In this document: piece after piece, positions 1 to 64,000 of the stretch
Layout of the letters: each line of letters opens with the position of its first letter
How positions within the stretch are numbered: the first letter of the stretch is position 1
Assembly: GCA_010909165.1 (NCBI GenBank)
Contig: VJWM01000273.1
Span: 62,001 to 126,000 of the forward strand
Origin: Anthoceros angustus
Lineage: Eukaryota; Plantae; Anthocerotophyta
Length of the DNA stretch: 64,000 bases
Direction: 5' to 3'
Program-made: the position numbers and the translations under genes
Notes under the pieces: generated by a model
Seen by the model: the letters and a program-made list of their open reading frames with translations, nothing else
Databases searched by the model: none
What the model was told of the DNA's origin: nothing

Positions 1-1240
1 TTGGCCACGGCCTGCTCTTCCTTCCCGCTCGCCTCCGTAGGGCGGCCCTTCCGTAGCGCCTCTCCTCTTCCTCCTTCAGGAGGTGTTCATGTGCCCCACA
101 CATGGATGATGAACCATAACGCCGACGGGGTGGCTTCTCACTCTCGCCTTCCCGAGCCTCCGTGCTGATTCTTGCGAAGATGATCCCCGCCTCACCGCTG
201 CTTCCTCTCGTAGAAGTCGTGGAGGAACAAGAGATTATCCCCAAGGTGGTCCACCTTGGTGAGCATATTGGACGGTGATCTTCGCCACGATCGCATCTCC
301 TCGCCGAGGAGGTCCGGCATTAGCCACCCATTGGAGGATCGCCCCTAGTCGCAAGAGGGCCGCCCGCCGCCACCTTCCTTCACCTTCAGGCCCCGAACCA
401 CTCCCCATTCACTGGGCGGTTCTAAACTGCCTCAGACCTCCACGGCCCACCTCTTGGGTCCTCCTGTGTTCTTAGAGCGACTCCTTGTTGGCCGCTGCCA
501 AAGATCTTCCCGCATACCCCTGACTAGCGACGTACTGTCAAGGTCCTGAAAATATCCAGTGTAGTCCTCCACCAGCCTCCTCCGCCTCCTCCAGCCCATG
601 CATCAAGTCGAGGTAGTGCTTGGTGATGATGTTGCTCCACCAAGCGCCATGGCTCCTACACCGCTTTCTTGGGTCCCATCTCCGCCTCTTGTTCTGCCAT
701 TATTGCTTAAGGCTCAACAATTTGTTCCTCCGCACAAGGCCGCTGTTCCAACCACAAGGTCGAGCAGCGTGAGGGTGCCTCGAGCGCCAAAAGACAACGC
801 CAGAGCCGGTGTCCAGCGTGAGAGATCGCGAGAACCGCCACGGTTGTTTTGGAAGAATGACCTCCTCCTCGACCCACTCCGTCGACAAGAATATGCCAAG
901 GGCGCGGCTCTCGCCAGTAATCGCCGAGGCTCGCATGGCTTACTTCCACCTTACGCCTTCGCCATTACTGCCTCACAAATTTTAGCTCATACGCCACTAC
1001 AGATTTCTGAGCGTGAATACCGCTTACACCGTGCAAACTTTGCCGCCCTCAATCGCATGCCCGCCACCTCCGCACTGGCCCACGGGCTCGCCTAAAATAC
1101 ACCCGACTCCTAAGTTACTTTTACCTCGATGCACTGTCTCGGCCCGAGTGTAGTCCCGACCACTCCAGCACTTGTGGTGCGGTCCGCCTCCGTGAGAGTG
1201 TAGTCCAGGCTCTCCGGAGTGCTCCGAGTCCTTCGCTTAC

Positions 1241-1390
1241 TCCGGAGTCCTTCGGCCTACTCCGGAGTCCTCCGACCTAATCCGGAGTCCTCCGACCCAC
1301 TCCGGAGTCCTCCGACCCACTCCAAAGTCCTCCGACCCACTCCGGAGTCCTCCGACCCACTCCGAAGTCCTTTGACCTACTCCGGAGTGC
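1241..1390. repeat. 20-bp tandem array (tccggagtcctccgacccac), ~7.5 units
   Basis: Units start exactly at 1241, 1261, 1281, 1301, 1321, 1341, 1361 and 1381. Confidence 0.95.
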
Positions 1391-1449
1391 AGTCCGGAGC
1401 ACTCCGGACTTATTCCTTCCTTTCCGCCTTATTTTCCACTCCGCGCCTA

Positions 1450-3770
1450 TGAAAAAAACAAAACCTAACTCATTTCCTACCCTAGGGGAGAGTCCGCACC
1501 AGCAGGACAAAGTTGCTTTTCCACCGTGGGTGCTTGGCCGAGATTCAGAAGGGCGAGAGAGAACTCGCAATTGGGGAGAGTAGCTCCTTCCTCAGTGCTA
1601 GCTATGAAAAGGCGCCATGCCCCGAGCTGGCAGTGGGGAAGGAACCGCCCCGCACAAGGGCTCCTCCTTGCCAAGACCAGAGTCGCTACCGCCAGTGGAG
1701 AAGATTTTGAGACGCCACAATTTACATGCTTGGCAAATGCCTCAATCCTAGAGACTTGGTAGATTTCGCAATGAGGAGGAGAACATCCACTGGGATGGGT
1801 GTATGGCCGCCAAAGAGGCTCACACCAATTTGGAATTGATTGAGGAGTGTTACATCAACCTCCATCAATCTGGGCAGCCTTGTCGCTGTCGAGAGGAATG
1901 CCTGACCGATCCTCGCCGACAAATCGAGTATTCCAAGTATATGGGGAGACCTGAGGAGGAGCCTGTGATTGCTTTCCTTGAGAGGGACAATGGAGGAAGA
2001 GGATCTCCTCTCGTAAAATTCCGCAGGAGGTCCTAGATGTGATGGACGGAGGGGTGAAGGCCACGCCAAGAACGGCTTGAAGACTCAAAGATCAAGGAGT
2101 CAAGTGGAGGCTCTTTGCCAAAATTGTGTTGGGGTTGTGAATCATCAACGGACCTTATTTCAGCACCAACTTCCTCCGCCGTGGAAGATTTCACAGGAGC
2201 CAAGCCGGATTGGGGCACCATCATGTATGAGGCCTATACATCACAGAGAAGCTTAGGCCAAAATTGTGGATGAGGAAGGACCGTAATGCTATCTTAGCAC
2301 CTATTTGTGCACTTAGGGAGACTCTCAACCAAGAGCTTGAGGATGCTTGGCATCCTTCAAGATTATCCATCTCCAAATAAGCTTAGAGCGGCCTACCTTT
2401 CGCTCTAAGGAAGACATGGAGGACAAACCTCCACAAGGACCCTAGGGACCGAGAGCGGAGGAGGCGGAGGCAACAAGGTTGCCGGAGGGAGGCCTTCCCA
2501 CAAGAGGAGCAAGGAAGGGGAGCAAGATCTGGCCAGAGGCCAAGTGGTAGTCTATGAGGGGCGTGACTACCACCAGATGGGTGATTTACCCCAAGGGTGG
2601 AGGAGTCCCCACCATCGTGTGCCTAGGAAGAGGCACCCGTGAGCCACTCCCTAGGGGAGGCGCATCAGGCGCCCATCACGAGGTGTGCTGTGCCAGGGTA
2701 GGTCTCACCCCACCGCGAGGGTGCTACCATGCAGAGGGGAAGAGGAAGGAAGGGGCGGGGCGTCATGAGGCAAGGCGCCCAGCCACCATCAATCATACCA
2801 AGGGAGAGCGGATGGGCAATCTGTGAGGCCCACGCCATCGCACATGGCCCGGTGGAGGTGGAAAGGCTGGAAATTTCAAAGAAGAGGCCAAAGAAGGGGC
2901 GGAATTTGGGCCCCTAGAGATTTGGCCGAGTGTTTGGCACTCACCGAGTGGATTTGAAGGGGCTAGGGAATTAACAGCCACCTATGGGCATGTCAGGAGG
3001 AAATTCGCTTAATAAGGCCCAAGAGATGACAGAGAGGAGAGCAGGGACCAAATGGCAATTGGAGGCCATGGAGTCCAAGGAAGGGGCGCCCAAGTTGGAG
3101 AAGGTCTGTGGAGAAGCTTCAGCGACCTGTGGATCAGCCAAGTGAGAAGGTCTTGAGGGAAGGTTGGCTCAAACCAAGAGAGCTGGCCCGAGCGACTACC
3201 TAACGGGACTCATGGAGGCAAAGGCGGAGGAGCACTTTGCCCACCTAGAGTGTGAAAGGAAGAGCAAAATCGAGGCTCTAGGGAGAGAAAACAAAGCGGT
3301 TCAGCAAGTGGATACAAGAACAAGTGATGGCTACTAAGCCATCAAGATCCGGACATGGAAGAAACGCGAAGAACCCAGATAATTTGGAGGAGAAGCCGGA
3401 GCTAGAAGCTCAAGACCAAAGAACGTAGGAGTTGAGCGTGAAGAGTGCTTGGCAAGCGGAGAGGAAGAGCTTGCTCAACAACTAGGGACTTGGAGGAGGA
3501 GGAGGAGGAGGAAGAGCACCTTAAGAAGGTGGTGCATAGAATGTGGGTGAGGAAGGAAGGTTTTGGGCGATTATGCCCTTCAAGCAAAGTTGGCCAACCA
3601 TGAGGGAAGCACAGAGGAGAATGTGACCCTCCATGTGAAGGTGGGAGAATCACCACCTCAAGGGATGCCTAAGGGTAGGTGTGAAGATGGAGAGTGGCCC
3701 AATGAATTGATGATCTCCAAATGCAATATCATAGTCCTGGGCGCCCATCTTCACAACAGATATTGAAGGC
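1450..3770 (+). pseudogene. Frameshifted orphan retroelement ORF (conserved N-terminal domain plus coiled-coil C-terminus), copy A
   Basis: Pieces such as AHTNLELIEECYINLHQSG and DYALQAKLANH...EENVTLHVKVGE recur in copies B and C; copy D shares the DWG-YEAY-YL block. Confidence 0.6.
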
Positions 3771-4999
3771 CAACAACGGCAGCTGCGCACAAGAGGAGGA
3801 CAATAGGTCCTGCGATGATGATAGGAAGGAGCTGGGTGCAGCAAACCGGATGCCTGACTTTGATGAGGCTAATATGACATGGACTGAGGAGTCCTGAGAG
3901 TCGGACCTGGAGGAGAAACGCTGCAGCCCAAGAAGGAAGATGGCGCTGAAAGCAAGGAGGGGATGCCTCACCATAGGGGGTCACCCCACCACTCAGAACC
4001 GCTGACTACTGTAGGGCTGCCACCCCACGCCTAGTTCATCGTGGGTGGAATCTCGTGTCCCGAGACACTGGAGGTCCACATTCACCCTCAATGTCGCTAG
4101 GCTTAGGATCTCCCAAGGGAATGGTTTTGTGCCAAGAGACGCTAACTTCTATCACACCGACCGCCCAGCTAAGTCGTACTTACCCCCCTCACACCCATCT
4201 ACTCAACCACTACTACCTCGCTTGTCCAACTACCACGGATCTAACTCCCGACTGCCCCCTCCACACGCGGTAGTCCGCCACTACCGGTAGTGGAACAACA
4301 CGAGGTGGGTCCCACACCAAACCCTAGCGACATTTCGCGGGATCTCACGGGTTGCCCACCCGTAGTCCGGGTGATATTCTACCCCTGCACACTATGCCCA
4401 CACACCGATTCCCCGACACCGGGACCTAGTTCCCTACCTCAATCCACACACACACACACACAAGGGCACACCATTATTTCCTCCAGGAAAACTTCCCTGA
4501 CTTCCTTCAGCAAGACACTCAATTGCGATTCTTACACACCAATTCCACCATGACCTCTCAATTAGTTCTCTTCCTTCCCACTCTTCACACCTCGCATCGC
4601 TGCATGGTTTAATCTCTCCTTCCCCACCGCCTCACTCCTTCTCTCTCTCGATTCGCCTCAGCATCCACCACTCACACTGCACTTCAATGAACACAACCAG
4701 AAAGAAGCAAGGAGAAGAACCTGGGCCACAAGAAGCACGAGCAAGCTCCGCACCCGCCCGCCAATCCCTTGGTTCCTCCCTTTGTCGCCAAGATTGCTGA
4801 TCGCCCTCCTCCTCCACCATGGAGCAAGCTCTCGACCACCCCTAGGAGCCCCTCGCACCCCCGCCTCGCTAATTGGACGCTCCAACCAGCCATGTGGGGA
4901 TCTCAACCAGAATTATCCGTGAGGGACATCTCTTATATACCGGGCACGCCATGCCCGGATTTTAGGTCCTAAGATGGCTATGAAGGGACGCGCCACAAT

Positions 5000-7350
5000 T
5001 CGGAGCGATCCTAGGTCCAGGCAAGATCCTAACCAAATTATCTTTAGGATTGCTATCACCTCCGCACGCCATCTCGCGCCCTCCTCGACTTGGCCCTGCC
5101 CCGTCCTCCATTGCGCCGCCACGAGCCTCCTCGCCACCGATCCGATGTGTTTTCCCACACTACTTCCACCTCACCGGACGCCCTAATTTGAGGTGTACCG
5201 CCTGGAGCTTCCGCCTTCCGCTGGCCGCCTATTGCCGAGGATTATTACTGCCTCGCCCACCCAAGCTCGACCTCCTCCTCACTTAACTCCTCCAAAGTCG
5301 CCTCCGTGACAATAGGGAGCCAACCCCGCAGGTAGAAGTATGCACTTCGGGTCCTCACTTGAGAGGTAGGCCCCGATCCCTCCTATTTCCACACGCACAT
5401 GGATGGAGGTTACGCTGCCTCCATTCACATATAGACCAGAACATAAGTTTCCTCATCCATGTGCCGAGAATATAATAGGACCTCTCAGAGAGGTGCTTAC
5501 CCCTCCTCCCGTAGGCTACACCGTTGCTCGCCATGTCCTCGCGAGGCGCCGTCATCCCGCCCGCCATGCCGCTCAGTTGCGCCAATGAGCGCCATCATGC
5601 GTGACTCTCCACGACCGTCCTGCTCAAAGAACCCCGTAGGTGAGGTTTCTACCCTGCTGTCGCCTTCCTCGTAGTTCCTTCCACTACCCCTGTGGTCCCG
5701 CTACCCGCCTCTTCCCTTTGTCTTTCTCCCGCCACGTGCCTCATCCCGCCTCCCGCTTATATCGCCTCCGCTAGCTTATGGGCCTTTTCCACCGAGGCCG
5801 CCTCGCCTCGGCTCGCAACAACTCCGCATCTCCCGGTTCGGGCATCCTTAATTTGAGCCATGAGTGCTTCTCACTGCTCGTCATGGCTTGCAACTTCTCC
5901 CGGCCCCGCATAATCTTCTTGAATCTTGGCCCTTATTTCCTCTAGGTTCCGCTTGTCTTCCTCCAGCTTGCTTGCGCCTCCTCTTCACAAACCCGCCTTC
6001 ACCACTTCCTCCCGCCGCCGCACATCGAGCCGTGAGAGCTAAAGCCGCTTGATCCAACAACCGCTTGGGCCCGGATCATCGGCCGGGCCCCGCAAGTCCA
6101 CTTGCGGGCCCGCCGCCGACGCCATCCCTCCGTCGAGAACTTTCCCCAAGGTGCGCACCTCACCAATTCGGCATCCACCGCTGCTGCTGGAGTCCCTTGA
6201 AAATCTCTTCCCATGCCGAGGAGGGGTCCGCTCGAGGTCACCTAAACCCTCCGGAGTTGATTCATCATCCGCATCCGTGAAAATTGTCCTCTGGATCGCG
6301 CCTCCTCTTCGCCACCTCAACCGCTTGGCCTTCATTTTCAGAGCGCCTGCTGACCTGGTGACGCCGCTTCACCTTTTCACGATGCCCGCCTTCACCCCGG
6401 TCTTCCTCTTTGCTGAATTTCCTTCCTCCTCCGAACCGCCTGCCGCCACCGACTCCCAATCCGATCCGATTTCCTCCTTGGGCTCCTCCGCCCATTTCAC
6501 CTCCCTAACCGGCTTCCACATGTGGAGGGAGGCCACAATTCCACCTCCGCGCTAGCGACATAAAGATGGACCAAATGGTGAAATTAGAGAGGGCCGAGGG
6601 TAGAGAAATCAGTTCAACCTCTTCACACAACTTGTCAAGAGAATTCGCCTCAATCGATCCCCTTGACCACTTCATGAAGGAACAAAGAAGAAGTGGTCGA
6701 CAAATAATCCCGCTTTGTGTCATAGGAAACATAGGAGCCATCCGCCATCATCACTGCTACAACCTCCACCATTGGTTCCCGCTACTTTAACCAGGCGGCG
6801 CCGCTGCTTCTTTCCCGGACTCCCACCCCAAACCGCCTCCTCCCCCCGCGCCATACACCCTCCTAACCACCTGTGTCCCAATCTGGCTTCGCCCACCCCG
6901 CCTGCTTGTCCTTCGTGTGCGACACCCCGCACTCCCCAAGTTCATGTAATTCCACCGCTCTTCCATGAAACCCAAGCTCAGCCTTCACACCTACTAACTT
7001 TCCAATGATCCATGTTTGGCCATTGGGCATAACTCACTGGGACCTTGGGCGCCATCCTCCACGGTCTCCCGGTCTCGCCCAAACCAACGCACGCGAATGG
7101 GGGTCCCTGTGGTTCCTACTCAAAGGCACTGCCGTAGCGCCTTCCTCCTCTAGCCCGCGATGTCGGATGGGGGTTCGAGCTCCTTCCTTCGTGGTGCGCC
7201 CGCGCCTCCCGCAGATCGCGTTCTCCTGATGCCCCTCGACTGCGCTCCCCTCCAGGCCCGCTTCGCCTCCGCCACCGCGCCTGTTTGAACGGACTGCCAT
7301 TTCCTAGGGTTAAGTTTCCTGTGTTCCCTCCTCGACCTCTACCGCCGCCC
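5000..7350 (-). pseudogene. Second frameshifted orphan ORF of the element (homolog at ~20900-23300)
   Basis: Shared peptide fragments between copies, e.g. EATLEELSEEEVxLGWAR and LERTPPRHGKRFSRDS; exact ends uncertain. Confidence 0.35.
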
Positions 7351-9837
7351 CACATCCCAATCCACAACCCCACACTCATTCGCCTATCAATCTTGACTCC
7401 AAGCCTATAGACCTATCACTCCTAATTATACCAACCCCTACCTCACATATATAGACCTTTTAGTGGACATCCTAAGTCCATGGGCCAAGGAACATCGAGT
7501 TCCGGACCCTTATTATCTAACCTAAGAAATAAAAACAAGAAAAACCATAGGCCAAGGACGCTTTTATAAATACCCTTGCCTCACGTCAACCCGACTTATT
7601 TTCACACCACACCGACCAAAAACAAAAAACACTTCAAGGCACATCCTGGTCAGGTTCCGAGTCCGTGACACACATCTACTCGTAAGGTAGGGGCGGTGCC
7701 CGCAGCGCGGGGCTTCGATGGGGAGCTTCCCGGCCCAACGGCCCGGGATGAAGGAGCCGGGGTTCGGTACCAGAAGGAGGCGAGGTGGTGAGAAGTGTCC
7801 GGGAGAGGATCGAGGCGGGTCCCACCGCCGAGAAGGAGGGTGAAGTTCCACCCCACAAGAGCCCGCCGTGATAGGGAGACCAACGCAAAAGGGACCGAGG
7901 AGTTAGTGGCGACATCAGCCAAAGAACAATGAAGACTCTCATGCTCCAAGATAGTATGCCAAACCAAACAGGAGAAAGGAGCAAAGAGGATTCCAACCTG
8001 ACGCCACCATGAGAGGAAGGAAGGAAGAGAGATGGGGACCAGATCACCATAGTAGAGTCACTACCCCTTGTGAGTCTCTGACTACCGTGTAGGGTGCTTA
8101 TAGAAGGAGTGCGGCCGGGCGGCGGAGGTTGGAAAATGGACGCCTCCCCTGCTTTTGACAGAGGAATCACGCCGCCTCAACCATGTAAGGGGCAACATGG
8201 TAGCCGCCAAAGCTAGGAAGAGAGCACTTGGGAGGGCTTTGCAAAAAGACAAGAGAGCCAATCAGAACGCAAAGTTTGGGCAACTAAATTCAAAAGAGCT
8301 ATTTTAACAAACAAGTTGAGGCTAAAAATGATTAAGAGAGCATGTCGAAATTCTTCAAAACCTAAGTCAAGTTGTAGGATATTGTTAGAATAGAAGATAT
8401 CGCCAGACAGAATCGGGCCAAACGACCTAGCGGGCGAGGGATAGGTGCACTCAAGGATGCCGCCAATGTCACATCGGACGAACACCTCGAGTCAGACTCC
8501 TGTTTCTGTGGTAGCACCGGACTATCAGAGTGAAGCGGATGAGCAGCCGCAGCCGTAGCCGTGGCAGCTATCCCTCCGCCCCCAGGCATACTTGCTTTCT
8601 CCACCGATGCTGCGCGTTTCGGATCCCCTGGCAGCATTGCCAACTGGCTGATGGAAACTACCGCAGGCCTCCATAGCAATCTATCTCTCCGATGGTTTGC
8701 TGCAGCTTCCGCAGTCCCGCTGTCGGCGCCAGGAGTCTGCAGCAGGCATGCCAATGATCTGCGTTTCACTGGAGGGTCACTGTGCACCTGAGCAGACCTT
8801 CGAGCTCCGCCACCTGCCGCCCCTGCCGCAGCCCGGGGTGACGGTGGACTCCTGGAGTCCATCAAGCTATGGCGAAACGAAAAGTGGCAGGAATGTCGAA
8901 TTTTGGTTGACATGTCAGGAGGGCTGCCTGTCACCGGTCGTGCCAGTAATCACCCGGTCGCCACGGCGGCTTTAGACCTGAACGGCGTCGCCTGTTCTTT
9001 GATCGTCGGAGAGGGGATCGTTGGTGCCGGTGTGTCATAGTGCCTCTGCAGCATCGCCTCAGTAGCCTCTGCAGCCTCAGCGCCATGAACTCCCTGTTGA
9101 TGCAGGTATGTTGCGTCCTCTCTCCTCACGTGTTGCTCACTGTCATGTCGGCTGGGGCCTTAGGTCTGATGGTTTGTTGATGGTAGGAGCGCGCTTGCTG
9201 GGAAGTAGCCTCGGATTGCTGTTTGGGCTGGGGTTTTCGCTTATCAGGAGAAGATGCTATGGCATTCCACGGCTGAGCTAGCGGGCACACTTTCCGGCGG
9301 ACGTCTACCCCACCTCGCCCTGTGGAGGTAGGTGTAAATCTGAAATTCCAAGCGAATGCAGAAAGTCATGGCACATTGTCTGTAAACCAGTGCCTGGATG
9401 GTTGCAGGAGCCCATGTTCGGCAGCAGGCCCGTGCCAGAATAGGGCATGAATGGAATGTTGCTGTGGACCGGACGCTTGGGGCTTTGGTAGCTGGACTGG
9501 GCTCCAAGGGCTGGTAGAGCATCCCTCGCTCGTCTGCTGCTGCCTCAACATCTCTTACATACAACGTATGTGGGCTCTTGCACTGTGATTCCATCAACCC
9601 ATTGTACAAAACAAGAGGAAAGGCAAAATCTATGCAAGTATTACGTCTGTGTGTTTCGTAGCGGAGGGGACATCAAACTTGTACCCAGGCTGCCTCTCGA
9701 AGGCAGCATTGGTTGCAGGAGTCGGAGGCAGGAAACGGGCAGCTACTCCCAGCGTCATGACAGAGAAGTTGGCTGCGCTGTGACCTGCCTTCCAACCTGT
9801 CGAGAACCCTTCAGCCTCGACCTTCGTCTCCTGGAAC

Positions 9838-9920
9838 CTGAGGTGCCTGCCATCTTTCCTGATGTGCCTGCCATCTTTCCTGAGGTGACTGCCACCTTCT
9901 TGAGGTGCCTGCCGCCTTCC
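9838..9920. repeat. 21-bp tandem repeat x4 (gaggtgcctgccatctttcct)
   Basis: Direct reading; + frame gives PEVPAIFPDVPAIFPEVTATF. Confidence 0.85.
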
Positions 9921-10330
9921 CTGGTTTTCCCAAATTACAAGTTTTCAGGGCTCTCCAAATTTTGGACCTAGTCTACTTTGCCATTTCACGGGTCCCAAAG
10001 TCTTCGAGCTTCTTTTAGTGAAATTATCCGAAATCATTTCATTTTTAATACGAATGGCTAACACGAGTGGATCAGCGAATGGACGATATCGTCAATAGAG
10101 ACCCTATAGCAGAGGGCAGCCTACTGGACCATGTACCAATGAGCTTAGGCCTGCTGGGTTCGGAAACCGGGGTACGAAGAAGACCATTCTGAGGTTAATA
10201 AAATTCAGGGCTAAGATATGTGGAAAAAAAAAATCCATTAGGGGCTAAGAATATATTTGAGACATTATAATGGGCTCGAAGTGATCTAAGAAGTGATCAT
10301 TAGGATGAAGCATATATATTGTAGTCCTAA

Positions 10331-10452
10331 GGAAGAGACCATTAGGGTTAAGCACATATGCCCTAGATTGCTAGGGGCTAGGAAGAGAGCATTAGGGTTA
10401 AGCACATATGCCCTAGATTGCTAGGGGCTAAGGAAGAGACCTATTAGGGGCT
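10331..10452. repeat. 50-bp tandem repeat x2 plus a partial unit
   Basis: ggaagagaccattagggttaagcacatatgccctagattgctaggggcta at 10331 and a near-identical unit at 10381. Confidence 0.9.
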
Positions 10453-10982
10453 AAAAATAAATCATTAGAGGTCAAGCATGTATATCGTAGACAACTAGGA
10501 CTAGGACATGGATAAGGAGGAGACAATTGAGAGCTAAAAAGATATCACTAGGAACCATATATAGATGTAGGAGACCACTAGAAGATAAAGATATATATCG
10601 GAGATCATTAGAGCTAGATCTATCCTTAGTCCCTAATGGTCTTTGAAATCATATCTCCTAGTGTCTTTAACGCATTACTAAGAATACATATTAGAAACCA
10701 TGAGGGGCTAACAGATATTAGAGTCCAACAAAAATATACTAGTATATTTTCCGTTGGACTCTAATATGTATTCAAAGTTACAAATGACAATAGGCATTCA
10801 CCAAAATCGAGGCACCATATGTTCCCATTCCAATACTAGTGCTGCGGCATCTCGAGCTTGGCAGCGGACATCAGATTTCAAGAAACATTATAGAAATTTC
10901 CAGATCAGATTTCTAGTAAAATCAAGCACCCCAAATCCTATTTCCACCACACCTGATTTCCACTGCAAACATGGTATTTCTT

Positions 10983-12420
10983 GAAGGGCGTGAATATCCG
11001 AACCCCCTTCTTTTGGTTTTGAACCCCCTTCTCGAATTCGACACAATCCTGAAATAAGCATTTTGGCTATTTTGCGCACAAATACAACCCTTTCTCTGCA
11101 GATGTCAAACCTTAAGGCCTTGTTCGGAATGTCTAGCCGGCTCCCTATACATTCTAAACAAAGAGGTACAATGCTGAAATCCATTGTCACTTTGAAACTA
11201 GTTCACAATTGAAAACCCAACAATTAAAAGGTATGGACAAATGCTGACAAGCTCGCGTCCCATCCACGTATAAGGACAAGTCAAGCGAGAACAAGCACAT
11301 GGAGGTGGCTAGAAAACGATTCATCGTACTAACCGACTCATCCGATGCTGGCGGAATCAATCCATAACAACGGACAAATTTTGAATGCCTCCAGCTCTTG
11401 TTGATCGGGTTGTCGTTCTACCCAAGGCCCTTGAGTCTTCGTTACGTGCCCTAAGGAGCTCTGCCAAGGGTCCCATACATTATCTGTTGGCCTCTACCAA
11501 CAATGCTTGCTTGGTCTTCATCCAATGGGCACTCAAAGAAACCACTTGCGCTTCGTGAGAGTCCTTTCACACGCATACCTTCGCCTTAACTGCAAGTCCT
11601 CTACGGTGGGCCTCAAGGTCAATTCTTCGTCTCGTGCATCTAGAAGAACCTCATACTCATGGATCCTTTATGGAATGTACTTGCACACCTCAAGTCGCCC
11701 TCAATAGCAATACAATTTCGTCTCAGCAAGAAGGCTGCTAATAAAGTTGTCCCACTACATGTATCCAAAACCCAACTCTTTGGAGAAGGTTTTGATAAGT
11801 TTCATCATCAGTCGGCCTCTGTATGATACACCACCAACTTGTCATGTGACATGTACATATGTTTTTGAAGCGGTGTCATGAATGATGACCTCCCATTGTT
11901 AAAAGTCCCATGGTGTTTGGTATCATTGCCTATGTCCTTTGTACATGCATCTTTGACGCCCAACCCACACATACTCCACAATTTCAAATTTGCCTCGTCA
12001 TTGTTCATGTTCGTCTTGTCCTATACAAATGAAACTAAGCCCCTTCCTGCTCCATTTTTGCACGCTCTCTAACTGCATGTGCCTCCACATCATCATCATC
12101 ACAATCATCCTAAGTTCATTGCATAGTAGTTTTCCTCAAAGCTCGCAAAACAATATCCATAATTTGCTTGTCCACCTTTTAAAAGTCCATAGGCCCGATG
12201 TCAAACCCCTTGGAACGCTCCATTACGTGGAGTGTGTACTTCCGTCCTTTGAGAAACCTTGCATGTCTAAAACATCTCTACTTTTCACTTGATATTGTGC
12301 CTGCTGTGGATGCAACAATGAAAACCTCCCCTTCCTCTTGGTCCTTGTCCAGTCAAAGCATTCTCAGTTGCCTTCCTTTCCAATTATTTAAAAAATGAAA
12401 TGTTTGAAGACGTCGGAAGT
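10983..12420 (-). mobile_element. Truncated second copy of the methyltransferase-carrying transposon (terminus plus beta-class N6A/N4C MTase domain only)
   Basis: Homologous to 37200-38290. Reads WVLDTCSG|TTLLAAFLLRRNCIAIEGDLRCAS (~11680-11785, one frameshift) and a DVPRGF motif IV after two single-base corrections (~12205-12235). Starts with GAAGGGCGTGAATATCCGAACCC, like the end at 36827. Confidence 0.75.
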
Positions 12421-14099
12421 TTAGAAAGGGGTCCAAGCATGGTTTGGTGCTCACATTAGTTAGAAATGCGGATGAAACATTGTTATTTTTTCCTCATTGG
12501 GCATTAATAATTTTATCTAATTTATTTCTTCTATCTGATTTTCATAGGGTATACAAATATATTACTTCTATATGAGGTTAAAATTTAAAATTAAAATATT
12601 CATGAAAATATTCAAAATGAAAGTCTAAATTTAGAGACTATTTGGGACTCGGCATTGTCTCACTCAAAGCAGCACTTGTCACAATATGTTTCAGTGGGAC
12701 CATGGAAAAGAAACTGTAAGCAATGGCCCTTCACCTCAATCATTTTATAATATGTTTCAGATGAGCAAACGGATCGCCGGTAAGTCAACGAATTGAGTAC
12801 GTGATACTCTCTCACAAAGACTAAGAGGAAGATTCCGGCTTGGAGACACTGCTTGTATTTGCTCTTAGAGAAGAGGTCACCATCACACCACTACTGTGAG
12901 GAAGCAAATCTCAACATTACAGCGAAGAGTAGGTTTATCTTGGTTTTTGGCAGGAGTATGTAGCATGAAACCGGAATCTTATGTGTGGAGCGAGGACCGC
13001 TTGGATCCGACATGTTTGATAAACTTTTCCTTTGAGAAGGGCTTGACCGAGCTTAAAGTGGGTCGATGTGGTGGAACCTGGCATGGGAGTGGTGGATTGA
13101 AGCGGCGGGATGTGTTGAGTATGGGTGGCGTGGAAGTGGTGGGTAGAGGTGTGTGGTATGCAAGCGGGTTTAGGTGGTCCTTAGCTCATTCTATTTCTAA
13201 CTCTTGGTTCTTTTTGTGATAGGTATACATGGAAGCTCATCGTCACGACACCGACGGCCAGCGCACAATCCCTGGTCGCTGTAGCAAGGGGTCCGCTCCC
13301 AAGAGAATGATAGGCCCGCTACGCCGACCGATTCTTACCCCACGTCGCGACCATTCGCACCCGAGCGCGCGTGTGCACGGTTCTACAACTAACCACTCTT
13401 AACGTTCACCGAACAGGCCCGGTGTGGCCAAACGTTTAAGGACTCGTCGTCTGCATCCCGATCCGTCCATCCCTAGTCCGTTCTTCTCACTCCTCTCAAT
13501 ACACTCATCTTTCTTGGAAAAGAGTGGTGGGTCTGGTTCGGACCTCCTCCGCTGCTCCGCCGCCTCCTCCGCCTTTCACACCTCCAGTGAGTTCCCTCAC
13601 CACGCTGCTTGGCCCGTCCGACACGGGCCGCCTGACGAGCAAGGGTCCTGACCACTCCCCGCACACCACCACACGCTAGGGGTCCGTCACCAGACCTTGA
13701 CTGCCTCGTCTGTGCGCCGCCTGACTCAGACTCACGTAGCAAAAGATGCAAGGGTCTACAAGGAAACGCAGATTCACCCCAAGAGAAAGATCCTTTACTA
13801 GAGCAACTCGCCCTCTTATCGCGCCCAAGGTCGTCTTTATACACTCTATTCTCGAGTGGCCAGCCCAAGGCCTAGCCGCCGCCTACTATTTCACTATTCC
13901 GCCTATCTACGCCCGCCGAGGTGCAGAGTGCTTACCTGTGTGTGGCATCCCTTACGCCCCGCCTCTTCACCGATCTCCTCCCTCACTGTCTGCTCCAACA
14001 TGGCCCCAAGGTCCTGCACAGACTCGCTCGGGCCTCCTCCTCGCCCTCCTTCTCGACCCGGCCCCGGGTCCGGCCCATCCGCCGAGGGTGACGCAGACC

Positions 14100-16950
14100 T
14101 CTAGAGCCTTGAGGAGCTCGCATGGTAATAGGCAAAGTCCGAATCACAATTGCTTCTCCACATGAGCCCGGAGCAATCTTGACCCTCCTCCTGAGGTGCT
14201 CCAAAGAGGCTGGTCGCCTGCCCGCCGAGCCGCCTCCGCCGCCACTGTACTCGCCAACCGGGTCAGCACTTCCTTGAGGATGCCAAGGCCGCCGACACCT
14301 CCCTCGCACTTTTGTCTGCCGCCGACGTGCTCCTCCTCCCGCCTGTAGCTCGACTAGCTTGCCGCCATGGAGCCACGCTCTCCTCCGCCTGCAATCGGGA
14401 GCGCCTTCGCTCCTCTCCGGCCCTCCTCCTCCGTCCATCTTTTGCTCTCGAAGGTCCGCCAACTCCTCTCCAGCGGCCCAAGATCTCCGCCCGGCTCCTC
14501 GACTTCCCTCAGCCTTCTCCAACTCCGGGCGATGTCCAACTCGGATCGCCGCCAACTCACCGCTCCTCAAACATGCCTCAAGCCGGCTTCTACCTCCTGC
14601 TCATGGGTCCGGCGATCACTTCATGGAGGGCTCCATGTCATCAGGTCTTGAGCCGCAAGGTTTCCTTGTGGTCCTCCATTTCCGCCGACGCCTCCGCCTC
14701 CTCAGTGGGTCCGAGATCCTCCATCTCCTGCTTCGGCCTCCTTCTCTCCGCCTGCTCGTGCCTACTCTGCGGCTTGTTTCGCATTGGCCGCACTGCCTGC
14801 TTTCTCCACCTGCCCCTGCCTCACGCTGTAATGGTCCTGGCTTATTAGCCACGGCGCCTCCCGCCTTTCACTCAGCCTCCCGCTTGAGGTTGTTCCCCGC
14901 TGAGCCGCCTTGGCCAGTCCCGGCCCGCCTCCGCTGTCTTCGGCCTCCTCCGACCCTCTCTACTTCCTCCGTCTCAGAGGTCTTCACCTGCTTGGCCTCC
15001 TCTGACTGCCCACTGCTCAGACACTGAGGATCGGCCCACCAGCTTGACCTGACTGCCCTCTCCGCCCGCCCGCCTCCTCGATCCTGCGAGGGACTCCGCC
15101 TTCTCGGGCCGCCACGCCTCTACCACCGGAGCTCCACCATCCATCGCCGGGTGGCTCCACTTGGGTCTTCTCATTGCCGCAGAGACCCAAGCATACCGTC
15201 CATGATTTGTGAGCCAAAACCCGCCATGTTTCCTCCACGGCCACACTGGGAGACACCCAAAGTCCGCTGTGGGTGCAGCATCTCCCGGGTCCGTTTATGG
15301 ACTGAGCATCATAGCTCCCGGAGGGAGTCCTGACCGGGCTCTCATCAATGAGGACCCTGTGTCCCGAGTGTTTCGGGTCCCGGCCTTCTACTTTTGGCCC
15401 TCTTGGTAGCTCCTTCTCCGCCTTCTTCGCTAGCCTTGAGGTGGTGAAGGTCCTGAACTAGCCCTCTTGCCTCTTCCGGTTGGAGACAGACGGCCTGTGA
15501 GTGGGGTTGCCGCTGCCTCCAACTCCCTGGCAAGGCCCTTTCCGCCTCAGACCGCCTCCTCCGCCTCGCCACTCATGGTAGGGGCACGGCCCGGGCGCCT
15601 GTACAGGCGCTGCCTCCGCCGCTTCGCCGAGCCCGGGCGGGTTCGGCACTGGAGTCGTGTTAGGGTTGGCTGGCCGCTGCGACCGCTAGCTCCCGCCCCA
15701 TGGCCGCCTCCTCCGCAGGTGCTCCGGGGAACCAAGAGGAGGGAATGTCTTCCACGCCTCCCGGGTGGCGAGGGGTCCACAGTGATGTATAGAGTCCGAA
15801 TCCTCCTGGGCTGCCCTCCTCCCACTCCGCTGGTCCGGTTGGCCACGGCCTGCTCTTCCTTCCCGCTCGCCTCCGTAGGGGCGGCCCTTCCGTAGCGCCT
15901 CTCCTCTTCCCTCCTTCAGGAGGTGTTCATGTGCCCCCACACATGGATGATGAACCATAACGCCGACGGGGTGGCTTCTCACTCTCGCCTTCCGAGCCTC
16001 CGTGCTGATTCTTGCGAAGATGATCCCGCCTCACCGCTGCTTCCTCTCGTAGAAGTCGTGGAGGAACAAGAGATTATCCCCAAGGTGGTCCACCTTGGTG
16101 AGCATATTGGACGGTGATCTTCGCCACGATCGCATCTCCTCGCCGAGGAGGTCCGGCATTAGCCACCCATTGGAGGATCGCCCCTAGTCGCAAGAGGGCC
16201 GCCCGCCGCCCACCTTCCTTCACCTTCAGGCCCGAACCACTCCCCATTCACTGGGCGGTTCTAAACTGCCTCAGACCTCCACGGCCCACCTCTTGGGTCC
16301 TCCTGTGTTCTTAGAGCGACCTCCTTGTTGGCCGCTGCCAAAGATCTTCCCGCATACCCCTGACTAGCGACGTACTGTCAAGGTCCTGAAAATATCCAGT
16401 GTAGTCCTCCACAGCCTCCTCCGCCTCCTCCAGCCCATGCATCAAGTCGAGGTAGTGCTTTGGTGATGATGTTGCTCCACCAAGCGCCATGGCTCCTACA
16501 CCGCTTTCTTGGGTCCCATCTCCGCCTCTTGTTCTGCCATTATTGCTTAAGGCTCAACAATTTGTTCCTCCGCACAAGGCCGCTGTTCCAACCACAAGGT
16601 CGAGCAGCGTGAGGGTGCCTCGAGCGCCAAAAGACAACGCCAGAGCCGGTGTCCAGCGTGAGAGATCGCGAGAACCGCCACGGTTGTTTTGGAAGAATGA
16701 CCTCCTCCCACTCCGTCGACAAGAATATGCCAAGGGCGCGGCTCTCGCCAGTAATCGCCGAGGCTCGCATGGCTTACTTCCCACCTTACGCCTTCGCCAT
16801 TACTGCCTCACAAATTTTAGCTCATACGCCACTACAGATTTCTGAGCGTGAATACCGCTTACACCGTGCAAACTTTGCCGCCCTCAATCGCATGCCCGCC
16901 CACCTCCGCACTGGCCCACGGGCTCGCCTAAAATACACCCGACTCCTAAG
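14100..16950 (-). pseudogene. Frameshifted orphan ORF with Glu/Arg-rich coiled-coil C-terminus, divergent from the + ORF at 17280
   Basis: Fragments such as RALGIFLSTEWEEVILPK and WTPALALSFGARGTLTLLDLVVG, shared with 1-1100; no recognised domain. Confidence 0.35.
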
Positions 16951-17074
16951 TTACTTTTACCTCGATGCACTGTCTCGGCCCGAGTGTAGTCCCGACCACT
17001 CCAGCACTTGTGGTGCGGTCCGCCTCCGTGAGAGTGTAGTCCAGGCTCTCCGGAGTGCTCCGAGTCCTTCGCTT

Positions 17075-17222
17075 ACTCCCGAGTCCTTCGCCCACTCCCG
17101 AGTCCTCCGACCTAATCCGGAGTCCTCCGACCCACTCCGGAGTCCTCCGACCCACTCCAAAGTCCTCCGACCCACTCCGGAGTCCTCCGACCCAATTCAA
17201 GTCCTTGACCTTACTCCGAGTG
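17075..17222. repeat. 20-bp tandem array, copy B
   Basis: Same unit as 1241-1390. Confidence 0.9.
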
Positions 17223-17279
17223 CAGTCTCGAGCACCCGACTTATTCCTTCCTTTCCGCCTTATTTTCCACTCCGCGCCT

Positions 17280-19655
17280 ATGAAAAAAACAAAACCTAAC
17301 TCATTTCCTACCCTAGGGGAGAGTCCGCACCCACAGCAGACAAAGTTGCTTTCCACCGTGGTGCTGGGCCGAGACATTAGAAGGGCGAGAGAACTCGCAC
17401 TGGGAGTAGCTCCTTCCTCGCGTGCAGCTTATGGGCGCCATGCCCCGGAAATGCTAAGGGTGGGAAGGAACCGCCCGCCAAGGGCTCCTCCTTGCCGACA
17501 AGACTGTGAGTCGCTACCGCTGTGGGAGAAGATTTTGAGACGCCACAATTTACATGCTTTGGCAAGTACCTCAATCCTAGAGACTTGGTAGATTTCGCAA
17601 TGGGCTGAGGAGGAGAACATCCAACTGATGGGTGTATGGCCGCCAAAGAGGCTCACACCAATTTGGAATTGATTGAGGAGTGTTACATCAACCTCCATCA
17701 ATCGGGGCCTCGCTTGCGTCGAGAGGAATGCCTGACCGATCCGCTACCGGACAAATCGGAGTATTCGCCAAGTATATGGGAGACCTGAGGAGGAGAGCCT
17801 GATTGCTTTCCTTGAGAGGACAATGGAGGAAGAGGATCTCCTCTCGTAAATTCCGCAGGAGGTCCTAGATGTGATGGACGGAGGAGTGAAGGCCACCAAG
17901 AATGGCTGAAGACGACAAAGCATCAAGGAGTCAAGTGGAGGCTCTTGCCAAAATTGTGTGTTGGTGAACTATCAACGGACCTCTTATTTCAAAGACCAAC
18001 TTCCTCCGCTTTGTGGAAGATTTCGCGAGGAGCCAAGCCGGATTGGGGCACCATCATGTATGAGGCCTACATACATCACAGGGAGAAGCTCCTTAGGCCA
18101 AATTCGGTGGATGAGGAAGGACCGTGGCCATGCTATCTTAGCACCTATTTGGTGCACTTGTGGGAGACGGGGGGGCTCCTAACCAGCAAGGAGCTTGAGG
18201 ATGCTTGGCATCCTTTCAAGATTATCCATCTCCAGCCAAGCTTAGAGCGGCCCTTACCTTTCGCTCTAAGGAAGACCATGGGAGGACAAACCTCCACAAG
18301 GACCCTAGGACCGAGAGCGGAGGAGGCGGAGGCAACAAGGTTGCCGGAGTGGGAGGCCTTTCCCCACAAGAGGAGCAAGGAAGGGGGGAGCAAGATTCGG
18401 CCATAGAGGGCCAAGTGGTAGTCTATGAGGGGCAGACTACCACGGTATGGGTGACGACCCCAAGGGTGGGAGGAGTCCCCACCATTTCGTGGGTGCCTAG
18501 GGAAGAGGCACCGTGAGCCACCCCTAGGGGAGGCAGCATCAGTGGTAGGCGCCCATCACGGTGAGGTGGTGCCACCGCGGTAGGTCTGCACCCCACCGCA
18601 GGCAAGCACCCGGCCAGAGGGAAGAGGAAGGCGGGCGCATGAGGCCGGGGCGCCAGCCACCATCACCGCCGGGAGAGGATGGGGAACTGCGAGGCCACGC
18701 CATCGCTGATGGCCCGAGGAGGTGGAAGGCTGGAAATTTCCAAAGAAGAGGCCGAAGGTGAATTTGGGCCCCTAGGAGATTTGGCCGAGTGCTATGAGGC
18801 ACTCAAATGAGTGGATTTGAAGGGGGCTAGGGAATTAACAGCCACCTTATGGGCATGCCAAGAGGAAGCCAATAAGGCCCAAGAGATGACAGAGAGGAGA
18901 GCAGGGACCAAATGGCAATTGGAGGCCATGGAGTCCGATGAGAAGGCAGCCAAGTTGGAGAAGGCTGTGGAGAAGCTTCAGCGCGACCTTGTGGATCAGC
19001 GGCGTGCGGAGAAGGTCTTGGAGGGAAGGTTGGCTCAAACCGAAGAGAGCTGTCCGAGCGACTACCCAACGGGACTCATGGAGGCAAAAGGCGGAGGAGC
19101 ACTTTGCCCACCTAGAGCAGGAAAGGAAGAGCAAAATCGAGGCTCTAGGGAGAGAAAAACAGGCGGTTCAGCAAGTGGATACGCAAGAACAAGTGATGGC
19201 TACTCAAGCCATCAAGATCCGGGACATGGAAGAAACGCGAAGAACCCAGATAATTTGGAGGAGAAGCCGGAGCTAGAAGCTCAAGACCAAAGAACGTAGG
19301 GAGTTGAGCGTGAAGAGTGCTTGGCAAGCGGAGAGGGAAGAGCTTGCTCAACAACTAGGGGACTTGGAGAGGAGGAGGTCCCAGGAGGAAGAGCACCAGA
19401 AGAAGGTGGTGCATAGAATGCTGGTGGTGAGGAAGCGAAGGTTTTGGGCAGATTATGCCCTTCAAGCAAAGTTGGCCAACCAGCTGAGGGAAGCACAGGA
19501 GGAGAATGTGACCCTCCATGTGAAGGTGGGAGAATCGACCACCTCAAGGGATGCCTACAAGGGTAGGTGTGAAGATGGAGAGTGGCCCAATGAATTGATG
19601 ATCTCCAAATGCAATATCATAGTCCTGGGCGCCCATCTTCACAACAGATATTGAA
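17280..19655 (+). pseudogene. Orphan retroelement ORF, copy B
   Basis: KPDWGTIMYEAYIHHREKLLRPNSVDEEGPWPCYLSTYLVHLWETGGLLTSKELED, then coiled coil EKAAKLEKAVEKLQRDL. Confidence 0.6.
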
Positions 19656-22600
19656 GGCCAACAACGGCGCGGCCACAAGAGGAGGACAATAGGTCCTCGT
19701 GATGATGATAGGAAGGAGTTGCTGCAGTGCAACCGGATGCCTCGTGACTTTGATGAGGCCATTATGACATGGACTCGAGGAGTCCTGAGAGTCGAGGACC
19801 TGAGGAGAAACGTGCCCAAGAAGGAAGATGGCGGAAAGCAAGGAGGGGACAACATAGGGGGTCACCACCACTCAGAGTCCGCTGACTACCGGTAGGCTGC
19901 CACCCCACGCCGGTAGTCTCGTGGGTGGAATCTCGTGTCCCGAGACACGGTGAGGTCCACATTCACCCTCAATGTCGCTTGTAGTCCCGGGATTCGCCTC
20001 CCAAGGGAATGGTTTGTGCCAAGAGACGCTATCTTCTATCACTACCGACCTTGCCTAGCTAAGTCGTGACTTACCCGCTACCACCCTCACACCCATCTAC
20101 TCAACTACTACTACCTCCGCCTTGTCCAACTACCACGGATCTAACTCCCGACTCTCCCCTTTCCTACCAGCGCTCACCACTCACCGTGTAGTGGAACGAA
20201 CCACCGAGGTGGGTCCCACACCAAACCCTAGCGACGATCTGGGCCATGGATCTCGCACGGGTTGTCCCCACCCGTAGTCCGGGTGATATTCGCACCCCCC
20301 ACACTATGCACCCGATTCCTAGGGACCAGGCCTCCTACCTCAATCCACACACATGCACACACACAAGGGCCACACCACCTTATTTCCTCCGAAACACGCT
20401 CCCATGCGCACTTCCAGACAAAGACCGCTCAATTCGGATTACACACCACCCACCATGACCTCTCCACTGCTCTCTTCCTTCCCACTCGATCTCACCGCAT
20501 CGCTGCACAAGATTTAATCTCTCCTTCCCCAATCCGCCTCACTCCTTCTCTCTCCTCGACCCGCCTCGTGCATCCACCACTCACACTTCACCCTCAATTG
20601 AACACAACTAGCGAGGAAAGAAGTGAAGGGAGAAGAACCTGTGGCCACAAGCGCACGAGCAAGCTCCACCCGCCCGCCAATCCCTTGGTTCCTCCTCCTT
20701 GTCGCCAAGAATTGCCCATCACCCTTCCTCCTCCTGAGCAAGCTCTCGACCACCCTAGGAGCTGCCTCGCACCCCCGCCTCCGCTAATTGGACGCCAACC
20801 AACCAGTGGGATCTCAACCAAATTATCTCACGGGAGAGGCATAATTCGCCTCTTATACACCCGGGCGCCATGGATTTTTAGGTCCTAAGATGGCTATCGA
20901 AGGACGCGCCCACACCGGAGCGATCCTAGGTCCAGGCAAGATCCTAACCAAATTATCTTAGGATGCTATCACCTCCGCCACGCTTATCTCTCGACTTGGC
21001 CGCCTGCCTCGCCCTCCATTGCCGCCGCCACGAGCCCTCCCGCCACCGATCCGGCTGTGTTTTCCCACAATACTTCCACCTCACCGCCACCGCTGGACGC
21101 CCTAATTTGAGGTGTACCGCCTGAGCTTCCGCCTTCCGCTTGCCGCCTATTGCCGAGGATTATTACCGGCCTCGCCCACCCAAGCCGGACCTCCTCCTCA
21201 CTTAACTCCTCCAAAGTCGCCTCCGACAATAGGGGCCAACCCCCCGCGCAATGGTAGAAGTATGCACGGGTCCTCACTTGCGAGGTAGGCCCCGATCCTC
21301 CTATTTCCACACACATGGACAAGGAAGGTTAACGCTGCTCCCCATTCACATATAGACCAGAACATAAGTTTCCTCATCCATGTGCCGAACATAGGACCCT
21401 GAGCAGAGGTGCTTACCCCTCCTCCCGTAGGCTACACCGTTGCTCGGTCCATGTCCTGCGGGTGCCGTCAGGCCCCTGCTCCGCCATGCCGCCAGTTGCG
21501 CCAATGTGGTGCCCACTCCGCTGTAGTGGACTCCACGACGCGCTGCTCAAAGAACCCCGGTAGGTGTTTTGCCACCTTTGCTGCCGCTTCTGTAGAGTTC
21601 CTTCCACTACCCCGCCGTGGTCCTGCCACCGCCTTCCCTTCCTTCCTTTCTCGCCCGCCACGTGCCTCATCCCGCCTCCTGCTTATACCGCCTCCGCGCT
21701 TATGGGCCTTTCCACCGAGGCCGCCCGCCTCCTGGCTCGCAACAACTCCCGCATCCCGGTTCGCCCTGTGGGCATCCTTAATTTGAGCCATGAGCGCCGG
21801 CTCGTCATGGCCTGCAACTTCTCCTCGGCCCCGCACAAATCTTCTGAATCTTGGCCCTTATTTCCTCTAGGACCCGCTTGTCTTCCTCCAGCTTGCTTGC
21901 GCTTGGCCTCCTTCACAAACCCGGCCTTCACCACTTCCTCCCGCCGCCTTGCACACCGAGCTGTGTGAGAGCTAAAGCCGCTTGATCCAACAACCGCTTG
22001 GGCCCGACCATCGTGGCCGCCCCGCAATCCACTCAGGCGGCCACGCCATCCCTCCGTCGAGAACTTTCCTCCCAAGCAAGGTGCACCTCACCACCGTGCA
22101 TCCACCTCGCTGCTGGGAGTCCCTTGAAAATCTCTTCCCATGCCGAGGAGGGGTCCGCTCGAGGTCACCCCTAAACCCTCCGGGTTGATTCATCATCCGC
22201 ATCCGTGTCAAGAAATTGTCCTCTGATCGCGCCTCCGCCACCTCAACCGCTTGGCCTTCATTTTCAGGCGCCTGCTGACCCGGTGACGCCGCCTTCACCT
22301 TTTCCCGAGGCCCGCCTTCCACCCCGGCCTTCCTCTTTGCCGGTAGAAATTTCCTTCTCCTCGAATCGCCTGCCGCCACGACTCCCTATCCGATTTCCTC
22401 GATTTCCTCCTTGGGCTCCTCCGCCTTCCATTTCACCTCCCTAACCGCTTCCACATGTGGGAGGCCACAATTCCACCTCGCGCGCTAGCATGCACATAAA
22501 GATGGACCAAATGGTGAAATTAGAGAGGGTCGAGGGTAGGAGAAATCAGTTCAACCTCTTCACACAACTTGTCAAGAGAATTCGCCCCAATCGATTCCCC

Positions 22601-24949
22601 TTGACCACTTCATGGAAGGAAGCAGAAGTGGTCGACAAATAATCCCGCTTGTGCAGAAACATAGGAGCCATCCGCCGACCCATCAATCCTGTTACAATCC
22701 TCCACCACCGGTTCCTGACGCCTTTAACCAGGCGGCCAGGTTCTTTTCCGGACGCCCATCACCAAACCGCCCGCCTCCTCCTACCGCGCCATACACCTCC
22801 TAACCAATTCCAGTCCCAACTCGGGCTTCGCCTAATTCCCCCGCCTTGCTTGTCCTTCTGTGGCGCGACACTCGCACTCATCCCAAGTTCATGTAATTCC
22901 ACCGCTCTTCCATGAAGCCAAGCTCCTCCTTCACCACCTCAAATAACTTTCCAATGATCCATGTTTGGCCATGGAGCAAGCACAATCACGACCTTGGGCG
23001 CCATCCCTCCACAAGAGTCTCCTGTCGCGCCTCAACCGATCGCCTGACCACCCGGGCGGGCCTGTGGTTCCTACCTCCTCACCAACCCAGCGCCTTCCTC
23101 CTCTAGCGACTGCGATGTCGGATGGGGGTTCGAGCTCCTTCCCTCGTGCGCCCGCGCCTCCCCGCAGATCGCGGTTCCCGATGAACTCCTCGACTGCCGC
23201 CTCGCCCTCACAGGCCCGCCGCTGCCTCCCGCCCCACCGGCGCTCCGTTGTCCGAACGGATTACATTCCTAGGGTTAAGTTCCTGTTCCCTACCCCTGCT
23301 CGACCGCGACCGCCGCTCCACACCCCAATCCACAACCCCACACTCATTCGCATTTAACGTTGACTCCAAGCCTATAGACCTATCACTCCTAATTATACCA
23401 ACCCCTACCTCACATATATAGACCTTTAGTGGACATCCCAAGTCCATGGGCCAAGGAACATCGAGTTCTAATTCTTATTATCTAACCTAAGAAATAAAAC
23501 AAGAAAAACCATAGGCCAAGGACGCTTTCTATAAATACCCTTGCCTACCGTCAACCCCGACTTATTTTCACACCACACACCAAAAACAAAAAAACACTTC
23601 AAGGCACATCCCAACAGGGGGTTTCCGAGTCCGTGACGTTACATCTACTCGGAACTGGGTAGGCGTGCTCGCGCAGGGGCCTGATGGGGAGTCGGGCCCT
23701 AACGGCCCGGCTGCGGATGAAGGAGCCGGGGGGTTCGGTGGCATACCCCCTGGAGAAGGAGGCGAGGTGGTGGGAGAAGCAGCCCCAGCGGAGGAGGAGA
23801 TCGAGGGCGGGGTCCGACCCGCCGAGGAAGGGGGAGGGGTGAGAAGTTCCCTCACCCCACGAATAAGGGAAGAGCCCGGGCCAGGATAGGAGACCAACGC
23901 AAAAAGGGACCGGAGGAGTTAGTGGCGACATCAGCCAGCAAACGGGGAATGAAGACTCTTTGAAGATGCTCCATGATAGGTATGGACAAACCAAACAGGA
24001 GGAAAGGAGCAAAGAGGATTCCAACCCAGGGGACGTCACCGATGAGGAGGAAGGAAGGAAGAGAGATGGGGACCAGACTACCATAGTAGGTAGTCAGCCT
24101 ACCCCGGTAGTCTGCCAGACTACCGCGGTAGGGTGCTTATAGAAGGAGCGCGGCCGGGCGGCGGAGGTTGGAAAATGGACGCCTCCCCTGCTTTTGACAG
24201 AGGAATCACGCCGCCTCAACCATGTAAGGGGCAACATGGTAGCCGCCAAAGCTAGGAAGAGAGCACTTGGGAGGGCTTTGCAAAAAGACAAGAGAGCCAA
24301 TCAGAACGCAAAGTTTGGGCAACTAAATTCAAAAGAGCTATTTTAACAAACAAGTTGAGGCTAAAAATGATTAAGAGAGCATGTCGAAATTCTTCAAAAC
24401 CTAAGTCAAGTTGTAGGATATTGTTAGAATAGAAGATATCGCCAGACAGAATCGGGCCAAACGACCTAGCGGGCGAGGCGGGCCCAAAAGGGCGGATAGG
24501 AGCCGGGCAGATCACCAGAGGGTCGCCATCTACACAAAGAAAAGGGAGCGTATCATCTGAGTCGCGGATCGTGCCAGAAAGCAAATGAACATAGGAAGTC
24601 CCACTATCTGCTCATCAATAAAAAATTCAGGTTCATTAGGCAGCCAGAATGAGATCTCATCCGGCTCGCCCAGACCTGTATCCTGAAGGACTGTCATGTG
24701 TCGAGGAGCCTAGCGTGAGATTGAAGGATCAAGCGCAAGGAGGAGCAATGAACGGAGAAAAGAGGAAATGCTCACCCGCCTCACACCCCGGAGGAGAAAT
24801 CTAGGGGAAATTAGCAGCTAAAGGCTCAAGCCAGGCTAACGGTACTTGTGCCTCAGGGTATTATTGCTAGTGACAAGGAAGGGAGTGTTTGGGAGTAAAG
24901 CTTTGGAGCCCACGCTGAATTGAGAGAGTAATTCTCGTTAGAAGCGTTA

Positions 24950-27010
24950 AGGAGAAAGGTGCCATGCCACGCTACTGGAAGAGCAAGGGAAGGAGCTGCA
25001 CAAAGGTTCCTCCTCGAGAGGAGGAAAGGGCCGGCAAAGAAAGCCACCGCCGGGGAGGCGAGCTAATGCCCCAATTCACTTGTTTGCAGCCAACCCCGAT
25101 TTGGTTGATTTTCAATGGGCGAGGAGGATAACATCCAATTGATGGGTGTATGGCCAATGGGCCTACACTAATTTGGAGTTGATTGAGGAGTGCTTCATCA
25201 ATCTCCATCAATCGAGGCAGCCCTTGCCGGAAGGAATGCTCGAACGGATCCTCGCCGGACCGTAAGGAGCATTCGGCTGTATGGGAGACCGAGGAGGAGA
25301 GCTGGAATTGCTCTCTCGAAAGGTCGAATGGAGGAAAGAGGACCCTCCGAATTCCGCAAGAGCTCCTCGACATGATGGACGGAGGAGTGAAGGCCCATGC
25401 CAAGAATGGCTGGAAAACAGAGAGCATCAAGGAGTCAAGTGGAGGCTCTTTTAAGATTGGGGTTGGTAAATTACCAAAGGACTTTATTTCAAAGACCAAC
25501 TTCCTCCGCTTTTGTGGAAGATTTCCATGGGAGCCAAGCCGGATTGGGGAACCATCATGTATGAGGCATACATCCACCACCGAGAAGCTCCTCAAGCCAA
25601 ATGTGGATGAGGAAGGCCAGCTCTACCTTAGCACCTATTTGGTGCATTTGTGGAAACGGAGGGACTTCTCACAAGCAAGGAGTTGAAGATGCTTGGCATC
25701 CTTGAGATAATCCATCTCCACCAAGCTTGGAAAGGCCTTGCCTTTGCATTGAGGAAGACTGGGAGGTCGACCCACAAGCATGCTAGGAGAAGGATGAGGC
25801 AACAAGGTTGCCGGAGTGGGAATCTTTTCCCCACAGAGCAAGAAGAGGAGAGGTGAACCGCCGAGGAAGGCCGAATGGTAGTCTATGAGAGGAGGACTAC
25901 ACAGAGGGGTGATGCCCCAAGGGTGGGGGAGTCCCACCATCTCGCTTTGTGCCTAGCAGAGGCACCCCAGCCTCACCCCAGGGAGGCGCCCCACCCAAGG
26001 GGGGGATCACCGTGGTAGGCGCCACCACCAGGTAGGTAGGCGCATCACAGGGGAGCACCCACCGCAGAGGCAGCACCCCACGCCGAGTGGCCTACGAGGG
26101 GGGAAGGAGAAGCACGGCGGCGGCGCGCCCAGGCCACCACCACCCGCGCTTGGAGGAAGGGCGGATGGAGCGACTGAGGGGACTCACGCCTGGATGGCCC
26201 GGAGCAAGGGAGCTGGAGATTTCCAAAGAAGGGGCCAACAGGTGGACCTTAGAGACTTGGCCGAGTGCTTGTGAAGCACTCACCATGTGGATTTGAAGGG
26301 GCTAGAGCTAGCCTCCTTGTGGGCATGTGAGGAGAGTAAGCCCAAGACATGGCCGAGGAAGGCAGACCAAATGGCAATTGGAGGCCATGGAGTCCGAGAA
26401 GGCAAAGTTGGAGAAGGTCAGAGAAGCTCCGGACCTGTGGATCAGAGCGCGAGAAGGTCCTAGAGGGAAGGTTGTCACAAGAGAGAGAGCCATTCGCAAC
26501 AACCCAAAGGGACTCATGGAGATGTATATGAGGAGCATTTTGCCCAATTAGAGCAAGAAGAAGGGCAAAACGAGGCTCTAGGAAGGGAGAAGGTGGCGTC
26601 CAACAAATGGACGCAAGAGTGTGATGGCTACCCAAGCCATCAAGATCCGGGACATGGAAAGAATTGCGATAAGTGGAGGAGAAGCGCAGGGAGGCTCAAG
26701 ACCAAACGCAAGAGTTGGAGCGAAAGGGTGAAGAGGAGAGGGAAGACTTGCTGCAATGGCCGAGGAACAAAGGAGGTTCCAAGAGGAGGAGCACCACAAG
26801 AAGGTGGTGCAGGATGGTAGTAAGGAAGCGAAGGTTTGGGCGATTATGCCCTTCAGCAAATTGGCCAACCAAAGGGGAAGGGAGGAGAATGTGACCTCCA
26901 TGTCAAGGTGGGGAATTGACCACCAAGGGACGCCTACAAGGTAGGTGAGGATGGAGAGGCCGGAGATTGATGATCTCCAAATGCGTCATAGCTTGGGGCT
27001 CACCTCCACA
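24950..27010 (+). pseudogene. Orphan retroelement ORF, diverged copy C
   Basis: EEDNIQLMGVWP..YTNLELIEECFINLHQS and IPQELLDMMDGGVKAHAKNGWK align to copies A and B. Confidence 0.6.
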
Positions 27011-27889
27011 ATAGATTTTGAAGGCCAACAATGAAGTCTACGGTTGGCCAAGAGGAGGACAATAGGGTCCTCATGATGATGAAGGAGCGCAGTGCAGAGG
27101 CCTGATTTTGATGAGGCTAAACATGGACTCCGAGGAACTGGGAGAAGGTGGAGAAGAGAGCGCGGTGAGTGGAAGATGGCGTGAGAGCAAGGAGGGGGAC
27201 AGCCTCCGGGGGGTCACCTACCACCAGAGACACCACCACCAGTAGTCCGCCAGATGCGGTAGACAACCACCCACGTAGTCCGCCACTACCGGGTAAGCAA
27301 CCGCGCGGGCTTGGGGGAGCGGCCGCCGAGGCTCGAGGGGAAGGAGCCCAGTGACACACCCCGGAATAGAAGAGGAGGTGGGGAGACAACCCCACCGAGG
27401 ACCAAGGACGGGTCCACCCGAGGAAGGGGAGGAGGGTGAGAAGTTCCCTCACCCGATAAGGGAAGAGCTGTGAGAAGAGATGCAAAAAGGGCCCAAGAAG
27501 TTAGACATCACCAAAATTGGGGAAAAGACTTTGAGAAATGCTCCATGATAGGTATGGACAAATCAAACAGGAAAGGAGCAAGGAGATCTCCACCCAAGAG
27601 ACATCCGATGGAGAAGAAGAGAAGAAGGAGAAGGACTGACTACCATGGTAGTCACCACCCCGTAGTCCCGTGACCACCGCGAGTGAGCAAGGAAAGGGGC
27701 GCCTGAGGCGCGGAGGGGCGCGATTGCTGGAGGACAGAGAATGTGGCGCGCCCGCGGAGATGGAGGAAGGGGCAGATTGTACTTGCCCCACACATTGGGA
27801 AGATGACAAGGACTGGGAAGGCAAGAGCAAAAGGAGGGCGAGGGAGCCAATCCACAACGCTGGCCACCACCCAAAGAGATGAAGACTAG

Positions 27890-29997
27890 AATGGTCAAAG
27901 ACCATAAATGATGAGAGGAATAATAGAAAGGATAGGTGATGTAGGTCGACATCCTTTAAGGATGATTAGGTGAAGTTGCTAGAATAGAATTTACCAAGGA
28001 TCGATAATACTTAGATGCCAGCCTTAAATGTCAAGTAGGAAATAATAGAATATTGGAAAAGGTGACCGCAGAGGGTCACCTAAGGGAGGTTGTATGTGGA
28101 AGGCCTCCTATAAGAGGAGGAGGATTTCACAAAGTAAAGTATCATGTCTTGCGCCCATACTCCCGAGTCCTTTGCCTTGTAAAGGAATTTCGTGAGCCAA
28201 CGCATTCGTAGAGAGGAAGTCATGGTCGGAGTGCTTGGTGGAGGACTTGCTCGCAAGTGCCTAAACGAGTTGCTCCTTGTGAATGGTTGTGAAATTGCTT
28301 TGCTTTGGGTGTGTGGCAATGCCTGTGAACTCTGAGAGGTAGATCCAGGAAAGACTGGAGGTTCTCACGAGTGTCAAACTCATAGCAACCGCCCAAGGAA
28401 GAACTTGGGTGGAGGCCGACCCTGTGCCAGCTGTAAGGGCGAGTCAAGAAGCCCGAATCGAGGTTAGAATAGGAGGAAGAGGATGAGATGAGTAGAGGAT
28501 TAGAGGTGTAGGTGTTAGTGGAAGGCCACGCAGAGCCTAAGGGACGAATCCCAACTGCAAGTAAAAGAGCGCCCCCGAGTGGAGAAGAGTGGTCTTAGAA
28601 GTAGGGACGAAATTGCGTGTGGATGTGGGGTCCCGGGCGCCCGTGATAGGCTCCTCCCGCTAAGGCGTGACCTGCAATTGTGTGTCGCTGTAGGTCGAGG
28701 ATTGGTGATTTTTCGAAAGGCAAGTGGTGCACTGAAGAGGGAGAGTAGAGGGCGCCTTGCTTGTTTAGAAGGCTGAGAAGTTGTGTCACCGCAGTAGCGA
28801 TCGGCATCACAGACCCTCGAACTTTCACACAGTCTCATGGGACGAAACCCAACGCACGGCGGCAAAGGACAAGTGTGGCCGCTTAGAGTGGGAGGATCCT
28901 GGGAGCCCCGGGTTTTCCTACCACACAATCCATGGGGAGACGCCCCTACCCTCAAAGCAGGATTAGGACTAGGTATGGTCAAAGGCCATAAATGAACTAG
29001 GAGAGAGGAAGGATAGGTGAGATAGGATGACATCCTTTAAGGATGATCTTAGGTGAGTTGCTAGAATAGAATTCACCCAATCGTTGCACTTAGATGCCTT
29101 AAATGTCAGAGGGAAATAATAGAATATTGGAAAAGGTGACCGCGGAGGGTCACCAAGGGAGGTGTATGAAGGCCCTCAAGAGGAGGAGGATTTTGCCACA
29201 AAAAGTATCGCCCGCGCCCATACCGCAAGTCCTTTGCCCTGTAAAGGAATTTTGTGCCAGCTGTGAGCCAACGTCATTCGGTAGAGAGGAAGTCGCGTGG
29301 CGGAGTTTGGTGGAGGGCTTGCTCCCGCAAGTGCCTAAACGAGTTGCTCCTTGTGAATGGTTGCCGTGAAATTGCTTTGCTTTGGGTGTGTGGCAATGCC
29401 TGTGAACTCTCGGCTTGAGGGTAGACTACAGGGAAAGACTCGGAGGTTCTCACGGTGTCAAACCCATAGCAACCGCCCAAGGAAGAACTTGGTGTAGGCC
29501 GACCGGCAAGCAGCTTGCAGCCGAGGCCAAGTGTCGAACTGAGGTTAATAGGAGGAAGAGGAGGAGATGAAAAGAGGATTAGAGTGTAGGTGCTAGTGGA
29601 AGGCCACAGGCAGAGCCTAAGGGACGAATCCCAAATCTGCAAGTAAAAGGGCGCTCCCTGAGTGGAGAAGATTGGTCTTTGAAGTAGGGACGAAATTGCG
29701 GTGTGGATCAGGGGGTCCCTGGACGCCCGTGATAGGCTCCTCGCTGCTAAGGCAAGACCTGCAATTGTGTGTCATTGTAGGTCGAGGATTGATTTTTCTA
29801 GCAAGGCAAGTGTGTGTAAGAGGAGAGAGGGCGCCTGCTTGTTTAGAAGGTCGAAGTTGTGTCACGCAGTAGCGATTGTTTCCACAAGACTCAGCTTTTA
29901 CACAAGTCTCATGGGACTAAAACCCAACGCGTAAGCGATAGTGGGATAAGTGTGGCCGCTTAGAGGGGCTCTAAGCCCCGGGTTTTCCTCCCAGACA
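27890..29997 (+). repeat. Two tandem copies (~1.08 kb period) of the 3' UTR/PPT-like tract plus LTR of the GC-rich family
   Basis: ggtcaaag(a/g)ccataaatga...ccccgggttttcct.cca.aCA occurs twice, ending at ~28924 and ~29997; homologous to the reverse LTR at 34482-35500. Confidence 0.7.
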
Positions 29998-31169
29998 TAC
30001 TTCATTGGAAATGCACATACATATATAGACAAATACAACAAGAGGAAAGACACGCAAAACTTCAAACCTTGACAGAAGAGAAGAACTGAATTTTCCGTAC
30101 CACAAACACCATGAACAAAACATACACAAATCCGTCCTCAAAGGCCTTCAACAACCTTTGAGCGGCAAAAACACGCACCAATACCAACAGAAGACCGGCA
30201 AAACCGCCATGCAAATGCCACAACAGTACAGACAATAGGACACAAACTAGAAAACAAGGACACTTACAACGAGCAGCAGCGAAACGAGAACGGCCAAACC
30301 GCCACACAAAACAACACCAGAAAAGACACCGGCCTTTAATCTCAGAAACTTGACCTTCGAAGGCGAACAACCTTAACGTTCAGAAACGAACAACGTTCAG
30401 AAACGAAATACAAATGGAACTGAGAAACCGAGATAGAAGCCGAAACAAGCAAAGCGATGTGAAGTACAACAGTACGCAGGACAACATCAACAATCAAGGA
30501 GGCTGAAAACAATCGCACAAAACAAGAAAACCAGAATGACAAAAAGACGACACCAAACAAAGGTGTAAACATATAAGGAGGATCTTCGCTTTAACCTCTA
30601 GAAACTTAGCCATCGAAACCAACCAACCTTCCGGGAAGAGGCGATGGCCCACGGATGAAAAAACGAATCACCATCATAACAGAACAACAACTACTAAACT
30701 AGACCGGCCTTGGACATACCTATCCTCGCAATAAGGACGCAAACCAAGATGACCTTGGCCTTCGGACGTGCAACATACCAAAGAAAACGGAGTAAACAGA
30801 AGACCTGGACGCTCAAAACTAAGACAAAGAACAAACCAAAAGATGCAAGAACCTTGGCCCTCGGAGCAAAGTGGAAAAGACCTTGAAATGTGGAGAAAGC
30901 GCTTAAATAGCCTATCAAACCCTAGGGTTTCTCCTTCACATGCCGCTTCTCTCTCTAGGCCTCATTTGAATTTTCCGAACCTAGATTTCCGAGGGTGACA
31001 AACCTAACTAAGTTAAGGATTGGTCGTACCGCCACCCTACCTTCCCAAACCTAGCCCGACTTTGCCAAACCTAAACTTAAACTACTAAACCAAAACCGGG
31101 CGTGACGAACCTCCCGACAATCGAAGTGCCACGCACACTTCCCCGGAAACATTGAGAACCCTAACATTC

Positions 31170-34100
31170 GCTTATATAAACCCGCGGAGAGTTGTGGTCT
31201 GTGCGCGCCCCGCCACCGTTGTCCCTCGCTGGCCAAGCATTTGCCTCCGTCTGGAAGCGGGAGCGCGGCGGTGATGGAGCGAGCGTCTCTTCTTGTCATA
31301 GGCCCAGAACTTGTTTTCACGAGAGTCCGCAGCAAGGTGGTGGATGGTTGTCCAAAAGCTCTCGCTCACGTTATGCTCCAACGACCTAGAACGCTTGAGG
31401 TCTCGCAAAACAACTTGGAGCCCACCAAGAAAAGTCAATCTGCGACGCGAGGTAAAAGCAGAGCTTCCCTTGTTCTTTTCGCAAAGGTGTGCATTGATCG
31501 CCTTTCTTGCGCCAATATGGTTAGCGCATACATTTAAGTGTTTTCTCATTTTGTTGCTCAGCAACTTGATTGCACCCGGTGGCAATGTGGTGGATTTTAC
31601 TGCCTCAAAGTTCTCGCTCGTTACGCTCCAACGATCGAGAACCACGTGTCTCGCTAGAGCCTACCAGAAAGCCGGTTTGCAAGCGCTAAGGTAACACGAG
31701 TTTCTCTTGCTTTCGCCAAGACACTCGACAAGAAGCGCCCTTTCTCATCGCCATATGGTCATGTCACATATGGTTTTGGGTGAATACACAACGATTTGCA
31801 TAAACTCGCCAGTCGGTATCCTTGCACTAATACATCGCTTGAATACATCGATCCGTTGCTCATGTAGTTGTCTTGTTCAGTGCAACCACCTCATTTCCGC
31901 CCATATCCATCCGCAGCATCAGCCACACTCATGCCTCAAGTCGAGCTCCATCCGCATCCACTAACCTCATCGCTTCCTGCACTAAGGGCGGTTCTTTACT
32001 TGACGGCTACATTTGAAGCTTGTGCCAATCGGACAACCTAAAGGTGATCATGTCTATGTGCGTTCTTGCTGAAATTCTGATTCTTCCACACCCTTCCTTA
32101 TCTCAGCTTGCTTATGGCGCCATATATTTCGGGATCGTCTGGAGTTTCAAGAACTCGCCTTTTCCATGTATTCTACAACTCGACAACTGCCGTCACTTTG
32201 TAAATGACGGCAATACGGGCGTGGTGTCTTGCCAATAAACACGGCTTTGATAAACGGCAAGGTGAGGCTAAACAATGCTTAGTGTCAAATGTCTGCTCAA
32301 AGTCCAATGCCCTGGTTTCAGCTTGAAACGGCCATCCAACAACACCGAATTTTCCGCCTCCACCAATGAAATGCTAGTTAACCCGTTTTCGATGTCCATA
32401 CGATGCGGGCGGCATGCTAACATCGGTGGAATACTGCGCACGCTGGCGGCATGTGACGCGTGCTATGTGGCGGCATCGCGGCTAGATGCTCGCGACGCTG
32501 CCTTGCACACGCTCGGCCCCAGACTAAGATGCGAGGATCTGGCAAAGATGTTTACGCGGCAAAATGTACAATCGATGTATCAAACACGTACTAAACTCCT
32601 ATGCCTTCAAATATTAATGAATGAAAGCAACTCTTTAAATGGTCGATATCAAGGTAACCACTTGTCATTTTCCTAGTTTAAAGTTCAAACGATGAAACCG
32701 TAATCAAAACAATACTTATGTAAAGCCTACCATAGGAGCATAGAGCCACAAACAACAATAGTTGGCGGTTAGACAATCATGTTCCACCCATGGGATCCGG
32801 ATATAGACCGAGATTCAAATCCCTCTCGAAATACGAAAGATAGTTGAGAAAGCTCATTTTGTCACATGCCTATTTGGAAAGTTGAGAGGCATATATCTCA
32901 ATGTATGTTCTCCGCCTCGCAGCACACTATGTTCACATCCATGGACAAACAAGATCAGAACTCCTTTGCCAAGAAACTGCCTAACCGAGAAAATTAAAAA
33001 GTAAAACTTTTCGACACCATGTACTAGATTATAGGATTGAGAATTGTCTATCACAATGACCCTTTAATGCTTGCAGTGTGATATAAAGAAGAATCTAAGA
33101 TCAACCGCTCAATTAGAGTTGGAGACAATGACTTTGGTCGAGGTTCAACATCAAATCTCGATCTACCGATATTGAGGTATTTTAACAAATAATCCTGCCA
33201 TTAATAGTTGCATGTATAATTATAATAAAAATATTTATTAATCTTTTTACAGGTGTCAGTAGAACAAGATGCTAAGGAAAAAAAGGAAAAATAGAAGTAA
33301 TGGATTTATAAAATCGACAAACAAATTATCTCTCATCAGTTGGTTAAAGTCATAATTTGGCTATTTGCATTTGATTTTAGCAACTTAAACTAATTGCTGT
33401 ATTTCCAAAGCGTAAAAGAGAAAATAGATGAGTTCAAGATAATGCACCAACGTATGGCCCGTCGAGGAATTTGCTTGATTATGGAAAATGGATGAATAAC
33501 TTCCAATATCCACAAGTATTCCAAGATTTCAAACATAATATGTTCCCATTTGGGAACATAGTCTTAAAGATCCAGCAGCCAATCCTCAATGAAGATGGGT
33601 CTACACCAACACTACAACAAAGACATGGAGATACAAAGAAGTAAGATTCTTGGATTAATTGGTTTGTGTGAAGTAATACTATTAATACCTTGTATTTTGG
33701 TAATGTAGAGATATCGGAAGCCATCGAAAATAAGGAGCTGAAAACTACAGACTTGTTGTCCCTCATGGAAGATCCAGAAACAACAAAAAACATTCAAAAG
33801 GTCTGTTTATATTAAGATTTCCTGTATATAAAAATATCGAAATTCTGAAGTTGGTGTCTCTTTGCAGAACGTACAATCACATTTCCGCAATGTGGAAAAT
33901 CTTCACAGCCATTGCTTAACATTAGTCAGAAAGGTATTTACCGAGCAAGATCTACTTCGACTTGAAATGAGGTAAAATATTAACCTTTTTACCTTTTTTG
34001 TAGCTATCAAAGAATCAAAAGGAGTTGTTTGCCGCTTTGAGGTTAGTATATAAGATTTTGAATAGTTATATTCAATTTGCACAATTTCTTACATTGTAAT

Positions 34101-34200
34101 TGCCTGAAAATATTCGCTTGACGAGATACAAATGATAAACTTTCTATCCTGCCGATAATGAGCAGAGGAAGAAACCTCAAGACCGTGCACATCCAAAATC
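31170..34200 (+). CDS. Multi-exon orphan gene or gene relic, product unknown
   Basis: TATATAAA at ~31173. GT-AG bounded exons such as 33253-33297 (VSVEQDAKEKKENR), ~33710-33800 (ISEAIENKELKTTDLLSLMEDPETTKNIQK) and 33868-33971 (NVQSHFRNVENLHSHCLTLVRKVFTEQDLLRLEM). Confidence 0.4.
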
Positions 34201-34481
34201 ACCGTGTACACCCTTCAACTCCGTAGAATATACCTAGGAAGTATGTCATAAGTCCGTAGAAACTTTAAAAAGTACTGTAAACGGTGGAAAATAGCTCGAA
34301 CACTTTAATGTGCGAAAGTCAAAACCCGATAGTTGTTTTACTTGAAAGAGAGAGAAAAGGAGTTGTGTCGGGTGCATAGGGCAACACTTAGTGCGTGACA
34401 GACGGCTATCGCTCTCAGCCGAGGCGCACACTCCTGTAGCTCCCGCCCTTACGCTGAAGACGGGCTTGGCGCAAAAGAAAT

Positions 34482-35500
34482 TGTGGGAGGGATCCCGGCT
34501 CCTTAGATGCACCTCTAGCGCCACACTTATCCCACCGCTGCTTAGACGCTGGGTTTCGGCCCCATGAGACTTGTGGAACTACAATCTTGAGAAATCATAC
34601 CACCAGTACACACACTCACCTTCTCTAAACAAGCAAGGCGCCTCTCACGCTCCTCTACAGTACCGCATCGCTCAGAACTCACCAAACCTCAACCTACAAC
34701 GACACCACACAATTGCAGGTCACGTCTTAACAGCAAGGTGTCTATCACGGGCGCCCAGGGACCCCCTGACCCACACCGCAACTTCGTCCCTACTCCTAAG
34801 ACACTCTTCTCCACACAGGGAGCGCCCTCTTACTTGCAGATTTGGGATTCGTCCCTTAGGCTCTGCCTGTGGCCTTCCGTTTTTCCTACACTCTAATCCT
34901 CCTCACAACTCTCTCAATCAACAACGCCCTCTTCTTCTCTACTCATCTACCCTTCCTTCCTCCACAATCTCCTACTCTAACACCAATTGCTGGCTCATTA
35001 ATTCCAACTCGCCCTTACGACAATCCTGGGTCCGTCCGGAAATTAACGAGTTCTTCCTTGGGCTATGTGGTTTGTACCAGACGAGAACCTGTGGAGTCTT
35101 TCCGTAGTCTACCCTCAAGCCGAGAGTTCCTTGAGCATCGCCACACACTCAAAGCAAAACAATTCACACAAAGAACCATTCACAAGGGGAGCTAGGGGCG
35201 CCTGCAAAGAGCAAGCCCTCCACCCACTCCGACCGCGCGTTCTCCTCTCTACCTGGCTTTTTGCAGAAATTCTGCACACAAAGTGAAGGACTGGAGGATG
35301 GGAGCGCAAGACACGATAATTTTACTTCACAAGCTCCCTCCTTTTATAGGGAGGTCCTCATACAGCCTCGGCGCGCCTCCGGCACTCACTCCTTATTTTA
35401 GTGTATCCTATTGCGACTTTTTAAGTTCGACATCCAAGCATCTTGGGTAAAATTCTATTCTAGCAAATTCACCTATGTGAGCCTTAATGGCTCCTCAACA
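34482..35500 (-). repeat. LTR of copy D of the GC-rich family
   Basis: Reverse complement matches the LTRs at 27940-29997; ends ...cctcccaCA at 34482; inner boundary approximate. Confidence 0.65.
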
Positions 35501-36826
35501 TTCCTATCTAGCTAGTCAACACACTTCATGACAAGCATTAATGCTGTCCTCCTCTAAAGAAAAGTCTTCCAAGTGGCATCTTGTCCCATGTCTTCAAGCT
35601 AATTTAAGGACTTCTTATGAATCCCTTCCTTATCTTGATGCCTATCTTGAGTTCCTTCCTCCAATAAAATAGCCCGGCTCTCTTAGCCACCGGCTCATCC
35701 TCGCCTCCTCTTCCTCTCACTTGTGGAGCAAGTGAGCCTTGCTCCCCTGCACCCATGTTAGGAGGTTGGTCTTCTCCTTGTGATTCTTGCTCCATTCTGC
35801 AAGATCAACCCCTCTTCCTTCTTTTCCCGCAAGGGCCAAGGTACGCCTCCCTCACAAATCCATGCTAGCAGCCTTTGAATCCGCTTCTTCCGGCCCTCCT
35901 ACCATGGTAGGACCTTCTCCTACGGTAGGAGTCCCTCACCAGGGAACTCCTCCTACCACGGTAGGAGTTCCTACCGGGTTTTCTTCTTCCTTACCCCTTC
36001 CGGGTGATTCTCTCCACTGCAGCTTCCGCTTCACTTGCTTCTCCACAGTGCGAAGTTTCTTCACCGTTGCTTGGGACACTCTCCAAGTCTAAGGCTTCCG
36101 GTTGGACTTGCATGAGGGCCTCCCTATCATCGTCATGAGGTCCCAACATCCTCCTCTCAGAAGTCGCAACAACTCGTTAGTGGCCTTGAGCACCTTGTTG
36201 TGAAGATGGGCTGCAAATCGTTGTTGTGCCATCTCCAATTCGTAATCCTCAAGCCATACTCCATGCTCACACTTGCTTTTGTAAGCATCTCGCTCAAGGC
36301 CAGCTCACCGCCTTGACATGGAGAGCCACATTCTCCTCTCATTCTGCAGTTGGCGGATCAATCTCTCAGGGCATAATCACCAAATCTTCCCTCACCGCCA
36401 ACATATGCCGCACCACCGCCTCATGACCTTTCTCCTTTGCCATTTCTTCCTCCAACTCCCCTATCCTCCTAGGGAGTTGTGCATTCTCCGTTTTGGACTG
36501 CTTCCATTTCCAATCTTTGGACAAAATGTGTCCGTTCTTCCAGCTCTTCTTCCTTCAATTCCAGCCTCATGGATTTCTCCCAGCTCCTTTTCCATGTCAC
36601 TAATCTTCACACTGTGGCTATGACCCGCTCATGTGCGCCTACTTGCCTTTGTCCCCTCATTTGCTGCAGAGATTGCTCGTCTTGACCTTCCTCCATTAGC
36701 AGCACTTGCTTGTCTTCCGCCTTCTTTTCCCATGTGCGCACCATGTGAGCAAGTTGCTCCACCTTCTCCTCTCGAGCTGCCAATTGCTTGGTAAGAGCCT
36801 TGTTCTCTCGAATATGATTGTTTGTT
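35500..36826 (-). mobile_element. Copy D internal region, downstream half (coiled-coil ORF end)
   Basis: IRENKALTKQLAAREEKVEQLAHMVRTWEKKAEDKQ appears to continue the ORF that breaks at 45883. Confidence 0.55.
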
Positions 36827-37204
36827 GAAGGGGGTGAATATCCAACCCTCCTCGTTGAACGAAACCTCCTTCACTAATAACACATGGTTCCCAAAACCGT
36901 GTTTTTGATTTGGTGTCCCATACCATGGACAATGATTCCTACTGAATGCTTTGTGAAACAACAAAACCGAGGAAGGGTCAAGGGCGCTGGCGGCCGCCTT
37001 AGTGGTCAAAAGTAGTTTGTTTTGTGCGATGATCCATTTCCACATTGACAAAAGGCCTAGTAATAACACAACAAAACTAGGTATGGGTACGTCGTCTGCA
37101 AGCGGTTGGAGACCATCCGCTTTTAGGTTCCGCCAAAATTGACCACTAACGGACAATAGTTCACAACTACAAACGCCTACACGCGCTAACTGACTCAACC
37201 GGTG

Positions 37205-40200
37205 CTTGCTGACACCGAATCATAAACCAAGTTCAGATCCGCTCAAGTTCTTCCTCATCGAAAGTGTCGACTTCAACCAAAGCCCTCGAGTCCTCGTTCC
37301 CATCCGTGTCTTCATCATTACCATCGCCCCGATCGCCAAACGTTCTCGAGTGTTTGTTGGCCAGCCTCCAACAAATCGCCCGCTCTTATTCCGACGGCAC
37401 TCAAAGAAACCACTTGTGCTTTCAAGGAGTCCTTCTCACGATGCAAACCTCCTTTGCCTGTAATCGTGCAAGTCCTCTCCTGGGCTTCAAAATTCAACTC
37501 CTCAAGCGCATCCGGAGCACCTCAAATCCATGAATTCTTTGTGAAATATAACTCGCACATCTCAAGTCACCTCGATGGCGATACAACTCCTTCCCCGCAA
37601 GTAACGCAATAGTTGTGCCGCTCCGAGCATGCATCCAACCCAATCTCCTCTTTGGAGAAGGTTGTAATAAGTCTCGTCATCAACCCTAGTGGTCTCGGGC
37701 GGACCACCAACTTGTCATGTGACATGTAAACTGTTTTTGACAATCGTGGTGAGCAATGAGACCTTCCATTGTTGAATGTTCCATGCATAGCATTTGGTAG
37801 CATTGCATCCCCTTTGTGCTCCCATCCTTGGACCCCATCCGATAGTTATGTATTCCAGTCTCAAATCCACCCTCATTGTTCATGTTTGTCTTGTCCCATA
37901 CGAACGACACCAAGCCCCTTTCTGCTCCACTTTCGCATTGATTCTCGTATGTGCCTCCACTCCATGCATCACAATCATCCTCAGTTCATCGCTAGTGGTC
38001 TTCTCAAAAGCTTTGGAAGAGAATCCATCATTGCTTATCCACCCTCTTGTCCATAGGTCCAATGTTAAAACCTCGGGGCACATCCATGACGAGAAGTGTG
38101 TATTGCCTTGCCCTGAGAAAACCACGCATATCTTGTACATCACGACTTTCGATTTGGTATTGTACGGCTCTCTGATTGATGTGAAAACCTCAAGACCTTC
38201 CTCCGGTCCTTGTCCGCTAATGCACGTCTTCAAGCCCTTTCCAATTGTTTATCTCGAAAATAAAATGGAAGTCACTGAGTTTTGTGACGATGTCTTTCAA
38301 TTGCTGAAAACGTACGTTAGTCATTAGGGAGAGGCGCCCGGCCGCCCTCATTTTCGCGTTGGATTGAAGGCGCTGGCGGCCCTACAAACCCATATATCTG
38401 AGTGAGGCGCGAATGATCAAACATATGGGGACGGGCGAGGGCGCCGGCCGCCCGCATCACCCCCATCCCTGTTCAATATGACGAAACGATGCGGACATAC
38501 CTTTCCGGAGAAGGTGTTGGAATCGAGCTAGCATATTGTCCGTAGAGAATGTAAAGGATACTCCTCGCACCTCTTCAAATGACGAGAGATGCTTCACCAT
38601 TGCTACTTGTATGATATGAAATTTTTTCCAGCATGTGATCTCTTCCTCCATCCCCTTCGGATCTATCCCTTAACACCTTCTGGCGCTTATCGATTTTGGC
38701 CACACTCTCAACCGGTATTCCACGAAAAGATTTCGGCTTGGCCAACATGTCTCTAGGCTTGACACACTATCAACTGCCGGTCATCCGCCAGCTTGCGCTT
38801 CCTTTCTTGCTTGTCCTCAGAACGTGTTTCTTCCGCTCGAAGCTCTCGCCTTCCCATTTGGAAAAATCTTGTCCACATTCTCCCACACCTTCCCATCCCG
38901 CTTAGCAATACAGAATGTGGGTCCGATTGTCCACTTTGTTCGCTTGTACACGCCCTCCCGCCCTTCATCGCCTTCAATCAAACCTAGGACTTTGTACACA
39001 GTATTTCCGTGACATGGTCATTTGCACTTCTTCCCTCTTTGCGATGATCAACTCGTCCCTTAAATACGACTTGCTCTATAAAGTTCATCTTCTTTCTTCG
39101 GACATCATATTGTGATCTGCAAGCACCCGCATCTCATGCAAGAAGCCCACAATACACATGTGCTTCAACATATTGGAACCGCTTCTTTCCGGGTGAGATA
39201 TCGATAAGTGCTTCATAGCTGCGTAGGTGTGGTTACCACCAAGAACTCCCATGACATACTTCTTTGCACGCCATTTCCTTGCTCGATCGACACTCGCTCG
39301 GATCAATCATACACAAAAGAACTCCTCCTCTATCCGCCTTTCGCTATAACACGGGCAAGATAGTTTGCCCAAGCCTCATCAACCCTCCGGATCTGCTGAG
39401 TAACATGCGCCGCCACCTCAAGTTCTCCAACTTCACTAACCTTTTCTGCACCACCTTCGGTATGCGAATCCCTTAAGCGAGTCAATGGATCGCATCCCTC
39501 ATAGCCTCTTCCAACCTTTCCTCGTCGGTTTGAATATGAACGTGGTTATGTCCCCTCCCATGGCATCTTCTCTTCCACCCTTCTTTGCCTTTTGGTTTTC
39601 CTTCCCACCTCCGTCCCCTGTGTGCGCCGCACTTCCCTTGCGCCGCCACTCGAGGTCACACCGTTCGGGCATGAAGGTTGAGGAGCGCCGCCGGCGCCTC
39701 CTCTTCGCCCATACCCACATCCCCGCATCCGCCATGTCCTTTTCTCCAGGGGACGAACCGCTCGACCCGACGCCGCTCTTGCCTGGTGGTGGGAGGATCA
39801 GCCGGGCCGGCCGGCCCCAAACCACCGCACCTTTTGAATCTTATAAACCCCCGGATCCGCGTTGGCGCTCTTGGGAACTGAAGATGACTAGGGCGCCGGC
39901 AGCGCCCCGCGCATCCGGGTCATATTGCATGGTGGGAACCATAAGGAGTCGAGTTAGAAGATTGGGAAGGTCCTCAAGATCTGTCTGATCGTGCCTGATC
40001 CTTCATGTCAATGCGCTTGACCAACTGGTAAAGCCCCATCTTCCTCGTCTGATGGGCCAAGCTCACTCTCCTCATGATCTTCTTCCATACCTTCCACCAC
40101 ATCACCATTCTCTGTATGGAGGCTTGGGCTCGACGCATAGACATTTCCCTCTTGTGGGCCCTCATAGTTTGTGTAATCTTTTCGCAGATAGCTCGTATGA

Positions 40201-40962
40201 GTGCCCTCGCAACTAGTGGTGCCTGGAAGATGGTAGGAAAAACATATCCACAATGTCGACTCTCACATGTGAAGAAATGCGAAGGAATGCGATTCCGGGC
40301 AATACTGCCTCCCGCATGGAATCGCGGAAATCTTCAACAAGGCCACGAGGTGCACACTTCTTCCAGTGAAACCCTTTCGGCTAAGAACAAGAGACTTGTA
40401 TAAACGCGGATCTGGGAAACTTCCTCATCTTGGTATGCCTTTGTGGTGCACAAAAAGTGAACTCGCTCCCTTCATTGAAGTCCAAAGTAGCCCAAACAAC
40501 CCACCGCTCTTGCTCTCTCGATTTGGCGAGCCCCCTATATCCCATGATCCACAACTTCAACAAAGGGGTCCATGGCGCAAGAGGTGGATCCCACAAGCAT
40601 CCTCCTTCTCCACAACCACAACATTGTCGAGCCTGAGACACGCTGATATGGACAGCCTCATAGGTGGGATGGAATCGGATGAATAGGTTGCCGCTCTTAC
40701 CAACCTTCGTCCCTTGCTCTCCGAACCAGTGGAACTGATTTTGGCGGAGGATGCGCCGCTGCGATTTTGCTCAGAAGAATGCTGCCCCTCCGTTGGAGCA
40801 TGGGATGGCAAGATGTCTCCGGCGACTGGATGGAGGTGCCTCCGATGTCCGCGTGGGCGGTGCGCTCCCTCGCCTTTGAGCCTCCTCGGCCTTCTCACGC
40901 ATGGCGGGGGTCATATTCCTCAAAGGCTGGTCCTTCTTGCTCCCGCCGCTTGCCATCTTCAT
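37205..40962 (-). CDS. ParB/Srx-like domain plus beta-class N6-adenine/N4-cytosine DNA methyltransferase (N6_N4_Mtase-like); spliced, frameshifted as assembled
   Basis: Start MKMASGGSKK at 40962/40956. ParB-like motifs QIRRVDEAWANYL (39361-39398), VLGGNHTYAAMKHL (~39205-39246) and DHNMMSEE. Intron acceptor gactaac...ttttcag at 38304. Motif IV TLLVMDVPRG (38070-38102) precedes motif I GDWV(L)DACSGSGTT..YLRGRSCIAIE(G)DLRC (37560-37650), the beta-class order. Confidence 0.75.
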
Positions 40963-41599
40963 CTCTAATTCAAGGCAACCCCACTCCGTAATCACAAAGA
41001 GATGCACAACAGTGACCGCTAACTCACTGCTCAAGATCGCCCGCCTCAAGAGCTTACCGCGGCTTGCTCTCGAAAGTTGCGCCCAACCCGAGCTTGGCTT
41101 CTAGGGCGGGCGAGCGCGGCGCCTCACTCCCAAAGATGCGATACGCGGTGGTGCGCTCGAGAAGCGCACACTGAGGTGTGCGCCGAAATCGACATGAACT
41201 ACTGTCCTGGCCTTGCAACGAGCTTAAGTTCAAAAGAGGAGGCCTTAACGAGAAGGCGTGTAAAAGTAGGGTTTTCTTCCATAACCCCAAATGGTTTTCA
41301 TAAGTGTTTCTCAAAATAACCCTACCTTAAACTCAATTTTGACGAGCTTACTATTTTAGACCCGCCCGCCATCAACTTTTCGCCAGTGGCTGCAATTATG
41401 CTTGGATTTTCCACATATCGTGCATCACCAACCACTTCATTGTCCGCACTTATTTCGAGGCAATCCCATCAACCTCTTAGGCGGTGGCACTGGGATGCGA
41501 GGGCCCCCGACGCCATAGCAAAGCCGGAGGGAGGCTTCGATATCCGCTAGCCACTACCGGTGCTCGCAAAGTCTTGTGCTTTCCTTCCTTGCGCATTGA

Positions 41600-44500
41600 T
41601 GCGGATGTTGCATTTGACGACACGCAGGAGATGAGGTTGGTCTTGTTTCGCCATTGTCTTTTCCCCGCATACCATTCATGATACAAGATGCAACTTGTAA
41701 CCATGCCTGCGGGGCGCAGGAGGTTCAAGTGGAGGACCCGGGCCTCGCAATTCCAAAGAAATGGAGACATGGTCCGCAGAGGAAGAGGCTCGCTATCTTG
41801 AACGCCTCCAAGTTCACATATTCGGTGCAATACCCACGGAGTCCTCCACATGAAGGTTTGTTGTGGTTACCAGCTTTTCCCACTTTTGGAAGAGGCTAGC
41901 TTGTTAAGTCCGTGTTCGCACCGCCCATGTAGGCTCTAACGAGGCGTCGACACTTGGCGCCAAAACATGCCGCGGGTGCCTCACCCCGCTGGAATTTGCA
42001 TCTACCAGCCCATTGAGGGAGCCCATCTACACGCCTCCCGGATCCAATTCGAGTCCTCATCCCTCAACTGCGTGTGGATGGACCACCTGTTGCACGCAGG
42101 GGATTGTTTGATGGTGGTCACGGTAGAAGACCTCCCCGGCGTGAGCACGAACCCTCCGAGGATGAAGATGAACGACCACTTGACACCGCACCGCGCGGCT
42201 GCTTCCATCCCAAGCCGCTGGGTGAGACTTTGACAGCGTCAAGCGAGCAAAGCATTGCACCTCAACGGAGACGCGCTGGTGTCACATTGAAGAAAAGTGA
42301 AGGAGAGGTAGTGACGGCGGATTGAAAACCATGTTGCAATCAAATGTGCTTGGTGACAAAAGAAAAGTTTTGGAGCAGAGTACCGATTCCTAAGGATGGG
42401 CAGCAAGAGACATTTCTAGAGTCCTTGGTTCAAGAGAGAGGGGATGTGAAAGTATGCACACATTTTGGGGTCCATTCAAGGCTTGAAGGCATTTAGAAGA
42501 GTATATTGCATAGGCACTGATATGAGGAATCAAGAGCGAATCATTTAATGCCCGTGGATGGTTTCGTGCCTAACCCCAAACCACGCCTTCTTATGCTTGG
42601 GAGCGATATCCTCGGATGGATAAGACATTTCTAATGATCGAGGCAGAACGTGGAGGTCTTCAACCTTCCGACATACACAAGGTTGGAAATATGGAGTATG
42701 TACGCGAATGCGAAACCTCCGGGATCCTCTATGTGAAATATCCATGGTTCTTGAAGTTATGGAAAAGCAACTTCCCAAGAGTGAAAATACCAAAATCCAA
42801 GGTTTTCCACGTCACTCTGCGCAGTCTGAAGAGCATTAGGAACAACCACAACCGATCAAGGTAATTGTTACCACTTTCGGCAGTTGACATGCATGGAACT
42901 TATGGAAATGGTTTTCTTGAGTGGGGAATGGTTGTTTTGAACTCGAGGCTTTATGGGCAAGATCCCTATAACCGGGTCACTGATCTTTGTATGATGGGAT
43001 GGTGCGCCACCACCGTCAGTCCCACATATGCAAAACCCTTGGGATGAAACCCCGAGAGGCCCTGTACATGTGGTGGGACGCCGCCGGCCCTGGAGGAACC
43101 CTCGGTTGAAGAGCCCCTCGGAGACGCGCCGGCCGGCGCCCACCTGTGTGCTTTAACGGCACCATAGGTTCCTCCGAGGGATACCAACTGCCAACGCCCA
43201 CATGGCGAAGACCATAGGGTCACCCTACAATTTATACATGTGGTGGCACGCCTCCATAACCAAAAGCATGGATTGTGGTTGCTCAGTACGCCACCCACAA
43301 TTGATCGAAATGCGCTAGGACGGAACATGAAGGTTCTTCCTCCGTTGATTTGGGGCGGACGCCGCCTGTGTAATCGTCCAAAGATAGGAGGGTCCTTCAT
43401 ATCTAATCGGATGTCTCTTCAAATGTACCGACGAGTGTGTATGTCAAAAGAAAAATATCAAGCGGCTTTAGATGCCCATCGTTTGCGGTTACATCGAGCG
43501 GTGAAGATGGCGAAACATGAGCAAGAGTTATGTAGAACCACATATGTACCTTCTACTTTCAATCGATGGAATGGACCAAAAGAAGACGGAGATTCCCATC
43601 TACTTGATGGCCAAAGAACTTGGATGAGGAGTGATTCGTGTTCATGTGGTTGGGTGCATGATCCACAATTACACGTTTAAGGCAAGAGCTTACTTGCATT
43701 ATGCGAACTTGAATGATGCCAATCACGATTACCATCATCCGATGTTATTCATAACTACGAAGGAGTATTGCCGAAAGTGTTATATTTGCAATTGGACAAC
43801 ACTGCAGAGAACAAGAATCAAGCTTTGCATATCTCAACATGCTCGTGGACATGGGGACGTTTGAAAAGGTGAAAGTGGGGTTTTGTTGGTGGGGCATACG
43901 CATGATCAAATCGACCAAATGTTTTCATGCTTTTCAAAAGCTTAAAACACAAGGAAGCTCACACTCTGACCGCTGTGAGATTTTGATTAGTGCGTACACT
44001 CCACCGGAGGTGAAGATATTGATCAAGTTCGGACTTCCTCATATGTTTGGCCCATAAGGCAAGGGAAGGTGGACACGCATACAAGGCGCATCAAAAAATT
44101 AAACAACCTCTCTTTCCGACCAATTCAAAATTACGAGAGAAGCCAAAGGTGACCGTGGGTTTGTATCGCATCGAGGCAAGATTCCACATCACCTATTGGG
44201 AGACAGAGGCCGGGTTGAGTTTTTGACATTCGTCGTTGGACAATAACAGCTAACCGCCTCCGGTCAAGGGATAGAAAAGGAAAGTTGGCGACTTATCACC
44301 TACGGATGGTGTGGCTCATTTGAAGGAAGGTCTTCGGCCCTTAGGCCTTATGTGACATCGGAGGAATACAAATGGTGGGAAGCTCGGACCAACAAGAGAT
44401 TCATTATTGTTCAAAACAACATTGGGCCTGGCCTCCTCCATCCTTGGAAGTGGTATTCGAGGTCCAAGTAGAAGTAAACCCCAACCTGCGACTTGATGAA

Positions 44501-45050
44501 GCTTTATTACGGGAGGCGTTGTTGAGGACCTTCCACAACGAGATATGTATTTGGGACGATACCAAAACTTGGAAAGACAAGGAGGGAATGACACGCTTTG
44601 AATGGTGATGTGTTGAAATAAATAAGGGCATGTTCATTGCGCCCAAAGTGACACGCATAACCATTTTGGATTGGGAAGGTGATTGATTTGTTGTTTGATG
44701 ACCCACTCACTTACTTGTTCATGCATGTAGCACACAGATGCGTTTGAGGGTAGGTACGTTGAAGAATACATAGGGGATGGCACCAAGCAACAAACCGGGA
44801 AAAGGGGTCAAGGGTTGAACCTAAAAATATTGAAGTATATGTATGTAAAACCGTCATCTTGTATTATGGTTTCACCTTGAATTCTAAACATCTGTATGCG
44901 GTAGACAAGAAGGCAATCAAGGACAAGTCAATGAATTGCGGGCTTCATACAACCAGCAAGTCAAAGTGGCAGAGGATGAAGATGATTGATGATGCCGAAC
45001 CCAACGAATATGACGGCGTCAATTCAGAAGGAGAGTAGATTGCACTTCGA
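41600..45050 (+). CDS. DUF7869-type / Sola-like D-D-D transposase, frameshifted as assembled
   Basis: FLKLWKSNFPRVKIPK (42748-42795), IDGMDQKKTEIP (43562-43597), VHVVGCMIH, LPKVLYLQLDNTAENKNQ (43768-43821), LVGHTHDQIDQMFS (43886-43927). Gene ends approximate. Confidence 0.75.
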
Positions 45051-45882
45051 ATGTTAAAAGTGCGCATAGGCCGAGCCTCATTTTCTGCTTTGAGAAGGGA
45101 AACTGCAAGACACATTCGACACGTTCATTGTAGCCCATTCTTGGGGAAAGTTTGAAACGACCAGTATATTCTACAAGATGTTAGCCGATGGAAACTCCTC
45201 TCCAAATCGACTTTTTAGTCCTAAAGCACTAGCGCAGTGGGACACCCTTTGCAAATTTGCACATTTAGAGCATGTGCACATTTAGGGCTTGCACGATGCC
45301 ACCACTAATAATGCATCCATACGACTTTCCTGCTTTTTGATCACGGCTAGTCACATGACTATACATAGCATCCGCCGATGGTTGGTGACAGACCCTCTTG
45401 TCTCAAAATCGATTCCTCCAACCTACCAAGGGATAGGAGATGACATATCACTTTCGGGATTGTGGAGGTGGGTGCGCTGGCGGCCCGCACCCACGATTTC
45501 CATGAATTCCATGTCGCATGTAAGGGATTCATGACCCATACCACCACCACCCGCATGGAAGCGCCTGGGGAAACTTGAAATATGAGAGTTCGACATTGGT
45601 TGGACCATGTTTTCCCGATTGTTTGTGGGGCATCGTCAAATGTACTCATCTTCACTGTCATGGTGCTCCATTTTGTAAATGGGCTCTAAAGTCGGCATAG
45701 GTGTAAACTACAACCATTGCTCCACATGTCAGAACGGCAAGCTGTCGTGTTGGTGTTCACCCTTCTTTCGATCATCTTTTCCAAAGACAAGCGGTGAACA
45801 AGGGATTCAACACCATCCAAAACCCTTCGCAAATAAAGAGTAAACCCTCATGTCAATAATCACCCTTGTTCTAAATAGGATG

Positions 45883-47880
45883 GTTTGTTTCCTGTCTGCC
45901 TCAAGACTCTTCTCCAAGTGCTCCACTTGAGCTTCCATCCTCATAACATCCTCCGCCACTGGGTTTCCGCCGCCTACTTTCCCTTGCTTGGTAGGTCCTT
46001 GTCTTCCGCCTCCTTCAAGAATTCAACTCTCCTCTTGGCCTCCATGTCTACCTTGAACATCTCCCCATGCGCAGCATCTCCTCCAACATGTCCAAGTCTC
46101 CTTTCTTACCTCCGGAGACTCAAGGCCTTTGCCTTGCTCATGGGATCTTACATCCCTTGCTTCCCTATGATGAGCTCCCGCTCATCACTTGGTGGGGCAA
46201 CTCCTCCCACCGTGACTCCATCCGCCGCCCACCTAAGGGGCCGGTTGCCTTCTTATCTCCGCTTGGGAGCTTCCAAAACCGTGACTTCCTTTCCTCCTAC
46301 CGTGGTAGGAGGTGCTCCTACCACCAGGACTACTTCCCACCGTGGTAGGACTAATTCGCCACCCAGGCCTTGTCATGAGAGGACGAAAGGGGTCCCAAAC
46401 CACGTGGGAACACCTCCCACCTCGCAGGCGGGATTCGCCATGGTAGGATCTATCCTACCTTCCATCTCCGCATCCTCCGCGGTCCAACTTCAAATCCCCT
46501 ACAACTTCTCCTTGCAAGTCCTCCCGCATCCTCGGCCTATCTGAGGGATTCCTTCCAAAATAATGTCCTGTGGTGCTGCACCTCCTTTAGCGCAAAGCAC
46601 CAAGCACTCCCTCTCCCCGGCCGTAAGTACACAATGTTAAAGGGATGCTTGGAATCATCCAACTCCTTACTTGTGAGTAGCCCTCTACTTCCCACAAATG
46701 CACTAGATAAGTGCTAAGATAGCATGGCCTTGACTGTCTTCATCCGACGTTGGGTTTTCAAAGAACTTTTCCTTGGTAGGTGTATGCTTCATACATGATG
46801 AGCCCCAATCCGCTTCGCCCTTGAGTGATCTTCCATAGAAAATGGAGGAAGGTAGAAAATATGACACCCTTGGATTGCTCACCAAGCCCAAAACAATTCT
46901 TGTGAACAATCTCCACTTGGGCTCCAAGATTTGGTCCGTCTGCCAACCGTTCTTGGACTTAGCCTTCATGCCCCTTGCATAAGTGTAAGGGCTCCTTGGG
47001 AAGATCCGCCGTTGATGCACGCTTGCCTCCACTGCTTCCTTCCATCAACGTGATTCCGCTATCCTCGCTATCCGCCCCGCCATATACCGCGATGCTCATG
47101 TCCAACACCGTGGATCCGTCTGTGTTTCCTATCCGTAAGCCACCTCTTCCGTCACGCAAATTAGCAAAACCTCTTCTATCAATTCAAGGTTGTAAGACCA
47201 ATGTCGCCCATACACCCACTCTAGCTGAATATTCTCCTCGCTGCCCAAGGTCGAAAGTCCGAAAGGTCTCTAGAGGATAGCTGGCCTATAGTAAATAATG
47301 GCATGTCAAATTTCCACCTCCGGTCCGATCCTCCCGCCTTAGACCTCTTGCCGCCTCGCGCCACCTCCCTTGGTGGACGCTCCTTCCTTGGCTACTACCT
47401 CCTTGCCCTTGGTCATGGTAGGCTTGGTCATGGCCTCCTTGGTTAGTACTTGCACGAAATTGAAGAAAAGTGATGCCTCCTGCAATTCCTGCACCTCCCG
47501 CTTCTTATCCTTGCAAACGCTTTCTCCTCCTCGCGATTTGCTCTTGCTCACAGCTCAAAGGTCCTTGCCTCGCCCCTCAAACCCCGATTTCGCAAGAGAA
47601 AGCTCAACCCCCACGGACTCTTACACCGCCACAATTTAGGAGCCCTTCCTGCACGGTTTCCTAGCAATCTTGCCACGCTCCACCCTCCTAGGCACCCTCA
47701 CGAGCTTGGCAAGTGTTGGGTTGCGCCCAACCTTCTTCTCCCTTCTCTTCCTCTTTTCCTCCTTCCTCTCTTGGGCGCCCGCGGATTTCGCCTCCTTGCC
47801 GAGCTTGCGCCTCTCCTTCTCCTCCTGCACGGGGCGTGTTGCTGTATGGGGCCTTGGGAAGCTTGAGGTGTGGCGGCGCC
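45883..47880 (-). mobile_element. Copy D internal region, upstream half (orphan ORF homolog plus a coiled-coil ORF)
   Basis: GEADWG..MYEAYTYQGKV..HAILALI matches the family ORF; ends MEAQVEHLEKSLEADRKQ at the insertion point. Confidence 0.6.
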
Positions 47881-47887
47881 CCGCTAC

Positions 47888-50800
47888 CACCATCACCACA
47901 CTCCACACAATGATCATAGTTGTCCAACACATTGTTTCTAATACCCTTCAATCTCTCCTCAGCAAACAAGTCCTCAGCTGCTTCGTGCAGAGACCTCCCG
48001 TCCACAAGGTAGATGCTATTATACCTGACCTTACAGGAAAATTTAAATCCATAAATAAGAACACAGCTAAAAAAATCAAGCTGCAAACGACAACAACGGT
48101 GCATGAGACTAGCACTCACGGATTACGTCGAGAGCCCATTCCAGCATGCTGTTCAAACTGGGAGCAGCTTATCTGCAAGGATATATTTACAATTAGCGTC
48201 CATGGGAGGGAAGCGAGAGCTCTTCCATATCACTTTTCTCACCACTTGCTTGCAGCAGAGGCAGCAAATTCCAACTCCTTTCTTGATACCCTCTAGGAGC
48301 TTCTGCAGGGACAACCAAGAACCCATAAGTTAAGACAAACAATGAACTCAGCCTTACTTCTTCTTGCTTCATTTGTCTATCTGTCACAGCCCAACTTCAA
48401 ACATTGACTATTCCAGGATGAAAAGATCGTCTGCAGTCAGGGGATTGTTTCAAAGTCAGGAAGGCAGGGCAGACGTCTCTACCTGCCCTTTAATATAGTA
48501 AGCCACCTCCACATCATCTGGCAATCCACCAGGCAAAAATAGCGCCTTGTGCATGGCAGCATTGGTATCTCTGAAAAATCAGCAGCCCCTCTGTCAAGAA
48601 GGATAAAGCAAGCATTGCTATCAAAAACCCAGAAACCCTTACTGTAATATTCCCAAAGCAGAGTCTGTTATTTGTCCAACAACACAAACTTGTGAACGAA
48701 CACACTTTGAGATACAAGTTGTTACTAGATTCAGGTTACCAGCTTGGTATTTGGGGCACACCTAACTCTTGATTGTCCGGCAGAGTCTGGCAGGGAGGCA
48801 GAAGGCCTACACCATATCAAAGCCGGATTTAAGTCTCCACAAGTAACTGTCCAAAAATGTACATCTCCTCCTCCTCAAATGTGAGGCAGAATCTCCACGC
48901 TGGGAGATCAACATGCATCTAGCAAAGAACCCTGACACTGCTGGGCCATACCTTGGGCGGCTTGGATAGAGACAAGCTCCTCCCTGCTGCTTAGTATCAA
49001 CCAATGTGCAGGACAAGCAACCTCGCTGTCCAGGCTGAGACTCCTCTAAGTCATCCAAATACTCTGTGACAAGTCAGCTGTGAGAAGAAGATGTACCAAA
49101 TAACTTGCAGACAAAGATGAGCTGCAACCAATAAATCCAATACCACAGTCACCTTCATTGCCTTGGTATGCCGCGCACACATTTACATTCCTCTCTTCTT
49201 GAATATCACCAATTGCAGTTCTCAAGGCATCTTTGATCTTCCCAGGGTGACTGGCCCTTTTACCAGCCTCAAGGACATCATGAAGTGACTTGCCGTTTTC
49301 AAGGCAAATAAAATCACTTGGGTGCCTGGCAGAGCTACCAGCATGCTTCTCAAAAGCAGAAACATTGACAATCTATCAAGGAAACCAGACAGTTCAATTC
49401 AATAGTAAGAACAACATTATTAGCTGAAATAATTACGAAATGCAAACAGGTAGGATTTGCTGATCAGGCCTAGCCATAAGAGTCACCATCAGATTACCTC
49501 ACTGCCTTTGCAGTCAGAACAATCACAGAGAATTCCATTCTTTCGCACAACACCAGTGAGCAGGACCTGCAGACAGTGTTACACGAGAGACAGTTGGCAG
49601 TAGCTTCTACATGCTGTAAGAAATAGATGCATTACCATGGTGAAATGAGCGTACCACTCCTGCCCGGTCCCGATAGCTAACACGATGCCCTTCGATCAGT
49701 CCAGTAGCCAGCAATGATTTAGCAGTAGTTGGTGGATCAACTATTACACAGTCAGTCGGTGGCTTGATCTTCAGCTTGAAGACTGTTGTCACCGGTTGTG
49801 GTAACAAATCAGTGCACAAGGGTCCAGTGCCCGATAACTCTGCCTTTTCAACCTTTATGCACACATCAGCTGGTGGTTCGCTCACATCACATGCGAAGTC
49901 AGGGTCACCATTATCTGTAGCACATGGAGGTCCCCGCTTTGGGGCAAGACACTTACTGCATCGGTAAACAGCAGCAGGCTTACTATGAAATTGTGTGCTT
50001 GACACATCCTCATCCTGACTGACATCCAGAGAGTACGGACTATGACTTCTTGTACCTGCAACAGCAGCAACAAATATTTCAGCAGATATACCGGCGGAAG
50101 GTTCTGACTTACGGAGTCCATAAGCATTGGCCGAGTTAGAGGGCAGCGTTGACAAGCAGGTGACACTGCCCTGGACTCACCAGACTGATGCAAATCACCA
50201 CTACAACCATTGGGGCAAAGCCCAGCACTTCTTGATATCTCAAGGTTTACACTCCCATACGTCTCCAGAGGCAGAGACCAGTTCACTGGTTGAACCCTGC
50301 AGCCTGGAGTGTTGTCTTCATGCTGCACAAAGGCACCAGCAAATGTGAATTTCCTTGCTTAAGTGAGTTCGAAAATCAGAACAATCAGCTGAAGTTTGAC
50401 TTAAACGTCTCCTGAATTTATGAGTAATTGAGAGTTCACTTTGTATCCAGACACTCTTCCTAGCACGCCTGGCCTGCTAGGAAACTGGCTGGCAAAACCA
50501 TCAGTCTTCATCCTGGTCTCAATACCATCATGTCCCACATCAGGCACTCCAACCAGCAGACCGGAATCTTCCCCATCAGCAATCAGCCCTTTGCTCTGAC
50601 CAGACTCACAAAGATCCGGATCCGTATCTGCAGCCTGCAATTGCGAAAGGTCGACTCAACGAGTGCCAGCAGAATATATGATGCTACAGGCAACTCATCC
50701 AAACAATAATCACATGACTGCAAGCCTGCGGGCAGGCCAAACTCTGGGCAGCCAAAAGCAAGACCATGTAGCCACCTTTGACTCCAGGCTCCAAACTCTG

Positions 50801-51816
50801 AGCCAGTAGAGAACCACCTTAGATTGCAACTGGAATCAACTGCAGCTTCTTACCACAGGCAAAGGAAGAGGTGACCGTCTTGCTGGCAGTACAATTGCTG
50901 AACCAGCTACTAAACTCTCCGGATTGCCCCCACCCAGCTCTGACACTGATGGTATGGCAAGAGGTGTTCTCCTTGCTGTTGAGGTAAGATTACCATTTCC
51001 TGTAGCAATAAGCCCGTCCACGTCCTCGCTGGCATCCAGTGCTATTTGGTTGCAGCAACCTTGAGCATCAACTGATCCCATTTTCAGAGTCGATGATCTG
51101 TCGATATCAACAGCAGTGGACTTTGAGACCACTGTAGAAGACGAGGACTGCTCCAAGGTCTTAGCAAAATCCACCATTCCTGGCAGGCATGACATCTGCG
51201 GAGATATTGAACCCGGGACAGTACATTGCCTTGAGACAGCAGCTGCAGCAGACAGATGTGCTCCAGCTATTTCCGAGTCTGCAGAGACTGAACTTCCAAT
51301 TCCTGACACACACTCTCGATTGCTCGGGAAGTCCCGAGATAACTCCATCCGGTAACTCGACACCGCAGATATTCCCCTGCTTACAAGCTGCGGCCTTAAT
51401 GCTTCTGAGGTTGGCACTTGGTTAGATGAACAGGCCACAATCTCCCCTTGCGAATTCCTAATGCACGTACCGACATCCCCACCGTTGACAATGCCCGCAC
51501 TGTCGACATTCTGTTTTTTGAGGAGGGGAACATTGAAATCCTCTTCCACAACATCAGAATACACAGCTTTCCGCTTGATCACAATCTTGAATTTGGGAGC
51601 CCGAACTTCGGATGCCTCTGTCATATCGGAATGGCAAACAGGAGCACCCATGCTCTCCTCTTCATCCCGAGCTTCAAGCCCTATCCCGGACGAATCTACC
51701 ACGGAGCAGTTCTCACGAGTATCACCTAGCTGAGACACGGTTGCTTGCACTGGGTCTACATGTACAGCAACACCGACGTCTCCGATGCTGGCCGAGGGGC
51801 TGTCCCTGCAAGCCAT
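47888..51816 (-). CDS. 5' half of an IDM1-related PHD/acetyltransferase family gene (two Tify-domain-binding TDBD domains plus the start of a PHD finger); PHD remainder and GNAT domain not found
   Basis: In-frame GT-AG exons: ...PTTAKSLLATGLIEGHRVSYRDRAGV (ends 49655); 49498-49566 VLLTGVVRKNGILCDCSDCKGSE; from 49372 IVNVSAFEKHAGSSARHPSDFICLENGKSLHDV; 48483-48570 DTNAAMHKALFLPGGLPDDVEVAYYIKGQ; 48243-48302 KLLEGIKKGVGICCLCCKQV; 48120-48172 ISCSQFEQHAGMGSRRNP; 47888-48024 YNSIYLVDGRSLHE...DNYDHCVECGDG. Start codon is a best guess. Confidence 0.85.
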
Positions 51817-52869
51817 GCTCGTACTATGTAACTTCCTGAGAGTGACCAGTGCATGAAAGCCCGATTGTCTGACCGTAGACTGCGTCGACAGACTTTGAGC
51901 TATAGCCACCCGGCTAGGCAGAAAAATCACAACTCTCAACGAAAGGGAATGCCAGGCAAATGAACTCGAGAGTCATATCCACCTGTTTCAAGTACCCGCC
52001 TGCAAGAAAGGAGATGACAGCATCCCAAGACCAATACAATCACGGGGAGTACTGATCGGCGAGTCTTACCGGGAAGACCGGTTTGTAGAGGGGAGCAAGA
52101 AGACGGCAGTACCTACTCCAGACATTCGATGTAAAGCTAGCAGACAACCCGAAACCTGTACCCTGTGCAACTCGTCTTCGAGACATACCTGGAACTATGA
52201 GCGAGCCCTCAATCTCTGCCAGCTAACACCATAGTGAAGCCAAAGGAGCAAAATGAGGCAGAAGAGAGCAACAATAGATGCGAAAACCCTGGGAACGAGA
52301 CGTGTGACACTACTAGGCCAGTTGCTCAAAGAAGAAGTGACGCATGCAAGCGTTGATGCTTGAACGTACCGCTTGAGCTGCAAAGGGTGCCAGGCGCAAA
52401 TCGCCAGACGTGTGTGACTGGACACACAGTCCGGAGGAGAGACTGGAGGAGGTCAAAATGTAAGGGAATGTACAGGATCGACTCACAGCTACAGGGCCAC
52501 ATGGATGAAATCACGAGATTCGGCAGCAACCGGTGCACGAGATCCCGCAGCAAGCACCAGCTGGTGGGGCAAAGCTGAAGGTCCTGGAATGTCGCTGTGC
52601 CTCGGTCTACAGCGCTGCTTGCCGCGGTGCGCCACAAACAGGGATGAACGCAGCTCCCCCGATAGGCGAGGGAGGGAGGAAGGGTTCAGGCATACCCTCG
52701 CCTTCCCACGACACCATCTTACGGCGTATTGTTTCCTAGACGTCTCTGTTTCGTGGATACCTATTACTAATATAGATACCATACCTACGTCACATGTATG
52801 TACGTACGCATATAGGCAGATACATAAGCATATGCATACATATTACCTCCTGCCAAGAACAATTTATTA

Positions 52870-53290
52870 AAAAGAATGGTCGGGAAAACCCATCTACCCA
52901 TAACCGAAGGGGACAATCCACTCAAGGGCTAAGAGCCAAGGGGGGCTAGCCCTCACATATGCCGGGACAACCCACTCAAGGGCTAAGAGCCAAGGAGGCT
53001 AGCCCCCACGAACGCCAACCCCGAAGCTATCTGCCGCCCCGATTATGTCGTGGTCCGAGATGAGGAAAGGCCTACCTACAACTGGTGCCGATGATGCCAC
53101 GTCTCCTGCCCTCGTCACCATCCTGTAAATAGCATTGGCCAGCGCCCTTTGCAAGGCCATGGATATCCATTGTCGAAAGAAAGCCACCACCGAGGAAAGA
53201 GGGAGACCCACCCCGTTCCGATGAGTGTGGTAGGCTTTAGCACAATCCTTAATGAGCCGGGAAAAATCCTTGCCCATAGCCCCGCCTCCC
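52870..53290 (-). mobile_element. 5'-truncated non-LTR retrotransposon end with restriction-like endonuclease C-terminus (CRE/R2-like)
   Basis: GAMGKDFSRLIKDCA...FFRQWISMALQRALANAIY resembles the G.LG...R.S.ALQR.NA end of RLE elements; AATAAA on the minus strand at ~52863-52868. Confidence 0.65.
52910..53010. repeat. 54-bp direct repeat x2 in the 3' UTR of the RLE fragment
   Basis: gggacaa(t/c)ccactcaagggctaagagccaagg..gctagccc at 52910 and 52964. Confidence 0.85.
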
Positions 53291-53299
53291 CTGGCACTT

Positions 53300-55895
53300 C
53301 TATTGGCTCTGTTCCCTCTTCAGGGATCACTTCTTTGGGTGGCACTTCTGGTCCTGCTCTGCAAGAAACTGGTCTTCCAACAGGATTGTGTCTCGATATG
53401 ATCCCGCTTTTGGAAGACGGGACTTATCTGCTGAGTGGTAGATGGAGAGGTAGCTGATTGTCCGTTTTTGTTTGTCTTTTTGATCAGGACAGGCTCTTTG
53501 GATGCACCTCCGCATGGAATTTCTCGCAGTGTGCAAATTGATGAACTTGGTCGCTGCTTTTTGTTCAACCAAAAGGAGACCTCAGTTTCTGGTTTGTCCA
53601 TCTACTATACGCTAATAGAGCCTTTGAATGGATCTCTCCCGGTGATCTTTTCATATCAGTCTTGGAAAATTGTGAGGAAGAAGTGTTGGCATATTTTGAT
53701 CTCATTGTGTTTGGATGGAAATACCTAGAGAATATCTCCAAGAGTTTATATCGCCCCAAGGATTTCTTTACGGGTTTTGATATTACTGACCATGCTAGTA
53801 TGAATGCATGTATCTGTATGTCTGCCAAACGGCTTTTCCCTTTTATTGACAAAGCCACAGTCTCGTCAAATGACCCCTCCTCCTTACACGTCCAGTCTAT
53901 GTCCTTGGATATCCTACATCACCCCGCTTACGTACTTGCGTTAGCAAGGGGCTAAACCCCACTAGAATACCACCAGTGGTTGATGCTCTGGTAACTGCCT
54001 TTGTGCATGTCATTGAGATTCTTCAAAAACGTGGACATCAAGCTTTTGATTGTAATGGATTGACCTTTGTGTCAAAGCCCAATAAACCTGATTTTATTAT
54101 GTGGTGGTTTATATGGAAACCGCTACCATGGAACGCAATAAGAGACAGCATACCGCATCAAAGACATGACACATGTCTTTGAAGAACCTTCCCCATCAAG
54201 AATGAAATCTCTTGGTTATTCGTGCGAAGACTTGTATATCTACTGCCCGACAAAGCTAGACTACACCGCTTGCTTTCATCCGCAGACACATAAGGCAACA
54301 AGTAATCAGCAAGCACTGGCCTTAGTTTGGATTTAAAACTCTAACTCTTTCTGCCTCAATCTTGCTCGGAGTGAGACCAAAGTGAGATTTCCTCCTCCTT
54401 AGGAGTTAGAGAATGATACTTGAGCTTTGGCCAGCCATGGACGATGGCCACTTTCAAAGGCAACACACAGGTTGGAAATATAGATGGCTTACCAATGCTG
54501 CTCAATTGTTTATTTCTTCTGTCAGAAATGATCTATTGACCATAGCCTAACCAAAGCTTTGTTCCCTGCGGCCGAAAGAATGGGCCCAAACGCAATCACA
54601 AAGACACCCTACCCTGCTGTTCTGGGCGTACAAACCTCCTTGTATTGGATCCATGGACTCCACTTTGGATGGCTTTTAAACCTCGCCAAACATGAGGTGC
54701 ATGATCTGCCTAGCCCCATGTATATTGCATCACCGCTATGAGGCAATCCTACTAGTGATTCGATGCACTCAATGACTGCTGCTATTTTGGCAAACATTAC
54801 CGCTTTTAAGGCTAGTGAACAAGGGCTTCACATCCTCAAAGAATTTGACAGCCATTTCAAGATGTCCGCTTTGACCATGCGCCTTTCCTTCAATTCCATG
54901 GTGCCGAGCCTCTTGGTAGTATGCCTCCAAGAGGCTTGTCTTTTACACAAGAGCGATTGGGTGCTCTCCACTTTCTTTATGCAAACTCCGCTTATGTCCA
55001 ATCAATTGTCAATAAGTGTTTGCTGCAAAGATCTTGGCATACCTAGGTTTCTCTGCTCCGCTTCCTGGTGCAGTGTCAGATTTTTTTCTCGCTATGAAGT
55101 CTACAGCCATTCTGCATTGGCTAAGCTTGAAGACTTCGACTCAGCGGCCTTGTTTGCACATGCTCCAAGACACATGGACGACCTGTGTTGGTTTAACACC
55201 AGTATCCCTAATCAATTCCTGGATCCGGCTACACCAAGGACCCCAGATTCGCCATTTTGGATTCATCCCTTGGATGTGGTGGCTATTGAACCCGAGATCC
55301 ATAAGTTTGGGGAAGATTTGGAAGGTAACAAGATTGGGATTGCTGCTCACTTCTTGTCTTTTCAATTCACTATCATAGACCCTGTGCGTGGACTGATTTC
55401 TTTCACCAAATATGATAAAAGAAGGGCACCCCCCTTCAAGTGTGCTCAGTTCATTCACTTGGAGTCTAACAGATCTGTCTCTCAAGCATACAAGGTTATT
55501 ATCTCGCAGGTTTTTCCTTTGCCATATATTTGCTTCACAGCGGAGGCAATTTTACACGAGATTTTGGTGATGGTCAACACCTTTATGGCTAATGGCTTCC
55601 AGGAAGCAAGATTGCTGAGAATCATTGTCAGGTTCTTGCAACGAAGCTCTTTCCCCGATGCGAGAGTGGCCAAGGAAGACATTCTCGTAATGCTTTATGC
55701 TCCAATGCCTTCTATCCTTCCTGACTATAATTGTGGTATTCCCACCCACGCTTGCTCCTTACAATAAATTTCTCCCTCAGCAAAAAGATCCTCCGTGCTA
55801 TGGTGCGTATCTCACTAAGGCCTGCATATTGCGCTACCTCGGTATGGATTCTTTCAAATCACTGTTGGTGGAGGGTATTTACATAACAGGAGGTA
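53300..55895 (+). mobile_element. Penelope-like retroelement (RT clearest in ORF 54763-55767), degenerate
   Basis: DLGIP..CS..WCS..F..YE, RHMDDLCWFN, AHFLSFQF, KYDKRR.PPF....FIHLESNRSVSQAYKVIISQV, FMANGF: PLE-type RT and thumb. No GIY-YIG recognised. Confidence 0.75.
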
Positions 55896-56052
55896 CGTAT
55901 ATACATACATATATATACATATATACATATATATACATATATACATACATACATACATATATACATATATATATACATATATACATACATATATATATAC
56001 ATACATACATACATATACATATATATATATATATACATACATATATATACAT

Positions 56053-56083
<31 letters not shown>

Positions 56084-56200
56084 CATATATACATATATAT
56101 ATATATACATACATACATACATACATACATACATACATACATACACACACACATACACACATACACACATACATACATATACATGGTATGTATGTATGTG
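55896..56200. repeat. Compound (TA)n/(TACA)n/(CA)n microsatellite, ~300 bp
   Basis: Direct reading; orientation flips to (TATG)n at ~56186. Confidence 0.97.
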
Positions 56201-56299
56201 ATAAAGCATCACTTACACTTTGTTGCCTGCCAACCAGCAGCTATTGCGTTTTCAATTTTATGTTTTCGATACCGTGTATCATGATACTAACTAAGTTCT

Positions 56300-57300
56300 T
56301 AGATATCGGCTACTGCTCATTTACCTTGCCGCCTATGTTGCGCCAATAAAAGCCTTGTGTCCCGTGGATGCTTTGCAACACTAGTTCTTGGGATCTGCAC
56401 CTTCATGATAGCTCATCTTAATTTTTGCTCTCCTTATACCTATAGCAGCTTAGTAGCCTCCAAATTTAATCTTGCATTCTTGTCGGCTCCCTCCCGCCGA
56501 TCCTCACCCCTATCCGAACCCCTAGCTTGGGACTCTTGTTACTTTGGTGTTCTTGGGAAGACCGCCAACTTGGTGGCCTACATGGCTCACAAGTGAGTTT
56601 GCTCACCGCTCAAACCTTCACAATTTTTCTCAGGTTAACTGTCCGCTTCATGCTCTTGTTCCAATTTGTTAGTGCCGGATTTTCCTTTGCTAAAGGTGTA
56701 CTTGCTTGCCGATCAATGTTTTCCTTTGATTGCAAATTCAGCAATGTGTTTGCAAATACAAGGTGTGGTGGTAGGGTTTGTCATCACGCCGTGCCATGGA
56801 TCATCCATTCCAAATTAAATCCATGCCAAGGAGGTCCCTTTTGGAGAAGATGAAGGGGGACGGAGCTGCCCCCACCAACACCGGCCTTTATGCTTACAGC
56901 CAGCCCAGGACGCCCACAGTTTGGTGTGCTTGGATGTTCCTGAGTTTCCTCATCGCTGATTTTTGTCTCATCACCATGAGGTCCGTAGGTTATGGGCGTG
57001 TGGTCATGTTTCTTAAACAAGATGATTGTACACACTCCACACTTGCTTTGGATGATGCCATTTGTGTATAATGTTCCATAACTAACCGGATGAACTCATG
57101 CTCTATACATACAAGGTGTTCTTTTATGCTTTTTGGTGACTTCCAAGATGGTGGTTGCCACTTGGCTAGCTACTTGTTGGTCTTTGCTCAACTCCGTTGA
57201 TTTCAGTATGCAATGTATTTCATTTGCCCATCCACGAGCTAGTTCTACCCCCCGAATCTCGCACTATAAAAGTTTGAGTCGATTCCAACGAAGTCATGCA
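56300..57300 (+). mobile_element. Degenerate L1-type LINE 3' fragment (zf-RVT-like plus RNase H-like)
   Basis: CRLC..., LWCSWEDRQL (cf. W.IW.ERN), KGDGAAPTNTG (cf. DGA..GNPG), TSKMVV (cf. GDS.LVV). Confidence 0.45.
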
Positions 57301-57423
57301 AGTCCTCAAACGAGGCAATTGGCAAGTCATTGTGGCTTGTATATATGCACATACACGCATGTCTTGTGGTCGCCCGCACCGACGCCTTCCCCGCCTCCTG
57401 GCTTGATTTCTCACTTTTTTAAT

Positions 57424-57683
57424 TGTTTGAGTGTGACGAGATGAGACCGTCTGGGATACAGATCTGGTGGCCTTGGGCTACCCTAGAAATTCTGATGGCA
57501 TCGTTGTGAAGGTTGTGCAAGCGGTTGTTGCCAAAACTGAATGAATAATACAATACAAAATGTTTACAAAAATGTGTTTAAATACCCATGACCTAGAGTC
57601 ATGTTATTTCACTTCAACTAAACATATTTAATCTAAATTAAATATATACAACCCTAAGTGTGACAGAGATTGTTATTTTAACA
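57424..57683 (-). repeat. 3' LTR (260 bp) of a Ty1/copia element
   Basis: TGTT...AACA ends, immediately preceded on the minus strand by the PPT GAGGAGGGAG (57684-57693). Confidence 0.8.
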
Positions 57684-57959
57684 CTCCCTCCTCAAGCTTC
57701 ACGCTTAGTACGCTTGTCCAAAGCGCCTACAAAACAAACAAAGCAAATAGTCCACAAGCCGCCAATAATTCTCCATGCATGGGCGCCCACTGCGGTAGAA
57801 AATACATGCATGCCAGAAGTCATAAAGCAAAGCCTCGGATTTGAAGAAAACTCATGAACAAACAACTTGAAGATAAATAACTCAATCGGTTGTCTGTGCA
57901 GCTTCATCCAATCGAAAGTTATCTCGTTTCCCATGTATTGTGTGCCATTCACATATGCT

Positions 57960-58540
57960 GAGTAATCACCCAGCCCTAAGCCATCCATATGCTTATAGTG
58001 TTTTGGCTTTGAAAGTGTTTTGGCTTTGAAAGTGCTTTGGTTAGAATGTCGGCCACATTATCATCTGTTCCAACAAAGCGAACCTTTGTTACCCCTCTAT
58101 CCACAGCATTCCTAATGTAGTGATGGGATATCTCTATATGCTTGGTGCGCACGTGGAAGCGAGGGTTAGCAACCAAGGCAAGGGCTGACATGTTGTCGCA
58201 AAATATGGGGGTAGGATCTCACAGTCCGCCTAAGTCGCAGTAAGAACCTCCTTCCCATTCACCTCCTTGGTGGCTTCGAGAGATTTATACCGCCTCCGCT
58301 GAAGACAAAGATATAGAGGTCGCTTTGCAACTCCAATTGACGGCGCCCCGCAAGAAGAAAGTAATATGTGGAGAGGTCATGACGGAGTCAAGATCGACGC
58401 CCAATCGGTATCCAGAAACCTTGTAGAATGAGTTTAGCCTGCTACTACGCTTTATATATGAGCCCATGTCAAAGTGCCTTTTAAGTATCCGAAAATACGC
58501 TTGATTAACCCAATGAGCTCCCCGCCCGTGTTTTAGGAAT
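57960..58540 (-). pseudogene. Ty1/copia RT-RNase H C-terminal fragment
   Basis: GAVNWSCKATSISLSSAEA and ALALVANPRFHVRTKHIEISHHYIRNAV...DNVADILTKAL. Confidence 0.9.
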
Positions 58541-58559
58541 CAAGATGACATCGTACTAA

Positions 58560-60480
58560 TCACAGCATCGGATGTCGCCCAGTCCAGCTTTGCATACAAA
58601 ATGACGCTATTATTGTACCGCAAACACGCCATATGGCCGGTTTTGGTATTTGTGCACAACATGCCACCGGCCAAAGACAAAGGACGCATGTCATCATGCC
58701 TGACAGCGACCGGGATGGTTAAAAATTTCGATGTCTACATGGCACCGTAGATGAACTCAAGAGTTATGGAGGGTGGACATGGAAGATTTCAATGCCGATA
58801 AACCATCCTAAGAGGCATTTCGTGTTACGCAGCTTTCTCGCACATCATTGCCGACACCCGGGTTGGGGACCCCATCGATTGGTGAAGTGAGGGAAGCGAG
58901 CGTGTATTGCCGGGTCGGACCTTGATTCTCGCTATTCCGTAGATTTGAAAAAGCCCGCTTATGTCGGATCGCTACACTACCAATGACAAGGACGGTGGAG
59001 GATGCGATTGGTTTGATGGATCGCGACCGATCCAAACCGAGGCCGCCAACGCTCGGCGATGATATGGGATATGGCACGCAGAGAAGCCGCGACACCGCAG
59101 ACGTCCGCACGGGCAACTTTGGAACCGAATGTCGCCCTTGTTCGTAGTCCGCCATATTGGCCACATGCTTGTGGGCGCCAAAGGATGTGATGCACGTGGA
59201 AAAAACAATGCAGAGGCCATATGGCACACGCCGACGGAGAGCGAGATGACATCGCATCGCGCATGGACATGGAAGCAAGCGAGGGAAAAGATGGTTGTGG
59301 CGAGGTGACGATGGCCAATACCGCCAGACGCTTTGTCCAAATCGACTTGAAGACCGTGATTGAGGGCATTAAACGCTCAAGTCGCTGTGCTATGGGTCCA
59401 ACATAGCACTAAGGTGGAAAGCGGAAAGTTGGTAAGTGCCATGATCGCACATTATGTTGGAAATCATATTCCCCATCGCTCTCCGGGTGCATAGAGCCGA
59501 GGTGTACAAGGTTGTAAAGCTAGGACGCCTTAATGGGTGGATTTGCCAATGGACGATACCGAGTCGGGACATCCAAGCACAAGAAGAGGCAAGTGAGGGT
59601 AATGTGCTCGAAAAGCAATTTCAAGATGTTTGATATATCAACCCACCTCATACTACACTTAGTGGACGAGGTGGCCGCTGGGCCCATCACACTAGGTGGA
59701 TGTACCCGTGGAGAGATATTTAGGATCCGTGAAGTGACAGGACGGCGAGACCCGAGTCCAAAGATAGCGGTGGGGTACATGCGTGAGGAGAGTTTGCATT
59801 GCATGACATTTCTCCGCTATTACGCCACGTGGGAGAAGCATGGACCGATGAACGATAGGGGAGAAGGTGCCGGGTGTCGCGTACATTATGGATGCCGTGG
59901 AGGCAAAGCATACATATGTGCTATATCACACGAGGTGATGCGCCTGCTCTGGACATGTACGAGGAAGAAGTGAGGACATACGGTGCAAGGGAAGGTCGGC
60001 GGACTTTCGTAGATCGGATCCACGGAAGAAGGGCTATGAACGCATGGGATGGGCATCCGTGCATGACCCATGAAGTGACCGCAATCATGGATGGCCTCGT
60101 TGTGCAAGCGGCACATAGTCACATGTGGAACAAAGGCGCCCACCTCGAATAGTGAGGCGACAACGCCGCCGAGTACAAGGATAGTGCGGTCCGCAAAGTT
60201 TATCATGATCGACAGGGCGGGCCACACTGAAGAGGAGCGCCTGCTCTACGGCACATAGAGCAATACTCCGCGTTCTCGCAGGAGTATCAACCAATTTTGT
60301 TGAAGGTTCGATGGTACGAGTGTCGCCCAGAGGGACAAGGCCATCCCTACGAAAGTCGACACCGGATTTGATATTGTAAACACGGGAAAGTTTGCGTGAA
60401 AGTGCGCCAATCGATGGTCCGCTTGTGTGGCCGCAGTGAATCGGTACGCCGCATCCGGAGACGATGGATGGTAACATAGG
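58560..60480 (+). pseudogene. CACTA/En-Spm TnpD-like transposase (Transposase_21, DUF4218 and DUF4216 regions), 5'-truncated
   Basis: IWPVLVFVHNMPP...KNFDVYMAP.DELK; KCHD; MFDISTHLILHLVDEVAAGP...AVGYMREE; LLKVRWY. Confidence 0.85.
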
Positions 60481-60699
60481 CCGGGCCATCGCGTGCCCAC
60501 ACCGCCGTGGGATGGAGGGATGAGGAGCGGGGAGGGAGGCAAGCGCGGGTGTGGCCTAGGAACGCCGATGGAGGGGCATAACTTTCCTGAGAAGTGAGCA
60601 AAGTAACCAACGCCACACCGCAAAACAACGTTGTCTTTAGTGGCGATTCGATGAAGACGGCGATTATCTGATCAAGCATTGATGCGCCTGCACTGCGCC

Positions 60700-61827
60700 T
60701 AACTGGGCAATATACTACATGCGTCGAATATAAAACGTGATTACGGAAGGTGAAGTGCATAGGAGGACTTGATCCGGCAAACAATAAATGATGACGCCGC
60801 CTACTTTGCCAACAAAGCCTTTTCCTATGAGCTTTGAATTCGCCAGACCACCATTGGCTTGGCAACCGCAGAAAGCCAATGCCTTCGATGGGACGATGGT
60901 GCCCACGAACGGGCAATGGATGGCTGACGCCGCGTACCACCGGAGTTTGGAGACATCGACAAGGCCAAGAGCACCATCGCGCGGCCGCCGACCAAACCGT
61001 AGGTGCGTGGGGAGGATGAGAGGCAAGCTCGGATCGGCTATCTCGGCCATCCACCCTGTGCACCCAGCCACTCCGATCCGCCAAGGCGCTGCAAGAGAAG
61101 GCCACCCGCCCCACAAAGGGACATCGAGAGTTGTGGGGAGAGGAAAATGGCACGGTACCAATGGCGATTTGAGGACATAGGAGACGTGGAACATCCCCCC
61201 AGAGGCGGACTTGGAGCATCGCGTCTGTCCAACGGGCGGGATGATGATGTTTTCGCCAAATGAGGTGGGTGGTTCGAGACTAGATTGAGCAAGAACGTGT
61301 TCATCGACACGTAGACACGTTGATGCAATTTGTTTCATGGACGCTATGCGGTGCACCTTGGCCGGGCACTGCTCATGCAGGAGGACATATGGAGGCAGCC
61401 CATGGCAGCACGGGAGGTGGTGGCGATCAGACAAGACACCAGGCGGACCGGCAACCTGTGGGGGGATGTCACGGCACGCAAGCACCGGATGAGGAATGGC
61501 GACACACCCGGCAAGGGGAGGTGAATTGACAAGCGGAGGAGGTGCAGGCCGGATGCCGATGGAGTGGTTTGTGAGGTGGACAACGATGCATCGTGACCTT
61601 GATAAAAGGCATGGCGTGAAATGGTTGAAGAGGCCTTGCAAAACAAAGGATGTGGAGGGAAGGGAACTGATGTTGTTCGGGGTCCGAAAGCTAAGGCACA
61701 AGAGCTGAAACGGACAAAGGTTGTGAATGAACTAGGGTACATGGCAAGATGGCGCGACGTTCCGAGAGGGGAAAAGGCATGGTTAGTGAAATCGGTGTCT
61801 AACGCCTTCCCTGATGATAATCAATAG
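60700..61827 (+). pseudogene. Second degenerate ORF of the CACTA element (TnpA-like position), product not recognised
   Basis: Fragmented + strand ORFs directly after TnpD, ending ...VSNAFPDDNQ*; call rests on position only. Confidence 0.35.
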
Positions 61828-64000
61828 CTCTTAGATAGAAGAGAAACAATGGAATGAATTGATTAATGAGTAAAGTACAAGCCTTTAAATAGGCTGGGTG
61901 GTTGGGTGGTTACAACAATATGTTGTTGTAACTATAACTACAACCTAAGTTAGCTCTAAATTAATGTTATGAGGCCCTAATGAATAGTGCCCTAAGCTAG
62001 ACCTATTTCATCACTCCCACTCACTATGAATGTAGGGGTGAATTCTAGCTTCAAAATGAGGTCTAAATCATAGACTCCCACTTAATCAAAAGTTATAAGC
62101 CTAAGAAAAGTACAACTTAAGGCTTGATGAATAAGTAAGCTGAAATAGAAAACTTAATATGTCCACCAAAATATTCACGAATAAGGTTGACAAATAATAG
62201 CTCGAAATAGGCTTAAAAGAGAGGCCTAAATATAAATAATATAAATAGAAAATAGGCCTAAATAAATAAAGGCCTAAAAGGCCAAAAGATATAAAATATG
62301 CATAATATCCGGCCTACAATAATAAATCCGGCCCTAAAATGATTTTAATGGATAAGCCAATACGGCTTATCCTAAATCGGGCCACCAAGGCAGGGCCTGT
62401 CGCAGACGCTTAACCGCACGGGCGGGGTGTCGAGGATAGCCGCCATTGCCCGGCCTCCTCCCTCGATCGCGCCGCGCCCGAGCTGCCGCGCCATCGTGCC
62501 GGGCCGCGCCCGCGCTCCGCCGCCGCGCTCCGCCGCAACCCGCTGTGGTCAGGCCGACTGGCCGCCCGCCGGACGCGTGGTTTGTGGTGCGCTCCTCCCC
62601 GCATAAAAATGCATGGACGGCGCCTCGGGTGAACCCGCCCATGTTGTTGTGTGACTCGTATTGTTGCGTTATAATATGACGCGCTCATAACGGTGAGATT
62701 CCATGTCCATTTGCCATTGCACATTTTCCTCATATTTTCCATTGTTCAATTGCATTTTCCATATCTCTTGCATGTTTGAATACGACTAATATACCTAATG
62801 TGGTGGCAGTCCTCGTCGGGAGGAAGCCGCCCCATGCTGCTCAAAGGACGAGGCCATAAGAAAATGAAAAGAGCAAACCGATAGCAAGAAGAAGAAGAAA
62901 CTTGCCGCGGAGAAAGGAAAAATTGAGCGGAAGCCGCCTGCGCATCTTGTGGTATAGAGATGCACTTGCACGGGTGAAGAGATCGATGTCGGGCCCCGGC
63001 CGTAATATAGGAAATGATATGGAAGATCCTAATTTCTCTTATGAATTCTCGCAAGCATGTGCCGAGGTGGCTAAACAGTGGAGAAATGGCCGATGGAGAG
63101 GATGACGTCTTGGTGGTACAAGCACTGAAATGCCGATGTTGTCATCAAAGAAGTCGAGGGGCTGGTAAGCCAATAATGCAAAATAAATTGCAATAAATAA
63201 TTTGATTGCATAAAAAATACTAATGATTGTTGATGTAGATAATCCAACTACCGAGGGCCTGGAGTCAGTATCCTGAGTGTCCCGGTATGACGACTTCAAC
63301 ATAGAAGAAGAGTGAGGAGTGGGACTCCATAAAACAGACGGAGGCCCCAGCAGTGTGTGTGAGGGCAGCCCAAGTGGAGAGCATATGCGCCCGACATAGG
63401 AGAAGTAGGAAAAGAAAAGTGAGTAGGTGTAAAACCTATAGTTAGGGGCTAGTAACTAGTGTAACCTATGCTAATGATAAGCTAATCTACATCTATTTTG
63501 CAGATGTGGAGAAAGGGTAGGCACAAGCCATGTGAGGTTTGCCCTACCTCTACAACCTATAACAAAACAAAAAAGGAAAATACCAAACTCCTATTTGCCA
63601 CTGAAACCTATGCGAGCAACATACATGGTGCTTCCGGGAGGAAAGGACACCACGAAGTCCCCATGGAATATGTATGTGAGAAAAGGGGATAAAAAATGAT
63701 GTGGTTAGGTGCATATCCATGTGAAGAGTACGAAGGACACACCAAGCACTTGTATAGTAAGTGACCTAACTTCCGAATGACTAACTCAACACCATTTTTC
63801 TTCCTGTAACCCATGGAGTGTTTTGTAGGGTCCTTTTGGGCATTAGAGAGAGAAGAGAAGGAGTGATGATTACTTGGAAATAGAAGAGGAAATAAACATG
63901 CTAGATAAACTTTGTGGATTGTAAAATTGGAAAATACCCACTAGCTAGGCTTAACCTCTTGTACTCCTAACATTTTCATGTGTTTTAAATGCAAATCTCT

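Follow-up and report, generated by a model that had tools for sequence, protein, structure and literature searches.

A segment of about 9.05 kb in the genome of Anthoceros angustus is probably (at roughly 70%) an old, inactivated autonomous Sola1 transposon, which carries on its opposite strand an accessory gene with a beta-class (N6-adenine/N4-cytosine) DNA methyltransferase-like domain and, before it, a possible DNA-binding domain of ParB/sulfiredoxin-like type. The segment lies in a stretch of 64,000 nt (contig VJWM01000273.1, positions 62,001 to 126,000), here called the window, to which all coordinates refer. Both the transposase and the methylase of the 9-kb copy are pseudogenes and the copy is inactive today. 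Since both genes are frameshifted, the present-day marking of its own or host DNA envisaged in the first-pass annotation is excluded for this copy.

Insertion site and element ends

We found that the segment splits a minus-strand coiled-coil ORF of a multicopy host repeat. The flanks of the insertion (left 35826-36555, right 46564-47034) are collinear with related copies of the host repeat after 9055 bp are taken out, in agreement with the earlier reading of a 9-kb segment splitting an ORF, and without these 9055 bp the flank spacing is the same (1034 vs 1016 bp). The sites discussed in this section are as follows:

19326-19753 and 17933-18292: matches to the left and right flank in a related host-repeat copy
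3390-3702 and 1988-2246: matches to the left and right flank in another related host-repeat copy
36798-36826, no strand: left direct-repeat copy CCTTGTTCTCTCGAATATGATTGTTTGTT, holding GTTTGTT at 36820-36826
45864-45889, no strand: right direct-repeat copy CCTTGTTCTAAATAGGATGGTTTGTT, holding GTTTGTT at 45883-45889
36824-36827: GTTG, candidate 4-bp target duplication, left
45868-45871: GTTC, candidate 4-bp target duplication, right
36827-36856, plus strand: left terminus GAAGGGGGTGAATATCC..., kept in the second copy at 10983-11013
45854-45868, no strand: candidate right terminus, reverse complement CAAGGGTGATTATTG, resembling the left end AAGGGGGTGAATAT
45828: alternative right end
10983-12402, minus strand: truncated second member of the family, with the left terminus (10983-10999) and the methylase-like domain, broken

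The GTTTGTT pair described as bounding the segment is present at both positions, although the heptamer only forms the 3' tail of an imperfect direct repeat of 26-29 bp, whose two copies match at 23 positions, mismatch at 3 and are separated by a 3-nt gap in the alignment. This flanking direct repeat is significant, its score being equalled in 0 of 2000 shuffles and in 6 of 2000 random pairs 9063 bp apart. A target duplication of 7 bp, as assumed earlier, was rejected because deletion on this model leaves the host ORF unrestored, whereas deletion of 36828-45871 on the 4-bp duplication model regains a host ORF of 123 aa. The flanking repeat of 26-29 bp is at odds with the 4-bp duplication expected of Sola1.

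Likeness to the second copy begins exactly at 36827, and the upstream flanks of the two copies are unrelated. The left terminus common to both (GAAGGGCGTGAATATCC in the second copy vs GAAGGGGGTGAATATCC, 17 nt with 1 mismatch) has only 2 matches in the window, with 0.34 expected. The element extends from about 36827/8 to 45867, its right end being uncertain up to 45889 and, with the alternative end taken into account, anywhere between 45828 and 45889. The candidate right terminus agrees with the left end in 12/14 positions with a 2-nt gap, which by itself is not significant, and a search for a significant terminal inverted repeat between the two ends of the element found none.

The two divergent genes

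42574-44150, plus strand: Sola1-type DDD transposase pseudogene in three frames, matching Pfam DUF7869 and Ectocarpus Sola1-1
42745-42795, plus strand: transposase motif WFLKLWKSNFPRVKIPK
43559-43585, plus strand: transposase motif SIDGMDQKK
43786-43818, plus strand: transposase motif LQLDNTAENKN
43889-43927, plus strand: transposase motif VGHTHDQIDQ (VGHTHDQIDQMFS)
39307-42573, no strand: central G+C-rich stretch between the genes
39088-39306, minus strand: ParB/sulfiredoxin-like piece KYVMGVLGGNHTYAAMKHL, upstream of, and co-oriented with, the methylase domain (weak assignment)
39205-39240, minus strand: ParB motif GGNHTYAAMKHL
37497-38190, minus strand: beta-class (N6A/N4C-type) DNA methyltransferase-like pseudogene, ORF end at 37497, at least five frame changes
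38064-38096, minus strand: methylase motif IV-like LLVMDVPRGFN
37875-37904, minus strand: methylase FVWDKTNMNN
37651-37701, minus strand: methylase motif X-like RPRPLGLMTRLITTFSK
37593-37638, minus strand: methylase motif I-like LDACS/SGTT
37571-37585, minus strand: methylase CIAIE
12200-12229: second copy, HVMERSKGFD
12000-12020: second copy, DKTNMNN
11745-11771: second copy, VLDTCSGTT
11694-11714: second copy, CIAIEGD

On the plus strand lies the gene for a Sola1 (DDD) transposase. Pfam DUF7869 is matched collinearly by two adjacent pieces from separate frames, one covering profile positions 49-77 with 25.5 bits and the other 97-116 with 30.9 bits, the latter passing the cut-off of 26 bits. 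With the transposase core of Ectocarpus Sola1-1_Ec32 (Suppl. 2 of PMC12477816) as phmmer query, piece 43865-43942 came out on top of the 2440 ORF pieces of the window (E=1.5e-6; LLVGHTHDQIDQMFSCFSKA vs MMVGHTHIQIDQIFSCFAKA, 75% identity over 20 aa), and pieces 43717-43869 and 42574-42861 ranked next at collinear query positions. The D-D-D transposase called in the first pass is confirmed, with its blocks SIDGMDQKK, LQLDNTAENKN and VGHTHDQIDQ; the core has at least four frame changes.

On the minus strand five methylase motifs are collinear and in beta-class order in both copies, the methylase domain of the second copy having ~71-73% nucleotide identity to 37396-38267. Read-throughs of the two, with X at frame changes and joins picked by eye under the guidance of both copies, align collinearly from the DPPY position through WxK(T)N, motif X and motif I to IAIE, and score 18.3 and 16.9 bits, compared to shuffle maxima of 3.2 and 7.4 bits (2000 shuffles each). 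Piece 11643-11801 of the second copy (minus strand) has PF01555 N6_N4_Mtase as its sole Pfam match (E=0.057, profile 182-212 of 221) and tops the 2440 pieces in searches with two custom HMMs (E=0.015 and 0.028), built from 7 beta-class MTases and from 10 phage ParB-MTases. PHROG 3008 and 67 ("DNA methyltransferase") match the methylase at E=0.0034 and 0.011. The support for a methyltransferase-like gene is sub-threshold but specific. The ParB/sulfiredoxin-like domain is a weak, putative assignment drawn from one motif and PHROG 723 (ParB-like, E=0.12); its alignment with the ParB motif in phage ParB-MTases was below significance, and tblastn against phages gave three insignificant matches only (E of about 8-10). 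Of the beta-class and ParB-like calls made earlier, the former is borne out by methyltransferase-like motifs in beta-class order and the latter is weak; a match at the Pfam gathering score was obtained neither for N6_N4_Mtase nor for ParB, the best being that to PF01555 in the second copy.

The resemblance to MTase and ParB might be spurious, with motif-like strings arisen by chance in an unrelated or non-coding region. Besides the want of any match above a curated cut-off, an exhaustive profile search over 1.84 billion proteins yielded two repeat-rich false positives and no relative, pairwise tblastn with 15 real MTases did not single out the methylase loci, tblastn of the methylase piece against phages gave no match, and the hhalign probability was 10% only. 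The catalytic tetrad is moreover non-canonical, being DVPR and ERSK in the two copies vs (D/S/N)PP(Y/F/W), and the AdoMet loop is CSGTT vs FxGxG, so that even an ancestral methylase activity is only putative. We nevertheless regard a chance resemblance as quite improbable, because three independent libraries (Pfam, PHROGs, custom HMMs) give only DNA methyltransferase for the same piece, the five collinear motifs recur in both copies with scores far over shuffles, and exactly such an accessory gene has a precedent in the Sola1 literature.

Linkage of the methylase to the element

The methylase is located ~550 bp inside the left terminus, at the same distance and in the same orientation in both copies. 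The second, independent copy, although truncated, hence shows the methylase to be a component of the element rather than a neighbour by chance, in line with the proposal that transposase (plus strand) and methyltransferase-like gene (minus strand) sit within one insertion of a DNA transposon. No transposase similarity was found beside the second copy, and joint mobility of both genes is therefore seen once only. A composite locus would account for this copy, which comprises left terminus and methylase with nothing transposase-like: the methylase, from 36827 to ~39.3 kb, would sit on one mobile element and the Sola1 transposase, from 42.5 to 45.9 kb, on another, or the locus would be a Sola1 fragment with a non-autonomous element next to it or nested within it. 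The element ends, without a significant inverted repeat linking them, and the 3.3-kb middle would suit such an origin; no recognisable domain and no tandem or parS-like repeat arrays were found in this central stretch, which may hold further exons or promoters. We consider a composite unlikely, as the whole 9 kb form one block in the host ORF with a single direct-repeat pair and collinear flanks, the second copy is merely truncated at 12402, and the opposite-strand layout of two genes is published for a complete Sola1 with 282-bp TIRs. It is more improbable still that the methylase is a captured host gene fragment in Pack-MULE style, a cellular passenger without a role in the life cycle of the element. 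Gene capture is known in giant algal transposons and the non-canonical catalytic motif would suit a non-functional passenger, but the same terminus-adjacent position in two copies ~27-29% diverged points to long co-propagation, and ParB-MTase accessory genes recur across unrelated algal transposon superfamilies.

Related elements and possible role

The pairing of transposase and cargo, thought to be new in the first-pass annotation, was published in the same layout for the brown alga Ectocarpus in 2025 (PMC12477816), so that the 9-kb Sola1 element adds one more case to a known kind. Sola1-1_Ec32 is a 21.5-kb giant Sola1 transposon with a 4-bp TSD, ends AACCG-CGGTT with 282-bp imperfect TIRs, and an opposite-strand accessory gene for a 1104-aa ParB-like and N4C/N6A methyltransferase protein; similar proteins are present in green algal transposons (PMC12477816). 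The two elements agree almost fully in the catalytic blocks of their transposases, DNT(V)AENKN and VGHTH.QIDQ.FSCF.KA, and each has an opposite-strand ParB-like and methylase accessory gene (the accessory proteins being compared by description only), and the 4-bp TSD would fit the candidate 4-bp duplication. In contrast to Sola1-1_Ec32, the element described here measures 9 kb, begins with GAAGGG..., has no significant TIR, is flanked by the 26-29-bp repeat and has two dead genes.

The element inserted into the coiled-coil ORF of the host repeat. By analogy with Ectocarpus Sola1-1, an intact transposase would have excised and reinserted it, and the accessory protein may have attached to the element DNA via its ParB-like domain and added 6mA or 4mC marks. 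We suggest that such self-marking could couple transposition to replication, or protect the element from host silencing, a role drawn from bacteria, where IS10, IS50 and IS903 are under Dam methylation control.

In the red alga Bostrychia moritziana the accessory genes PAG2/PAG3 of Plavaka are also found on Zisupton, Mutator and Fanzor elements, the Plavaka/Zisupton cargo being N6A-MTase+SET and ParB+2OG genes (bioRxiv 10.1101/2025.02.11.637652). These too are transposon-borne DNA-modifying and ParB-like genes, thought to bind and modify the element's own DNA, but one gene joins the N6A methylase with SET and another joins ParB with a 2OG oxygenase, they are carried by CACTA-like Plavaka as well as by other superfamilies, and PAG3 is adjoined by inverted-repeat arrays, none of which were found in the 9-kb element. 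DNA-modification enzymes are likewise carried by fungal KDZ/Plavaka elements (TET/JBP dioxygenase) and by DIRS1 (Dam-like domain); the former combine KDZ/CACTA with a dioxygenase vs Sola1 with an amino-methyltransferase here, and DIRS1 is a retroelement. The KDZ/TET comparison made earlier does not carry over, the transposase here being Sola1 and not KDZ.

Eukaryotic acquisition of ParB-linked phage-type methylases has been described by Iyer et al. (PMC4738411) for chlorophyte/chytrid ParB-HTH + Dam-type methylases and for haptophyte clade 6 methylases from phage ParB-Tls loci. The chlorophyte enzymes form a Dam-like family (Group 2, M.EcoKI/TaqI type), not a permuted beta-class one, and this family was not placed on a transposon (PMC4738411). 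In phage and prophage ParB-N6_N4 fusions of ParB-terminase loci (for instance in Wolbachia phage WO and Streptococcus Javan phages, or M.PhiCh1-I) a ParB-like N-terminus is followed by a beta-class methylase, and the profile of these proteins can be aligned with the read-through of the 9-kb copy between the DPPY position and motif II. Similarity is very low, however (8-9 bits vs 17-18 bits to the generic beta-class profile), the context here is a eukaryotic transposon, and the distance from the ParB motif to DPPY is ~145 codons in the phage proteins and ~385 here.

Insertion site and termini of the element

The window is eukaryotic DNA rich in repeats; it holds no long intact genes, and only five of its ORFs reach 220 aa. 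The first-pass annotation had described a segment of ~9 kb that splits the ORF of a putative LTR element, and the host-repeat sequences flanking the element carry a coiled-coil ORF on the minus strand. In tblastx the left flank (35826-36555) is similar to related copies at 19326-19753 and 17933-18292 and the right flank (46564-47034) to related copies at 3390-3702 and 1988-2246, and the flank-to-flank spacing amounts to 1034 bp in the reference copy versus 1016 bp at the element site once 9055 bp are subtracted. The collinear flank matches together with this spacing therefore confirm that a block of about 9 kb was inserted into the host-repeat ORF. Apart from a weak leucine-zipper, no Pfam match was obtained for the host-repeat ORFs, and a protein similarity search found no database relatives of them.

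Regarding the boundaries, GTTTGTT is present at 36820-36826 and 45883-45889 and had been read as a pair of repeats bounding the element. In both places the heptamer closes a longer imperfect direct repeat of 29/26 nt (36798-36826 vs 45864-45889); none of 2000 shuffles and 6 of 2000 random pairs attained the score of this repeat. Neither a 7-bp nor a 26-29-bp target site duplication (TSD) restores the host ORF, and both models were rejected. Excision of 36828-45871, comprising the element (36828-45867) and the 4-bp GTTG/GTTC, restores a coiled-coil ORF, 123 aa long, that spans the junction. The candidate 4-bp duplication, GTTG (36824-36827) vs GTTC (45868-45871), matches at 3/4 positions, with the 26-29-bp imperfect direct repeat flanking as well. 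For Sola1-1_Ec32, a DNA transposon of Ectocarpus, the TSD length is listed as 4 bp (PMC12477816).

A second left terminus is provided by a truncated relative of the element on the minus strand at 10983-12402 (copy 2). When 8-16 kb was compared with 36-46.8 kb by sensitive blastn, a 37-nt match (10977-11013 vs 36821-36856) and a methylase block were returned; similarity between the ~9-kb insertion (copy 1) and copy 2 starts exactly at GAAGGG(G/C)GTGAATATCC, and the flanks upstream are unrelated. At ≤3 mismatches the 17-mer of the left terminus (36827-36843, 10983-10999) occurs at only two sites, with 0.34 expected. The left terminus is hence conserved at two independent sites; no second right end is available. 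For the right end of copy 1, positions 45854-45868 show, when reverse-complemented, a similarity to the left terminus that stays below significance (AAGGG--TGATTAT vs AAGGGGGTGAATAT), and 45828 is an alternative position for this end; the inverted-repeat candidate AAGGG(GG)TGA(A/T)TAT agrees at 12/14 positions with a gap. Local alignment of 300 nt per end gave no terminal inverted repeat with a score above shuffles, and the 17-nt left end has no reverse-complement match at ≤3 mismatches. Directly beyond the left terminus in either copy, and beyond the right end in copy 1, three sites (10967-10982, 36811-36826 and 45874-45889) are mutually alike (AA.ATG.T.TTT.TT), the long direct repeat and the left flank of copy 2 agreeing at 12/16 positions. 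This likeness could reflect a preference for certain target sites or a terminal feature that has gone unrecognised.

The transposase on the plus strand

Coding features of the element (window coordinates)
42574-44150, plus strand: transposase, four blocks scattered across three frames (three-frame reading of 42.3-45.9 kb)
42745-42795, plus strand: transposase block WFLKLWKSNFPRVKIPK
43559-43585, plus strand: transposase block SIDGMDQKK
43786-43818, plus strand: transposase block LQLDNTAENKN
43889-43927, plus strand: transposase block VGHTHDQIDQMFS
38190 down to 37497, minus strand: methylase-like gene with LLVMDVPRGFN, FVWDKTNMNN, RPRPLGLMTRLITTFSK, LDACS/SGTT, CIAIE and a stop
39088-39306, minus strand: ParB/sulfiredoxin-like piece, upstream of the methylase domain on the same strand, with ...KYVMGVLGGNHTYAAMKHL...

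Two neighbouring ORF pieces on the plus strand match the Pfam family DUF7869 at collinear profile positions, piece 43717-43869 with 25.5 bits (positions 49-77) and piece 43865-43942 with 30.9 bits (positions 97-116), the latter exceeding the 26-bit cut-off. The Sola1-1_Ec32 transposase (Supplementary file 2 of PMC12477816) contains ...VQVDNTVAENKNNY...MMVGHTHIQIDQIFSCFAKA... and ...YFNRIWAQEFPHLKLKP.... When the 2440 stop-to-stop pieces of the window were compared with its core by phmmer, piece 43865-43942 ranked first (E=1.5e-6, 75% identity over 20 aa), and pieces 43717-43869 and 42574-42861 also matched at collinear query positions. Because the same residues match both, DUF7869 probably corresponds to the catalytic core of Sola1. 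From the phmmer and DUF7869 matches we identify the plus-strand gene of the element as a Sola1 transposase. The Sola1 superfamily has been described as encoding DDD transposases, and the D-D-D transposase previously proposed for this strand fits the assignment. A KDZ or Zisupton identity was rejected in view of the Sola1 match and of the absence of any KDZ-related Pfam match, and the suggested likeness to KDZ elements with DNA-modifying cargo finds no support on the same grounds. The transposase piece found no relatives in a protein similarity search. The Ectocarpus transposase has its best blastp match in a Repbase Sola1 of the moss Physcomitrium (PMC12477816); Sola1 itself is therefore already known in land plants.

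The methylase-like gene and the ParB-like piece on the minus strand

The methylase region (37497-39306, minus strand) lies opposite the transposase (42574-44150, plus strand), both inside one insertion. In both copies the 3' end of the methylase is found ~550 bp inside the left terminus and in the same orientation. The common terminus and the equal distance and orientation therefore make the methylase a constituent of the mobile family beside its left end, which supports the earlier proposal of a transposon with a methylase passenger; copy 2 ends at 12402 and is uninformative on the transposase. The gene is decayed at both sites, with at least five frame changes in copy 1 and a likewise broken region in copy 2 (11527-12402, ~71-73% nucleotide identity to copy 1).

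Several comparisons bear on the nature of this gene. For piece 11643-11801 (minus strand, copy 2) PF01555 N6_N4_Mtase was the only Pfam family returned (E=0.057, profile positions 182-212 of 221), a match that is specific but below threshold: the best score, on this 53-aa piece, was 13.8 bits against a cut-off of 26.7 bits, with the fragmented genes scored piecewise. The pieces of copy 1 gave no match to PF01555. On single ORF pieces of the minus-strand gene Pfam, NCBIfam and PHROGs were mostly blank and nothing reached a curated threshold; two PHROGs families annotated as "DNA methyltransferase" matched with E=0.0034 and 0.011. Annotated genes of phages and E. coli also served to build two HMMs, one from 7 beta-class methylases and one from 10 ParB-methylase fusions, and piece 11643-11801 came top of the 2440 pieces with both (E=0.015 and 0.028). 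Read-throughs of both copies, in which pieces are joined with X at frame changes and for which the joins were picked by eye, scored 18.3 and 16.9 bits with the generic beta-class HMM, the maxima of 2000 shuffles each being 3.2 and 7.4. Their alignment runs collinearly from the DPPY position over WxK(T)N, motif X and motif I to IAIE, and the permuted order IV ... VIII ... X - I - II is present over ~140-200 aligned HMM positions of the X-joined read-throughs.

Several observations qualify this reading. The catalytic (D/S/N)PP(Y/F/W) tetrad is absent: copy 1 has DVPR in its place (38064-38096), and copy 2 has ERSK (12200-12229). The codons at the fourth tetrad position, CGA and AAG, point to an ancestor with R/K rather than an aromatic residue; as both copies are pseudogenes, what stood there originally is uncertain. 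In the atypical AdoMet loop, VLD[AT]CSGTT ... CIAIE aligns to VLDPFaGSGTT ... igiE, being two residues shorter and lacking G-x-G. Alignment of the two copies (A6) against 15 methylases by hhalign placed the correct motif with a probability of only 10%, and in an unbiased chaining of per-piece HMM matches along the window only the motif-I piece of copy 2 stood out, copy 1 ranking fifth. Pairwise tblastn with 15 real methylases was not discriminating. An exhaustive profile search with the staggered two-copy alignment A6 covered 1.84 billion representatives without turning up a true relative; the two low-complexity repeat proteins that it returned were judged spurious. The methylase piece had no phage match in tblastn and no relatives in a protein similarity search, and sequence searches of the PDB with the pieces gave nothing relevant. 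Altogether we put the probability that the minus-strand gene is a beta-class methylase homologue at about 0.8.

A fusion to ParB had likewise been claimed, and the assignment of 39088-39306 as ParB-like is weak. The piece calls to mind GGCHRYAA of sulfiredoxin and the GxxR box of ParB; the arginine of the GxxR / GG(C)HR motif is absent, T taking its place in GGNHTYAA. What stands of the claim is a match to PHROG 723 "ParB-like partition protein" (E=0.12) and an alignment at the correct motif of the ParB-methylase HMM (P ~0.04), against which Pfam, NCBIfam and PDB searches returned nothing relevant. In tblastn against phages three insignificant matches were obtained (E ~8-10). AlphaFold2 folded the 73-aa piece without an alignment into two long helices (pTM 0.36) and is uninformative, and a search for parS-like repeat arrays found none.

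Related elements and the surrounding window

The locus is a decayed member of a known layout, a Sola1 element with a ParB-like/N6-N4 methylase accessory gene, and the first-pass observation is largely real, with the duplication corrected and the domain calls sub-threshold. The pairing of transposase and methylase was possibly undescribed according to the first-pass annotation. It is present in Sola1-1_Ec32 of Ectocarpus (21.5 kb), where the gene for the accessory protein (1104 aa, ParB-like and N4C/N6A methyltransferase) lies on the strand opposite the transposase (PMC12477816, Genome Biology 2025); our element likewise holds its accessory gene inside the element and on the opposite strand, the accessory proteins being likened by description only. 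In Bostrychia, PAG2 combines an N6A methylase with SET and PAG3 ParB with a 2OG oxygenase, carried by Plavaka, Zisupton, Mutator and Fanzor elements (bioRxiv 10.1101/2025.02.11.637652), and ParB-linked methylases are listed in chlorophytes, chytrids and haptophytes (Iyer et al., PMC4738411). In the literature searched we found no report of a Sola1 and methylase pairing in land plants.

Only recently have transposons with DNA-marking enzymes of their own been recognised as a class. It has so far been reported in brown, red and green algae and bears on the entry of 6mA/4mC enzymes into eukaryotes and on how elements handle host silencing. To this class the locus contributes a Sola1 family that is independent and diverged and shares the two-gene layout. 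A reading of low probability has the window derive from a land plant or other streptophyte, in which case it would record a once-active Sola1 lineage with a ParB-linked beta-class N6A/N4C methyltransferase. Were this the case, the accessory-gene class would extend beyond algae, and such transposons would be candidate vehicles or sources of plant amino-methyltransferases, e.g. Marchantia DN4MT1; a land-plant source would widen the known host range, with higher interest if intact copies exist too. By itself the locus opens no new question, since the layout has been published before and decay has reached both genes; its use is as a starting point in the search for intact relatives within the source genome.

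Elsewhere in the window, a repeat of ~8.4-8.6 kb is present in two direct copies (1-8439 and 15839-24478, 87% identity), which bracket the region containing copy 2. At the protein level it is kin of the host repeat interrupted at 36827 (motif ...YLSTYLVHLW...), and this abundant repeat has no match in Pfam or the databases. An intact 334-aa ATG ORF at 54763-55767 (plus strand), among the few long ORFs of the window, was blank in Pfam, and an exact-protein look-up in the contig collection gave no record. A C-terminal fragment of a Ty1/copia polyprotein (pol) was recognised by eye at 57979-58218 on the minus strand (...CDNMSALALVANPRFHVRTKHIEISHHYIRN...DNVADILTKAL...). At 59524-59970 (plus strand) there is a sub-threshold match (E=0.0044) to Pfam DUF4218, a domain associated with plant CACTA/En-Spm transposases, which hints weakly at a plant source; as a clue to lineage the Ty1/copia fragment is likewise weak. 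Rfam and tRNA scans gave no clue to the lineage. A tandem duplication of ~1.05 kb (27872-28927 and 28953-29997, 82% identity) has inverted partial copies ~5 kb downstream at 34484-35253, and these sequences are possibly the ends of another element. A degenerate short-period tandem repeat array occupies 55894-56184, two frames of which translate as IYIHTY... runs.
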